The position numbers and the translations under genes are program-made. Below, piece by piece: positions 1 to 64,000 of a DNA stretch of 64,000 nucleotides. The stretch spans positions 7,256,001 through 7,320,000 of the forward strand of contig NC_087250.1 of NCBI RefSeq assembly GCF_037042905.1, written 5' to 3'. The stretch comes from Lytechinus pictus. Its lineage: Eukaryota. Under the pieces are notes generated by a model. The model was not told where the DNA came from. It saw nothing but the letters and a program-made list of their open reading frames with translations, and did not search any database. The first letter of the stretch is position 1; every line of letters begins with the position of its first letter.

Positions 1-1111
1 TTCGACTAATCTTGATCACGGAACGAATACTGATACTAAGAAGAGCCCTCCAGTTCCAGATGTAAGGGTTAGGAAAAGCAGCACCCATTCCCAGATGGAT
101 AATGCCATACATAATCCTGAACATGACAGTGGACACCTTGGTCTTACTGGAGAGCTGTCAAATTACGATACCAACCCTGAACTCCTCAAGGTTTTCCACA
201 TCAAGGATCACTATGAGACGGTGTCTTCTCAAGGGTCACGTCGAACTTCCATCGCTTCAGACGAGGAAGCAGTGCGGGAACATCTAAGTTTGATTCTGAA
301 CAAACCGGACAGCGGGAGTGATGCGAATGAAGACCAAGGTGGTAGCAACATGAGAGGACAGTCTGGTGAAGATTCACCAGGACAAAGAAGAGAGCCGAAG
401 GGTAATGTCCTCAAGAAGAAGCCACCCTTACCAAAACTACTCCATCAGCATCAGATCCAGTCTTCCAGACGGCCCAGCCCAAGGCGAGCCAGTGAACCAA
501 ACTTACCACCTCCTGATGCTGACAGTACCTCCTTTTCTGTAACTCCCATCAAGAAACTTGAACAGAAGAGAGAAGAGAACAAGTCTCAAGTTTCAACAAT
601 AAAGAACAGTCTTCCAGATAAGAAGTTCAGCCCTCCGTCTTCTTCCACGAAGAAACAGCGTGGCAAATCCCTCGGAGACGTGCCTTCAGATGCCTCGAGC
701 AAAGATCATGGTCCGAGTTCAAGTACCACCAGCCTTCCCATCAAGTCCTCGATCATTGAGGAAGATGGTCACCAAGATTCTGCTGATGAAGATTGGGTCG
801 AGGAGGAAGAGCCTCTTGCCAGACACGTCCAGACGCTGACGGAGAAGACACTCCAGGAATTCGAAACCATTGCTCAATCTGTTGATACCGCCACAACCTC
901 TGTTATCCACACCCGACCTCCATCATCAGCCGGTGGGCAGTCCATCCATACCGCCAGGAGCTCTATCAGGAGTGTCTCTCCTAGCCCTAGGGTGAGGGAT
1001 GTCATCAATGTGCAAGGAGGTGACCAGGAAGAAAGAGAGTTCTTGAATCAGAGCATCGCGCTCTCTGAAACAAGCAGTGAGGTCTTCAGGGATTTCAACG
1101 ATACCGGAGAG
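1..1111 (+). CDS. MAP3K19: MAP3K19-like kinase, large low-complexity exon (5' end outside window)
   Basis: Frame is open from base 2 through ORF 95..1195 and is Ser/Pro/Glu-rich. Donor GAG|gtaggt at 1111/1112 is phase 0, matching the next exon. Confidence 0.85.
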
Positions 1112-2401
1112 GTAGGTACAGACCCTGGGGCCATTTCAGATAGAGTTACAACTGTGGCAACCTTGCCCTTATTGTTACTCCCATGGAAACTTTGATTGCG
1201 ATTTATTGCTGAACCCTGTTACCAATGTAGTTATTGTAGTGGCAAAGCAACAACAGTTGTAAGTCTTTTATGAAATGGGCCCCTGTATCTTAACTAATCT
1301 CTTAATAAGACTTTGAAACATAGAAATTGATATCTTCCAATGTAGCTTAATAATTATTGCTTTAGTAATTGAGTATATGAATTTTAAAAAGGCCCAAGTC
1401 CATAGGAGGTCATTTCGAGAAAAATTGAAAAAAAAATTGATATTTTTTTTAATTTGGGCAATTAAAGTATATTTGACCGAAAGAAAGACATCAGAGAACA
1501 TATAAAACAAATTTAAGTGTACATTTTCATGAACATTAATATTTACGTTACTTGTGGGCGGGGCCTTTTGTCTGATGGACTTGGGTCATTCTTAGAATCA
1601 TATGTACTTGGACCATTCTTACATTCATATACATGGTAGACTTCTGTAGTAAGTAGCAGAAATAATGAGAGAGGGCGCTATGATATGAATGTAAGAATAG
1701 CCCAAGTCCTAGATTACCAGATTTTCCTTCTTTAAGGCATTTCTGAGAACAATTTCCCATATTTAACTCAATTTCGCCAAAAATACTCAATTGTTAATAA
1801 TACACTACAGTCACTGATGGTTCATTCAAGATTGCATCCTTGCAGATTTTTCTCTTGAAAGGATATTTTCTAACAGCATGTTTCAGACCTATCATACTAT
1901 TTGTTTTAGGGCAGCATTGCTAGTCTTCAACAATTTATTTTGAAGTGCTTAGGTAGCCAAGAAAATCAACATTACTGATTGATTATACATTGTGTCACTA
2001 ACATTTCAGTGTCAATCCACAGTGTTTCATAAAAAAGTTTGTATATTTCTAGAGTTTTTAAACAGCCAAAATGCATCAGTGTCTTAGTCTTATAGTGTAA
2101 AACTTTGGTTTTAAAAAATGAGTGTTTGTAACACCCAGGATTCATATTATCATTCAGTATTATAAGTACCATTTTTCATCTGAGCAAGAGCTCCACAGTA
2201 TCAAACTAGAGTGTTTATATTATACAGAGTGTTTTGAACAGCCAAGAGCACCAATCATAGTTTTAGCGCTAACACCAGAACATCTACTTTGAGTGTTGTG
2301 TTTATGTTATACAGAGTGTTTCAAACAGCCAAGAGTGCCAATCATAGTTTTGGTGCTAACACCACAATGTCTACATTGAGTGTTGTCTTTCTGTTATACA
2401 G

Positions 2402-2557
2402 AGTGTTATAAACAGTCAGGATACATCGGTGTCATCCAGCATGATAAGTAGCACCGATCGTAGTCTTAGCGCTAACACCACAGTGTCAGAGTCTGAGGGG
2501 ACTGAACTCCTCCATTGGAAGAAAGGCAACCTGCTCGGGAAAGGAGCATTTGGGACG
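2402..2557 (+). CDS. MAP3K19: MAP3K19-like exon, start of kinase domain (Gly-rich loop)
   Basis: Acceptor ttatacag|, donor |gtgagc, 156 nt. Encodes SVINSQ...HWKKGNLLGKGAFGT. Confidence 0.93.
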
Positions 2558-3217
2558 GTGAGCCCAATTATTTTTTCTTTCTCATTCAATGCATGATTCA
2601 TAATAAAACAGAAATGAGACAGAAAGAAAAAGAAATTATGTCTCATTTCTTACAACATGTGACCATTTATTTCAAATCACTTCTCTTTACCACTTCCAAA
2701 CCAGTTTCTTCCAAGCCCAATCTTTCCATGAGCTCATTTAAGAACTTTTTTTTAGATATTTTAACCCTAGAAGGACTGGGGAGCATAATGGCCCCCCTCA
2801 GCGATAAAAAAAGATAGCACCTCAAAATTTTATGAGTTTTTTCCTTGAAGTCTCGTGCAACTTTGGAGACCAAATTTGTGACCTACAGCGATTGCATCAC
2901 AATCTCACGTGCCTTTTTATGAGACAATGTCATGCTGAAAATGGCACATTTTTACACTATGTGTACAATGTCTCTGGGAGATGAAATTCATAAAAGGGTG
3001 ATTATTTTTCATTCTAAATTAATTTAGGGTTTAAATTTTCATTCTAAATTAATTTAGGATTTAATTTTGTTTTTAAATGATCTGTAATAATTTCCATTGA
3101 AAAAAAACCTCAACATAACTCTTTTTGTAAGACGGGGCCCAGGTATCTGAGCCATATATTATTGCTGATCTGATGCAGGCCTTATAAACCTTGCCTTTTA
3201 TTCTCATATTCTTGTAG

Positions 3218-3369
3218 GTATACTGTGGGCTAACAAACACCGGTCAGCTGTTAGCCGTGAAGCAGGTCGAGCTCAGCGAGAGAGATAAGGAGAAAGCCAA
3301 ACAACAGTATCAGAAACTACAAGAAGAAGTACAACTTCTAAAGACGCTTTGTCACAAGAACATTGTTGG
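3218..3369 (+). CDS. MAP3K19: MAP3K19-like exon (AVK lysine, helix C)
   Basis: cttgtag| ... |gtaagt. Encodes VYCGLTNTGQLLAVKQVEL...KLQEEVQLLKTLCHKNIVG, closely resembling the MAP3K19 VYCGLT-GQL-AVKQV segment as recalled. Confidence 0.95.
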
Positions 3370-3820
3370 GTAAGTGGAAACAGGCCCCATATGATAAAGC
3401 AATACATTTGATTGGTTGTGTTTATACGACTGAAACTACCAGAAGTACCACTTCTAAAGACACTTTGTCACAAGAACATTGTTGGGTAATAAAAAACAGG
3501 CCCTATTTTCACGTGGTTAAACAAGTTTACATGTAGTTTTATGGTTGTGTTTATACTTCTGAAACTACAGGAAGAAGTATAACTTCTAGAAGTATAACTT
3601 CTTAAGACACTGTCACAAGAACTTTGTTGGGATAATGGAAACAGAATCTATTTTTGTGTAGTAAAGCAGATGCAGTTGAGTGGTTGTGTTTATACTCATG
3701 AAACTACAGGAAGAAGTATAACTTTTTAAGACACTTTTGTCACAAAATCATTGTTTGGTTAATGGAAATAGGCCCCATTTTCATGCGATAAAGAATATAC
3801 AACTGAGTGGTTGTGTTTGT
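3312..3820 (+). repeat. ~120-140-bp degenerate tandem repeat of the exon 3' end plus donor
   Basis: gaaactaca..gaagta..acttct.aagac...tgtcacaagaac.ttgttggg..aa.gga.acagg occurs 4 times. Confidence 0.9.
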
Positions 3821-4377
3821 ACTGTATTAGAATGCTATTTCTTTAGGTGGGCAAGGTATGTTGTCACAGGAGATATTAATGGTCACTTTGATATACAATA
3901 CTTTTTAATGTTAAATTATGACGATGATGATGCTGGTGACAGCGATGATGATAATAATGGCAATGATGACGAAATAGTAATTTAATATGAAAATGATGGT
4001 GATGTTGATGATGATAATGATGATAATAAATGGTAATGATGATGATAATGATGCTGATGATGATCACAATGATGATAATGATGAAAATGCCAATTATGAT
4101 AATGATGATGATGTTGATGCCAATGATGATGATGGTGATGATGATGATGACAATGATGATTATGATGTGAATGACAATTATTTTGATAAAAAAACTACGT
4201 GTATAGCAAAGATTGTGGTGATGGTGATGATGGCAATAACGACGATGAGGGTAATGACAATAATGTTGATAGTGATTTTCGTGTCAATGAGATAATATAA
4301 TGACAAAGATTATGTAATTATATTATGACATCTATGCTATCAATGACGTATAAATTGATATATTTTCGTCAACCTAG

Positions 4378-4557
4378 CTTCCTGGGAGTGTCTTTAGAAG
4401 AGAACATGGTCAATATCTTCATGCAGTTCATCCCTGGAGGATCTATCGCATCACTTCTGGCTAGGTTTGGATCCCTAGATGAAACTGTCTTCTGTCGTTA
4501 CACCAAACAGATCCTAGAAGGCACTCAGTACTTACATGAGAATGATGTCATACACAG
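4378..4557 (+). CDS. MAP3K19: MAP3K19-like exon (hinge region to H-R)
   Basis: aacctag| ... |gttagt, phase 2-2. Encodes FLGVSLEENMVNIFMQFIPGGSIASLLARFG...YLHENDVIHR. Confidence 0.95.
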
Positions 4558-4999
4558 GTTAGTATAGTATCTACAATGATACCACTTGCCATTTATTGCA
4601 TTGAAAATGTACAGAGTAAGAAAAGTGGATAGTTTTCAATAGAAACCAGGTAATTGATCTCCTGGCTAGGTTGGATCCCTAGATGAAACTGTCTTCTGCC
4701 GTTACACCAAACAGATCCTAGAAGGCACTCAGTACTTATATGAGAATAATGTCATACATAGGTTTTACTATCATACTTCTTGTCAGTCATTGCATTGAGA
4801 ATGTACAGAGCATGAAATGTGGATAATTTTCACAAGAAACCAGGCTGTTAATATCTTGGCTAGGTCTGGATCTCTCGATGAATTTGTCAGCTGCAACACT
4901 CGGACGTGCCTGACAGGGATGTTTCTCTGCTGAGCAAGTCCTGTGACGCGGGAGTAAAACATTTGTCAGATGTGATTGCGTTTATATGTTAGTCATTTT

Positions 5000-5038
5000 G
5001 CCTCCGACGAAGATTCTGCTATGATCGAAAGCTTAGGC
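5000..5038 (+). ncRNA. Minimal type I hammerhead-like motif (Penelope-like element remnant), U4C variant
   Basis: GCCT-CCGACGA-A-GAT..ATC-GAAA-GC-TT-AGGC: stem I GCCT/AGGC, stem II GAT/ATC, palindromic stem III AGCT. Confidence 0.45.
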
Positions 5039-5206
5039 CCCTTTTGACTTTCCAATCACAACTCTGTGTAAGTCGGGGCCCAGATCAATCTAGTCAGGAG
5101 GTACTCAAATCATTGTGAAGGACGCCTGAAAAGTGAAATTCGCGAAAGATAACGTCATCATGAAATATTTTCAAACACTATTCTATTTGCCTCTTGCTCT
5201 TCACAG

Positions 5207-5398
5207 GGACATCAAAGGAGCCAACATCATGTTGATGTCGACGGGGGTGATCAAGCTCATTGACTTTGGTTGTGCTAAGCGTCTATGTATCCAGATCAGT
5301 CGCAGTCAGAATGTACTCAAATCAATGCGAGGGACACCGTACTGGATGGCGCCCGAGGTCATCATGGAGACGGGACATGGGAAGAAATCAGATATATG
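5207..5398 (+). CDS. MAP3K19: MAP3K19-like exon (catalytic loop, DFG, APE)
   Basis: tcacag| ... |gtgagt. Encodes DIKGANIMLMSTGVIKLIDFGCAKRL...GTPYWMAPEVIMETGHGKKSDIW. Confidence 0.97.
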
Positions 5399-5584
5399 GT
5401 GAGTATGTCCGTCTTAACCACTGAGATAAAAAAGCTGGATAGACCAACAACCTGCTCTTTTGAGACCACTTGAAACACTTAAAAGTACTCCAAAAGGTCA
5501 AGCGTGTACTAAGGTCCTTTTTTTTTTTGTGTGTGTGTGTGTGTGTTGTTTCTTTTGTGTTGGTATAGTCCCATATACTGTTAA

Positions 5585-6167
5585 AGGAGAATGAAACCCT
5601 TGAAACCAGCTGAATCCATATCAAAGAGAAAAATCAAAGAAACATATTGTTGAAAGTTTGAGGAAGATTGAATGAATAATAAGAAAGTTATGAGCATTTG
5701 AATATTGCAATCATTAATGCCATGTAGATCCTCCCATCGGCAATGCGACCAAGATCTGTGATATCACACACGTACAACTCCCTCATTACTTTAGTACTTA
5801 TTTCACTTATATTCTCACTTTTATAGAATCTATCACAAGGTGAGGTGTTCTCTTTATGATATGACAAGTACAGAGGTTTCACAACATTATATCATTGATG
5901 AATCGTTTGTCATATGATTACAATGAGCAAAAATAGATGTTTTGGGGTATATTTTCAGTGTCCAAATGGGAGAGTTGTACGTGTGTGACATCACAGATCT
6001 TGGTCGCATTGCCAATGGGAGTATCTCCATAGCATTAGTGATCTCGACATTCAAATGCTCATAACTCTTTTATTGCTAGTCCTATTTTACTCAAAATTTT
6101 GTTGATCTTATTCTTTGATTTTTCTGCTTTCACAAAAGCTAACTTGCTCCAAGAGTTTCATTCTCCT
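5585..6167. mobile_element. Non-autonomous DNA transposon, TTAA-flanked (Kolobok/piggyBac-like)
   Basis: ttaa|aggagaatgaaac ... gtttcattctcct|ttaa, with long internal inverted arms. Confidence 0.8.
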
Positions 6168-6370
6168 TTAATTGTGTCATGGAGTACTTTTCCTTTAGCT
6201 TCAAGGTGTCATGTGCGGTAGCATACAATAAGCTCTATCCATTTTTTTCATATCTATGGTCTGAACCCACAGAGGTACATTGGTTGTACAGTATTTGAGA
6301 TGTTCTTTGTGTGGTTTTTGAGTCATTACCCTTGTGATCAACTTCCGTGATTCTTTTCCTTTCTCTGTAG

Positions 6371-6535
6371 GTCCATTGGTTGTACAGTGTTTGAGATGGC
6401 GACCCGTAAGCCCCCTTGGTCTGACATGCCTCCCATGGCGGCCATCTTTGCCATCGGTTCCGGTGGCCCCGTTCCTCAGATGCCAGACAAGTTCTCTGAA
6501 GATGCGAAGACCTTTGTCAATGCTTGCCTAACAAG
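6371..6535 (+). CDS. MAP3K19: MAP3K19-like exon (subdomains IX-XI)
   Basis: ctctgtag| ... |gtaaga. Encodes SIGCTVFEMATRKPPWSDMPPMAAIFAIGSGG...FVNACLTR. Confidence 0.95.
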
Positions 6536-7010
6536 GTAAGACTGTTATAGTATAAGATGCAAATACCTTTTTTAATGCTTGCCTTACAAGATAACCATTA
6601 CAGTATAAGATGTGAAGACCTTTGTCAATGCTTGAATTACAAGGTAAGACCGTTATAGTATAAGATCTGAAAACCTTTATCAATGCTTGCCTTACAAGGT
6701 AAGACCGTTATAGTATAAGATCTGAAAACCTTTGTCAATGCTTGCCTTACAAGGTAAGACCCATTACAGTATAAGATGCGAAGACATTTGTCAATGCTTG
6801 CCTTTCAAGATAAGACCCATTTCAGTATAAGATGCGAAGACATTTGTCAATGCTTGCTTTACAAGGTAAGACCGTTACAGTATAAGACGCAAATGCCTTT
6901 TTCAATGCTTGCCTTACAATATGACTATTACAGTATAAGATGCAAAGACCTCTGTCAATGCTTGCCTTACAAGGTAAGACCCATTACAGTTTGTGATGAA
7001 AATACCTTTT
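6499..7010 (+). repeat. ~55-bp tandem repeat made of the exon 3' end plus donor site
   Basis: About 9 copies of aagatgcgaagacctttgtcaatgcttgccttacaaggtaagaccgttatagtat. More decayed copies at ~7290-7430. Confidence 0.95.
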
Positions 7011-7017
7011 TGTAAGA

Positions 7018-7207
7018 CCTGGAGGCCGTTTCATAAAGCTGATCGTAAGTTAAGAGCGACTTTAAGAACGACTGGTGATCCTTTCTTGTGGTAAGTGACG
7101 GTTCACCATTATGTTCATTAGTGATTATTTAGCGCATAAGAAAGGTTCACCAGTCGTTCTTAAAGTCGCTCTTAACTTACGAACAGCTTTATGAAACACC
7201 CACCAGA
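7018..7207. mobile_element. MITE family A (other copies ~16970-17140, 17662-17830, 18998-19228, 58781-58967)
   Basis: Inverted arms gtttcataaagctg.tcgtaagttaagagcgactttaagaacgactggtga and their reverse complement, repeated five times in the window. Confidence 0.9.
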
Positions 7208-7892
7208 GGTTTGGCTCATTAATATGTATCTGGTTTTTTTTTTAGTTTGTAATTTCTTGATTGTGTTATTTTGCCAAATAAATTGAATTGAGATGAATGC
7301 TTGCCTTACAAGATACGTCCATTGTCGTATATGATGTAAAGACCTTTTGTATAGTTTGTATTACTAGATAAGGCTGTTATAGTATAAGATGTAAATACCT
7401 TTGTTAATGCTTGCCTTATAAGTGAAGACCATTATGATGTACCTGTGTTTCTAGCATCATCAATTCCTATCGATTCTTGATGATTAAAGTGAGAATTTAT
7501 GCTGAGGTAAAGTCGGTTTTAATAATCAAAGCTGCAGCCAACCTGTAGCAATCAATTCTAATTAGGAGATATGTTATTGTCTTAGTGCTTAATGCTTCAA
7601 AACCTCTTCCAGCCTTCATCTCAGGTGTGAACTGCATCTGTTCTTTCTTTTTATTTCAGGTTGGTAAAAATGTGTTGATGTCTTTTGAGTATATGTATCA
7701 CATTCTGTTCCAAGAAAAAGTCTTTGATCTCTAAACTTTGGTCCAAGACTTTTCCTTGTGATGTATTAAGTCTTGCTCTACCTATCTTGGCTTTTGGTTT
7801 ATTATCAAGGAAAAGTCTTGAATACCACTGTGACACTGTCCATTATGAAGTTAGATACATTATTATTACACATCTTTACATTAATTTTGCAG

Positions 7893-8100
7893 GAATCAAG
7901 ATGAACGAGCTACAGCCTCAGAACTCCTCAAGCACCCCTTTATAAAGAGAAGGAAAGAAAGAGGGAGGGAACACTATCAGAGCAGGATATCCTCAACATC
8001 TCTGGAAGACGGCCCAATCGTCTTCAGGGAACAACCTATCTCAAGGGACTCGGCAGAGAGCAAAGGAAGAAGGAACTATGCCATGCAGGATTTCCGCTGA
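7893..8100 (+). CDS. MAP3K19: MAP3K19-like terminal coding exon
   Basis: ttttgcag| then NQDERATASELLKHPFIKRR...MQDFR, stop TGA at 8098-8100. Confidence 0.92.
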
Positions 8101-10653
8101 ACGAGCGATTGCTGCAGTAGAAGTGCTTGCGGAATCAGTCTCAGAGATAGTGATATTCTGGTAGTCACTTGAGATAAGTTTGTGTCGTTGCGCTCTACCT
8201 GTCAAGCAGAGGTAGAAGCACGCTGTGGGCAATTGCTGCAGGAAAAAGTGCTTGAGGAATACATCTCAGAGACATGTATTGTGTGGTCACCTGAGACAGG
8301 TCTGTGCTTCGGCATTCTTACACCACCAAGTGGAGCAAGAATTATGTTGAGTGTGAGTTTCGTTTGTGAAGCAATTGAATTGAGGCACAATGTTTTCAAC
8401 ATTCCTTATTATAACCAGAGTGTGAGGAACTGCATCTTTCTTGAGTTCCATTGATGAAGAGACCATAGGTCATTCAATGAGTTCTGGAAGATTTCTTTCA
8501 TTCTGGGAAAGGATTGTACAGACAAATGTGCGAAGGACTTATCGGCACGTTCTTGTGGAAAGAGCTGTGCTGGAAACACCAATGTTAATTATGTATATGA
8601 ATTTATGAAGTAAAGGAAGCGGGGTCGTTGCAGAAACCAAGGCTGAATTAAATTTTTCCCTGCAAGAAGTATGTTGGTAGAGCCATTGCTGCGTTGACAA
8701 TCACCTGTAAGAATCACCCTGTCACAACTTAATAATTAAGGTGCAGCTGATGACAACAAAGGAGAAGACCAGTGCTTAGGGGAAATGCTTCTGGTAATTG
8801 AGACACCTATTCAAATTGTAGAACCTTTTCTTTGGAAGGGTATTGCTTCAAATTTCATCATGTTTAAATGAAAATGCACAGAAATTCAGAAACTCGTGGC
8901 AGTTTCAGAATCAATTTCTCCATTATGGTCATGAACCTATTACTGTAATGACATTTCACATGTACAATCATTGACAATGTTGATGAATTTTGTAGTTAAA
9001 GCATCTACCATTCCACATAAGTTTGAGGTTCAGCCCTTACCATATGTTGTCACTGAACCTGATATCTTTTCCTTTGTATTTCAAATAATCATGCTGTGGA
9101 AATCAAATGTATTCAGAACCTTGGTATATGCATGGACTTGTTTTATAAACTTTTCTGAGCTATGTGTAGTATTGGCTTCATCAAGGCTAGATTGCACATA
9201 TTTCTGTATTGGAGAATATATATTTTCCTGTAAATGATGCATTTTCTAGCTCTTATCATGTATTCCAATTGCCTGGCTACTATTATATTCAAATCATTCG
9301 TGATTCATGTCAGTGGGCAACAGGATAGATAGATTGTCAGTAATGGGAACTTGTACCTCTAAACTTGGGGATGTTGCACAAAAGGTCAAGATTGACTTAA
9401 AATCATGCTTAAATGCGACATGCACATTATATGAAACACACAATCTTATTGATTACTATACAGTAGGGCATGTCCTCTGAGTTGACCAATGAGGCAATGT
9501 CTTCTATACCGCATGCAACTGGAAATTTAAGTGCGACTCTAAGTCAAGCTTATGTCTTTGTGAAACACCCCCCTGGACAGTGTGGTTGAGCACTTTGCCA
9601 CCTGATTGAATCAATCTTATCTCATGTTATTAATTGAAGGATAACATCCTTGCTCTGCATTGCTACATGTACACTATCAACAAAGAAACTAATTTCTCGC
9701 CAAAAGTAGAGTTACAAGTTTCCAGATCAATCACCTACATAATGCCTTGATCGAAAACATAAACTAATTCAGACAGTATTCTATCGCAATAATCATGCCT
9801 TTTGTGATTTAACTTCTGGTATTTTCTGGAGTTTCCGTCCATTTTCTATTCCATTTTTTATGATGCCTTTGACGTTACGTACAACGATTTCCATCTGTGG
9901 TGACAATCATGTGAATTTTGCTAATATTTAATGTTCAATGTTACTTGCTTTTTCAATGCAGTGCTTACCCATCTACTAAAGTGAGTGTGAAATGGGTCCA
10001 AGTGATTGGGCTTTGTCAATAGGAAGCCTATTCCCATTTAAAGTTTTAAAATGATTTACATGTTGGTGTGACGATTTGGTTCTATTTTCGCACATTTCCG
10101 TCAATCCTATTTTGTGCCTTTTCGTGCTTTTAATGTTGAATGTCGCAATTGCGGATGTAGATGACATAGAAAAGTTACTTTCCACAAATGGCGGATGTAG
10201 ATGACACAGAAAAGTTACTTTCCTTAATGTTCTGTAGTTCCTAATCTACAGGAATTTAGAATGGTAATGTACAAACTGCTATAAGTGTTTGCTTTCTATA
10301 GACAATAGACAATAGGTAGTTTTTCGCATTTACTACGGGGAAATTCTCTACAATGCATCGATTCCTTTAAAAATGCAATGAAAATCACATTGGAGAGCCG
10401 AGAGGCTTTCATCAAAAGTTGGAGGACTGGGACAGATAATCCAAAGATTTGCTCCGGAAGAGCAATCACTAATATGCCGTTGTCCCGAGTCAAGAGATTC
10501 CAATGCTGTCCCGGTCCACCAACTTTAGAAAAAAGCCTCTCAGCTCTATATTGTGATTTTATTTGCATTTTCAAAGGAATTGGTGTGTACATTGTAGATA
10601 GTTTCCTCCAAGGAAGTGCGAAAAGTCTGGATTAATTCATAAATATGGTTTAA

Positions 10654-11295
10654 AGGGAAACCCTACCCTAATAAATGATGATTTCATTTACAAAAAAAAA
10701 CCAAAAGGTGAAATCCTAATAAGAATTGGATTAAACATTTACATTTGTTTATATGTTTCAATCACTATACATGTATTTATGAGGATTTCAAATTGGCCAC
10801 ATACAGTGTACATGTAGGTAATGATGTAGAGTAGCTCGTAGTGACAATTCTGAATTTTCTCCAGTCTGTAAACTGGCTAAAATATCATCTTTAACAAACA
10901 AACAAAAAATGTTCCACTGAGAATAATTTGTCTATCATATGATATCTATGTTTAATTCATATATTTTTGGTAACTGCCTGAACAGAAAAAAACAACAAGA
11001 GAAACCCACAATTTTCCTGATAATTGAGTACATGTCATAAGAGAGAGTACATGTAGTCCTAATACCTAAGTGCCAATTTGAGAATTACATAGTGTAATGG
11101 GGCTTTCTAAGAATCTGAAGTTGCATTTGGACTTTAGTTTCTGGCGATGCCCCTGTCATATACATGTAGTTATATTCCTGTTAAATCACCCATAACTTTC
11201 TCCTTCCTCGTGCAATTTTGTCTTGATTTTATAAACTTCCACAATTCTGGTTTTTAATTGTATTTTTTAAGTTCATTTCATGGGTTGGTTTTTCC
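10654..11295. mobile_element. TTAA-flanked non-autonomous DNA element (degenerate)
   Basis: ttaa|agggaaaccctaccc ... gggttggtttttcc|ttaa. Confidence 0.55.
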
Positions 11296-13811
11296 TTAAA
11301 GTGTACCATTCTACGTAAACGAATCTCCGTCCATTGATTAGCATGCCTTCTGACAATCACAGAACAGATTGAAATAGTCTCATCTCATCTCAGATGCAAG
11401 CACTCTTCTTCCAAACCACGTTTGCACCAATTGTTGTCTTTCAATTTTCTACGATAATCCATTTTTCTACTCTCCTTTTTATGCAAATGTGTGATTTCTG
11501 CAAAAGCACTGGATTTTTTTACAAAAGGATATGCTCGTTTTCTGTATCATGTCCAACTCTCTGGAGGTATATGGCAAATTATGCATAAAATGAATATGTA
11601 TCGTAAAGGCTCATGGAGCATATAGCTGAAATTATCAATGTTTAGATTTATTGTTTGCCTATTTTCGGAAAATTTGCATGAAATTTAATTCATCCATTTC
11701 CAGATTGATGAGTACTTTGCCTTTCACATGAGAATGGAAATGCATTATGGTAACTTTGCCATCCAATGCTAACTACCATGGTAGCATTGATCAACCAATC
11801 AAAATCAAGGATTCCATACAAGTTACCATTGGATGGCAAAGTTATAATCGTAACTTTTATGCAACATGGCCCTGAGCATTCCACATGCAGTATGATGTAC
11901 TCTGAATCTGTTTAGAATGATTAAAGAAACTATCCAAATTATTATTTTTTCTTTAACACATATTAATGAATTCAAACATGTCTTTGGTGATCTAAAAAAA
12001 ACAAATAAACTTTTTTTTCTTTAACACATCTATGAATTTAAACATGTCTTTGGTGATTTAAAAAAAAAGTACTTTTGTGATTAACCAGTATATTCACTGT
12101 CAAGATTAATATTTTGTCATGTCGTCTCAACAGGGCAGCAGATAGATTTTTTGGTCTTAGCATTCATTTTTATTGTAAGCTATATGATAATGCAAGTTAC
12201 TATGTCTTTCAAGCAAAACTGATTTGAGCAGAAATGTCTTCTACTTAATCAATATGATACATGCAATCTTGTATCTTTTGATTTTAAACATTTGAAGAAA
12301 AAATGATATTGCAATTTCAGAACAATGTAATAAAGATTCTCTGTATTTTTGTTTTTTGGTAAACTTATGACACAAATTTGCATTGTCTCAAAGTATCCAA
12401 ATGTCATTATTAAAATTGGCATGCTTTGATATCAATGTGAGATTGTGAGCAGGAGAGAACTTTTTCTTTTCTTTTTTGGGGACTACTTTTCACAACTTAC
12501 TGCCTAAATCTGCAGCATCGGATACGCTTTAAGCTTGCTATGAATGGGGAATTTCCAGGGCTCCTTTTTTTGGTTTCCAGGGATCCTTTGAGCATTTTGG
12601 GGGCTAAATTGCCCCCAGGCCCCGTGTGATTTTTCCCCTGATTTTGAGTATCCTCCCCCAAAAATCTTAAAGAATGAGCTTTGTTTAATGAACACTAATG
12701 TTGTTATGGAAATGATACAATGATGGATGTGGAAGATCAATCTTAATCTGATTTCAGACTTTTAAATTTTGATTTTCAGCTTGCAGTAGCGTCTCCTTAC
12801 ATCTAAGTTGGTTTTCCACATGTCAAATAATCACGTATAAAGTCGAAGCATTTCTTCAGACCAGAATATGCAAATATTTATTATTTACATCTTATAAGTC
12901 AAATAAAACAGATTTTTGTGGTCTCAAAAGATTTGACTTTGGCAGTTTCACCCGTTACATTTTTTGATGAATTTCAGTTGTAGCTTTCTAGTTTAATGTC
13001 AAGTTTGTTTAAGTTTTGGAGCTCTCAAGTGTAAATCTAAGAAAGATCCCATCGCATCTATTCTGTATATAGCAAATGTAAGCTCTGAATTCATAATTTT
13101 TATGATTTTATTAATGAGTATCTTGCCTGTGGAATTTTCTAGTCTATATGTATTAAGAAAAATACATCATTCCATGTCCATATTGGGAATTTTCTTCATT
13201 TTTGAAGAAAATCCACTCTCATTATCATTCTTTTTCTTTTCAAGTTCATCCACTGTTTTAATGTGTAAGTGTTTAATTCATGTTGGTAATGTATAGTGTT
13301 ATGGTAGATTTAATATATGAGTTTTTTTTTTTTTTAGATACCATACCTTTATGAATATGGATATAATATATTTCTTTTTTTCTTCTTTTTTTCTGCTAAA
13401 AGCAGATGTTAGGTCCAATAGCAATGAAAAGAGTTTTGATATGCTGCTCATGTATCTGTAAAATACTTTTTAATTTATGGTCTTGTTTTTAAATAATTTA
13501 CTGAACATGTCTTCAAAGTTTGATCACATGGTATATGTCTTGTAATAGCCATGGCTAGCCATCAATTTCTTCCTTCTATTTAATTGCTTAAGTATATTTT
13601 TTTATACTGGTGGCAGATAGCTCATGGCCTGTATTCAAAAGAATACTTTGATGTAAAATGTATAAAGCAAACTTTCACTTAAAGTCATTTGGGTAAAGAA
13701 ATTCACTAGAGGCGTTTTCAATTAAAAACTTGGCCTTTCATATTAGTACTCAAATAATTAAGTCAATACAAGGCATGTAATTTGTCTATTAGTCAAACAG
13801 TTGTAAGTAGA

Positions 13812-14125
13812 TGTGCTGTGGGCTAGTGGTTATGTGTCTGGACTATGGATCACAAGCTTCAGGGTTCAATTCCTGCTTCTGCACCGACATCCTTTCGCAA
13901 GGCCTTGATCTACATGTACGTTTGCCTCCATCGACCCAGGTGAGGTAAATGGATACCCTGCATGAATTTATCTCTTGAAATGCTATCAAGAGCACATAAT
14001 TTAGAGCTATGGTAAGCAGAGGCAGGGGGGAGTGGGATAATGAATGATGTATAAGAGCCCACTCTTGTAATTATCATTAATCGATATATGCTGATAGTGG
14101 TTATGTGTGCTATATAGAGATATGC
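13812..14125 (+). mobile_element. tRNA-derived SINE (degenerate)
   Basis: A-box gtgggctagtgg, B-box ggttcaattcc, core cgacccaggtgaggtaaatgga shared with 29811-30090, and a gctata tail. Confidence 0.75.
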
Positions 14126-14266
14126 TACATTATGTTGCCATTTGTTGCTGCAGGTCTTATAAGGTATAGTTGTAAAGTATATATTTTATTATTTTATTAG
14201 CATCATTTGTAGGGTCATCTGATCCAATTTAAAAAAAAAAGATGTATTCCATGAAGACATAGGTCA

Positions 14267-14617
14267 ACTTTGTATTTTGGGGTGAATTGTCAATTGATGA
14301 CAACATATCACTGTTGACTGTTTCCATAGAAAGAGTGGTTCTTGGCCAATGAAAAAGGATTCGGGCTGCAATTGTCATAACATCAGTGAATAATGGTATA
14401 CTTTATGGAAAGGTCCCCAGTTAGATAGAACCATGCTAGTATTGCATACTTTGTATTTTGGGGTGAATTGTCAATTGATGACAACATATCATTGTTGACT
14501 GTTTCCATAGAAAGAGGGGTTTCTTGGCCAATGAAAAAGGATCTGGGCTGCAATTGTCATAACATCGGTGAATGATGGTAGACTTAATGGAAAGGTCCTC
14601 AGTTAGATAGAACCATG
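14267..14617 (+). repeat. ~181-bp direct tandem duplication
   Basis: actttgtattttggggtgaattgtcaattgatgac...cagttagatagaaccatgc occurs twice. Confidence 0.9.
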
Positions 14618-14703
14618 CCAATATGGCAGTCACACAACTGAAACTGACTTCACACTGATCAATGGTATGTCATTCAAGTTAACATTATAGCTTTGATTGG
14701 TAT

Positions 14704-14993
14704 GGGGCCCGTAACACAAAGCTTAGCAATGATCATAGAACAGTTTCTATGATCGATTCTATTGGCTACAATATACAATCGATCTTCAAAATCAAGTGTA
14801 TGATTAATTGCTAACTTCTGTGTTACGGGCTCCTGGGGAGCGTTTCATCAATATTTTCATCCGACAAGTTGTCAAATCTGACATCTTTCCATGATTTTGA
14901 TTGGCAGAGAGGCACTGTTCCTATGGTAACTGTCAGATAAAATGGGACTTGTCGGATAAAACGTCCGACAAGTCCTTTCATGAAACGCTCCCC
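14704..14993. mobile_element. Two abutting MITEs
   Basis: ggggcccgtaacaca...tgtgttacgggctc, then CTG, then gggagcgtttcat...atgaaacgctccc. Confidence 0.75.
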
Positions 14994-15804
14994 ATGTGTT
15001 GGTTATATTTTGGTGTGACTGTCACCACACTATGGTTTGGTCTCTCCCTTTCTCTTCTCCCCCATGTCTCTCTCGCTCTCTTCACCCCCTCCCCCTCTTT
15101 GTCCTCTCTTTATATCGCTATCTCTTTCTCTCCCTCTCTCCCTCTCAATTCTTCCCATCTCTTTCTCCCCCTCTCTCCCCACCTCTCTCTCCCTCTCTTC
15201 CTGCTATACATGTGTCAAGGGACATGTAGAATATCTCAAATCATATTAAAAAAATGCCCCATTTGACTTTTGTTCATTATTTAGTAAAGAAAAATTGTGC
15301 ATGATATAGATTGTATAGAAGTGTCACTCTTAACTGTTCTCAAAATGTATATAATTTACATTATGATTGTTCTTTTCATATAGGTATGTGTGGGGTTTTG
15401 TGCTAATTTGTATGTATTTTTTCTTTGTGATATTTGGTAAAGAAATTTTCTATTAATCTAGCAATATATGTGTACTTTTCTAATAATATATATCTCTGAA
15501 ATTCTCTTTTATGATGACTGTGTACAAATCTTTTTCTACAATTACAATTGTTTGTAAATATATGTAAAAAATGGTGCACCTTTTTTTAAACATTTGTGTG
15601 TGTGTCTAAAAAAGCATGTTGATTAAATGGATGTGCTTCTAAAATTGAGAAAATAGCCGTCTTGATTGTTTTGTTTGTGTTAGAGGCTTATTAGAGAGTT
15701 TTTGCAACAGCTACGCAGACGCTTTCTGGAACATAAAGAATATATTGTTAAATGCACTTCATTGAAACTAAGTTTTTGTTGAGGGCTGTTGAATATAACC
15801 TGAT

Positions 15805-16040
15805 GCATGGCAAAAACCCTGGTGTTGATTCAACACCAGCCTGGAATATATTATGTCCACACCAGAGAAGTGTTAAACGACACCAGTTTCGTTTTGGTCT
15901 AACACCAGAGAGGTGTTTATACAACACCAATTAGTATTAAAACAGCATCGGTTTGATTCCAAACTGGTGTTTCAATACTTCTCTGGTGTGGACATATATA
16001 GATTCCGGGCTGGTGTTAAATCAACACCGGATTTTGCAGT
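15805..16040. mobile_element. MITE (same family as 40001-40233)
   Basis: gcaaaaaccctggtgttgattcaacaccagcc ... ggctggtgttaaatcaacaccggattttgcag. The interior is nearly identical to 40001-40233. Confidence 0.8.
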
Positions 16041-16357
16041 TTATACTGGCAATTATTCATCAGCTCTGAAACGTCGGATGAAACTGCTGTTCCGATTCAC
16101 AGACCCTCGACAAAGACTTGTGATTTGACATGCATTATCAGTGCATTTGCTGCCACAGCATTGTAGGATTCATTCCCCGTTGCTGAGCGAAAACTTGCTA
16201 TTGTGTGAGTGGAAACACCAAACACAACTTTGGGGTTATTTTTGTTTTTGTTTTAATTTGTTTCATATATTCTTTTTATTTGGGATGGGGGAGGGCAAGA
16301 AAACTTTTTAAAGGGGAAGTTAACCATGACGTCAAGATGGTGATGAAAAAAGGATCA

Positions 16358-16630
16358 GGGCCCCGTCTTACAAAGTGCTACGATTGATCCAATCAATCGT
16401 TACTCTATGGAAATCCATCAGTGTCATAGCTTTCTCTACAGGAAATTTGCAAAATGTCCTTTGTAAACAAAGGAGATCACACCAAATTGTCAAGGAATCA
16501 ATGAATTTATGGATATACATTCATATCTAGAATTTTTTGTGAGCAAACATGCATTTTATATGTTGACTTTGCTGGCATTCCATAGTTGCGATTGATCGGA
16601 TCAATCGCAACCCTTTGTAAGACAGGCCCC
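16358..16630. mobile_element. MITE (same family as 39985-40480)
   Basis: gggccccgtcttacaaag..gattgatcc ... ggatcaatc..ctttgtaagacaggccc. Confidence 0.8.
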
Positions 16631-19036
16631 GGGTGTTATGACTGGGTGATGCAAGAACACAGTAAATTTATTGAAAATGCCCGTCGAATGACAAAGAACA
16701 GCTGGGAGGTCTTTGCCGGAAAAATTGGTCAATCAAAACAGCAGTTTCGTCCTTGACTCTGGACAAACGACAATTTTTTCTTTAGCTCAGAAACGTTCCT
16801 GCTCCCTATAACTTTCGACAAAGACCTCCAAGCTGGTCTTTGTCATTTACCCGGCATTTTTAATAGATTTATTGTGTTCTTGAATCCGTCATGTGTCATG
16901 GAGTGCAAACAAGTGAATAATACAATGAAGTAATGAACATTTTATGGGCTTTCTCTTTTATACCTCTTGTGGCTGTTTCATAAAGCTGTTCGTAAAGTTA
17001 CGCACAACGTTACGCACGACTGGAACATGTTCTTAGGTTATAAATCTATTACATAGGGATATCCCATAGCACAAGAAAGGATCACCAATCATGCGTAAAG
17101 TCGTTCGTATCTTACAAACAGCTTTATGAAACACCCACCAGGGACCCGTTGCAGAAAGAGTTGCAATCAAACGCAACTCAAAAAATCTTGCTCAACTTTA
17201 CAAATTTTAGAGTGACTTGTTCCAGGCACAATTGACCAGGCACAAATACCCCCCCCCCCCATGCCTGTGTGATTGACTGTGTGGTGTGGATGTGTTTGTT
17301 TTTGCTTCGTTACTCTGTTTAAACGCTTTTTTATCATCTTCTTTGTGTACACAATCTACTAAATTTTTGTTCCTGGGGGGAACATTTAACCCACAAGCTT
17401 CGCTTTTTAGTTCCCCCTTTTTCCTCATCTACTATATTATTGTACATGAATTATGAAATGCATTTTTTTTTCTGCTCTCTTTATGTATGTAAATATTTAA
17501 TGACTAGAAATGCATTTATAATGTTATGTGTTGTAAATATGAATTTGATTTTTTACTGATATGGAAATAAAGACATTGAACTTGAACTTGATTTTCAGCC
17601 AATGAAGCACCCGTATTCGGGACTTAAGCTTGAAGGCAACTCTTTCTGTAACAGGCCCCAGGTGGGTGTTCAATTAAGCTACGCGTAAGTTACGAGCGAT
17701 TTTACGAACGACTGGTGATCCTTTCTTAGGCATAATCAACCATTTTTGTGCACATAGTTTACCACAAGATAGGATACAGTCGTTCTTAAAGTCTCTCGTA
17801 AATTTAAAACAATTCTATGAAGCATACACCTGTTTTAACAAATATTTCTTGGCATAGGCGAAGAGAGGTTGTTTCATGTGTTCATATACGAACGGGGATG
17901 CGGCAGTGTCGCAAATAATTAAGTTTACAAAGGCTATATGTTACACACAATGTAATTTATTGAAGCGGATTAAATTATAATATTAAATATGGCTTTGTAT
18001 AGCGCAGCTTTTATATGAATACATTCAGCTGCGCTAATTCAGAGATTTTTTTAAAACTTAATTCTGTGTGTACACAAACATTTCTTAATTAAAGAAATAT
18101 GTTTTCAATTTCGATTTGAAGATAGTAAGTGATACATCAAAATTGATACATTTTCTCAATTTAGCCTCTAATTTTAGATACGATATCTAAAAATGATGAA
18201 TTGATTGCCATTGAATAGTGCTGTTCATTTCTTTATTTTTAAAATCAAAATCACAACACAAATTATATAGTACTATATCATTTTCAAAGTTAATACAAAG
18301 CTCTTTTACAAAGAGGCCTACTGTTATTAAAACAATAAATCAATGAAACGAAATTACAAGAATGACAAATATGAATTAAGAAATCTTAATCCTTACACTC
18401 CATTCTTAATAGTTGATGAGTATAACTAAGATGATCTCTCGTAAAATGGACTAGAAAGTCCATTTTACAAAGTCGAGTCGTTACAATCAATCTTATTGAA
18501 ACATATTTCAAATAGAGTAAACACACTCAAGACACTAGCATAAAAAAAACAAATTTTTTGTCTCGTCTGCATTGCAAAAGCGAGACATATAATAAGCGCC
18601 ACTTTTCCGACGGCAAAAGCGTTGTCAACATTGAATTTGAACTTTGATCGAGGAGTTACCTATTTTGATTAAACCTTTACAGACGGTACCATACTAATTA
18701 CTCTATAGTAGCGGTACCCTATTTCGCAATTTATTGTCACTCATCATTTGACAGGAAATTCGGAGAGCATTTCATGAAACTGTTAGCTATAGAAATCCTT
18801 TCATCTGATTGGCTCAGGACTAATTAGTTTATGATTATCAGTGACTATTTGCTTCATGAAACAGCCCCCTGGAAATCGCTAAATACCAATAACCAATCAA
18901 GATCATCGTTGCATGCGCACTCTGTTTAAAATACTGAGCGGGAACCAATCAGCGCGGTTCTTTCATATTTACAATTCATTGCAAACCTTTACGAAGCCCT
19001 GGTGGGTGTTCCATAAAGCTGTTCGTAAGTTAAGAG

Positions 19037-19082
19037 CATAGAGATATATACTAATAACGCGTAATTAGTATACATCTCTATG
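19037..19082. mobile_element. 46-bp palindromic insertion with 8-bp TSD (hAT-like)
   Basis: gttaagag[catagagatatatactaat aacgcgta attagtatacatctctatg]gttaagag, absent from other family-A copies. Confidence 0.85.
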
Positions 19083-21289
19083 GTTAAGAGCGACTTTAAG
19101 AACGACTGGTGAACCTTTCTTCGCGCTTAACCATCGCCAATGAATATACCATTTACCACAAAAAAGGATCACCAGTCGTTCTTAAAGTCACTCTTAACTT
19201 ACGAACAGCTTTATGAAACGGCCCCCTGGTTTCAAATTCAGAAATCACGTTGGGGGCAAGAATACATAAAATGCTTTTAAAAAATTAAGCGAGCGAACGA
19301 AGCAATTGAGTTTCTTCTGAGAGTATGTTTTTTTTTATTAAAAAATTCCACTAAAAGGTGCACCAGATCGTTCTATTTTTATTTATTAAATAAATAAAAA
19401 TAGAACGACCTGGTGCACCTTTAAGTGGAATTTTATGGAAACTCTTTTTTTTCTTCACAAATTGTACTCGCTACGTATATGGCATTCAAAATTTCAGGTA
19501 AACAAACCTAGAGATTCTGTAGGATCGACATCAAAATCTAAACCAAAACACAAATTAAATATTTTGATATTCAGTTGACGATTTTATAAATATCATTACT
19601 AATTCCATAAAACTTGGATTGCACATAATTGAAATCAATTGTCAATGTTTAAATCAATTTCAGTTCAATTGATCAAGGTCAAAGGTTATTTCAGGTGGTC
19701 TTGGATAAACATAAATACGACATTTTCTCTAAAGTGAGGAAATCCAATGAAATTTGCAAAACTAAATGTCACACACGAAATGAATTAGACGTTACCAACA
19801 GTCGACATGGTCGATGCAAAATATTTTGTTGGTTATTAACTAAGGTTATTTATGTCATGAACTCTTCTCGTATTTTAAAAATACTTTTCATATTACATGA
19901 AAAATGTATGAGTATCCAATACAAAATAAATCAATGTGAAACAATATGATTTTAGTTCACAATTCCGAGGTCAGACGTCATAAAATTTTACCTATAATGC
20001 ATGGTTGGTATTTTAAATCAAAAGTAAATCCATACAAATTTGGGCATGCAAATTCATCATACCCAGATCGCGATTTCTTCCGTCAGGACTTTTGCACCCG
20101 TGACGAGAGGACTGTTTCGGAAGCTTTTAGTAATCGAATTACAAATCTGGAAATTGTATTTTTTTTTTTCTTTGAAATGTCGTTCTAGGCGAGACTCGAG
20201 TCGGCGTCCATGAACTCGATTGTAGGATTGGCGTACTGATTGAGCAACACCAATCGAAGTGTTCGATTGATCGAAAATTACGCTACTATATCCTGACGTT
20301 TCATGTCGTCGTGAATATTCATGAGGCGTAGTCTGAATAAATAAACCTGTTATATCGTCACTCCCATAGACTTATTCATGAAAAGTTGCGGCTAGTGTTC
20401 CTGTATTAGGAACACTAGTTCCGGCTGCGGTATACTGCCCTCTCGCGTCGGGTGCACAAATACTGATGGGGATAAAATCGCCCCCGGGCGAATGCTTAAT
20501 AAACAAAAAGGTTACAAAATGTTACTACATTTTACTGTCACCAATACCTCAGTCACATTTACCCTTAGGCCGCCGTACGGCGAGTCGAAAACAGCCGTAG
20601 AGGAAATGTGGCAGTGGTATGAACAAACACTAGTCTGCCGTCTCTATACGTGTTGAATTACATAATGCAGGCAAGACCATGTTACGTCACATTTGGGTAA
20701 ATTACCCCAAAAAGGGGATTTACCAAAAATATGCCGTAACTATGTTCAAGATTTTGGTAACTGCACGTCCCCTGCCTTCTATCCATGGGCGGAGTTCACA
20801 GGGGGGGGGGGCGTGTCCCCCTACCAAAAATAGTAGGGGGACCCAATATCAAATTCCCCCCTACTATTTTTGGTCTTTTATTATGAAGAAAAATACACAT
20901 CACTTCACAATAATAATACATGTATTTTGATATTTTTGACCTATCATTTTTCGGTGAAAACCATTTTTTTTTGCTTGTCAAAGTTTCCAGGCCCTGGTCC
21001 CCCTACCTTTGGGGACAGATTTCGGCCCATGCTTCTATCTAATCGTTTGTTGAATGAAACATGTAGTCATCTATGACAATGAAATATGAATTTTTTAATA
21101 CATACAAAAGGTTTTAGCTGCATCTATACCTGGAAAGCAAAGTTATTATAATAAAATATAAAATCATTTCATTAAAACGGCACCGTTGCACATTCATATC
21201 TGTATGCCAGTGTGGCTAACTGATGGGTAAGAGGGCCGGGAGTCGTTGGTAAGGGGGGGGGGGGGTAGAGCTAAAAGAGGATATGGAAG

Positions 21290-21778
21290 ATGAGAGGGGA
21301 GGAGAGGAGAGGAGAGGAGAGGGGAGGGAGGAGAGGGGAGGAGAGGAGAGTAGAGGGGAGGGGAGGAGAGGAAAAGAGGAGAGGAGGAGAGTAGAGGGGA
21401 GGGGAGTAGAGGAAAAGAGGAGATGAGGAGAGAGGAGAGGAGAGGGGAGAAGACTAGACGAGGAGAGGGGATGAGACTAGACGAGGGGAGGGAGGAGAAG
21501 GGAAGAGAGGAAATGAAAAGAAAGCATATTGGAGAGAAGGGGAGGAGAGGAGAGAAGGGGAGGAGAGGAGAGAAAAGGGGAGGGGGAGAGGAGAGGGGAG
21601 AAGACTAGACGAGGAGAAGGGATGAGACTAGACGAGGGGAGGGAGGAGAAGGGAAGAGAGGAAAGGAAAAGAAAGCATATTGGAGAGAAGGGGAGGAGAG
21701 AAAAGGGGAGGGGGAGAGGAGAGGAGAGAGAGAGAAGAGTTGGAGAGGAATACATGAGGGATGAGGAGAGAGAGGAAT
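21290..21778. repeat. Polypurine (GGAGA-like) tract with an internal ~130-bp duplication, in the gene A 3' UTR
   Basis: The block gaagactagacgagg...aaagcatattggagagaagg is repeated twice. Confidence 0.9.
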
Positions 21779-21788
21779 ATACTATTTT

Positions 21789-22060
21789 CTATGCCTTCGC
21801 TGGGTATTCGACAGGGGTGATCGGCTGGCTGTAGACGTAGGTGGGAGGACCAGCAGGGTTAGGTTGCTGAGGATCCATCTGATTGGGCATTGGATGGGTT
21901 GGGGGCGGAGCTCCGGAGGTTGGAGGCGGTACCACGTAGAATCCCTGTCCCTGATTGGTGGTTGGAGGTGGTTGAAGAACAACGTTTGGATACTGTATGA
22001 CGGTAGGCGGTCCCTGTTGCATGACGGGAGGAGGACCCTGCTGTACGATGTACAGTCCAG
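21789..22060 (-). CDS. MS4A-like gene A terminal exon (Pro/Gln-rich tail)
   Basis: Poly-T tract then atgtag|, phase 1. Encodes (A)GLYIVQQGPPPV...GPPTYVYSQPITPVEYPAKA*. Confidence 0.88.
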
Positions 22061-22897
22061 CTACATTATAAAAAAAAACACGAAATTTCAATAAGGCCTT
22101 ATCTACTGAAAATAATAGGATAAAACATTAAAGTGATATGATAAGAAAATTCCGATTGACGCATATATTCTTTTTTTAATGTGAGCGCCGTTAAAAATCA
22201 ATCAACAACAACAATATCAAATGAAATAATAATTTTCGACGTTTTCTTCACATGATAACCCATATCGCTTATATATTCGGTTAGTAAAAGAACTCAATAT
22301 TTTTTAAAACAATTTAGATACATGTATGTACAAACTAAACTGTTCCGAAGAACTTAATTTATTTTTCATCGGATGTTTTGCTTCTAATCAGTCTTTTAAA
22401 ACTCACAGATTTTTCATATCCTTCATTTTTCTTTCTTTTCTCATCTATTTTTGTCTTTTCTTGCTGTTATCATTATCATCATCGTCGTCCATCACCATTA
22501 CAGTCGCTCTCATCTTCACTATCTTAATCACCATTATCATTATCATCATCAGTATCATCATCGTCGTCGTCACCGCCATTACCATTATCATTACAATCAC
22601 TCTCATCTTCACTATCTTAATTACCGTCGTCGATCTTCACCATCATCATCACCACCGCCATCATAATCGCCATCATCATGATCATCTTCATTGTCCCCAC
22701 GTTCAACATCATTAATGTCATAGTCATAATTATTATGATATGTCCAATATCACAAGCAAACACCACCACCACCATCACCACCACCGCCACCATCACCACC
22801 TTCATTTACTTATTCCAATTTCTAAAAATACATCGCTTCACAGATCATGATTATCGGTTACCATGGTAACCTTCATTTATCATCCAATAACCCATAC

Positions 22898-22952
22898 CTT
22901 GTTGATGACCAGGTGTAGTAGTAAAAGCATTCCCCTGGGGTTGGAAGACAGC
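22898..22952 (-). CDS. MS4A-like gene A exon 6
   Basis: cccacag|AVFQPQGNAFTTTPGHQQ+G|gtatgg. The 55 nt convert phase 0 to phase 1, as needed to join exons 5 and 7. Confidence 0.82.
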
Positions 22953-23044
22953 CTGTGGGAGGGGAGCAGAACGCAATATCATGGTATGAATCACACAGAG
23001 ACAACGACATCTTCCGTGATGGTGTTTCACAAGGTAGGATAAGA

Positions 23045-23587
23045 CCCGGGGGGGGGGGGGGGGGGGCACTCAGTATATAATGCATAGTTGGTATGTGCCG
23101 CGGAGGGGACCCCCATTTTCACACTCAAATTTTCGTTCCGAGGCATAGCATTTTTGTCTTATCGAGACAAAAAACAAAGAAAGCCGCTCAAAGGCATAGC
23201 ACTTTGTTCTTATCGAGAAAAAAAAGAAAGAAATCCGCTCCAAAGCTTCGCATATTTTTCGTTACGCCGTTCCGGTCGCATTGATCTGCTGCAATATTGG
23301 TGAAAAGCAGCCGCCGAGCGCTGTCCGACCATCGTCTCTGCGCTAGCGCACCCAGCGGAGGCCGCGTATAGCTGCATCATGCACGCATGCCCGTTCCATA
23401 GGGGTACATACGCACGTACTCGCACGCTGGCGATCCGTTCCAAGGACCCCCGTTTTCACAAAATTGTAGTTCCGAAGCCCGTTCCGAGGACCCTCCTTTT
23501 TACAATAAGCCCGCTCCAAGGCCCCCGTTTTTTGTCTCGCCCGCGGCACACCCCTACCACTTTTTTGGTCGAGTGCCCCCCCCCGGG
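23045..23587. mobile_element. Non-autonomous element with CCCGGG/poly-G termini and 8-bp TSD
   Basis: ggataaga|cccggg(g)n cactc ... gagtg(c)n ggg|ggataaga. A similar element lies at ~28772-29197. Confidence 0.85.
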
Positions 23588-24361
23588 GGATAAGATAAGA
23601 TTGGTTTTATTTATACACGGTTAAAAAGCCGAAAAAAGATCACAGACTGATTTCAATTGGGGCCGTGTGGATCACAATATACAATTGACATAGTAAACAT
23701 TTTAAAACCAGTGTTTAACGAACAATATATATGAAAAAAGATGTTAACCTAAACAGAAGCATCAATTAAATATTACAAAGGAATCATAAAGAGATGAAGA
23801 GGAGGAGAGGAGAAGAAAAAAGGATGAAGAAAAAGGGAAAAGGTAGAAGGAGAAGAAAAAGACAACGGAGAAGATAACAGAAGAAGAAAAAAGAATAATG
23901 ATAATAAGAAGAAGACGAAGAAATGATATACCGTGACACGACATTTGCTCGCATGATATTTACTCCCGGGACATTTTCTCAGGTCTTGACATCTCAAGAA
24001 GAGATGGGTTACAACATAGAGGACATAGAGTTAGGTTTGAATTGACTTTTTTGGCTCAGAATAATGTATATTATTAGGATTAGGGTCTATTTAGTTTTGG
24101 AGGTTAGATCTAATATGTTTGGCTTAAAAAGGGGTACTCCGGGCTGAAAGTAATTCTATCTAAGTAAGTAGATCAATATTCACCAAAGCAAAATGCAGAA
24201 AATTTCATTGAAATCTGATAACAAATAACTAAGATATTGAATGTTAAAGTAAAGCAATACTTTGTGGAAACAGTTCAAGAACCGCAAATATGGCATTCAA
24301 AACAAAAGTACGACTACCTGTATGTGTGCCAAGCTACACATGCCATTTGGTTTGTACATAA

Positions 24362-24778
24362 AGGCGACCGCACACCTTACGATTGGTCTGCGATCCGATT
24401 TCAGAATAAAATGTTGTAGAATTTGATGCTAATATTGAGACTTGGAATATCTTAATGTGTAATGTTCGAAATCATCGTACAAATACCTTTGTTCAATTCT
24501 GTGACTGTGCTATCATCCTTCTTAGCATTAAAGCGAATTTAATATCTAGTCGTAATGACGTCATAGCAGTCGTACGATTGGCTACGATTTGAAACTAATT
24601 TGGCCTTTACTCCAAAATAAAGGATTGCAATCTTTCAAAATGGTTATATATTAGCATTTTTTCAATTAATTTTAACCTCAAATAAAATGATATGTTGCAT
24701 TCACATTTTCAGAAAATGAGCAAAGTGCGATTTGTTCCAAAATCGGATCGCGAACAGTCGTAAGGTGTGCGGTGGCCT
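24362..24778. mobile_element. PIF/Harbinger-like MITE
   Basis: taa|aggcgaccgcacaccttacga ... tcgtaaggtgtgcggtggcct|taa. Confidence 0.85.
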
Positions 24779-24932
24779 TAACATATCTCGCGTGCTAACA
24801 AAATAAGTGCGAAGCTACTCTGGTTTGCATTTCACACAGGCATGTGGCTCTCGACGTTGTTACCAGAATTTTGCACACGAACCGCAGTTTGAATGTTCGC
24901 GTTGTGGAGGCGAAAAATGCCTACTGACTCAC

Positions 24933-25118
24933 CGTGACCGGTGGCGGCGGAGGACTGCAACAAGCACTACAACCGCCGCCATCTCGGCAACACTTCCTAC
25001 AGCACGGTCCACATCCTCGGCACGAAGCGCAGCATCCGAAAGAAGCGGAGACGATGCAGAGAATAAAGAGGAAGAAACCGGTGATGCAGATCAGAGCGTC
25101 AAATGTCTGTCTTGCGGC
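24933..25118 (-). CDS. MS4A-like gene A exon 5 (TM4 and Cys-rich segment)
   Basis: ctttcag|AARQTFDALICITGFFLFILCIVSASFGCCASCRGCGPCCRKCCRDGGGCSACCSPPPPPVT|gtgagt, 186 nt. Confidence 0.9.
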
Positions 25119-27139
25119 CTGAAAGTGGGAAAAATAGGATTTAAACTTACTCCGAGCTTCCTGCACTAAACATAAACCGATTTCCACCAGGATTGTAACA
25201 CTGTTGCCATGTGAAATAGTGTGAAATTATCTCAGTGACGGTTATATTCGAGCATTCTATCAGTGGTAAATCACATTTTCACTCAGTTCACTGTGTTAAG
25301 ACAGTGTGATAACACAGTGTGAACAGTCCCACTGTCGTTGGTGTCCACAGTGTGAAATTGTATATCCACACTAGTTAAATTTGAGCATTTCAACACTGTG
25401 AATGACATTAAAACATATTCAACTTGGTGAACTTACGGTGAAAACTCGCAGTGTGAAATGTCCACAGTCACGGTGAACTTTTCTTCGCACTGTTAAAGTG
25501 ATCATTTCACTTTGTTCTGATTTAAAAAATTCTCCTTTTGGTTCCTGAAAATGGGCTAAACATTAGGCTTATAGTGTAAAAATACCATCCCAAAAGTTTC
25601 AAAGTATTATATTTACAGGATCAATTTAAAAACCTTGGAGATGTAAACCAAAGTTTGAAATAATTGGGAGTTGGTTTCAATGACTATGTGTATACAGGGA
25701 ATCTGTGCACCACAACACATTAATTCTAGATGAACACAGCATTACCTACATACAGTGTGTACAAGGTATACACTGAATGTACAGTGCAGCTAATAGTGTG
25801 TGTATAGGAGCATGGACCTACTAGAGATACACACAACAGAATGCAGTCAAAATAGCCAACGGACTTTTTGAATTGGAGAAAACTGGTCATAAGCTGAACC
25901 CGTCTACTAGACGGTTCTCAAAATCAGGCTAATAAATTGCTACTTGTATCTAAATTAGAGTTTTTCATCCTATATTGTGGTCTGTTTCAGGGTTTTTGAG
26001 GACAAATACAGGCACTCATACGCACTTTTCAACTCAGTTTGAGAAATTTTTAAATCAGCTGCTCACAAAGTTAAACGATCCCTTTAAATTCGAGTTTTAT
26101 GGTCCACTGTGTGTGAGCGCACTGTGGACACTCACACTGTAAACGTATCCACTGTGTGAACGTATCTTTGCGCTAGTAAATTTTAATAATTTAATAGTGT
26201 GAATCAACGAACGTAGAGGGCAGCAACACACGACAGTGTTGTGTGTTGCGCCCTCTACGTTCGTTGGTTTGAATAATTGTCCACTGTGAACATATCTGTT
26301 AAATTTGAGCATTTAACAGTGGTATATCATAATTATTTTCACATATTGTCCACTGTGGAATTTCAAGTGAATTTAGACTGAACATACGAATGCTGCATAG
26401 AAATTTTTACTACATTATATATATAAGAAAAAGGGTGTAATTCACTCAACTAGTGAAAGTCACTCTTAATCTAGGGAAATGCACTCCATCCGAGGAGTGA
26501 ATTATTTTCTCGATTTTATTAGAGAGTACTAGTTGTGGCACGCATGATATAGGACTTATTTTTTACAATTCTTTTTTTTTTTATGCATTGAAGTCATAGT
26601 CAAAATTAATAGCGCCCTCCTTCTCGGAGGCTATATGAATAGAAGGTATCACAGGCCTAATTCATTTCCCATAGACTCGTGTGTTAAAGTGGCACTTAAA
26701 AAAATCATAAGAAATAAGGAGGAAATTCGAGGGTTGAATGTTTACTACCAATGGATAGGATATAATGTCTGATCAGAAAAGGGTACCTCAAACCGGCTCA
26801 TTTTAAACACAAATCGGCATTTATGAAGACTACACCTGACGGGATCAAATTCGTCAGTTGAGAGAGTAAAATGACCCTAATTCTTCAGCCAGTAAAAAAA
26901 ATAGTTCCAAAGTAGTGATATATCTTTCCAATGTGGAAAAAGGAAGTTCATTAGGTACCATCCCTAGAATAAGTGTTAGATTGTCAATCATATTAATTCA
27001 TTTTTGTCATTCAGCGATATCAAATTTAAAAATTGAGAATGGGTTGGCTCGAATGAATATCTTTTGCCTGCCATTTGTTATTAGGCCCGTGTAATCAGAA
27101 CGGAATAGATGTAATTTGTCAGAGGTGTGCGTTATTATC

Positions 27140-27418
27140 TTTATTATTATTTTTGTTATTCTGTTTCTGTTTGTGGTAACTCCCGTAGGAACTCGGCAGG
27201 ACAGCATTTTGTGCTGGTAAACGCCAAGCTGGTATATAACCAATTACCTTGAAAACACTTTACGTCTAGGTTAATCAGTCATAGTGGCTGACGTAATAGA
27301 CGACAGATATCACTCTTGGGCCTTTTTATCAAAGTGGAGACAATGGCAGAGTTGGGATTCGAACTCACAACCTTGCGATTATGAGTCCAATGCTCTAACC
27401 ACTGGACCACACGACCCA
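27140..27418 (-). mobile_element. tRNA-derived SINE, family 2
   Basis: The minus strand begins gggtcgtgtggtccagtggttagagc...gagttcgaatccc. A second, interrupted copy lies at 61940-62893. Confidence 0.8.
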
Positions 27419-27774
27419 TGATTTCAAGATCACCAACGCATGCAAGGAAATTGCCTTAGCTTCTACGATGGGGGCGCAATGGCGTCAATGTATACACTGT
27501 AAAATCTGTGGTGTTAAAACTGACACCAGTCGGTGTCTATAGAGTACCACACCCTGAGGTGTTAAATTTACACCCTAGAAATTGAACATAGCACCAAAGA
27601 GTGTAAATATAACAACCAAACGTGTTGTAATAACACCTATAGGTGTTAAACTAACACTGTCAATTTAACACCGGAGTAAAATAACTGGTGTGGTCCTCTC
27701 TGTACACCGCTTAACACCAAATCTTTTGCTGTGCAGGAGGTTCATACGAGAGGACGTGACAGAAGAAGCATTAA

Positions 27775-28153
27775 AGGTATTGTTTAACTTTGTGAGCTGC
27801 CGATTTAAAAAAATTCTCAAACCAAGATGAAACATGTGTACAAGTGCATGTATTAGAACTAATAAACCCTGAAAACAACCATTATTGAGAATGAAAAGCT
27901 AAAACTACAAGGCAAACCCCGATTTTGTAAATATGCGTCTTATAGACGCCTAAATAATACACATAAATGTATAGGATGAAAATAAGATGGTGTTTTTGGT
28001 CACTTTATATTTCAATTTTTGAAGCACTAAATAATTATTTTCGAACGCAATTTTTTCTGGGCTTCATTTTTGTAACATATCACAGACACAGGTGACAAGT
28101 GTGATCTTCTAGCTCAGATTTTTTTAAAGTCAAATCAATGTTAACCAATCACT
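27775..28153. mobile_element. TTAA-flanked non-autonomous element
   Basis: ttaa|aggtattgtttaac ... gttaaccaatcact|ttaa. A related copy lies inverted at ~62350-62745. Confidence 0.75.
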
Positions 28154-28170
28154 TTAATGGAACTAATTAC

Positions 28171-28344
28171 CACTGATTTGGCACAATTTGGGATCACGGA
28201 CCAATACTTCCCCGGCTGGCAGTACGAATACCAATCATAATAGGAATATGTTTGTAATTCCCAGATGGCGGCGAAGATGTGCATTTCAAACAGAGCGAAC
28301 CCCATCACGCAGCCAACAATAGACAGAGCCATGTAGGTCCGTAC
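28171..28344 (-). CDS. MS4A-like gene A exon 4 (TM3 and extracellular loop)
   Basis: acacag|VRTYMALSIVGCVMGFALFEMHIFAAIWELQTYSYYDWYSYCQPGKYWSVIPNCAKSV|gtaatt, 174 nt. Confidence 0.9.
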
Positions 28345-29810
28345 CTGTGTTGGAGGCAAGTCGATCGATGATTAATTTCAAATTCAAATTCAATTCAAAT
28401 TTATTTATTTCACTTCCATCAAACAAAAACAAATTGTATACCATATATAAATATTTGTATCCGTTGCAAAAAAAATTTAATAATACACATGTTGTGAAAA
28501 AAAAACACAGTTTGGGCAACACATTGTAGGTTTTAAATATGTATGCTATTTTTCAATAGAAATTAAATTAAGATGGAAATGGAGGGACCCACTTAAAAAC
28601 AATGCTTGCACAATGTGGGCCCCTCAAAAAATAGATAACACAACAAATAACAAAATAACAAAGTACAAATACAGATATATGTAATCAAATGAGAAAAAGA
28701 ATGAATGAAAGAGAAATAATACTCACAAAATAAATACGAAGTTATCAAAAAATATAGTTTGAAGATAATTACCCGGGGGGGGGTCAAATATATTGCTGTA
28801 CACATGCGTGACCAAAAAAAAAACGCGTTTAAAGGGGTATTTTTTTTTCTTCAGTTTTGGACGCGTGCCGCGCGTGCACTCGTTAAGGGTATCAAAAACA
28901 CCAATTTTCAAGAAAAAGGGTGGTTTTGATAAACTGGTCAATCGCGGGGTCAAACGTATTTGGGGTATGATTTTTTTTCCAAAGCTTTTTTTTTTAAGAC
29001 TAGCCAACCATGTTTAGGGTATGTTTTTTCTCTAAGCTTTTTCCCCGAGGTCATATTCTGGCGACAACTAATTGTTTAGGGGCCAAATTGTGTAAATATA
29101 GCCGGCACAAAGAGAACAAACTCTTTAGGGGGAGTTTGGAAATAATCTGGTCACGCATGTGTACAGTAATACATTTGACTGCCCCCCCCCCCCCGGGGCC
29201 GGATAATTCAATTTCAGTTTTAGTAACGAATCTGAATGAGTTTGTGAAGTATCCAGTAAAATTACCAATCAAGTTTTTGCATGTATCTGAATAAACAATA
29301 TGTGCAAAAAGGAGTCTGCAAGAAATTGTGCAAATGCTGCACTCTTTAAAACAGAGAGTAAAAATTTACCCGATATTGGGTAAAAAGGGAACGTGCACTT
29401 TTGCTAGGTAATTTTTTCCTCCAATATTAATGGGCAAAATGCATGTTTAAAGGGTTAATTTCATGGCAACATTGCGTAAAATTTACAAAATATTTGGTAT
29501 CTCTATGCTCAACAAGCATGCATGTTTCCATTTTACCCAATATTGGGTAAACCTTTTTTTTTTAGAGTGTGAGAAATTAGAAAAATAAGCAAGACATTTC
29601 AGCATTTTGTCGGGTCTTTTGCCAAGCAATAATAATACATTGTCCCTCGTGTGCTTATCCGTGTTGGTGATCTTTCAGTGTTATTTTCTTTCGGCTTGGA
29701 ATTCAATGATGATTTTTCAAAGTTCAGTTTATGTCCTGTACCAGATACAGATATAATAAAAAAGTGACAATTAACCTTTGATTCACAAACTTTATCATGA
29801 ACTCGGTGTT

Positions 29811-30090
29811 GATAATAATAATATAGGACTTGTATAGCGCACGTATTCACCTTGCTAGGTGCTCATGGCGCTCCTATATTACCCCGGCTAAGCTAGTCTA
29901 TCGATTCTGGTGCGCACAGCTTTTTGAGGAATTACTTCCTGCCGGTACCCATTTACCTCACCTGGGTCGAGTGCAGCACAGTGTGGATAAATTTCTTGCT
30001 GAAAGGAAAACACGCCATGGCTAGGATTCGAACCCACGACCCTCTGTAGGTTGAAAGGCGAGAGCCAGAACCACTAGACCACGGCGCGCC
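29811..30090 (-). mobile_element. Full-length tRNA-derived SINE with L2-like tail
   Basis: Minus strand: gggcgcgccgtggtctagtgg (A box), ggttcgaatcc (B box), core cacccaggtgaggtaaatgggtacc-like, tail gcgctatacaa..(att)n. Confidence 0.88.
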
Positions 30091-30828
30091 CACAACTATG
30101 TTCATCCATCTTAATAAAAGGAAGAGAAAACAGACATTTCTTATGAAATTTTATTTGAGATCTCTATTATTTTGATAAATGGAATCACTATTAAAAGATA
30201 AAGCCTTTGGCACATTGCCTTAACGTGTTTCATAAGCCAGACTAAAGCTTAAAGGGGGTTTTCATAATATAATTTTTTTGAAAGGGTTGTCGGCTTAGGC
30301 GGCTAAGCACTTCCAGAAGGGGATTTTTGCTCCACGGGGCATGACGGGTTCAAGAAGATGGAAAATGTATTGTCAAATGTTGTTCATGACAATGAATAAC
30401 CAAAAAAGTCTTTGTCGACAACTGGTGAAAACACAGTAGTTTTCTTCCTGTACTGTGGACATGTAACGACATATTTGCAATTGTTGGTCGGCTTTGAAAT
30501 GTGAGACAAAATTGCTGTTTCCCGGCCGTGATGATTATTTTCGACAAAGACCTCCCAGTTGTTCATTTTCATTTAAAGGGCATTTTCAATACATTTACTG
30601 TGTTCCTGAATCCGTTGTGCACAGTAGCGCGAAAACTCCGTATTCTCTTTCCTCAAACCTAGTGCTTTGCTCGCTGTCTAACCCTTTTCCTGTTTACTCC
30701 AAACTAATGCCCTCAGCAAGATCTTCTGAATTCTTTCATCTTTCTACCAAAGTAGACCTACGCTAGCTTTCTGATGTACGTACAAACATTAAAAAAATGA
30801 TAATTTTCAAGAAAGAAAGACTGGTTAC

Positions 30829-30888
30829 CAAACACTTGTAGCCGTTGGAAGCTGCAGATATTCCTATCACTCCAGTTGTTCCAAAAAC
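30829..30888 (-). CDS. MS4A-like gene A exon 3 (end of TM2)
   Basis: ataacag|VFGTTGVIGISAASNGYKCL|gtaacc, 60 nt. Not in the ORF track; conserved at 61529-61588. Confidence 0.9.
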
Positions 30889-31059
30889 CTGTTATATGAG
30901 AACAGTCAGCGTAAACATAATTAAGAATGACTGATTAGATGGAATTGTACGGAAGGGGGCCGTCTGCTTTCTCAGACGTTCAACCTTTGAGAATGGAGAA
31001 TGGTATTAATTATATTTTATGTTATGCAGGGCCCGCCTGAAAATCAGCTAATCAAGAGT

Positions 31060-31360
31060 ATTATTATCAATATTGTTATTATTATTGTTGTCCTTATTAT
31101 TATTATTATTATTATTATTGTTATCATCATCATCATCATCATAATTGTTATTATCATTATCATTATTATCATTTATTTTATTGTATTATTATTATTATTA
31201 TTATAATCATTGTTATTATCATCATCATTATTATCATCATCAGTCTTAGTAGTAGTAGTAGTAGTAATAGCAGTAGTAGTAGTAGAAGTAGTAGCAGTAG
31301 TAGTAGCAGAAGTAGTAGTAGTCGTGATAGTTAGAATCGGAAGTAGTAGTAGAAGCAGTT

Positions 31361-31427
<67 letters not shown>

Positions 31428-31440
31428 AAGTAGTTAGTAG
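31060..31440. repeat. (ATT/ATC)n and (TAG)n microsatellite
   Basis: Directly visible; starts at the gene A exon 2 donor. Confidence 0.95.
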
Positions 31441-31446
31441 TATTAC

Positions 31447-31563
31447 CACAATTCCACTCCAAATAGCCGTAGCAAAATAGGACCAACGGGCCATGAGGAT
31501 GATAGCTACTATTCCGAAGACAACAAGAAGACATCCTCCTATCAGTTGCAAGATGGCTGTTCG
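31447..31563 (-). CDS. MS4A-like gene A exon 2 (TM1, start of TM2)
   Basis: ctttcag|RTAILQLIGGCLLVVFGIVAIILMARWSYFATAIWSGIV|gtaata, 117 nt, phase 0. Confidence 0.92.
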
Positions 31564-32089
31564 CTGAAAGAATAATGAATCCATCAATATCAATTAATAG
31601 GTGGATAGAGCCAGGGGCGTCGCTAGGAAAAACAGAGTAATTATGTCAATGACTCTGAAATGGTCAATCCTTTCGATTATTTTATTTATTTTATCTATTC
31701 AACATATCTGCAATTCATTTTGTTTATTTCAATTGATGCCATTTATGTTATACATGTATATATTTACATATTGTGTTTTTAATAATCGGAAAATAAATAA
31801 ACAAACAAGGTCTTTACCAGGAGGGGTGTGGAGGCCCTGATTAACGACAAATATCAGTACTGATTACCGACTTTCGGCGACCATGAATCTTGTTCTCGCT
31901 TTACATTCTCCTTAATCACATTTTCTTTCGTCTTGCCCAGGAGCAGTTCCAGCATTCATCAAAAACATTTTTTCAGCATTTTCCCCGTCGCCGCCGCCAA
32001 ATTCTCATTTTGTTTTGAAGGGTTAGCCGTAACAAAATTTTCATTCTTAGAAGCAAGATGAAGTTTTCATGTGGCCTGGATATAAATTA

Positions 32090-33760
32090 CAATGCGGGCG
32101 TGAAGCGCGAGCTCAAATATTTGGATATTTTATATCTTTGGACCTGAAAATTGAATATTGTGACCACTTTTGTAATCATAAACTAACTAAACTAACTAAG
32201 TAAACGATCAATGCTAGCGCAAAGCGAGACCTGAATTTTTTAATTATACTGGCCAGCAAAACGACTTGTTAGAGTCTGTTCGCAGTGATCCATGAAAAAA
32301 TACATTTCTAATTCACAAATTGCGAGCAAGAACTTCCAGCTAAAAAAGATATGTTTCGACCTGAAAACCCGATTATAACTATAAAGAGGATGGATATATT
32401 ACTCAATCGATGCGATCGCGAAGTGCGAGCTGAAAATTATAATTTCCGAACAAAAAACTGGACATTCTAAGCACTTTTTGTAAGAATCAAATGCGTATAT
32501 AACCAAGCAATTCATGCTAGCGCGTGCTAAAACTTTTACTTAACTGTTCTGAAAAGGGATATGTTGATTAACTGTTTGCAGTGACTCATTATTAGAATAC
32601 ATTCCTCACTTATCAAATAGAGCGAGCGCAAAGTGCGAGCTGAAAAATTGATATTTCGACCTGAAAACTCGATTGTAACCATGAAGATAATGGATATATT
32701 AACCAAACAATGATGCGAGCGCGAAGCGCGAGCTGAAAAAATAATGATTTCCTACCAGAAAACTGAGCATTCTAAGCAATTTTTGCATGAATAATATGCG
32801 TATTTAGCGAGCGCTAGCTGCTACTTTTAATCAACTGTTCTGAAAAGGGATATGTTGATTAACTGTTTGCAGTGACTCATTATTAGAATACATTCCTCAC
32901 TTATCAAATAGAGCGAGCGCAAAGTGCGAGCTGAAAAATTGATATTTCGACCTGAAAACTCGATTGTAACCATGAAGATAATGGATATATTAACCAAACA
33001 ATGATGCGAGCGCGAAGCGCGAGCTGAAAAAAAAATGATTTCCTACCAGAAAACTTAGCATTCTAAGCAATTTTTCCATGAATAATATGCGTATTTAGCG
33101 AGCGCTAGCTGCTACTTTTATTCAACTTTTCTGAAAAAGGAAATGTTAATTAATTGTTTGCAGTGACTAACTTTCTCACTAATCAAATAGAGCGAGCACA
33201 AAGCGCGAGCTGAAAATTTTTGAGATATTGGACCTGAAATTGGACTGGTTAACCACATTTCTTTTTAAAATGAAGAACACAGTAAACAAGCGCGAAGCGC
33301 GAGCTGAATTTTTGCAGATTTAGAATTATAAAGAGGACATCCAATTTAACTATAAAGAGGGTGGATATTAACCAAACGGTTGATGCGAGTGCAAAACGCG
33401 AACTGAATCTTATTATTTCCTACTAGAAAACTGGACATTCTAAGCACTTTTTGCATGAATATATGCGTATATAAAAATGCATGCGAGCGAGCTGAAACTT
33501 TTAATTAACTGTTTTCGAAATTGATAGAATACATTCCCCACTAATCAAACAGAGCGAGTGCAATGCGCGAGCCCCACCCCCCCCAAAAAAGAAATGCAAG
33601 ATGAAAACTGGACGGGGTAAGCACGTTTTTAATAAAGAACACAAAACAATCGTGAAGCGCGAGTGAATTTTCAATCAGGTCTAGCACTAAAAACAGAACA
33701 CTCGAAGCAATGTCACCATGAAGAGGGTAGGCATAGTTGCGAGCGCGAAGCGCGAGCTAA
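32090..33760 (+). repeat. Repeat array with recurring gcgagcgcgaagcgcgagctgaaa motif and a near-perfect ~291-bp duplication
   Basis: 32542-32832 is almost identical to 32833-33123. The motif occurs reversed at ~37830-38430. Confidence 0.85.
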
Positions 33761-34172
33761 TAATAAGCCAGTTCGTAGTTCCACTCTGCACATGAATAGA
33801 AGATTCTGCGCATGATCAGAGGAAGGGCATTGGTACGAAAGTGACATAGTTGTTTAAAATTTAATGAGATGAGCACAGACTTTGATGTCTTGATTATCAT
33901 AATATTCTTTTGAATTGTGTTTTTCATTCACATCCACTGAAAACAACAATGTGTCCACGAACGACTGGTATTTCAAAGTTTGCCAAGTACATTGTACAAC
34001 ATGCTATAGTATAATATTTGGTTATTAGTTTTGAATATTAGACGCTAAACATGCAAAATAAAACCAAACAAAACCAAATCTGGCATGGAATTAATGAGAA
34101 ATAATCGTTCGAGTTAATACTTAAATCTTTCGAGTTAATACTCAAATCTTTCGAGTTAATACCGGATCCCAC

Positions 34173-34277
34173 CTTAATTTTGGTCAGATAAGCTGTGTGG
34201 TACGATTGGCATGATTGGTTGGGCTCGGGCATGCCATATACATAGGCCGCTGGTGGTGGTGGTTGGTTTGACGTCAT
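34173..34277 (-). CDS. MS4A/CD20-like tetraspan gene A, coding exon 1
   Basis: MTSNQPPPPAAYVYGMPEPNQSCQSYHTAYLTKIK|gtggga. In-frame TAA two codons before ATG. The exon acceptor is at 34364. Paralogous to 57305-57388. Confidence 0.85.
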
Positions 34278-34844
34278 CTCTTACGTCACTAACGGACTGT
34301 CAATCGGAGAAAGCCGTACCAGGATAGCCCTGACGATATTAAAGAAAACTTTGAGCTGGTGTACCTGTGTAGATAAAAATAAAAATAAAAAAAAAGTTAT
34401 CACAAAGAGGTGAACCATGCCTCTAATGAAGTACAAGAGATTATTAAAAGAATATTGTTTGTCTTCATTCAGGATCTAAAAACATGTATTTTCTTACTGC
34501 TAATGCTGTAATCATAATTTCAAACATTCAGGTCAGACCGGAATCATCTGAGGCAGTTGCTTAATTTCTGCGATAATCGTGGACTAATCGTCTTTATTAA
34601 CGTTGAAGTAAACACTGTATAGGCGATGGAGAGAGAATTTTTTTTTTTTGCCTATTGAGAAGAATGTAATAATGCTTATGAAATAAAATGTTCAGGATTT
34701 CCTCAGGAAACACTATTGTATGCATTGACAGGATGTAGGCCCCCAAAGCTCACACTTTTTTTTTTTTTTTTTTTTTTACAAATGTCGACAGAGTTACTCA
34801 ATCACTTTAAGGCGAGCATAATACGGGACAGCAATTGACTTATA

Positions 34845-35855
34845 CAGAGCGTCCCCCCAAAAAAATGTCCCTCTGACAGAGGGCCGAATTAATTCCAAAT
34901 TGTGGTAGTATTCTCAATTAAATGTACAAGAGTAGAAAGCTCATTTCATAATCTAACTTCTATGAAAATATCATTTGTCTTGCTTCCGCAGTTTTGAATA
35001 TAAACTGTGTTACATAACAGTGGTGCATTTTAGCCCATTCCAAGTTTCATTGTCTATGGCATGTTAACCCCCATTTTTTACATCCAGGATCTGAGCATGG
35101 ACACTTACCTAATCCTATCCAGACTCTTCAAATCATAAACTTGGGCATGTTCAGAAGGACAAGAAACTTCAAAAATGAAGTTTGTTTGACGATTAACATG
35201 ATTAAGGGGAATCATGCACCAACTTGAAAGAAATTGTGAATGATGGATGAGTAAAATAAGGTGAACAATGAAGGGGAAATCCACAAGTTACATTTTGCAT
35301 AAGGGAACTTTACCAGTGCAAAAAATTGACTTTTTTTCATTTAAAATGGTACATTGAATTAAATTGACCTCAGTAGCTTATTAAGTTAAAAAAAATGGTA
35401 ATGAAAACAGGAATGCAATATTCTTTGAATTTAGCATGAAAGAGACATGACCTGTTGTTTCCACCATTGTGCATCTCTCATCAAACATGAAATGAACTGT
35501 CAAATGCAGTTGTTGCCCTTCTGAACATGCTCAAGGTTGTGATTTGATGAGCCTGGTTAGATCATGGAGATTTCCCTGATCAGAATGATCAGTAGGAGTT
35601 GATGATGCTCAAAAGTGCAGAACATACAGCAGTGCTGCATGCATGTAAACTTGGAATGGGCTGAAATGGACTCGAAAAGCACCATTGTTACATAATAGAC
35701 TGTGTATTGAAAACCACTGAAGCGAGACCAACGAAATTTTTACAGAAGTTAACATGAGATGAGCTTCCTAATTCCATACATTTCATTGAGAATAATTTTC
35801 AAGTTTTGAAGTGATCCAACCTTGTATCAGAGGGACATTTTTGGGGGACGCGCTG
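34845..35855. mobile_element. Tc1/mariner-like non-autonomous element
   Basis: ta|cagagcgtccccccaaaaaaatgtccctctga ... tcagagggacatttttgggggacgcgctg|ta. Confidence 0.85.
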
Positions 35856-36792
35856 TATACTCTAAAAAGGTTACCCAATATTGGGTAAAATGGAAAATGC
35901 ATGTTTGTTGGGTGAAAATATACCAAATATTTCGTAAATTTTACGCAATGTTGCATTTAAATTTACCCTTCAAACATGCATTTTGCCCAATATTTTTGGG
36001 GAAAATACGGCCAGCAAACATGCATGTTCCCTTTTTACCCAATATTGGGTAAATTTTGTTTTTAGAGCGTACCGAGAATACCGTGGCCGCAATATCAAAA
36101 TGAAATGAAATCTCTTGGCCAGTTCTTCGCATTAATCTAACAAAATAATAAAATGTCAGGAAATCACTAGGGAGAGAATCAAACAATATTAATGCGCAGT
36201 TGATAATGTTCTGAAAACGTTATTATTTTAGGTATTAATATCATTTTTCTAGTCAATAAATCTGTCAGAATACCAATAATGAAAAAAGTTACCGGAGAGC
36301 ATGGTTTAGTCTTTATTTGAATATCTTATTCTTAGTTTCCTACCACCCCCCCCCCCCGCTCTCTCTCTCTCTCAGGGGTGTGAGTGGTCACAAATAAAAA
36401 GATCTGAAAACAATGAAGAGTGTTGAAAAAAGCTGAAACAGAAATAACTCGCACAGTTTTTGTCCAGAGGAAATCTAAAATAAGCTGAAAATCAACCCCC
36501 TCCCCCTAAAAAAATCTGAAATCAGGTAATAAGCTGAACTCTCACACCTCTGCTCTGTCCCCTTCCCCCCCCCCCCACATCAGATCGTATCTCTTTCTCG
36601 AACTAGTCCCTCTGTCTCTGTTATATTTTTTTTACAATAATAACTATCCTGGGATTGTCCTTTACAAGCTATTTTGGTATGATGATTCGTGATTCTTCTT
36701 TGTACTTGTAAAATATTTTGATACTGTCTATTTCTATGTAACTCTATTATAATAATAATTATTATTAACTTTTTTGTATTCACCATATTTTG

Positions 36793-36829
<37 letters not shown>

Positions 36830-37392
36830 ATTTATATATTGTTTTGTTTACAAAATTATATATATAATTTCATATATACATGTGAATAGGAATAGTTTTT
36901 GTATCTGTGGTGGAATTAATGACAGAAATAATCATGAATCATGATACCCACAAGCCTGCAGAAAATAAAAATAAAACACACACACACACCTCATACGCCC
37001 CCGCCTAAAATTGAAGTCCTCATTCGTTGCCGTGAAAATGAAGAAAACAAATACTGTACATATAGGCCTTTGTATGTACGTAACACAGCCTACACTATAC
37101 ACAATGACGTCAATTTTACAGTTATAATTGGAGACTTCTTGCCCTATTAGTCATTAACATTTCCTTTATCATCACGAATAAATAGAAATAGTTAATATTA
37201 ATATAGATATTGCGCCTAACGGTCAAAGGCCGTGTTTTGAAGAAAGAAATGTTGCAGAAAGTAAAGGAATCATTTTACCCCGTGACTTGGATATTCTGTA
37301 GGGTGTTTATCGATTAAATAGTTTTGGATCGGTATCTTTTTTTATATTATAAATGAATTATTTGAATGTAGGATTAAAGAACAATGTGGATT

Positions 37393-37487
37393 GTCTTGCT
37401 CACTGGCATTCAGTGCTGTGACCGGGATTGAACTTCGGACATTCATGTGTCTAACAGGCGCCTAAGACCACTCGGCCACGGCACCTC
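37393..37487 (-). mobile_element. tRNA-like SINE head
   Basis: ggaggtgccgtggccgagtgg...gttcaatcccgg...gagcaagaca on the minus strand. Confidence 0.65.
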
Positions 37488-39232
37488 CTCAGGTAATACC
37501 TGAGGTATACGATAGCACACCTCTGTCCTGGTTAAATTTTCAAAACCACCTAAAATCATGCTCATGACTTTGATAATGTCTTGTGCAAAAGTGCAGAACT
37601 TTATAATCCATTTAAATAATTATAAAAAAAAACATTCTACGATTACATGATGTAAAGTTTGCACTAGCCCCCCCCCCAAAAAAAAAAAAAAAAATCCTCG
37701 TGGGAAAAATGTCATTTTTCAAAATGGAAAGTGCCCTTTCTCAAAATGAAATGTGCCCTTTTTCAAAATGAAATACTCTTTGTGAAGTAACACAGAATAC
37801 ATTTTAGGTTAGAAAAACATTTTTTTGGTCGCCCTTCGCGCACTCATCAATTTTTGTTTAGTAAGGTATTCATTCTGTCCTTGGTTACAAAAATACTTAG
37901 AATGTTTAATTTGAACGTTAGAATATCATACATTTTGGGCTCACGTTTTGCGCTCGCATCAGTTATAGTTTAATCATAGAGCCCTTAATAGCTCTGTGGT
38001 TTAATAAGATAATAATTTTGTTCTTTGTTACAAAAAGTGTTTAGAGTGTCCAGTTTTCAGGTTGGAATATCTCAAATTTTCAGCTCGCGCTTTGCGCTGT
38101 CATTATTCGAATGGTTAACTGCATGTGTATTCTATTATTCAGTCACTAAATGCAGTCCAAAGCAGGTCCCTTTTCTGGTCAGTATATTGACAATTTCAGC
38201 GCGATACATAACTTTATTATGATAATAAAAATTGCTTGGAATGTTTAATTTTCATGTCTTTTTATTAAATGAAATGTCCAAAAGTTTAAGCTTGCGATTC
38301 TCACTCGCAACATCTCGCGAGAATGCCCTTTTATCAATATAATGAGCGCCACGATTGACCAAAAGGCTAGTTTCACAACTTATATGAACATTTTTCCAAA
38401 CCGCTCGCTCGCTAAGCTCGCTTGCGAAAAAAGACTAAATATATATTTCATCAGTCAGAAATCACTTCAACAAAATTTTGCTCAACTTAATTTCTGCAAA
38501 ACACAACTACTTCACGCAAATAATAATCTGATGATGTAAATATTCGTTTGCACCAAATGCCAATTTTGCCCTTTTTGGCTCCCCCAACGAAAATACGTTC
38601 CGCCTCCCCTGTATATGCTTTGTTTTGAAAAGTAAAAAATTGTCATATGCGTTCTTATTTTACATCAGATTGTAATAAAATCTTAAAGCGCTAATTGTTT
38701 GACGTTATTTTCTTATTGTTCAAATGAACTTTTTGTTGATGCGTACTTAATGCCCATTTAAGATACGAATTGCACATCCATAGTTGAACTTTGTTCCTTA
38801 AATATTCTTCTTAAAACAAATAACAATGTTGGCTAATTATTAATAACCAGAAATGACACGCAGAAACAATTTTTTCACTTAAACCATCTTAATCATAGCA
38901 GGGTTCGGTAATTAGCATGACATAAATGATATATTTAGATTGATTTACATAGCAACGAAGACCTTAGATTAGGCCAACATGAAATACTTTAATTGATGGA
39001 AAAACTGAGTTCTAAATTGAATTATTCTTATTGTATTCGGGATGTTTTCTTTGTGGGTGGGGGATGTTTTGGAATATTTAACGAGGAATCTGAATTACAA
39101 TTCACAGTTACACAAACATGACAAATAAATCGTAATCAATATGTTGATTTTTTATTATGTAACTTTTATATGTTCCTTTAAGTTGAATATATAGGCATTT
39201 CAAATGAAGATGGATTGATACCCCGAACTATA

Positions 39233-39942
39233 CAGTGCGTCCTAGAAAAAACGAAACCGACATTTAGCGATGATTTATCATAACTTAATCATAAATAAAA
39301 TAGACAAATGACCTATCAATGTAAAGCTTAGAATCCCCTCTTTTATCTGGTATTACTTAGATTATTCCTCATTCACGCATGAGTGAGCAGAAACAATCCG
39401 AAGAAAGGATGCAAAAAACTCATTTGGCGGGGGGTATCTGAATTTCAAAAGGAAAATCATATGACTAAAAAGTTCAATATCTGCTCTTTTATTTGATACC
39501 TTAATCACAGAAAATGGTCGAGAAGTAAAAAAGTTATGATCCCTCGAAACTATGCTTGTATTTTCATAATTTCATTAAATAAACGTGTTTTCATCGGTTT
39601 CCCATAGAGACTTTTATGAAATCATTGAAATTCAAGCCTTATTTCAAATAACCAGAACTTTGTTATTTCTTGACCATTTTCTGTAATTGAGGTATCAAAT
39701 TAAAGAGCAGATATTGAACTTTTTAAAAATGTGGTTTTCTTTTTAAAACCTAGATACGGCCAGCCAAGTGACTTTTTGGTATCCCCTTTTCAAATTGTTA
39801 TTGTGAGAAATAATCTAAGTAATTTCAGATGAAAGAGGAGATTCTAAGCTTTACAATGGTAGGTCATTTGTATATTGTACTTGTGATTAAGTTATAATAA
39901 ATCTTCGATAAATCTCGGTTTCGTTTTTTGTGGGACGCACTG
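39233..39942. mobile_element. Tc1/mariner-like MITE with long inverted arms
   Basis: ta|cagtgcgtcctagaaaaaacgaaaccga ... tcggtttcgttttttgtgggacgcactg|ta. Confidence 0.88.
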
Positions 39943-40794
39943 TACATGTACATCGAACAACACAATATTCATTTTTACTACTTCGGGGCCCCGTCTTAAA
40001 CTGCAAAAACTCCGGTGTTGATTTAACACCAGCCCTGAATCTATATATGTCCACACCAGAGAAGTGTTAAACAGCACCAGTTTCGTTTTGGTCTAACACC
40101 AGAAAGGTGTTTATACAATACCAATTAGTATTAAAACAGCATCGGTTTGACTAGTGTTGTTTCAATACTTCTTTGGTGTGGACAAAATTATAGATTCCGG
40201 GCTGGTGTTAAATCAACAACAGAGTTTTTGCACTGCTTACAAAGAGTTACGATTGGTCCGATCAACCTCATGTATCTGGAAATTCATCAAAGTCATAATT
40301 TTTTCTCACGAAATTTCTTGAAAACAAAGAGAAACATACTGAATTGTCAAGAACATGATGAATGTGCATCATATTTAGAAAATACTTTGAACAAACATGT
40401 ATTTTATAAGCTGATGTTGCTGGCATTCCATAGTTGTGGTTGATCGGATCAATTGTAAGTCTTTGTAAGACGGGGCCCAGGTATTACGTCATCTTTTACA
40501 CCTCATCTGTATTTAAATGAGAATCAAACTTGGTTATTAAATGAGTCTTTCATCCTTAATTACTTACAAATTATTTCACATGATATTCAGAAACTTATAT
40601 CGCATTTCATTCTTTCCTTTCCCCTCCTTTTTCTCTATCTCTTTTTCGTCTTGGTCGATAAACTTTTTGGGTCCGTGACCCCAAGTCCCCCTATATGTAC
40701 ACCATTGTTGAAAAACAAAGTTAAAACGAGAAATATGAAAAGGAAATTTAAAAGGAAAATCATTGTGGTTAGACTTATTATTGTCAAAATATAT

Positions 40795-41345
40795 ACATAC
40801 ATACATACATACATACATACATACATACACACATACATACATACATACATACATACATACATACATACATACATACATACATACATACATACATACATAC
40901 ATACATACATACATACATACATACATACATACATACATACATACATACATACATAACAGGTACTTATATAGCGCTTTACCAAAAATATGATCAAAGCGCT
41001 TTACAATAAATAACTAATAACAATAATAATGAAATACATTAAACAGCACTTAAGAATGTATCTACGGGGACTGGTACCTGATCTTAATGCCCTGTTCACC
41101 CGCAGTTAAGGGAACTTGCACAGAAGGCAATCCGGCAGGTTCATAACTCACAAGGGCTCTAAAAACACCAGGCCTAAGGTAAACCCTAACAAAAAAAAAA
41201 ACTTACGAAAGAGAACTAAACATGAATATTTACAGCATTAGTTACACCAAAAAATAATATAAGGAGAAAAAATTCAATGAGCAAATAAATGTGTTTTAAG
41301 CAGAGATTTAAAAGTTTTAAGCTTGTCAGCAGATCTTAGTGTTAC
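40795..41345 (-). mobile_element. L2-like LINE 3' end with (ATGT)n tail
   Basis: The minus strand reads LRSADKLKTFKSLLKTHLFAH*, then a 3' UTR ending aagcgctttg..aaagcgctatataag, then the (TGTA)n array 40795-40952. Confidence 0.7.
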
Positions 41346-41755
41346 ATAACTAGCTAATAAATAAATCTTGTATATTATATAGGCAATAAACATCAATAAA
41401 CATTTCAAAGAGAACCATTGCTTTCTACCCTTTCTCCTAATAAAATAAACACAGTGTCAAACAATGTGATCACATAGTGACCTATGTGACAAAATTATTC
41501 ACACTATTAAAAAGCTCAAATTCAACAGTGTGAAGATATTTCCACACTGTAGACACTTCGACAGTGTAATAGTCACTGTTCACAGCGTGTTCACATGGTC
41601 GACTATTATGTGACTCACACTGCTGAAATGCTCAAAGTTAGCAGTGTGAAGGTGATTTACATTGTGTTCCACACTGTGAACACACTGTGGCACACACTGT
41701 GGTACATTGTGTACTATCCAGTAGGGATATAACAAGCAAATGCAATCATACTTAC

Positions 41756-41935
41756 GGTGGATGAAGAGAAGTCTGGATGTACGTGTTAAGTCTGCCACTG
41801 GTTGGATGGGGAATGGACATTGCGCTGTGTACGCTTGGCAGCGGTGAAGTCATAGCAGTCGTCATGTGTAAAAATACCATCCCAATTAGAGACGTTGCAA
41901 CGGATCGTGGGTCAAGGTGCGCCCCTTTTATCATG
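41756..41935 (-). other. Probable promoter / non-coding first exon of gene A
   Basis: Ends in consensus donor catccacc|gtaagt. Conserved in inverted orientation with 51990-52163. The transcription start cannot be placed. Confidence 0.6.
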
Positions 41936-42289
41936 ATTAAAGCCCTTTTTTATTTGGGAGATCTTTTTTTTTCTTGAAAAAAATTGTGACAAGGAAAAGA
42001 ATTCAACAAATTTGCGACTTTCCCCGTCGAAAGAAGTTTTTTGAAAGCCCCCCCCCCCTCCCGCAGTACTCACTCTATGTTTTAGTTGGCCGGTTTTCTT
42101 TGTGAGCCCTGCTAAATGTGGGAATTCTCGATTATAAACAAATTCATAATTTATACAAATCAATCATTTCTTTGTCGCGTCATTCTATTCGAAATAGATG
42201 GGAAAACACCACAGATGGGAAAATAAGCATAACGATAAACCAATGACAATGGACCAACCCTGTTGCAAAACACAGTATCAGATAATGTG

Positions 42290-44230
42290 TATACAATGGC
42301 TTCACTGTGTGTTTACTTTGTCTTCATAGTGTGTTCACTGTGTGTTGACAGTGTGTTCTCAATGTGTTCACTGTGTGTTCACATTGTGTTCACAGTGCAT
42401 TTACAGTGTGTTCACATTGTGTTCACAGTGTGTTGACAGTGTGTTGACAGTGTGTGCACAGTGTATTCACAGTGCGTTTACAGTGTGTTCAAAGTGTGTT
42501 CATAGTGTGTTCAAAGTGTGTCCAAATTGTGTTTACAGTATATGAACAGTGTATTCACTGTATATTTACAGTGTTTATTGTTTTCAGAGTGTGTTTACAA
42601 TGTGTTCAAAGTGTGTTCATAATGTGTTTCAAAGTTTCAGAGTTTTAAACTGTTTTCCAATTTTTCTTATATTATGTACACAGTGTGTACAGAGTGCGTT
42701 CTCTGTGCATTTACAGTGTGTTCATAGTGTGTTCTCTGTGTGGTTACAGAGTATTCATAGTGTGTGCACAGTGTGTTCACAGTGCGTTTACAGTGTCTTC
42801 AAAGTGTGTTCATAGTGTGTTCAAAGTGTGTCCAAATTGTGTTCACAGTATATAAACAGTGTATTCATTGTGCATAAGGTTTCAGAGTGTGTTTACAGTG
42901 TGTTCACAGTGTGTTCACAGTGTGTTCACATTGTATTCACAGTGTGTTCACTGTGTGTTTACAGTGTGTTTACTGTATGTTGACAGTGTGTTGACAGTGT
43001 GTGCACAGTATATTCACAGTGCGTTTACAGTGTGTTCAAAGTGTGTTCATAGTGTGTTCAAAGTGTGTCCAAATTGTGTTTACAGTATATAAACAGTGTA
43101 TTCACTGTATATTTACAGTGTGTGCATAGTGTTTTCAGAGTGTGTTTACAATGTGTTCAAAGTGAGTTGATAATGTGTTTCAAAGTTTCAGAGTTTTAAA
43201 CTGTTTTCCAATTGTTCTTATAGTATGTACACAATGTGTACAGAGTGTGTTCTCTGTGCGTTTACAGTGTGTTCATAGTGTGTTTACAGTGTGTTCATAG
43301 TGTGTTCTCTGTGCGTTTACAGTGTGTTCATAGTGTGAGGTTCTGTGCGTTTACAGTGTGTTCATAGTGTGTTCTCTGTGCGTTTACGGTGTGTTCACAG
43401 TGTGTTTTCTGTGTGTTTACAGTGTGTTAATAGTGTGTTCTCTGTGCGTTTACAGTATCTTCTCTCTGCGTTTACAGAGTGTGTTTACAATGTGTTCAAA
43501 GTGAGTTGATAATGTGTTTCAAAGTTTCAGAGTTTTAAACTGTTTTCCAATTGTTCTTATAGTATGTACACAATGTGTACAGAGTGTGTTCTCTGTGCGT
43601 TTACAGTGTGTTCATAGTGTGTTTACAGTGTGTTCATAGTGTGTTCTCTGTGCGTTTACAGTGTGTTCATAGTGTGAGGTTCTGTGCGTTTACAGTGTGT
43701 TCATAGTGTGTACAGAGTGTGTTCTCTGTGCGTTTACAGTGTGTTCATAGTGTGTTTACAGTGTGTTCATATTGTGTACAGAGTGTGTTCTCTGTGCGTT
43801 TACAGTGTGTTCATAGTGTGTTTACAGTGTGTTCATAGTGTGTTCTCTGTGCGTTTACAGTGTGTTCATAGTGTGAGGTTCTGTGCGTTTACAGTGTGTT
43901 CATAGTGTGTTCTCTGTGCATTTACGGTGTGTTCACAGTGTGTTTTCTGTGTGTTTACAGTGTGTTAATAGTGTGTTCTCTGTGCGTTTACAGTGTGTTC
44001 TCTCTGCGTTTACAGTGTGTTCATAGTGTGTTCTCTGTGCGTTTACAGTGTGTTCATAGTGTGTTCTCTGTGCGTTTACAGTGTGTTCACAACGTGTTTT
44101 CTGTGTGTTTACAGTGTGTTCATAGTGTGTTCTTTGTGCGTTTACAGTGTGTTCATACAGTGTTCTCTGTGCGTTTACAGTGTGTTCATAGTGTGATTAC
44201 ATGTTTAAATTGTGTACACAGTGTGTTCGC
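42290..44230. repeat. Minisatellite built on ~11-bp cagtgtgtt(c/t)a units with higher-order duplications
   Basis: Repeated ctgtgcgtttacagtgtgttcatagtgtgttct. The larger block gtttcaaagtttcagagttttaaactgttttccaa occurs 3 times. Confidence 0.95.
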
Positions 44231-46813
44231 TGTAGTACGGCACTGTGCGGAACCGTGTTCTCTGATCTGAATTGATTTGATATAATACATTTTTCATTAC
44301 ATAACAAACATAATATATTGATATCTGTTTTGGGTGTGAGTTGTAAAAAGACTATCATTCTAAATAAATATGATAAATATTCACAATTTGCAGGATTGTC
44401 ATCATGAATACATTGCTCGAAAATGAAAACTCTTTAAATTAAACGATTTATAAGCAGAATGGAAATATCTGTTCAGAATTTGAATAATGAAGATGGAGAT
44501 GAAAAGTATGGGGAATTGCTCGTCTTGTATGAGATCAATACAGTTTACCCATTAATCCCATTCATTTATTCACAAGAAGTGCGTCATGGTATAGTACTCA
44601 ATACTAAAACTAGCATTTGTAATCACACCATTTTTTTCCACACTTCTTTGATTTCATGATGGGCTCCCGATATCTACGACAATGATTTTTTAGATAAAAT
44701 TATGTAATCAGATGTAAAAGTTTACTGTCATTACACGTGAACTAGACACGCCCTCATACGCACACAAACAAGAAATATCATATTTTCATTGTCGAGCTGG
44801 TTGAACTTTGCAAGAATTTTGATAATGATGAGGTATGACAGCAACAAAGATCATTACACTCTTAAAAATGTTGGGCAACATACTGTCCACACAACGATTG
44901 GTTAAAATTTTATCAAATTCTGGGTAGTTTTAAACCAATAATGTGTGCTTTGGGTAAAAACTACACAGTATTGGTAGAGTTGGATAATTTTTTTTTAACC
45001 AATTGATGTGTGGAGAGTGGTTGGACAGTATGTTGCCCAACATTTTAGGAGTGTAGGCTAGGCGAGGGGTGAAAAGAAAGCGACTATAGACCAGTTCGTA
45101 GTTACTTCTGGGACAATTTTGGTCAAATGACCTTTCATTTCTTTCATTATGATAGGCAGATTTCAAAGCAAGATATTACGTACGCTTGCCTTATATAGCA
45201 GGATGAAGAAATTGAAAAGACCAGGTGACTAGAATAGCACACCAATGAACACTTTATGAAGGTATTCGTTGCATTCCTACTTTGAATGCATATCATAGCA
45301 TGTTGCACAATGTACTTGGCAAACTGTGAAATACCAGTCGTTCTTGGACGCATTGATGTTTTTTGTAAATGAAAACCACAATTTAAAAGAATATATGAAT
45401 AATCAAGACATCAAAGTTGGTGCTTATCTCATTAGATTTTAAACCACCATGTCACTTTAGTACAAATGACCTTCCTCTGATCATGCGTAGAATCTTTTGA
45501 TCATGCGCAGAAAGGAACTACAAACTGGCTTGCTAAAAAAATTCTAAAAGTATAAAACTTTGGCGCAATCATTCTTCACCTCATACTGATCTTTTTTAGG
45601 GGTGGTGTCAAAATTTCAAACACTTGCCTTAGTAACGGTTGCTAGGTATCAAAATTACCATAACAACGTGCATTTCAAGGTGAGCTACCATCCTGTAAAC
45701 CCTCATTATTTCGTGGTCACTCGAGAGCTGAACAAATTCAACTTTATTAACTTTCCTTGGTGTCCCCAAGACATAACCAGGATGCCCCCCTCCCCCCAAA
45801 AAAGATAAATAAATAAGAATGGCCGTAATCCGTATATTCAAGATGAAAGCATTTTCTTTTAAACAGATGTACATTATTACAACATAAAAACAAAGCAGTG
45901 GGGGATGATAGCAATATATTGAGCTGAAAATTTTAATTTTTGGGGGTATCCCCGCATCAAGTCCTACGGGGTACATAAATATGGTCATAATGTTATCATC
46001 TATCACATTTGGTGGTAACATTGGATCCCCTTCGATATTTTTTTCGATTTATGTTTTAATGGTCTTAATTTTGACGTAAACTACTGAATTACATCATGTA
46101 CACTTGGACCGACCATGCATATTGATATGCAAGCAAGTGAAGCATGCGAGCAAATATTTAGTAGTTAGAAAACTGAATGGTATCGTAAACCGTGTTTCTT
46201 TTTAATCCTATACGAGAAAGTGGAGATTAAACAGTCGAAATGTATTCAGTGAACTCTCATTTACTTATTGATTACATGTTGAGATGAGAATGAAAGAGGC
46301 TGTTATCACCATTATTAGGAATAAGGTAGCCTTAATAAAAATAAATGAATGCCATCACAGACCACAATATTACAAGTTACAAGATGAGTTGAATTTATTA
46401 ACAACATTAACATATTTACATGAATGAATATATGTATAATACATATTTACAAGAATGTGTTTGTATAACATGAATCATATAAATGCAATTCATAACATAA
46501 CATAAGCATAGTCTATACACGAATAAAAGCACAATACGATACCGCATGTGATATCAGCATATAATACAAAAGAGTAACATCATGTGGTTTGTCTTAATGC
46601 AGTTTCACCTGACAAGAAGCAAATCACCATAAAAATTAACATAAATTATAAATGTTACGAGTGATTTTGTACCAAAAGAAATGATGTTAAAGGGAGAACC
46701 AAAAGTTAGCACAAGTGCTAGTCGAGAATTGTTTCCCCCAAAGGATCAAAGTGCAATGTATCTACTCTACTAAAACAACTTTCTTTTATTTTTTTTCAAA
46801 CTCATATCAATCA

Positions 46814-46960
46814 TCAAACTTCATTAATCAAGTGATTTTTCAGATTTTTACGAAATGAAAACACTGTTCTTTTCTCTCGAATACTCTGGGGCAAACTATT
46901 CCAAAACTTCGCTCCAATAAAAGATAGAGAAAAAGTGCCATGTGTCGTGTTAATATAAAC
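46814..46960 (-). mobile_element. CR1/L2-clade LINE ORF2 C-terminal fragment
   Basis: FSLSFIGAKFWNSLPQSIREKRTVFSFRKNLKNHL carries the typical WNSLP..FK..LK motif. Confidence 0.75.
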
Positions 46961-48353
46961 TTCCCAAACGGTGGAAGATATCACGTTGATGCAAATCAAA
47001 TGGAAAACAATGGTGAATTAAATGATTTTGAACAGTCTTTAATATTCAGAGATAAAAAAAATATCAAGAATTTGTAAAAAAAAGTTAATTCACATTTTGA
47101 AATACGAAGTACGTTTTTTTTCTAATATTAATTAGTTATAAGTACTAGCATTATGGGATAGACAGGGAAGAGAACGCCTACCAGTATTTTAGTTTCTAAT
47201 TCCATTTCCGCCATAAATCACCAACTACAAAGTATTGTCTCAATTAAATATATTTTGTCTAATAAATTGGAAAGCATGCCAATAATTCATTTCTAACTTG
47301 ATACTGCGTTGTTTTCGAGATAATAGTTATTTTAAGTGTCATATAAAATGGAATGGATAAAGTTACGGGAAATATTACTTTTCTTGTGTTCTAGTAACGG
47401 TAATGATTGGATCACTTTCACCATTTAATAGCGTAATAAGTCAAACCAGGCGCAGATCCAGGGGGGGGGGGGGGAGACAGGGGGCACATGCCCCCCTTTA
47501 AGAAGCAAAATCAAAATTTGTAATGTAAAAATGCCATTAAAATAGAGGTGTGCAACCTCTTTTGAAATTGAAGACCTTTTTTTTTTGCTTGTCAATTTTT
47601 TTCGGGTACGAAATATCCTTAATTTGTGGTTGAAAATCTTTTTTTTTGGCTTGTCAAAATTTTCCTCCGAAAAATTCCCCCCCCCCCCCCTTTGGAAAAT
47701 CCTGGATCCGCCCCTGAGTCAAACATTTTGAGGGGAACGGACAAGGTGTATGGGGCGACATGTAAAGAAAGCTGCGACGAGAGCAAGGAATATTTTTTTA
47801 ATGTTTTATACAAAAATCTAATTTTGTGATAGATTTTGACAGAATATTCCGATAATAATATAATATTTAACTTTTGGCCTTTAATATTCTTTCGTTTTCG
47901 TCTCGCGTGCATAGCAGAGGCGCCGCTTTTCCGAAAACGGCAGCGGCGTCGTCAAACATTAAAATCTTAATCAAGGTTAAGTTTTTGAAATGTCATCATA
48001 ACCTAGGAAGTACATGTAAATGGACACATTTCATATTTTATTTATTCTAATTATCTTCTCATTGTCAAGTGAAATAATGATTAAGTCCTCCCTAAACATG
48101 TGGAATTAACATTGTTTGATATGGTTCAGTCAAGTTGGTCCTCATTGTCAAATCTGTTTTAAAAAAATGAAATATTGTATAATTCAAACAATAAAAAAAA
48201 AAAAAAGTTCGGCTGGTTACTATTCACAGCCGATCTGGATCTATTTTAAATCCTTGGAATTTTGAGTGTATCTCCCTCCCCAAAGGTGTCAAGATATGAT
48301 CTCCCCAGCCCCTCCATTCACTCCGGTGTACTAAGGGTGTATCGATTGGCTTA

Positions 48354-49860
48354 CACACTAAGAAATTCGGGTTCAATTTTACACCCCTAGGGGTGCACAA
48401 GCTTTTCCCTTTACGAGTACCCTAGTCTAGATTCTAGACGCCGGTGTACTTGTTATTTCTCTCCCCTTGCTTTATTCTCCCATGCGCGCCATCTCCAGTG
48501 ATCGCGCTATCCCCTCTTTCACGCCCCTCACCTGTGATGAGGGTAGGAAATCGTGGGGCTGTTTTCATTTCGGGCGTAGAGGTCGAGGATTGTGTTATTG
48601 ATCAACTGAAAAGTAGAACAGTCCTGGCAAAGGACTACGAGTACCCATACAATGCCCTAGCGGTGCACACGTACACCCCGAATATGGATGTACAGTGTGC
48701 ACCTCTATTTGGGGTGACCATCTGCACCTTAGAAGGTGTACACGTCTACCCCTCAGAGAGCATAATGTACCCCCACCCAAAATAACAAAAAGATTGTCGA
48801 GACTTCCGGTCCATTCACTTTCTGTATCGATTTATTTTAGTTACCTTGGTTGGGACTCGAACCCTCCTCGTTCTATCTGTAGCCGCGATATAACCTGATT
48901 CTGTTTTGACTTGTGCTTATAGTTGTTGTTCAACTATAGCTCTATTTACTGTTTCTCCAAATGTATACGTAATCAAATGTGTTTTTGAAACAATCATCAT
49001 CATCACATAAATGTTAAAGAAAAAAAGATTTCACTTAGGTAAAGTGAAACGCGTTAGTGCATTTCGGGTAATCTTCGACCACAAATCAACTTAATCTATA
49101 CCATATACGTTTATCAGCAAGACTGCTGGGGTGCACGTTAATAGTACAGGGGTGTACAACAGACACCTACTCTCGCATTAAAGGGGAATCCAACCCAAAT
49201 AAAAACTTGTTTTTATAAGGAAAAGAAAAATCAGACAAGTTGATAGGTGAAAGTTTCAACAATATGGAACAAACAACAAGAAAGTTATGAATTTTTAAAA
49301 GTTGTAAATATTGGTAATCACTATACCAATGGAGACTTCAAATTGGCCGCATATGGGATGTCATAGTGATGTAAGGCAAGGACTACTCTTCCATGTACTC
49401 CAATACATTTTTTTGCTAAAATGTCATTTTTTACAAAAGTTTTATTTCAAATTATATTTTTCTTTCATGAGGACATAAAACAATATACTACCGGGGTTAT
49501 ATTTAGATTACTGCCCCAGGGGAATGGGTACTTAGGAGAAAACCACAAATCCCTGATAATAAAGTACATGGCCTATGGGAAAGTTGTCCTTGCCCCTTGT
49601 CATAATTTACTTACACAGTTGCCAATTTGAAATCTACATAGTATTAGTGATCTCAATTTTAAAGCAGCTATAACTTTCTTTTTGCTTGTCCGATTTCTTT
49701 CAAACTTTCACCATTCTGTTTAATTTATTTGTCTCCTTCCCAACACAACATTTTATGGCCAAGGCTGGATTCTCCTTTAAGAGCTAACTTGCACCTCAAT
49801 GGTTTTGCGAGGTGTACGCACGTATCGTATACCCCATTTGCACCGGGATTTCTTAGTGTG
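48354..49860. mobile_element. TA-flanked TIR element containing a nested TTAA element (49182-49776)
   Basis: Outer ta|cacactaagaaat ... atttcttagtgtg|ta. Inner ttaa|aggggaatcca ... tggattctcct|ttaa. Confidence 0.85.
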
Positions 49861-51989
49861 TATGATCAAAGTTATAACCATATCTAAAAGTCGTTGGAAT
49901 CAGACAATTCATAAATGGCTCACTATAACATATTCACCGGGAGGTACCGAATATGGCTCTGCGTAAATAAACAAAATTCATGAATGTGAAGATACAATTC
50001 AGTAAATAATCATTAGGAACATTAATTCACTACTCATTGTTATTATCATTAACAAAATTAATATTCAAGGCAAGATGGGCTTGCTCATTTGGCACACTTG
50101 AACCTTGATGTTTATGAATTGATAGAGCAGGAGAAATTATATGGTTAAGTAAAAATATAATTTTTTTATAGAAGTATACCATTTTACAGTGATTGGTTCA
50201 AAGTCGGTATTTTCTTCCTTCGCGATAGTTTTGAGAATGGATCATTCAAGAGTGTAGGCATTATTTCAAATATGTTAACCACTTGAAAAAGTAAATGTTG
50301 TTTTTTATTGTAGTAAATTACAAAAGCAATTTCAAATGCATGGTTACTGAATGTTATAAACATTTGTAGCAAAACCCTTACGTTACCATGGTTAACATTT
50401 AAAATTATCAACAAAAAAAGACAAAAATATATGATTTAAGCAGTAAACAGTATTAGACTCTAATTTAGTTGTGTAATAGATATACCGTATATAGATTTAC
50501 AATGTCAATTTCGGGTTAACATCTTAGGTGTTTATATTTTTGGTCACGTGTTTTCAGACTTTTTATAGAGATTGAAGATAATAGATTTCGAGAATTCGGT
50601 TTCAATTTACTCTATAATTTACTTCCCACTGGGAAAAACCTTCATAAGTGTACAATAATCAATAGTAATTTATTTTTTAATTGTAATATTGAATAAGATT
50701 AATCATGCCTTTTCTGACTGCAAGTTAAACTAATCACTTCTTATTTTCGTTAAATATTTGATTAAAAAACTCTTCCATACCGAATTAAATATGGGTTATT
50801 TATTAACATTGGAAAATGCTGATTTAGATTTGGTAATATTTATTGCAATATGGAGTATTTCAGGCGTATCTATAAATTGATTTTGGAGAGAAATTTACCT
50901 GGTTTCATTAAAAGAAACTGTCTTGTTTTCTTATTAAAAAAAGAGATTGCAAAAAGGAACAATTTGCCGAACTGTTTGATACATTGTATTTAATTGTATT
51001 ATTTTCGTTGTCAAAATTTCATGATTGTTATTATTTTTATCATTTGTCTATGTTATGCTTTGATTTTTGTAAATAAAATTCTCGTTATTGTCACATATTG
51101 ACACGGACCCTCACGGGATCAAGACGGCAATGCCAGCGTGATCCCGGGAGGTACGGATAGTTTTGCCCCCGATTAAGCATCGATGACTGTACACGGCATC
51201 GACACGGAATCTTCACACGGACCATGCCCGCAGAGCACGTCGTCTACACGGATCACCAGGGCGTCAACACGGACTAACACGGCAGCTACACGGTCAGCTA
51301 CACGGACCAACATGTCAGCAACACGGACAAACACGTCAGCTACACGGACCAACACGTCAGCTACACGGACCAACACGGTAGCTATACTGACCAGTACAGC
51401 AGATTATTCATTTCATTCTTTTTCCCATCCTTGTCGCGTCAACATCGTAATTGTTTTCTAAGTGAATTACAAAAAAACTAATCTAAACTCCAAACTTCCT
51501 TAAACAGTATAAACGCTGTGCTTATTTTTTCATAACCCAGTTTACTATTTTTACAGTGGTTAAGTGCTTGAAATCCTAAACAGCAAAGTTTAATTTAATA
51601 TAAATAGAGCAGGTTTATATCAACTGCATAACAACTACTGGAAAGTTTATAATGTAAACAGCGTTGTATGAAATTGATGTGATAAATGACACGGACTGCC
51701 AAGGACACTCCTGGCATCCACACGGCAACTACACAGCAGCAACATGGACCATCCCGGATTGCTTTGTCAACACGGCAGTCCACGGATGACGCCGGATGTT
51801 TTCGACTGCCAAAATCTGCCGTCGTGTTGGCCTCGCGGACGTTCAAGGACCAGCGCAGACCTCGGACCAGCACGGACCCCCACGGACCTCCAATGATGCC
51901 CAAGGCGCCAACAAGGATCTCTCCCCCGGATCAGATCTGGGATGGTCCGGGGTCTATATTTGACTCAGGGGCTTTAGGAGGGAAGAAAT

Positions 51990-52163
51990 GATGAAGGGGC
52001 GCACCGCACCTTGACCCACGATCCGTGGTAATGCCTAATGGTATGCTTTTACACATGACGGCTGCTATGACTGCACCGCTGCCAAGCGTACACAGCGCAT
52101 GTACATTTCCCATCTAATCGGTGACAGACTAAACAAGTACATCCTGACTTCTCTCTATCCACC
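51990..52163 (+). other. Probable promoter / non-coding first exon of gene B
   Basis: Ends in tatccacc|gtaagt. Inverted homolog of 41756-41935. Confidence 0.6.
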
Positions 52164-52190
52164 GTAAGTATGATTGTATTTGCTTGTTAT

Positions 52191-52860
52191 ATCCCTACTG
52201 GAAAGTGCACAATGTCCCACAGTGTGTTCCACAGTGTGGAACACAATGTGAAATCACCTTCGCAGTGTTGAATTTGAGCATTTCAACAATAGTCGGGTCA
52301 ATATACGGCCAAAAATACTCCTACCCAAATAAATTACAACAAGCTGTTTTTCACTGTTTCTGGTACCATTTGACCTCAGAAATAACATACTAAAAATCTA
52401 CCGAAATCCGCATCCGGGAAAGTGGTTAATTTCAAGATGGCGTCCAAGATGGCAACCGTTCATTTAAAACGGGTGCGGATTTTGATAGATTTTTTGTATG
52501 CTATTCTTGAATTCAAATAGTACCAGAAACAATTGGAATTTTGCAATTTTGGGGGTCAACCTATATATTGACCTAACTACAATGTGAGTCATATAGTCAA
52601 CCATGTGAACATGCTTTCGAGGTGTCCACTGTGTGAAACATATCTTCACACTGTTGAGTTTGAGCATTTCAACAGTGCGAATCGCATGTTCACATAGTCG
52701 ACTATGTGAACATGCTGTGAACAGCCACACTGTCGAGGTGTCCACAGTGTGAAAATATCTCTACACTGTTGAATTTGAGCATTTCAACAGTGTGGATAAT
52801 ATTTTCACATATTCCACACTGTGATCACACTGTATGACACTGTGTTCTTTCCAGTAGGGA
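52191..52860. mobile_element. TIR element rich in cacagtgtg, with nested insertion 52290-52579
   Basis: tccctactggaaag ... ctttccagtaggga. Inner tagtcgggtcaatata/tatattgacctaacta flanked by caa. Confidence 0.8.
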
Positions 52861-54149
52861 TATTTATATATCATTATTCTTTAAGAGAAAGGGGAGGAAG
52901 AAATGGTTCTCTTCGAAATGTTTGTTGATGTTTATTCTTTATGTAAGATATAATGATAATGATGATAATACTCAAATTTTATTTTGCGCAAATTACAGTT
53001 AACTCTCTTATAGAGTTATATATTATTCATATACTATTCATGTATATATTTTCTTAAATTTTATTCTCATATTTCTCATTTGAATTTTTTTTTACACAAT
53101 TGGTGAAGAGACAGGGGGACGTGGAGGCCTAGGACCCCAAAAGTTTCTCTACCAACAAGAAAAAGAGAAAAAGAAAAAAAAAGGAAACGGTAAGGGAAAA
53201 GAGTGAAATGCGATACAATTTTCTAAATATTATGTGAAATAAGTTGAAGTAATAAAGGGTGGGATACAGATCATATAGTTGTGACCATACTATCCAAGTT
53301 TGATCGTCATTTAAATAAAAAAAAAGGATCAAAGAGGAAGTCAGTCACACGTAAAGCAATAAAAAGGAATATCATGTTGATATATAGTTCTGTTTGTGTT
53401 TCACGACATCTTCACTTATGCCTATTTTGCCTATTTTGAACTAAAGGAATCATATAAGGGTTCCATAATGAAATCTTTATCTCAACATAACGATTATGAT
53501 TTATTTGTCATGTCTGTGTACAAAAGTGGTGTATAGTAATTCGGATTCTTCGTAAAATACTCCCCAAAATATCCCCCCAGAAAGTCCTTATAATAGAACA
53601 TCAATGATTCAGTTGAAAACTCAGATATTCCAGCAGTAAAGTATTTTATATTGCTAAATTGTAAGGCATTCGTTGCCTTGACTTGTCTTTCCGTTAATGC
53701 CCACAATCATTATATTGATTATTATGGCATATAAACGTCAAGATTGACTTGACTTTGTAAATCCATCTACAGTACATACATCATTTTGTCACTGTGATCA
53801 CTGCACTATGGTGTGATATGATATGATAATATAAGCGGAAATTCTTCTGCGTATTAGCTGGTGTCATTCCTGGTTATCAATAATTAGCCAACATTGTTTA
53901 TCTGTTTCAAGTAGCATGATTAAAGAACAAAGTTCAGCTGAAGATGTGACGGAGCAAATCTGATCTTAAAAGGGGAATTCAGTCCATATCAACAAAAAGT
54001 TGATTTTAATTAAAAAAATAGAAAATCAAACAAGATTGACGCTAAAGATTTTGTCAAGCTCGGATGTAAAGTATGAAGTTTATGATAGTTTTAAGATTCG
54101 TTTGACTTTACAAAACAAAAGGAACCGAGAAATACAGGTGACATCGCAT

Positions 54150-54442
54150 ATTCAATATATTTATGTATAAACTAAGTAAAGATGATCTCCCCACAATTTT
54201 TCAAATATGTTCTGTAAAAACTCCTCCATACATAATTACCCAACGAGACAACGTAATTGTTATCACCTACCCCAACCCGTACGCTATTAGCAAAAAACTC
54301 TTTCGTCTTTTTTGGACCAGTGTATTGGAATTCACTGTCCAATGACTTTAAAGAATCACCAAGCATTAATATTTTCAAGCGCAAACTTAAAAAGATGCTA
54401 ATTTGTCAATACTCCACACCAACAAGTGAAGCTAACATATAA
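54150..54442 (+). mobile_element. CR1-clade LINE ORF2 3' fragment (frameshifted)
   Basis: MYKLSKDDLP.. and RTLLAKNSFVFFGPVYWNSLSNDFKESPSINIFKRKLKKML. Confidence 0.8.
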
Positions 54443-57304
54443 CTGTAACTAAAAGTATTTAAATCTAATCTAATTTGTCTAATATTATATATTCTAAATA
54501 ACGTTACTACAGTGCCTATAATGACCTGTGTACCCGCCATGTTCCTCTTTTCATTTTTAGTTTTATATGCACCACCCTTTTCTCATTCCCTCTTTCCTTT
54601 GCCTCCCTTTTCCACTTTTATAATTTCTACTTAAAATTTTATTATTATTATCGTTATCATTACAATTACTATTTAAATTACTTTCCATTCATTGTTTTCG
54701 CTTTTTCCCTCTGTTTTGGTATTTTGTAGATTATGTATTTTAAGTTCAATTTTTCCGTTCATCTCTTGTATATATGTTATGTTAATTAGTATTGGAACTA
54801 AGTTTAGGGACTTGCTTTTTTTACGAGCTCTGCTTTTCTTGGCAATGTTAGTTGCCAGTTAATTTATCTTCAGTATTTGTTATGAAATGTCATAGAACTG
54901 TATGTATTATTTTGAGTATGTATTATTTTGAACAGGTATTTACACTGTTACTTCGATTAATATTATTTTTTGAACGGAAATCAAATCTAAATCTATTTTT
55001 TAAATTCTTTATATAACATTTTATTTTATTTTTCTCCTTATTATAATGCAAAGCAAACTTTACATTCGATTGCAGAGGAATCATCAGTGTTATGCTTGTT
55101 TGATTTTTCTCTTTTTACTAAAATCAACTTTATGTTAGGGTGTTCTTTCCTTTTAAGTGGAATCAATTCGTAAGCGTTCTGAGTGGGGCAGCGGCTCCTG
55201 CTCCACCTAAAATGCCATAAAATCAGCATTTTCCAGTCATATCTTTTTCATCGGCTTTCTTAAGGCAATTCTGACATGTCTAAAGGCTCTCTTTAATCAT
55301 ATTTAGGGAAAAGGGTACACTCTTAAAATAGGTGGGCAAAAAAGCCCAACTGCTAACCAACCCTGGGCAGCATACTGTACACATAACTATTAGTAAAAAT
55401 CTGCCCAAATTGGGTAATGAAAACTAATAATTGGGTAATTAATTTGCTCAATTGGATAATAATTGCCCAGAATATATATATATATTTTTTAACCAACATA
55501 CATTACCCAACAAAGTGGACAGTGTGTTAGTATGTTGCCCAACATTGTGAGTGTGTACACATCTTGCGCCCGCTGAAATATTTGTATTACCAACCTGAAA
55601 GTTGGTTAGAATAATCATATGAACCTTATAATTGTTGATTCAGAAAAAAAGGTAATTAGTTCATCATGCCATATTGTTTTAACCAACAGATTATTGGTTC
55701 ATGTTTTAACCAACTAATAGGTTGCTCAAAGAATTTCTGAGAATGAATTGATTTTTGTTGTTTGGAAGGATCATATAGTGTTCTGCACTTCTGCAGAAGA
55801 CATCAAATATCAAAGTCATAGGCATATTTTAGGTGGTTTTGAAAATTTAACCAGAACAGCGAAATGCCATCATATGCCTCAGGTATACAGGTCTCGAACA
55901 ATTCCATAGTCAACCATCCTACAGAATATCCAAGTCGAGGTTTCAACTATTATGTTACATTTTTTTTTTCAAAGCATGGCCCTTTGACCGTTACGAGCAA
56001 TTTCTAAATCAATATTATCAGTTTTTATTCACTCGTTATTGATAAAGGAAGTGTCAGTGAGTAATATGACTAGAAGTTTACCTTAACAGTAAAACTGATT
56101 ATATATATAGGCTCTGTGACGTATATATTTCTAAATATTTATTTTTATTTTCATTAGAACATATTTATTCAGGTACAAAAGATCAGCACATTTCTTTTTA
56201 ATAATGACCTGATGAAAACATGAAGAACAACAAAAATCACCATATCATACATGAAAATAAAGTCAAAATCTGAGTCAAAGAAAACAGTGTTTGGTATCAT
56301 AAATGAACAAATATTTTGACTTGAATGATAATATGAATAAAACTGAAATTTTTAAGTTATCTAAAGGGAACAGTTACTAATTATAAAATTACTAATTGTA
56401 TGATTTATTCACTGATAAAAAAACACTGAAATGATAGCAATGAATTAATTATGGCATTATAGGAAATATATAGAAAACTCGAGAGATACAATGTTAATAA
56501 GGTATTCATGTATGTCTAAAACTATAAAATATCAAAGGGTTAAGATCATTACAAATAATAGCAACGTGGCATCTATGTTAAAGAGGAATAAGGAAATTGT
56601 CTATTACAATAAATAAAATATAAGTAAGGGTTATTATAGACAAAATCATTGGATTACAAATACTATCCGGAAATAACTCAAGGTTTTTTTTCAGTCATTC
56701 TACCACAAATACAGGAGGGCGCACCATCTAATGTATGTAATTATATATTCCTATGAAAAAAAAAGATGAATACCAACAAAAATTATTTCCAAATGATATA
56801 ATTACAGCATCAAAATCTATTAAAAATACAAAGATTAAAACAAAAAATAAGATAGGTTAATTATGAAGGAATTACCAGACCCAATGAAACTTATCAAGGA
56901 CAATCCCAGGAATGATATGAAATATATATATATATATAATACAAGAGGGGATGACAAAGAGAGAGGGCGCGCGGGGGAGACAGTGTGCGATTATCGCAGA
57001 AATTAAGCGACCGATAAGCTAACAAATCTCAGGGGATTCCTGTCTGACCTAAATGTTTGTAATTATGATTACTGCATTAGCTGCAAGAAAATACATGTTT
57101 TAGATCCTGAATGAAGACAAAAAGTTTTGTTTTAATAATCTCGTGTGTATTTGATCAGTGGCATGCCTCACTTCTTTGTGATAACGTTGTTTGTTTATTT
57201 ATTTGTTGTTGTTTTAGGTACACCAGCTCGTAGTTTGCTTTGACATCGTCAGGGCTGTCCTGGTACGCTTTTCTTCGATTCAAAGTCCGTTAGTGACGTA
57301 AGAG

Positions 57305-57388
57305 ATGACGTCAGACCAACCACAACCAGCGGCATATGTCTATGGCATGCCCGTGAACAACCGATCATCTTATCTGATCAACATTAAG
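57305..57388 (+). CDS. MS4A/CD20-like paralog gene B, coding exon 1
   Basis: MTSDQPQPAAYVYGMPVNNRSSYLINIK|gtggga. Acceptor gttttag| at 57217/57218. Confidence 0.85.
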
Positions 57389-58069
57389 GTGGGATCCGGT
57401 ATTAACTCGAAATATTATTCTCGTTATGTTGAAAGTTTGAATTACTTGCCAGATGGTTTGGTTTGGTTTTACACTCTTGAAATGTTGGGCAACGTGCTGT
57501 CCACACAACAATTGGTTTAAAAAATTCCAAACTCTGGGTAGTTTTTAACCAATACTGTGTAGTTCTCACCCAAAGCTCACATTATTGGTTTAAAAATACC
57601 CAGAATTGCCCAACATTTTTAAGAGTGTGTTAACCGTTGTATCATGACATAAACACTTGTAAAGAAAGGGTTGAAAAATTCCATTCAGAGCCACTGATGT
57701 CAACCATTCTGCCCATCTATTACTTCATCATCAATGCAATTTTGGATCCGTACGATTTTGTCAACGGTTAGCTCGCTGAGACAATCGATTGAATGGAATT
57801 GATTTTATTTCATTCTTCATAAAAACACATATAAAAGCCAACACATACAAGTAGAAACAATGATGAATATATAAATACATGGTTATAGAAAAATAACATA
57901 AGAGAACAACAAAGAAAACAATTTATGTCGAATAAGGGGTCAACAAAAAAGAGCAATTTGCCTTGTTGACCGTTGACCCCAAAATAAATTCATGATAGTA
58001 AGAAAGGGGAAGGGGAAAAAAGTTAAAAAGTCAAAGTCGTGGTAAACATACATGTATAATATTAAATAA

Positions 58070-58300
58070 CTGAGTACAAGTTTAATATATAAAAAATCAA
58101 AAGGAACGTTTAAAGCTATTAACAGAAAGTTGATTCTTAAGATGAGGACCTCAATAAAAAACAGTATTCTTTGTAAAATTAGTTCTGACTTTAGGAAGAT
58201 AGTATTCTACAACATTGCGTGTATTATACATTACAAATTTAGATGCTATCAGAGTAGGTAAAAGGCCTTTAGACAACATAAACATAAATATGGCAACATT
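58070..58300 (-). mobile_element. CR1-clade LINE ORF2 3' fragment
   Basis: FMFMLSKGLLP...YNTRN...LPKVRTNFTKNTVFY*GP. Confidence 0.65.
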
Positions 58301-59594
58301 CAATGGCGCTCGGCCTACACGTAAAACACTCGTGTATGCAATGCTCGAGTTGTATGAATGCGATAAATCAACAGACCTCGTTTGCATTCAAATTTATAAT
58401 GTCAAATGACAAGGATCTATTATTTGGTGTCATAAAACAAATAATGTTCTTTTCATGCGTGCAATGGGCAGAATATACTTCATTCGGTGAAATATGAAAT
58501 GCTCCATTTAACTCGGCTACGCTTTATCGATTACAGCATTAAATCTTTCATTTCACGAAGTATTCTGTCCATTGCACTCATTAACTTTCATTGTCTGTAT
58601 GGTAAGGTCCCCCAGGTCTGCGCAGATTTTAATATTAAAGAGAAGATACGCAGCGACCACTAACTTGCAATACATTATACAAGTATACCAGGTTGAGAAA
58701 GTATGGCGGAAATATTTTATCCGAGGTTGGTTCGGCAATCACTATTTTTCCGAGCTATTTCCCGCTATACTTACTTAAAGCCTGGTGGGTGTTTCATAAA
58801 GCTGTGCTTAAAGTTAAGAGCGACTTTAAGAACGACTGGTGATCATTTTTCATGTTCTTGGGGAAAATGGTATTCATTGACGATGGTTAAGCGCGTATAA
58901 GAAAGGTTCACCAGTCGTTCTTAAAGTCGCTCTTAACTTACGAACAGCTTTATGAAACGGCCCCAGGTATATCAATTATATTTGTATACTATACTTCCGA
59001 AATAAAGGCATGGTATTTGTTTTAGATCCTACTTTTAATGAGTTAGAACAATATATCTTGAAAACCTAATTCTTGAACTCGTACTTCATCGTATTGTTAT
59101 CTGAACCAAGAAATATAGACTGTGCGTTGCGCTGAATGACCTTCTTTTCCTGAAGCCAATCATCCAGCGTAATGTGGATTAGTGCCTGCGCCGTTCCTTC
59201 ACGGGACTTGCCCGGTAGAGAAACATTGCTGTCCGGTCCGTCCATGAAATTGCATTGCATCTATGACGTCAGAACAGTGCACTATTCCATCATTGGCGTC
59301 AGGTTTTTCCAAGAATATTACATAAATGGACTTTTGGCACGCTTACTCATAAGTTATAAGGAAGATTGTCCACTGAAAATTGTGTGAAATGAAAAGAATT
59401 TCATGCTAAATATTAAGATAAATATAGTTAGGTGCGCAGACCTGCCCCCCCCCCTTCTGCATATAATATTGGGCCAAATCAACGCGTAATGTACGCCATA
59501 CGCGAAGCATGCAGACGCGTACGCACACGCAATAGAAAAATGTTTTTGCGCGCTTGAGATTTTGACCTTTTAGATTATTTTTTTTTTATCCAAA

Positions 59595-60152
59595 GGCCTG
59601 AATTCACAATTTATAATTACGCATAACTACCGCGCATATTTAAAAAAATATCAAATGCTGATGCGTGCTTTTGTCACAGTACGTCAAAATGACGCATGTT
59701 GCCATGGTTGAGTACGCTATTTTTTCACGAGTCCACTGATTTGAACAGTGGACTCATTGGCCCGAATTCACAAAGGTGGTTTTGAAAACCCACGGTTGAG
59801 TCCATGGTTTATGCAGGTTTCCTGTATAAATTACGTTTATTTTACCGCGTATATTAAAACATGTCCAATGCTGATGCGCGCTTTTGTCACAGTGCGCCAA
59901 ATTGACGCCTGTTGCCACGGATATCCACGCTATTTTATTCATGAGTCCACTGTTTTGAACTGTTCAAAACAGTGGACTCGTGAAAAAAAAGCGTACTTAA
60001 TCATGGTAACAGGCGTCATTTTAGCGCACCGTGACAAAAGCGCGCATCAGCATACGCGGTAAATAGGTAAATGCGCGTATTTTTTTCAGGAAATCTGAAT
60101 ACACCATGGGTTCAACCGATGGTTTTCAAATTCACCTTTGTGAATTCGTGCC
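59595..60152. mobile_element. Fold-back MITE with a partial tandem duplicate of one arm
   Basis: 59759-60152 forms a hairpin centred on ccactgttttgaac-t-gttcaaaacagtgg. 59595-59756 is an extra left arm. Confidence 0.8.
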
Positions 60153-60212
60153 AAAAAAGCGCGTTAACGCTCTATCCACCTATTGATATTGATGGATTCA
60201 TTATTCTTTCAG

Positions 60213-60329
60213 CAAACAGCAATCCTGCAACTGATAGCCGGATGTCTTCTTGTTGTCTTCGGAATAGTAGCTATCATCCTCATGGCCCGTTGGTCCTTTT
60301 TTGCTACGGCTATCTGGAGTGGAATACTG
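60213..60329 (+). CDS. MS4A-like gene B exon 2
   Basis: ctttcag|QTAILQLIAGCLLVVFGIVAIILMARWSFFATAIWSGIL|gtaata. Four aa differences from gene A exon 2. Confidence 0.92.
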
Positions 60330-60331
60330 GT

Positions 60332-60374
60332 AATACTACTACTACTTCTACTACTTCTACTACTACTACTTCTT

Positions 60375-60408
<34 letters not shown>

Positions 60409-60506
60409 CATTACTACTACAACTACTATTACTACTACTACTACTGCTGCTACTGCTACTGCTGCTACTGCTGCTACTGCTGCTACTACTACTACTACTA
60501 CTTCTT

Positions 60507-60538
<32 letters not shown>

Positions 60539-60644
60539 GCTACTACTGCTACTACTGCTACTACTACTACTACTACTTCTACTACTACGACTACTACTAC
60601 GACTACTACTACTACTTCTACTACTACTACTACTACTACTATTT

Positions 60645-60675
<31 letters not shown>

Positions 60676-60967
60676 CACTACTAATAATACTACTACTAAT
60701 AATAATGATAATACTTCTACTACTGCTGCTACTTCTACTTCTTCTATCGCTATTACTACTATTACTATTAATACTACTACTACTTCTACCAATGCTGCTG
60801 CTGCTACTACTACTATTACTACTTATGACAATAATAATAATGATGATGATGATAATAATAATAATCATTGTAATAATCACAATTCTAATTATGATAATTG
60901 GATAATCTGGAGTGGAATACTAGTCCTACTTCTATTTCTACTTCTACTACTACTACTGCTGCTACTA

Positions 60968-61021
<54 letters not shown>

Positions 61022-61345
61022 GTTCTTCTTCTATTACTACTACTACTACTACTTCTTCTACTACTACTACTACTACTACTACCATTACTAATAATGATGA
61101 TAATTATGATAATAACCATAAAAGAAATAACAATACGATGATAATAATTGTAATAATAATAATAATGGTAATCATGATAATTATAATATCGAAAATAATA
61201 ATGGTAATGATAATAATGATGATAACAATAATAAAAGATGATGATGATGATAATGATAATAATAATTATGATAATAAATGGTTATAATACTGATTATAAT
61301 AATAATAGAAGTGAATCTAATAATAGTAATAATGATGATGATACT
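60332..61345. repeat. (CTA)n / (ATA,ATG)n microsatellite
   Basis: Directly visible; starts at the gene B exon 2 donor. Confidence 0.95.
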
Positions 61346-61528
61346 CTTCAACTATAAGCTGATTTTCAGAGGGCGCTGCATAACATAAAATGTTATTATA
61401 TATATATATACTACCCTCTTCCATCGTCAAAAGTTGAACGCCTGAGAAGAAAGAAAGCTCCATTCAGTGCAGTTCCATCTAATCAATCATTCTTAATTAT
61501 GTTTACGCTGACTGTTCTTATATAACAG

Positions 61529-61588
61529 ATTTATGGGCTGAATGGAGTCATCGGAATATCTGCAGCTTCCAACGGCAGCAAGTGTTTG
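61529..61588 (+). CDS. MS4A-like gene B exon 3 (gene presumably continues past window end)
   Basis: ataacag|IYGLNGVIGISAASNGSKCL|gtaacc. Confidence 0.9.
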
Positions 61589-62023
61589 GTAACCAGTCTC
61601 TTTTTTTTTCTTGAAAATAATAAAAATCTTTGTTATGTTGTAATAGTAGAAAAAGCTATTATATACTTTGGTCGTTATGGGAGAGATAGAAGAATTCAGA
61701 TCTTGTGACGTCACAGGTGATCCGCCCTTCATATATCGTGTGATATACTGGTAGAATTTTTTTTTATCCCTTTCTTAACAAGAATAGAATTGCTTTTATT
61801 TGTGAGATTCATAATTATCAGACACGTAATCTCAAGCTTCCTTCTATGATAAACATATTTTTATGTTCCATTCAACAATTATGACGTCACAAATTACAAA
61901 CTATAAACTGTAATAACTCTCTTAATATTCTTGGATGGATTTTCTGTTTCTGTTATGGCAACTCCCGTAACAACTCGACAAGACAGATTTGTGCTAGTAT
62001 AACCAATTACATAGGAAACATTT

Positions 62024-62336
62024 TGGCCCGTATTCTGAAGTCGGGTTTAACTTAAACTCAGGTTTAAAGTTGTGGTTTAAGTATGGATAGCCAATTGTTA
62101 CATAAATCACTGACGGTAGAGATATTATATTTCAGCTCATTTGGCTCTAAAATGCTTCATAATTTTCTAGGAAGTGTAAATAGATGATTGTCTTCGCCAT
62201 CGATGAATCAGGAAAGAGCACAGCAAACATAAGAAACATACAAATTAATAAAAATTTTGACACTTTTGAGTTCCCATAATTTTAACACAGATTTAGACCA
62301 TGGTCTAAGTTAAACCTGACTTCAGAATACGGGCCT
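62024..62336. mobile_element. MITE nested in a SINE
   Basis: ggcccgtattctgaagtc.ggtttaactta ... taagttaaacctgacttcagaatacgggcc. Confidence 0.85.
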
Positions 62337-64000
62337 TAATGTCTAGGCTAAAGCCATTGGCTAACATTGATTTGACTCTTTTTACAAATCTGAGCTGCGA
62401 GGTCCCATTTGTCACCTGTGTCTGTGATATGTAAAAAAAAAATGAAACCCAAAAAAAAATCGCGTCCGAAAATCATTAGTTAGTGCTTCAAAAAGTGAAA
62501 TATAAAGTGACCGGAAACACCATTTTAATTTCATCACATACACTTATGTGTTCTATTATTATCGCAACGATACAAATTACACTAAATCTTCGATTATAAC
62601 GTATCAAAAGCATTTCTTTTGATTTTTTTTTGGTTTCAGATTTTTTTAGGTTGATAGAAAGGCATCCATGTACATATTTCATCTCTCCTTTGTTTTTATT
62701 TTATTTTAATTACAATCATGTCTATAACGTTAACTTATGTCTTTAATAAGGCACAGTAGCTGACTTTTAATATATAGAGGACAAAAATTACTCTCGGGTC
62801 TTTTTTCATCAAAGTGGAAACAATGACAGAGCGGGTATTCGAATTCGCAACCTTATGATCATGAGTCCAGTGCTAAAACCCCTAGAACACACGTACTTTT
62901 ACCAATATATTTTGTTTAGATGTTTCTCCTATTCTTAAAATCAACCTATTGTCAGGTCGAACTTCCTCTTTATGTTTCTGGCAGATTAGTGCAATATAAA
63001 AAAAATTCCACGTTATCATCGAATATACATCTGAAATGCATTCACGAGAAATAAGAATTGATGGTGTTTATCTTCTCTTCTTCTATTAAGTAAAGATAAA
63101 TTTAATAATTGAGTCTGTAAATCAAAGGTTAATTGTCACATTATCCTTACTTCTAGATCTGCTACTACAGGACTTAAACTGAATCTGAAATTGTAAAGAG
63201 ACGAACTCTAAGCCTAAAAACGATCACACTGAAAATCACCAACACAGATAAGCACACATGGGACAGTGCATTATTATTTCTTGGAACAAGACCCTACAAA
63301 TTGCTGAAATGTTAGGGCCTCTGCTTATTTTGCTTTTTGAGAACTTCCTTAAATGTATAGAAATATGGAATCCATTTTTAAGAGGAAATTCAGGGTTGTC
63401 TGTTGTCATTGTTTTTATCAATCTGTCGACTGCGCGGGCCGCGAAATTATTTTCCCCCAAAAGTTCCGGACCCCGATATGACTATTCATGCTTTCTTCTT
63501 CGGAATAACAGTGGGCTGCGCGTGGACATTGTGGTCGTTCGCGGTGCATGCCGTGAATGAATCAATCAGCACATGTACTATACCCCTTTAGTCCTTAGGC
63601 TTAGATCTATAGATCCAATTCTTAAACACTTATCAAAGTGCAATTTAATGACACTATAAAAATACTAGGCTAAGGTAGGCTAGGCTATGGCTTACCTATG
63701 GGTTAGGGCATAGTATCTAAAATCTGGACCTGTCTAATGCCTGGAGCCAAAAATGCCATGGTTAACTTAGAATTGGTTAAAGGTAACAGTAGATCTGCCG
63801 ATACCCTTAATCATAGGCCATATAGGCTTCTTTAGATGCAATTCTTAAACACTTATCAAATTGCCATTAATGACAAGACAAAATCAAGGCTAATTGCCCA
63901 AATATTATCATAAATCTAGATAATAATAATAATCCGTTTTTTATATAGCGCTTAATACATCGGAACGACGTGTCTAAGCGCTTTACAGATATATTATTAC

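Follow-up and report, generated by a model that had tools for sequence, protein, structure and literature searches.

Minisatellites whose first monomer spans an exon–intron boundary are described in the human genes F7, IFI6 (6-16), CBS, LMNB2 and PDGF, the loci named being a 37-bp VNTR in F7 intron 7, IFI6 intron 2, CBS intron 13, LMNB2 and PDGF intron 4 (PMC1557585). For F7, that account holds that among identical donors just the most upstream is used, through 5′–3′ scanning (PMC1557585). The kinase gene analysed here lies in a window of 64 kb, the window being the whole stretch of DNA under analysis, and resembles the F7 type: in arrays B, C and above all E2, the first unit comprises an exon end, the authentic donor and the intron start, head-to-tail copies follow with pseudo-donors, some identical to the real one, and the RNA contig and bin depths are compatible with use of the most upstream site only. 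Unlike in F7, five exon edges in one gene are affected rather than one, two of them on the acceptor side, and the copies are mostly old and decayed, whereas the units of the human VNTR are near-identical and polymorphic.

Tandem duplication reaching across splice signals is also a proposed route of intron gain. Hellsten et al. reportedly described such gain in 2011 (the Rogers model), and Gao and Lynch are said to have found, in 2009, duplications inside genes that take in part of an exon together with intron. Potato RdRp provides a further case of intron gain by tandem duplication (PMC4974935). As in those cases, the duplicated segment here includes splice signals and is tolerated since splicing restores the message; in contrast, the copies lie inside pre-existing introns and merely lengthen them. 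Intron gain itself was rejected, as the canonical sites join the coding sequence without a break and no intron is flanked on both sides by a duplicated exon segment. Tandem exon duplication, which yields mutually exclusive exons, is similar in that exon sequence is copied in tandem nearby, in the same gene. It was rejected in turn: the copies are partial, carry one splice site each and, for all 11 decoys tested, lead to a premature stop.

Arrays at the exon edges of a kinase gene

The gene is on the forward strand and encodes a kinase of the STE/MAP3K type, with six kinase-region exons, A to F. Canonical splice sites give a single open frame of 720 codons across the following exons (a slash in a motif marks the exon boundary).

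<1-1111, forward strand: large upstream coding exon running past the window's left end (open frame 2-1192; donor GAG/GTAGGT at 1111/1112)
2402-2557, forward strand: exon A, Ser/Thr-rich linker and GKGAFG glycine loop (splice motifs, continuous frame)
3218-3369, forward strand: exon B, Pkinase profile positions 18-61; last ~57 bases are the start of array B
4378-4557, forward strand: exon C, Pkinase profile positions 66-121; last 104 bases are the start of array C
5207-5398, forward strand: exon D, HRDIKGAN ... DFG ... APE, Pkinase profile positions 123-180 (E 7.8e-16)
6371-6535, forward strand: exon E, Pkinase profile positions 182-244; last 37 bases are the start of array E2
7893-8100, forward strand: exon F, coding part; stop codon TGA at 8098-8100

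The Pkinase profile is matched consecutively from 18 to 244 across exons B–E, and among solved structures exon D is closest to MAP3K2 (E 2.7e-15), with PAK and MST kinases next. This C-terminal STE-group, MAP3K-type kinase domain follows a long N-terminal region, of which at least 370 codons lie in the window; the protein of the upstream exon aligns over 370 aa with P0001, a relative's protein of 1282 aa, at 75% identity. MAP3K19 (also called YSK4) is a putative identity, the name MAP3K19 being that of an earlier note on this DNA.

Copies of exon edges were sought by self-blastn of each exon with 60 bp on either side against the 64-kb window, by TRF and by pairwise alignment. Self-blastn found same-strand partial copies less than 900 bp away for five of the six kinase-region exons, with more than 20 such matches from the six queries. 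Across the whole window and on both strands, the non-local matches of these queries were two low-complexity ones, in satellite, which excludes chance as the source of the copies. Local tandem copies were also looked for in the upstream exon (1-1111), and none were found. The duplications are as follows.

2051-2401, forward strand: array A, intron end, acceptor and first ~90 bases of exon A, at least four decayed copies (TRF, alignments)
3432-3823, forward strand: array B, exon-B end, donor and first ~62 intron bases, ~125 bp, three head-to-tail copies (blastn, alignments)
4659-4893, forward strand: array C, copies of the 205-bp unit 4454-4658 (blastn, alignments)
5080-5126, forward strand: internal copy of exon D (source 5291-5338; 81% over 48 bases, E 2.7e-6)
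6273-6302, forward strand: E1, copy of the exon-E acceptor and first exon bases (source 6369-6398; 93% over 30 bases, E 1.8e-5)
6554-7435, forward strand: array E2, 11 further copies of the 55-bp unit 6499-6553, which has 37 exon and 18 intron bases (TRF, unit alignment)
8095-8341, forward strand: F, tandem duplication of ~126 bp in the exon-F 3′UTR, two copies, left edge at the stop codon (alignment)

The earlier note had claimed shadow copies for almost every kinase exon, with unrelated units of about 55–200 bp at five exons. Each copy that it listed lies where it was placed or within a few bases, the 'almost every' holds for five of the six kinase-region exons (the large upstream exon has none), and the units are indeed mutually unrelated, at 55, about 87–100, about 98, about 125 and about 205 bp. 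Arrays A, B, C, E2 and F are made of head-to-tail copies contiguous with the exon edge, and the terminal monomer holds exon sequence with the authentic splice site, a donor in B, C and E2 and an acceptor in A and E1. The exon part of the unit varies (A ~90, B 57, C 104, E1 33, E2 37 and F at most 6 bases), which, with the unrelated units, leaves no common breakpoint rule.

In array A, TRF reports 2211-2415 (period 87, 2.4 copies, 87% matches); the younger copies are 2289-2375 and 2202-2288, the older 2103-2203 (67%) and 2051-2083 (79%). The three copies of array B (3432-3564, 3565-3695 and 3696-3823) are 75–80% identical, and array C holds one full copy (4659-4856, 85%) and one partial (4857-4893, 81%). 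Array E2 occupies 6554-6990 and 7296-7435 (TRF period 55, 9.0 copies, 84%; also period 108) and is split by a MITE at 7017-7206, with further MITE copies elsewhere in the window; the array is thus older than the insertion. The exon-D copy and E1 are single and short, 211 and 98 bases from their sources respectively, and between copy and source neither has a stretch of recognisable similarity. The exon-D copy is intronic, 81–127 bases upstream of the acceptor; the E1 source is the acceptor with the first 28 exon bases, a match that extends by eye to 33. The 3′UTR duplication, absent from the earlier note, pairs 8095-8220 with 8221-8341 (72% over 129 columns) and 8105-8184 with 8229-8306 (78%).

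Haplotypes collapsed or mis-joined in assembly can leave false tandem duplications, a general risk in repeat-rich, polymorphic genomes, and nothing more specific speaks for this origin here. At 67–93% identity the copies fall short of near-identity; indels separate them, and a MITE sits in one array. Short-read DNA contigs of organism B, 3–7% diverged and drawn from two runs of different samples and studies, cover all 30 bins, arrays included, and one of them spans 4320-4665 and then goes back to 4514, which is the exon-C duplication. The presence of the arrays in these contigs leads us to reject an assembly artefact, an explanation that we consider extremely improbable.

Decoy splice sites and the message

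The duplications leave one intact exon each and a set of decoy splice sites, as had been claimed earlier. Three decoy acceptors are intact: two precede exon A, where the first exon base would be 2315 or 2228, and one is in E1 (CACAG/AGGTAC). On the donor side, array B has one fair site (TGG/GTAATA, exon end 3485), one weak GT and one copy without GT, and array C has one decoy that keeps its GT (TAG/GTTTTA, exon end 4761). In array E2, five of the 11 copies have donors letter-identical to the authentic one and six are without GT. Use of any of the 11 decoy sites tested gives a premature stop, with the protein ending at 380–652 aa: at 380 of 720 aa for either acceptor of array A, 473 for B, 535 for C, 596 for E1 and 652 for each of the five identical donors of E2.

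An RNA contig of run X1 (record 2; 1317 nt, depth 26.6) runs from exon D into exon F and holds 165 bases between the two, which is the length of exon E (6371-6535). Observed against expected bin depths, the latter calculated as exon length/317 × 26.6, are 11.5/11.3 for A, 12.8/12.8 for B, 9.57/10.0 for C and 13.8/13.8 for E, and the four bins made up of array copies alone all have depth 0. The contig and the bin depths fit the authentic exons only; the depth of the raw RNA run on the exons is just 0–2.

Selection could be imagined to keep the decoys, either because extra U1/U2AF binding aids exon definition or because regulated unproductive splicing and nonsense-mediated decay lower kinase output. 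The five E2 donors identical to the real one, the two intact acceptors before exon A and the sharing of the arrays with organism B would fit such a role. However, GT is lost in six of the 11 copies in E2 and in one of the three in B, the copies are 67–90% identical overall, with indels and a MITE, like neutral sequence, and X1 RNA depth over the arrays is nil. Moreover, the identical E2 donors lie in a two-unit (108 bp) higher-order repeat, and their identity is therefore explained by shared descent. We regard maintenance by selection as quite improbable.

Clustering at splice junctions

The reading that we favour, and hold to be rather probable, is that six or seven independent local tandem duplications occurred, some of which expanded to minisatellites, with the real exon edge as the terminal unit. 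A boundary-spanning segment would have gained a head-to-tail copy of itself, the probable causes being replication slippage, unequal exchange or microhomology-mediated repair. The copy contiguous with the rest of the exon would stay spliced (among donors the one furthest upstream, among acceptors the one furthest downstream), while the remaining copies would end up intronic, where they may decay, multiply and receive transposon insertions. Because any use of a decoy would lead to a premature stop, only silent arrangements would survive. The decoy acceptors lie upstream of the real site and fall outside the donor-scanning rule; their silence is not accounted for by this explanation.

Three circumstances may have gathered such events at junctions. 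The region of the window would be prone to many tandem duplications of 50–600 bp; selection would purge duplications that lie wholly within exons or contain whole exons; and, since the ancestral introns would have been short, about 170–480 bp, most duplications that break no exon would have to straddle a junction. A large share of the present intron length would then derive from the duplications. The length range is that of the introns after subtraction of arrays and transposons, and in simulations on this basis the probability that a tolerated duplication straddles a junction is 0.29–0.77 per array (units 55–205 bp). The joint P for all five straddling is about 0.03 with transposons subtracted and 0.0009 with them kept, as would be right if every transposon predated the arrays, both values applying to a gene picked post hoc out of a very large scan. 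The favoured explanation is weakened if the transposons predate the arrays.

A mutational process aimed at exon–intron boundaries would go further: in this lineage, junctions would be the preferred sites at which tandem duplications arise or persist, through breaks or fork stalling linked to transcription, co-transcriptional splicing or exon-positioned nucleosomes, followed by microhomology or polymerase-theta-type repair. All five arrays with 55–205 bp units straddle a junction (the joint P above), and tandem arrays that lie wholly within an intron, with units of at least 50 bp, were not found in the kinase gene, though the null model predicts some. Local-repeat clusters number six in 6.3 kb (2016-8306) against nine, two of them doubtful, in about 56 kb of remaining window, a roughly 6-fold density for which a uniform duplication rate is insufficient. 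The 3′UTR duplication begins at the stop codon, its left edge no more than 5–10 bases away, a coincidence estimated at 2–4% for random placement. Against such a process, the exon share ranges from at most 6 to 104 bases with neither a common motif nor a common distance, donor and acceptor sides are both affected, and the lenient null, in this post hoc choice of gene, already gives P = 0.03. Nor was it found by word searches of the open-access literature, which cannot prove absence. We consider it unlikely, including transcription- or splicing-linked breakage and repair as its cause.

Junction-straddling duplication occurs in a second, unrelated gene of the window too, which also speaks for the favoured explanation.

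60312-61357, forward strand: last 19 exon bases, GT and a (TAC)n microsatellite, in tandem duplicate, period ~593 bp

Its decoy exon end is at 60903-60925. The (TAC)n array begins 5 bases past a donor, and a 21-bp ×2.9 repeat begins 11 bases past another donor, so that this gene's 593-bp duplication, its (TAC)n array and its 21-bp repeat are all at donors, as a boundary-directed process would have it. The inverted paralogue (31450-31059) has a single unit.

The same gene bears on whether one complex replication-based rearrangement, by serial template switching, made several of the kinase-gene duplications at once, with slippage expanding some later. Its own, younger case lies 52 kb away and in one paralogue alone; in the kinase gene, every copy is next to the sequence it came from and in direct order, without inversions or shuffling, and copy numbers run from 1 to 11. 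What a single event would explain is that all arrays fall within 6 kb and that the identities of their intron-derived parts are similar (A 0.83, B 0.83, E2 0.82 and C 0.73); the identity of the exon-D copy is 81% and that of F 72%. This origin seems to us slightly less credible even than selection for the decoys. Exon-derived parts have identities of 0.94 in C, 0.85 in B and 0.86 in E2, and the 'frozen exon' asymmetry, in which the exon-derived part is better kept than the intron-derived, is clear in array C alone and not seen in B and E2; the favoured explanation predicts it, and its weakness counts against that explanation.

Implications for splicing and intron growth

Each array is of a type previously described in human genes, and short ancestral introns, with tolerance of such duplications, account for most of the clustering. 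The earlier note had proposed a process that generates or tolerates duplications across junctions: toleration fits the data, given that the tested decoys all lead to stops and the RNA contig and depth fit the authentic sites only, whereas the need for a special generating process is not supported (joint P 0.03 to 0.0009). Unless an excess at junctions is shown genome-wide, what the locus offers is a known phenomenon in a striking cluster, for which an explanation is at hand.

The arrays can each be read as a natural experiment on how splice sites are chosen. Downstream of the real donor in E2 stand five decoys with the very same letters, a donor case that matches the human F7 model; at exon A, two intact decoy acceptors lie upstream of the real one, and the acceptor case is less studied. 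The decoys are also a warning for gene predictors, which could pick them. A true genome-wide excess at junctions, if shown, would indicate a mutational process linked to exon–intron boundaries, and with it a way for introns to grow; if tandem duplications do prefer boundaries in this lineage, junction duplication would be a main route of growth for short introns and would seed banks of decoy splice sites across the genome.

Exon-edge copies in the kinase gene

Positions 1-8100 of the window hold, on the + strand, the 3′ half of a gene encoding an STE/MAP3K-type kinase, whose exons are listed below.

Exons of the kinase gene (A to F each bounded by AG and GT)
<1-1111, + strand, large coding exon continuing beyond the left edge of the window
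2402-2557, + strand, exon A
3218-3369, + strand, exon B
4378-4557, + strand, exon C
5207-5398, + strand, exon D
6371-6535, + strand, exon E
7893-8100, + strand, exon F, with the stop codon TGA

Canonical joining of these exons yields a single open frame of 720 codons, and exons B, C, D and E align one after another along the Pfam protein-kinase profile (at positions 18-61, 66-121, 123-180 and 182-244, respectively). Among solved structures, exon D comes closest to MAP3K2 (E = 2.7e-15), with PAK and MST kinases ranking behind. The N-terminal exon shares 75% identity with a 1282-aa protein of a relative, and a protein atlas queried with exon C returned generic protein kinase clusters only. In the predicted layout the STE-type MAP3K domain comes at the C-terminus, after a long N-terminal region, which fits the label MAP3K19.

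The earlier note had claimed that copies of splice junctions shadow nearly all of the kinase exons. Searching the whole window by blastn with each exon extended by 60 bp on either side, and resolving the anatomy with TRF and pairwise alignments, we found these exon-edge copies to be present. All non-self matches of the six exons lie on the same strand and less than 900 bp away, save two low-complexity satellite matches. Array F had been absent from the earlier list.

Local tandem copies, named by source exon (identity in brackets)
2289-2375 and 2202-2288 (87-bp form, 87%), 2103-2203 (67%) and 2051-2083 (79%), + strand, array A, at least four upstream copies of the intron end, acceptor and first ~90 exon bases
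3432-3823, + strand, array B, three copies (75-80%) of the last 57 exon bases, donor and 62 intron bases
4659-4856 (85%) and 4857-4893 (partial), + strand, array C, copies of a 205-bp unit at 4454-4658
5080-5126, + strand, copy D, of the internal exon D stretch 5291-5338 (81%)
6273-6302, + strand, copy E1, acceptor and exon E start (93% over 30 bases)
6554-6990 and 7296-7435, + strand, array E2, 11 further copies of a 55-bp unit at 6499-6553 (37 exon and 18 intron bases)
8095-8220 duplicated to 8221-8341, + strand, array F, ~126-bp tandem duplication from the stop codon (72%)

Array E2 is split by a MITE (7017-7206) that is younger than the array, and the element cutting off the third array C copy is apparently also younger than its array. 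An origin of the arrays in one complex rearrangement has only a slight probability.

Other repeats lie within the gene. Between exons B and C, an imperfect (ATG/ATGATG)n tract (~400 bp, 3880-4290) takes up much of the intron, and similar tracts occur at 22470-22880, 31050-31240 and 61090-61340. A ~610-bp element (5571-6182), found again at 49177-49783, sits in the intron that separates exons D and E; its halves are mutual inverted repeats (69%) and its read depth is very high. Where the large upstream exon ends, a weak palindrome (64%) of high DNA depth starts at the donor (1108-1302); it may be a MITE that landed a few bases inside the intron.

Decoy sites, message and independent DNA

The picture of an intact exon flanked by banks of decoy splice sites was borne out: the canonical frame is single and open, and arrays A, B, C, E1 and E2 carry the decoys. 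In array E2, five copies have donors identical to the authentic one and six lack the GT; in array B two donors survive, one fair and the other weak, and in array C a single one. Intact decoy acceptors number two upstream in array A and one in E1. When a message was built in silico for each of the 11 decoy sites, all 11 stopped early, after 380, 380, 473, 535, 596 and, in five cases, 652 aa, versus 720 aa for the canonical message. The decoys cannot act as alternative coding exons. Mutually exclusive exons were ruled out on structure, as was intron gain, no new intron having been created. That selection maintains the decoy banks is improbable.

Reads of four sequencing runs were placed on window positions 1-9500. 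No sequence-matching run listed was recorded as RNA, and raw RNA runs were chosen by species label; run X1 behaves as RNA. In X1, contig record 2 (1317 nt, depth 26.6) carries exons D and F separated by 165 bases, the length of exon E. Bin depths over exons A, B, C and E were 11.5, 12.8, 9.57 and 13.8, against 11.3, 12.8, 10.0 and 13.8 expected by our own arithmetic (exon bases/317 x 26.6), and depth was 0 in four array-only bins (1903-2219, 3488-3804, 6658-6974 and 7292-7608). The contig spacing, bin depths and empty array bins together indicate that the assembled message uses the authentic sites. With depths of 0-2 on exons (0 in the exon B bin) and 0-0.09 on array-only bins, the raw stranded RNA run X21 is too thin for decoy junction counts. 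Transposon reads dominate the mapping at 2854-3170, 4756-5072, 5390-6340 and 6975-7291.

Independent DNA came from a diverged relative (runs X10 and X12), whose contigs are ~3-7% divergent from the window over the pieces listed and cover all 30 bins, arrays included. One X12 contig spans 4320-4665, continues through 29 other letters and then returns to 4514, so that the relative too has a second copy of the exon C end. Because these contigs run across the arrays and one carries the exon C copy, an artefact of assembly is very unlikely as their source. The same copy places the origin of at least array C before the split between the two organisms.

Duplications elsewhere in the window

One other gene was recognised in the window, by eye: two inverted paralogues that are small and membrane-protein-like. 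Among 49 ORFs outside the kinase gene, none matched a Pfam family above the cutoff (New_glue, SSP160 and KCH were weak matches below it).

The second gene and its microsatellites
~34.3-27.7 kb, - strand, paralogue
~57.3-62.7 kb, + strand, paralogue
31059-31450, - strand, (TAC)n region
60329-61357, + strand, (TAC)n region

In both paralogues the (TAC)n microsatellite (0.4-1 kb) begins 5 bases past the donor of a transmembrane-like exon. Only in the + strand paralogue are the last 19 exon bases, GT and (TAC)n tandemly duplicated, with a period of ~593 bp (60312-60904 to 60905-61357). Only in the - strand paralogue does a 21-bp unit, repeated 2.9 times (34103-34162), begin 11 bases past the first coding exon's donor; the + strand paralogue has a single unit at about 57388-57420. 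Being paralogue-specific, these duplications indicate that this part of the genome has repeatedly gained small tandem duplications, at donors or close to them, since the paralogues split.

The paralogues lie in a large inverted segmental duplication (27700-34600 and 57000-62750) with blocks 70-92% identical, the exon block being best kept (92%). The - strand paralogue carries in its first intron a young tandem array (32077-33746) of 291-314 bp units, as much as 98% identical, that the + strand paralogue lacks. One palindromic MITE family (~190 bp) reaches very high depth in each of the four runs; its members lie inside E2 (7017-7206) and at 16962-17141, 17642-17855, 19083-19230 and 58776-58975. 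A ~2-kb satellite (42271-44258) is built of an 11-bp unit resembling TTCACAGTGTG, with a higher-order periodicity near 300 bp, and short related arrays lie at 41670, 52213 and 52815.

Clustering, precedents and probable cause

A uniform tile scan found six local direct-repeat clusters in 2016-8306 versus nine in the other ~56 kb, one of the nine being a MITE pair and one marginal (E = 0.007). We also simulated duplications of the observed lengths placed randomly in the gene, dropping those that fell within an exon or held a whole exon. With present-day intron lengths, the joint chance that five duplications would each straddle one junction is 0.0009. Cluster density and joint probability both point to clustering above chance. 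Approximately half of the intron sequence of the gene is transposon or microsatellite, and with arrays collapsed and insertions removed the introns measure 173, 278, 206, 232, 327 and 475 bp. With these shortened introns the straddling probability becomes 0.29-0.77 per array and 0.03 jointly, and the joint probability has to be read knowing that the kinase gene was singled out post hoc in a very large scan. The earlier proposal of a process that generates or tolerates junction-straddling duplications fits the data in its second half, tolerance of selection-filtered, silent copies; a special generating process is not supported as stated, given the joint value of 0.03. A junction-biased process generating the duplications is unlikely.

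Exon-derived sequence exceeds intron-derived sequence in identity in array C (0.94 versus 0.73), and arrays B and E2 have no such asymmetry. Detection bias from conserved ('frozen') exon copies is therefore minor and was ruled out as the main cause. Three features fall outside these explanations: the kinase gene has no array that is purely intronic among units of at least 50 bp, its local density is 6-fold, and the 3′ UTR duplication starts at the stop codon.

Precedents exist. Borensztajn et al. 2006 (PMC1557585) list human minisatellites in which the first monomer reaches across an exon-intron boundary, in F7 (intron 7; 37 bp, 5-9 copies), IFI6/6-16 (25 pseudo-sites), CBS (intron 13), LMNB2 (100 bp x 10-15) and PDGF (intron 4; 81 bp x 16-18). 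They report that the identical pseudo-donors of F7 are functional yet silent, 5′-3′ scanning taking the most upstream site. Arrays B, C and E2 belong to this F7 type. Partial internal gene duplication and intron gain by tandem duplication, as outlined in excerpts of PMC4974935 and PMC3265369, are related but differ in that no new intron arises here. Two further papers, PMC10078293 and PMC4039745, deal with tandem repeats and splicing, and excerpts of them held no data on junction-spanning arrays. Literature word searches turned up neither a gene with several arrays of this type nor a genome-wide excess at junctions, which is weak evidence that no such report exists.

The observation is real and striking, and each of its elements is a further case of an already known kind. 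The clustering probably has its main cause in small tandem duplications that arise locally at a high rate and would have struck a kinase gene with short ancestral introns; selection would filter the resulting duplications, and splice-site choice would keep the surviving copies silent.
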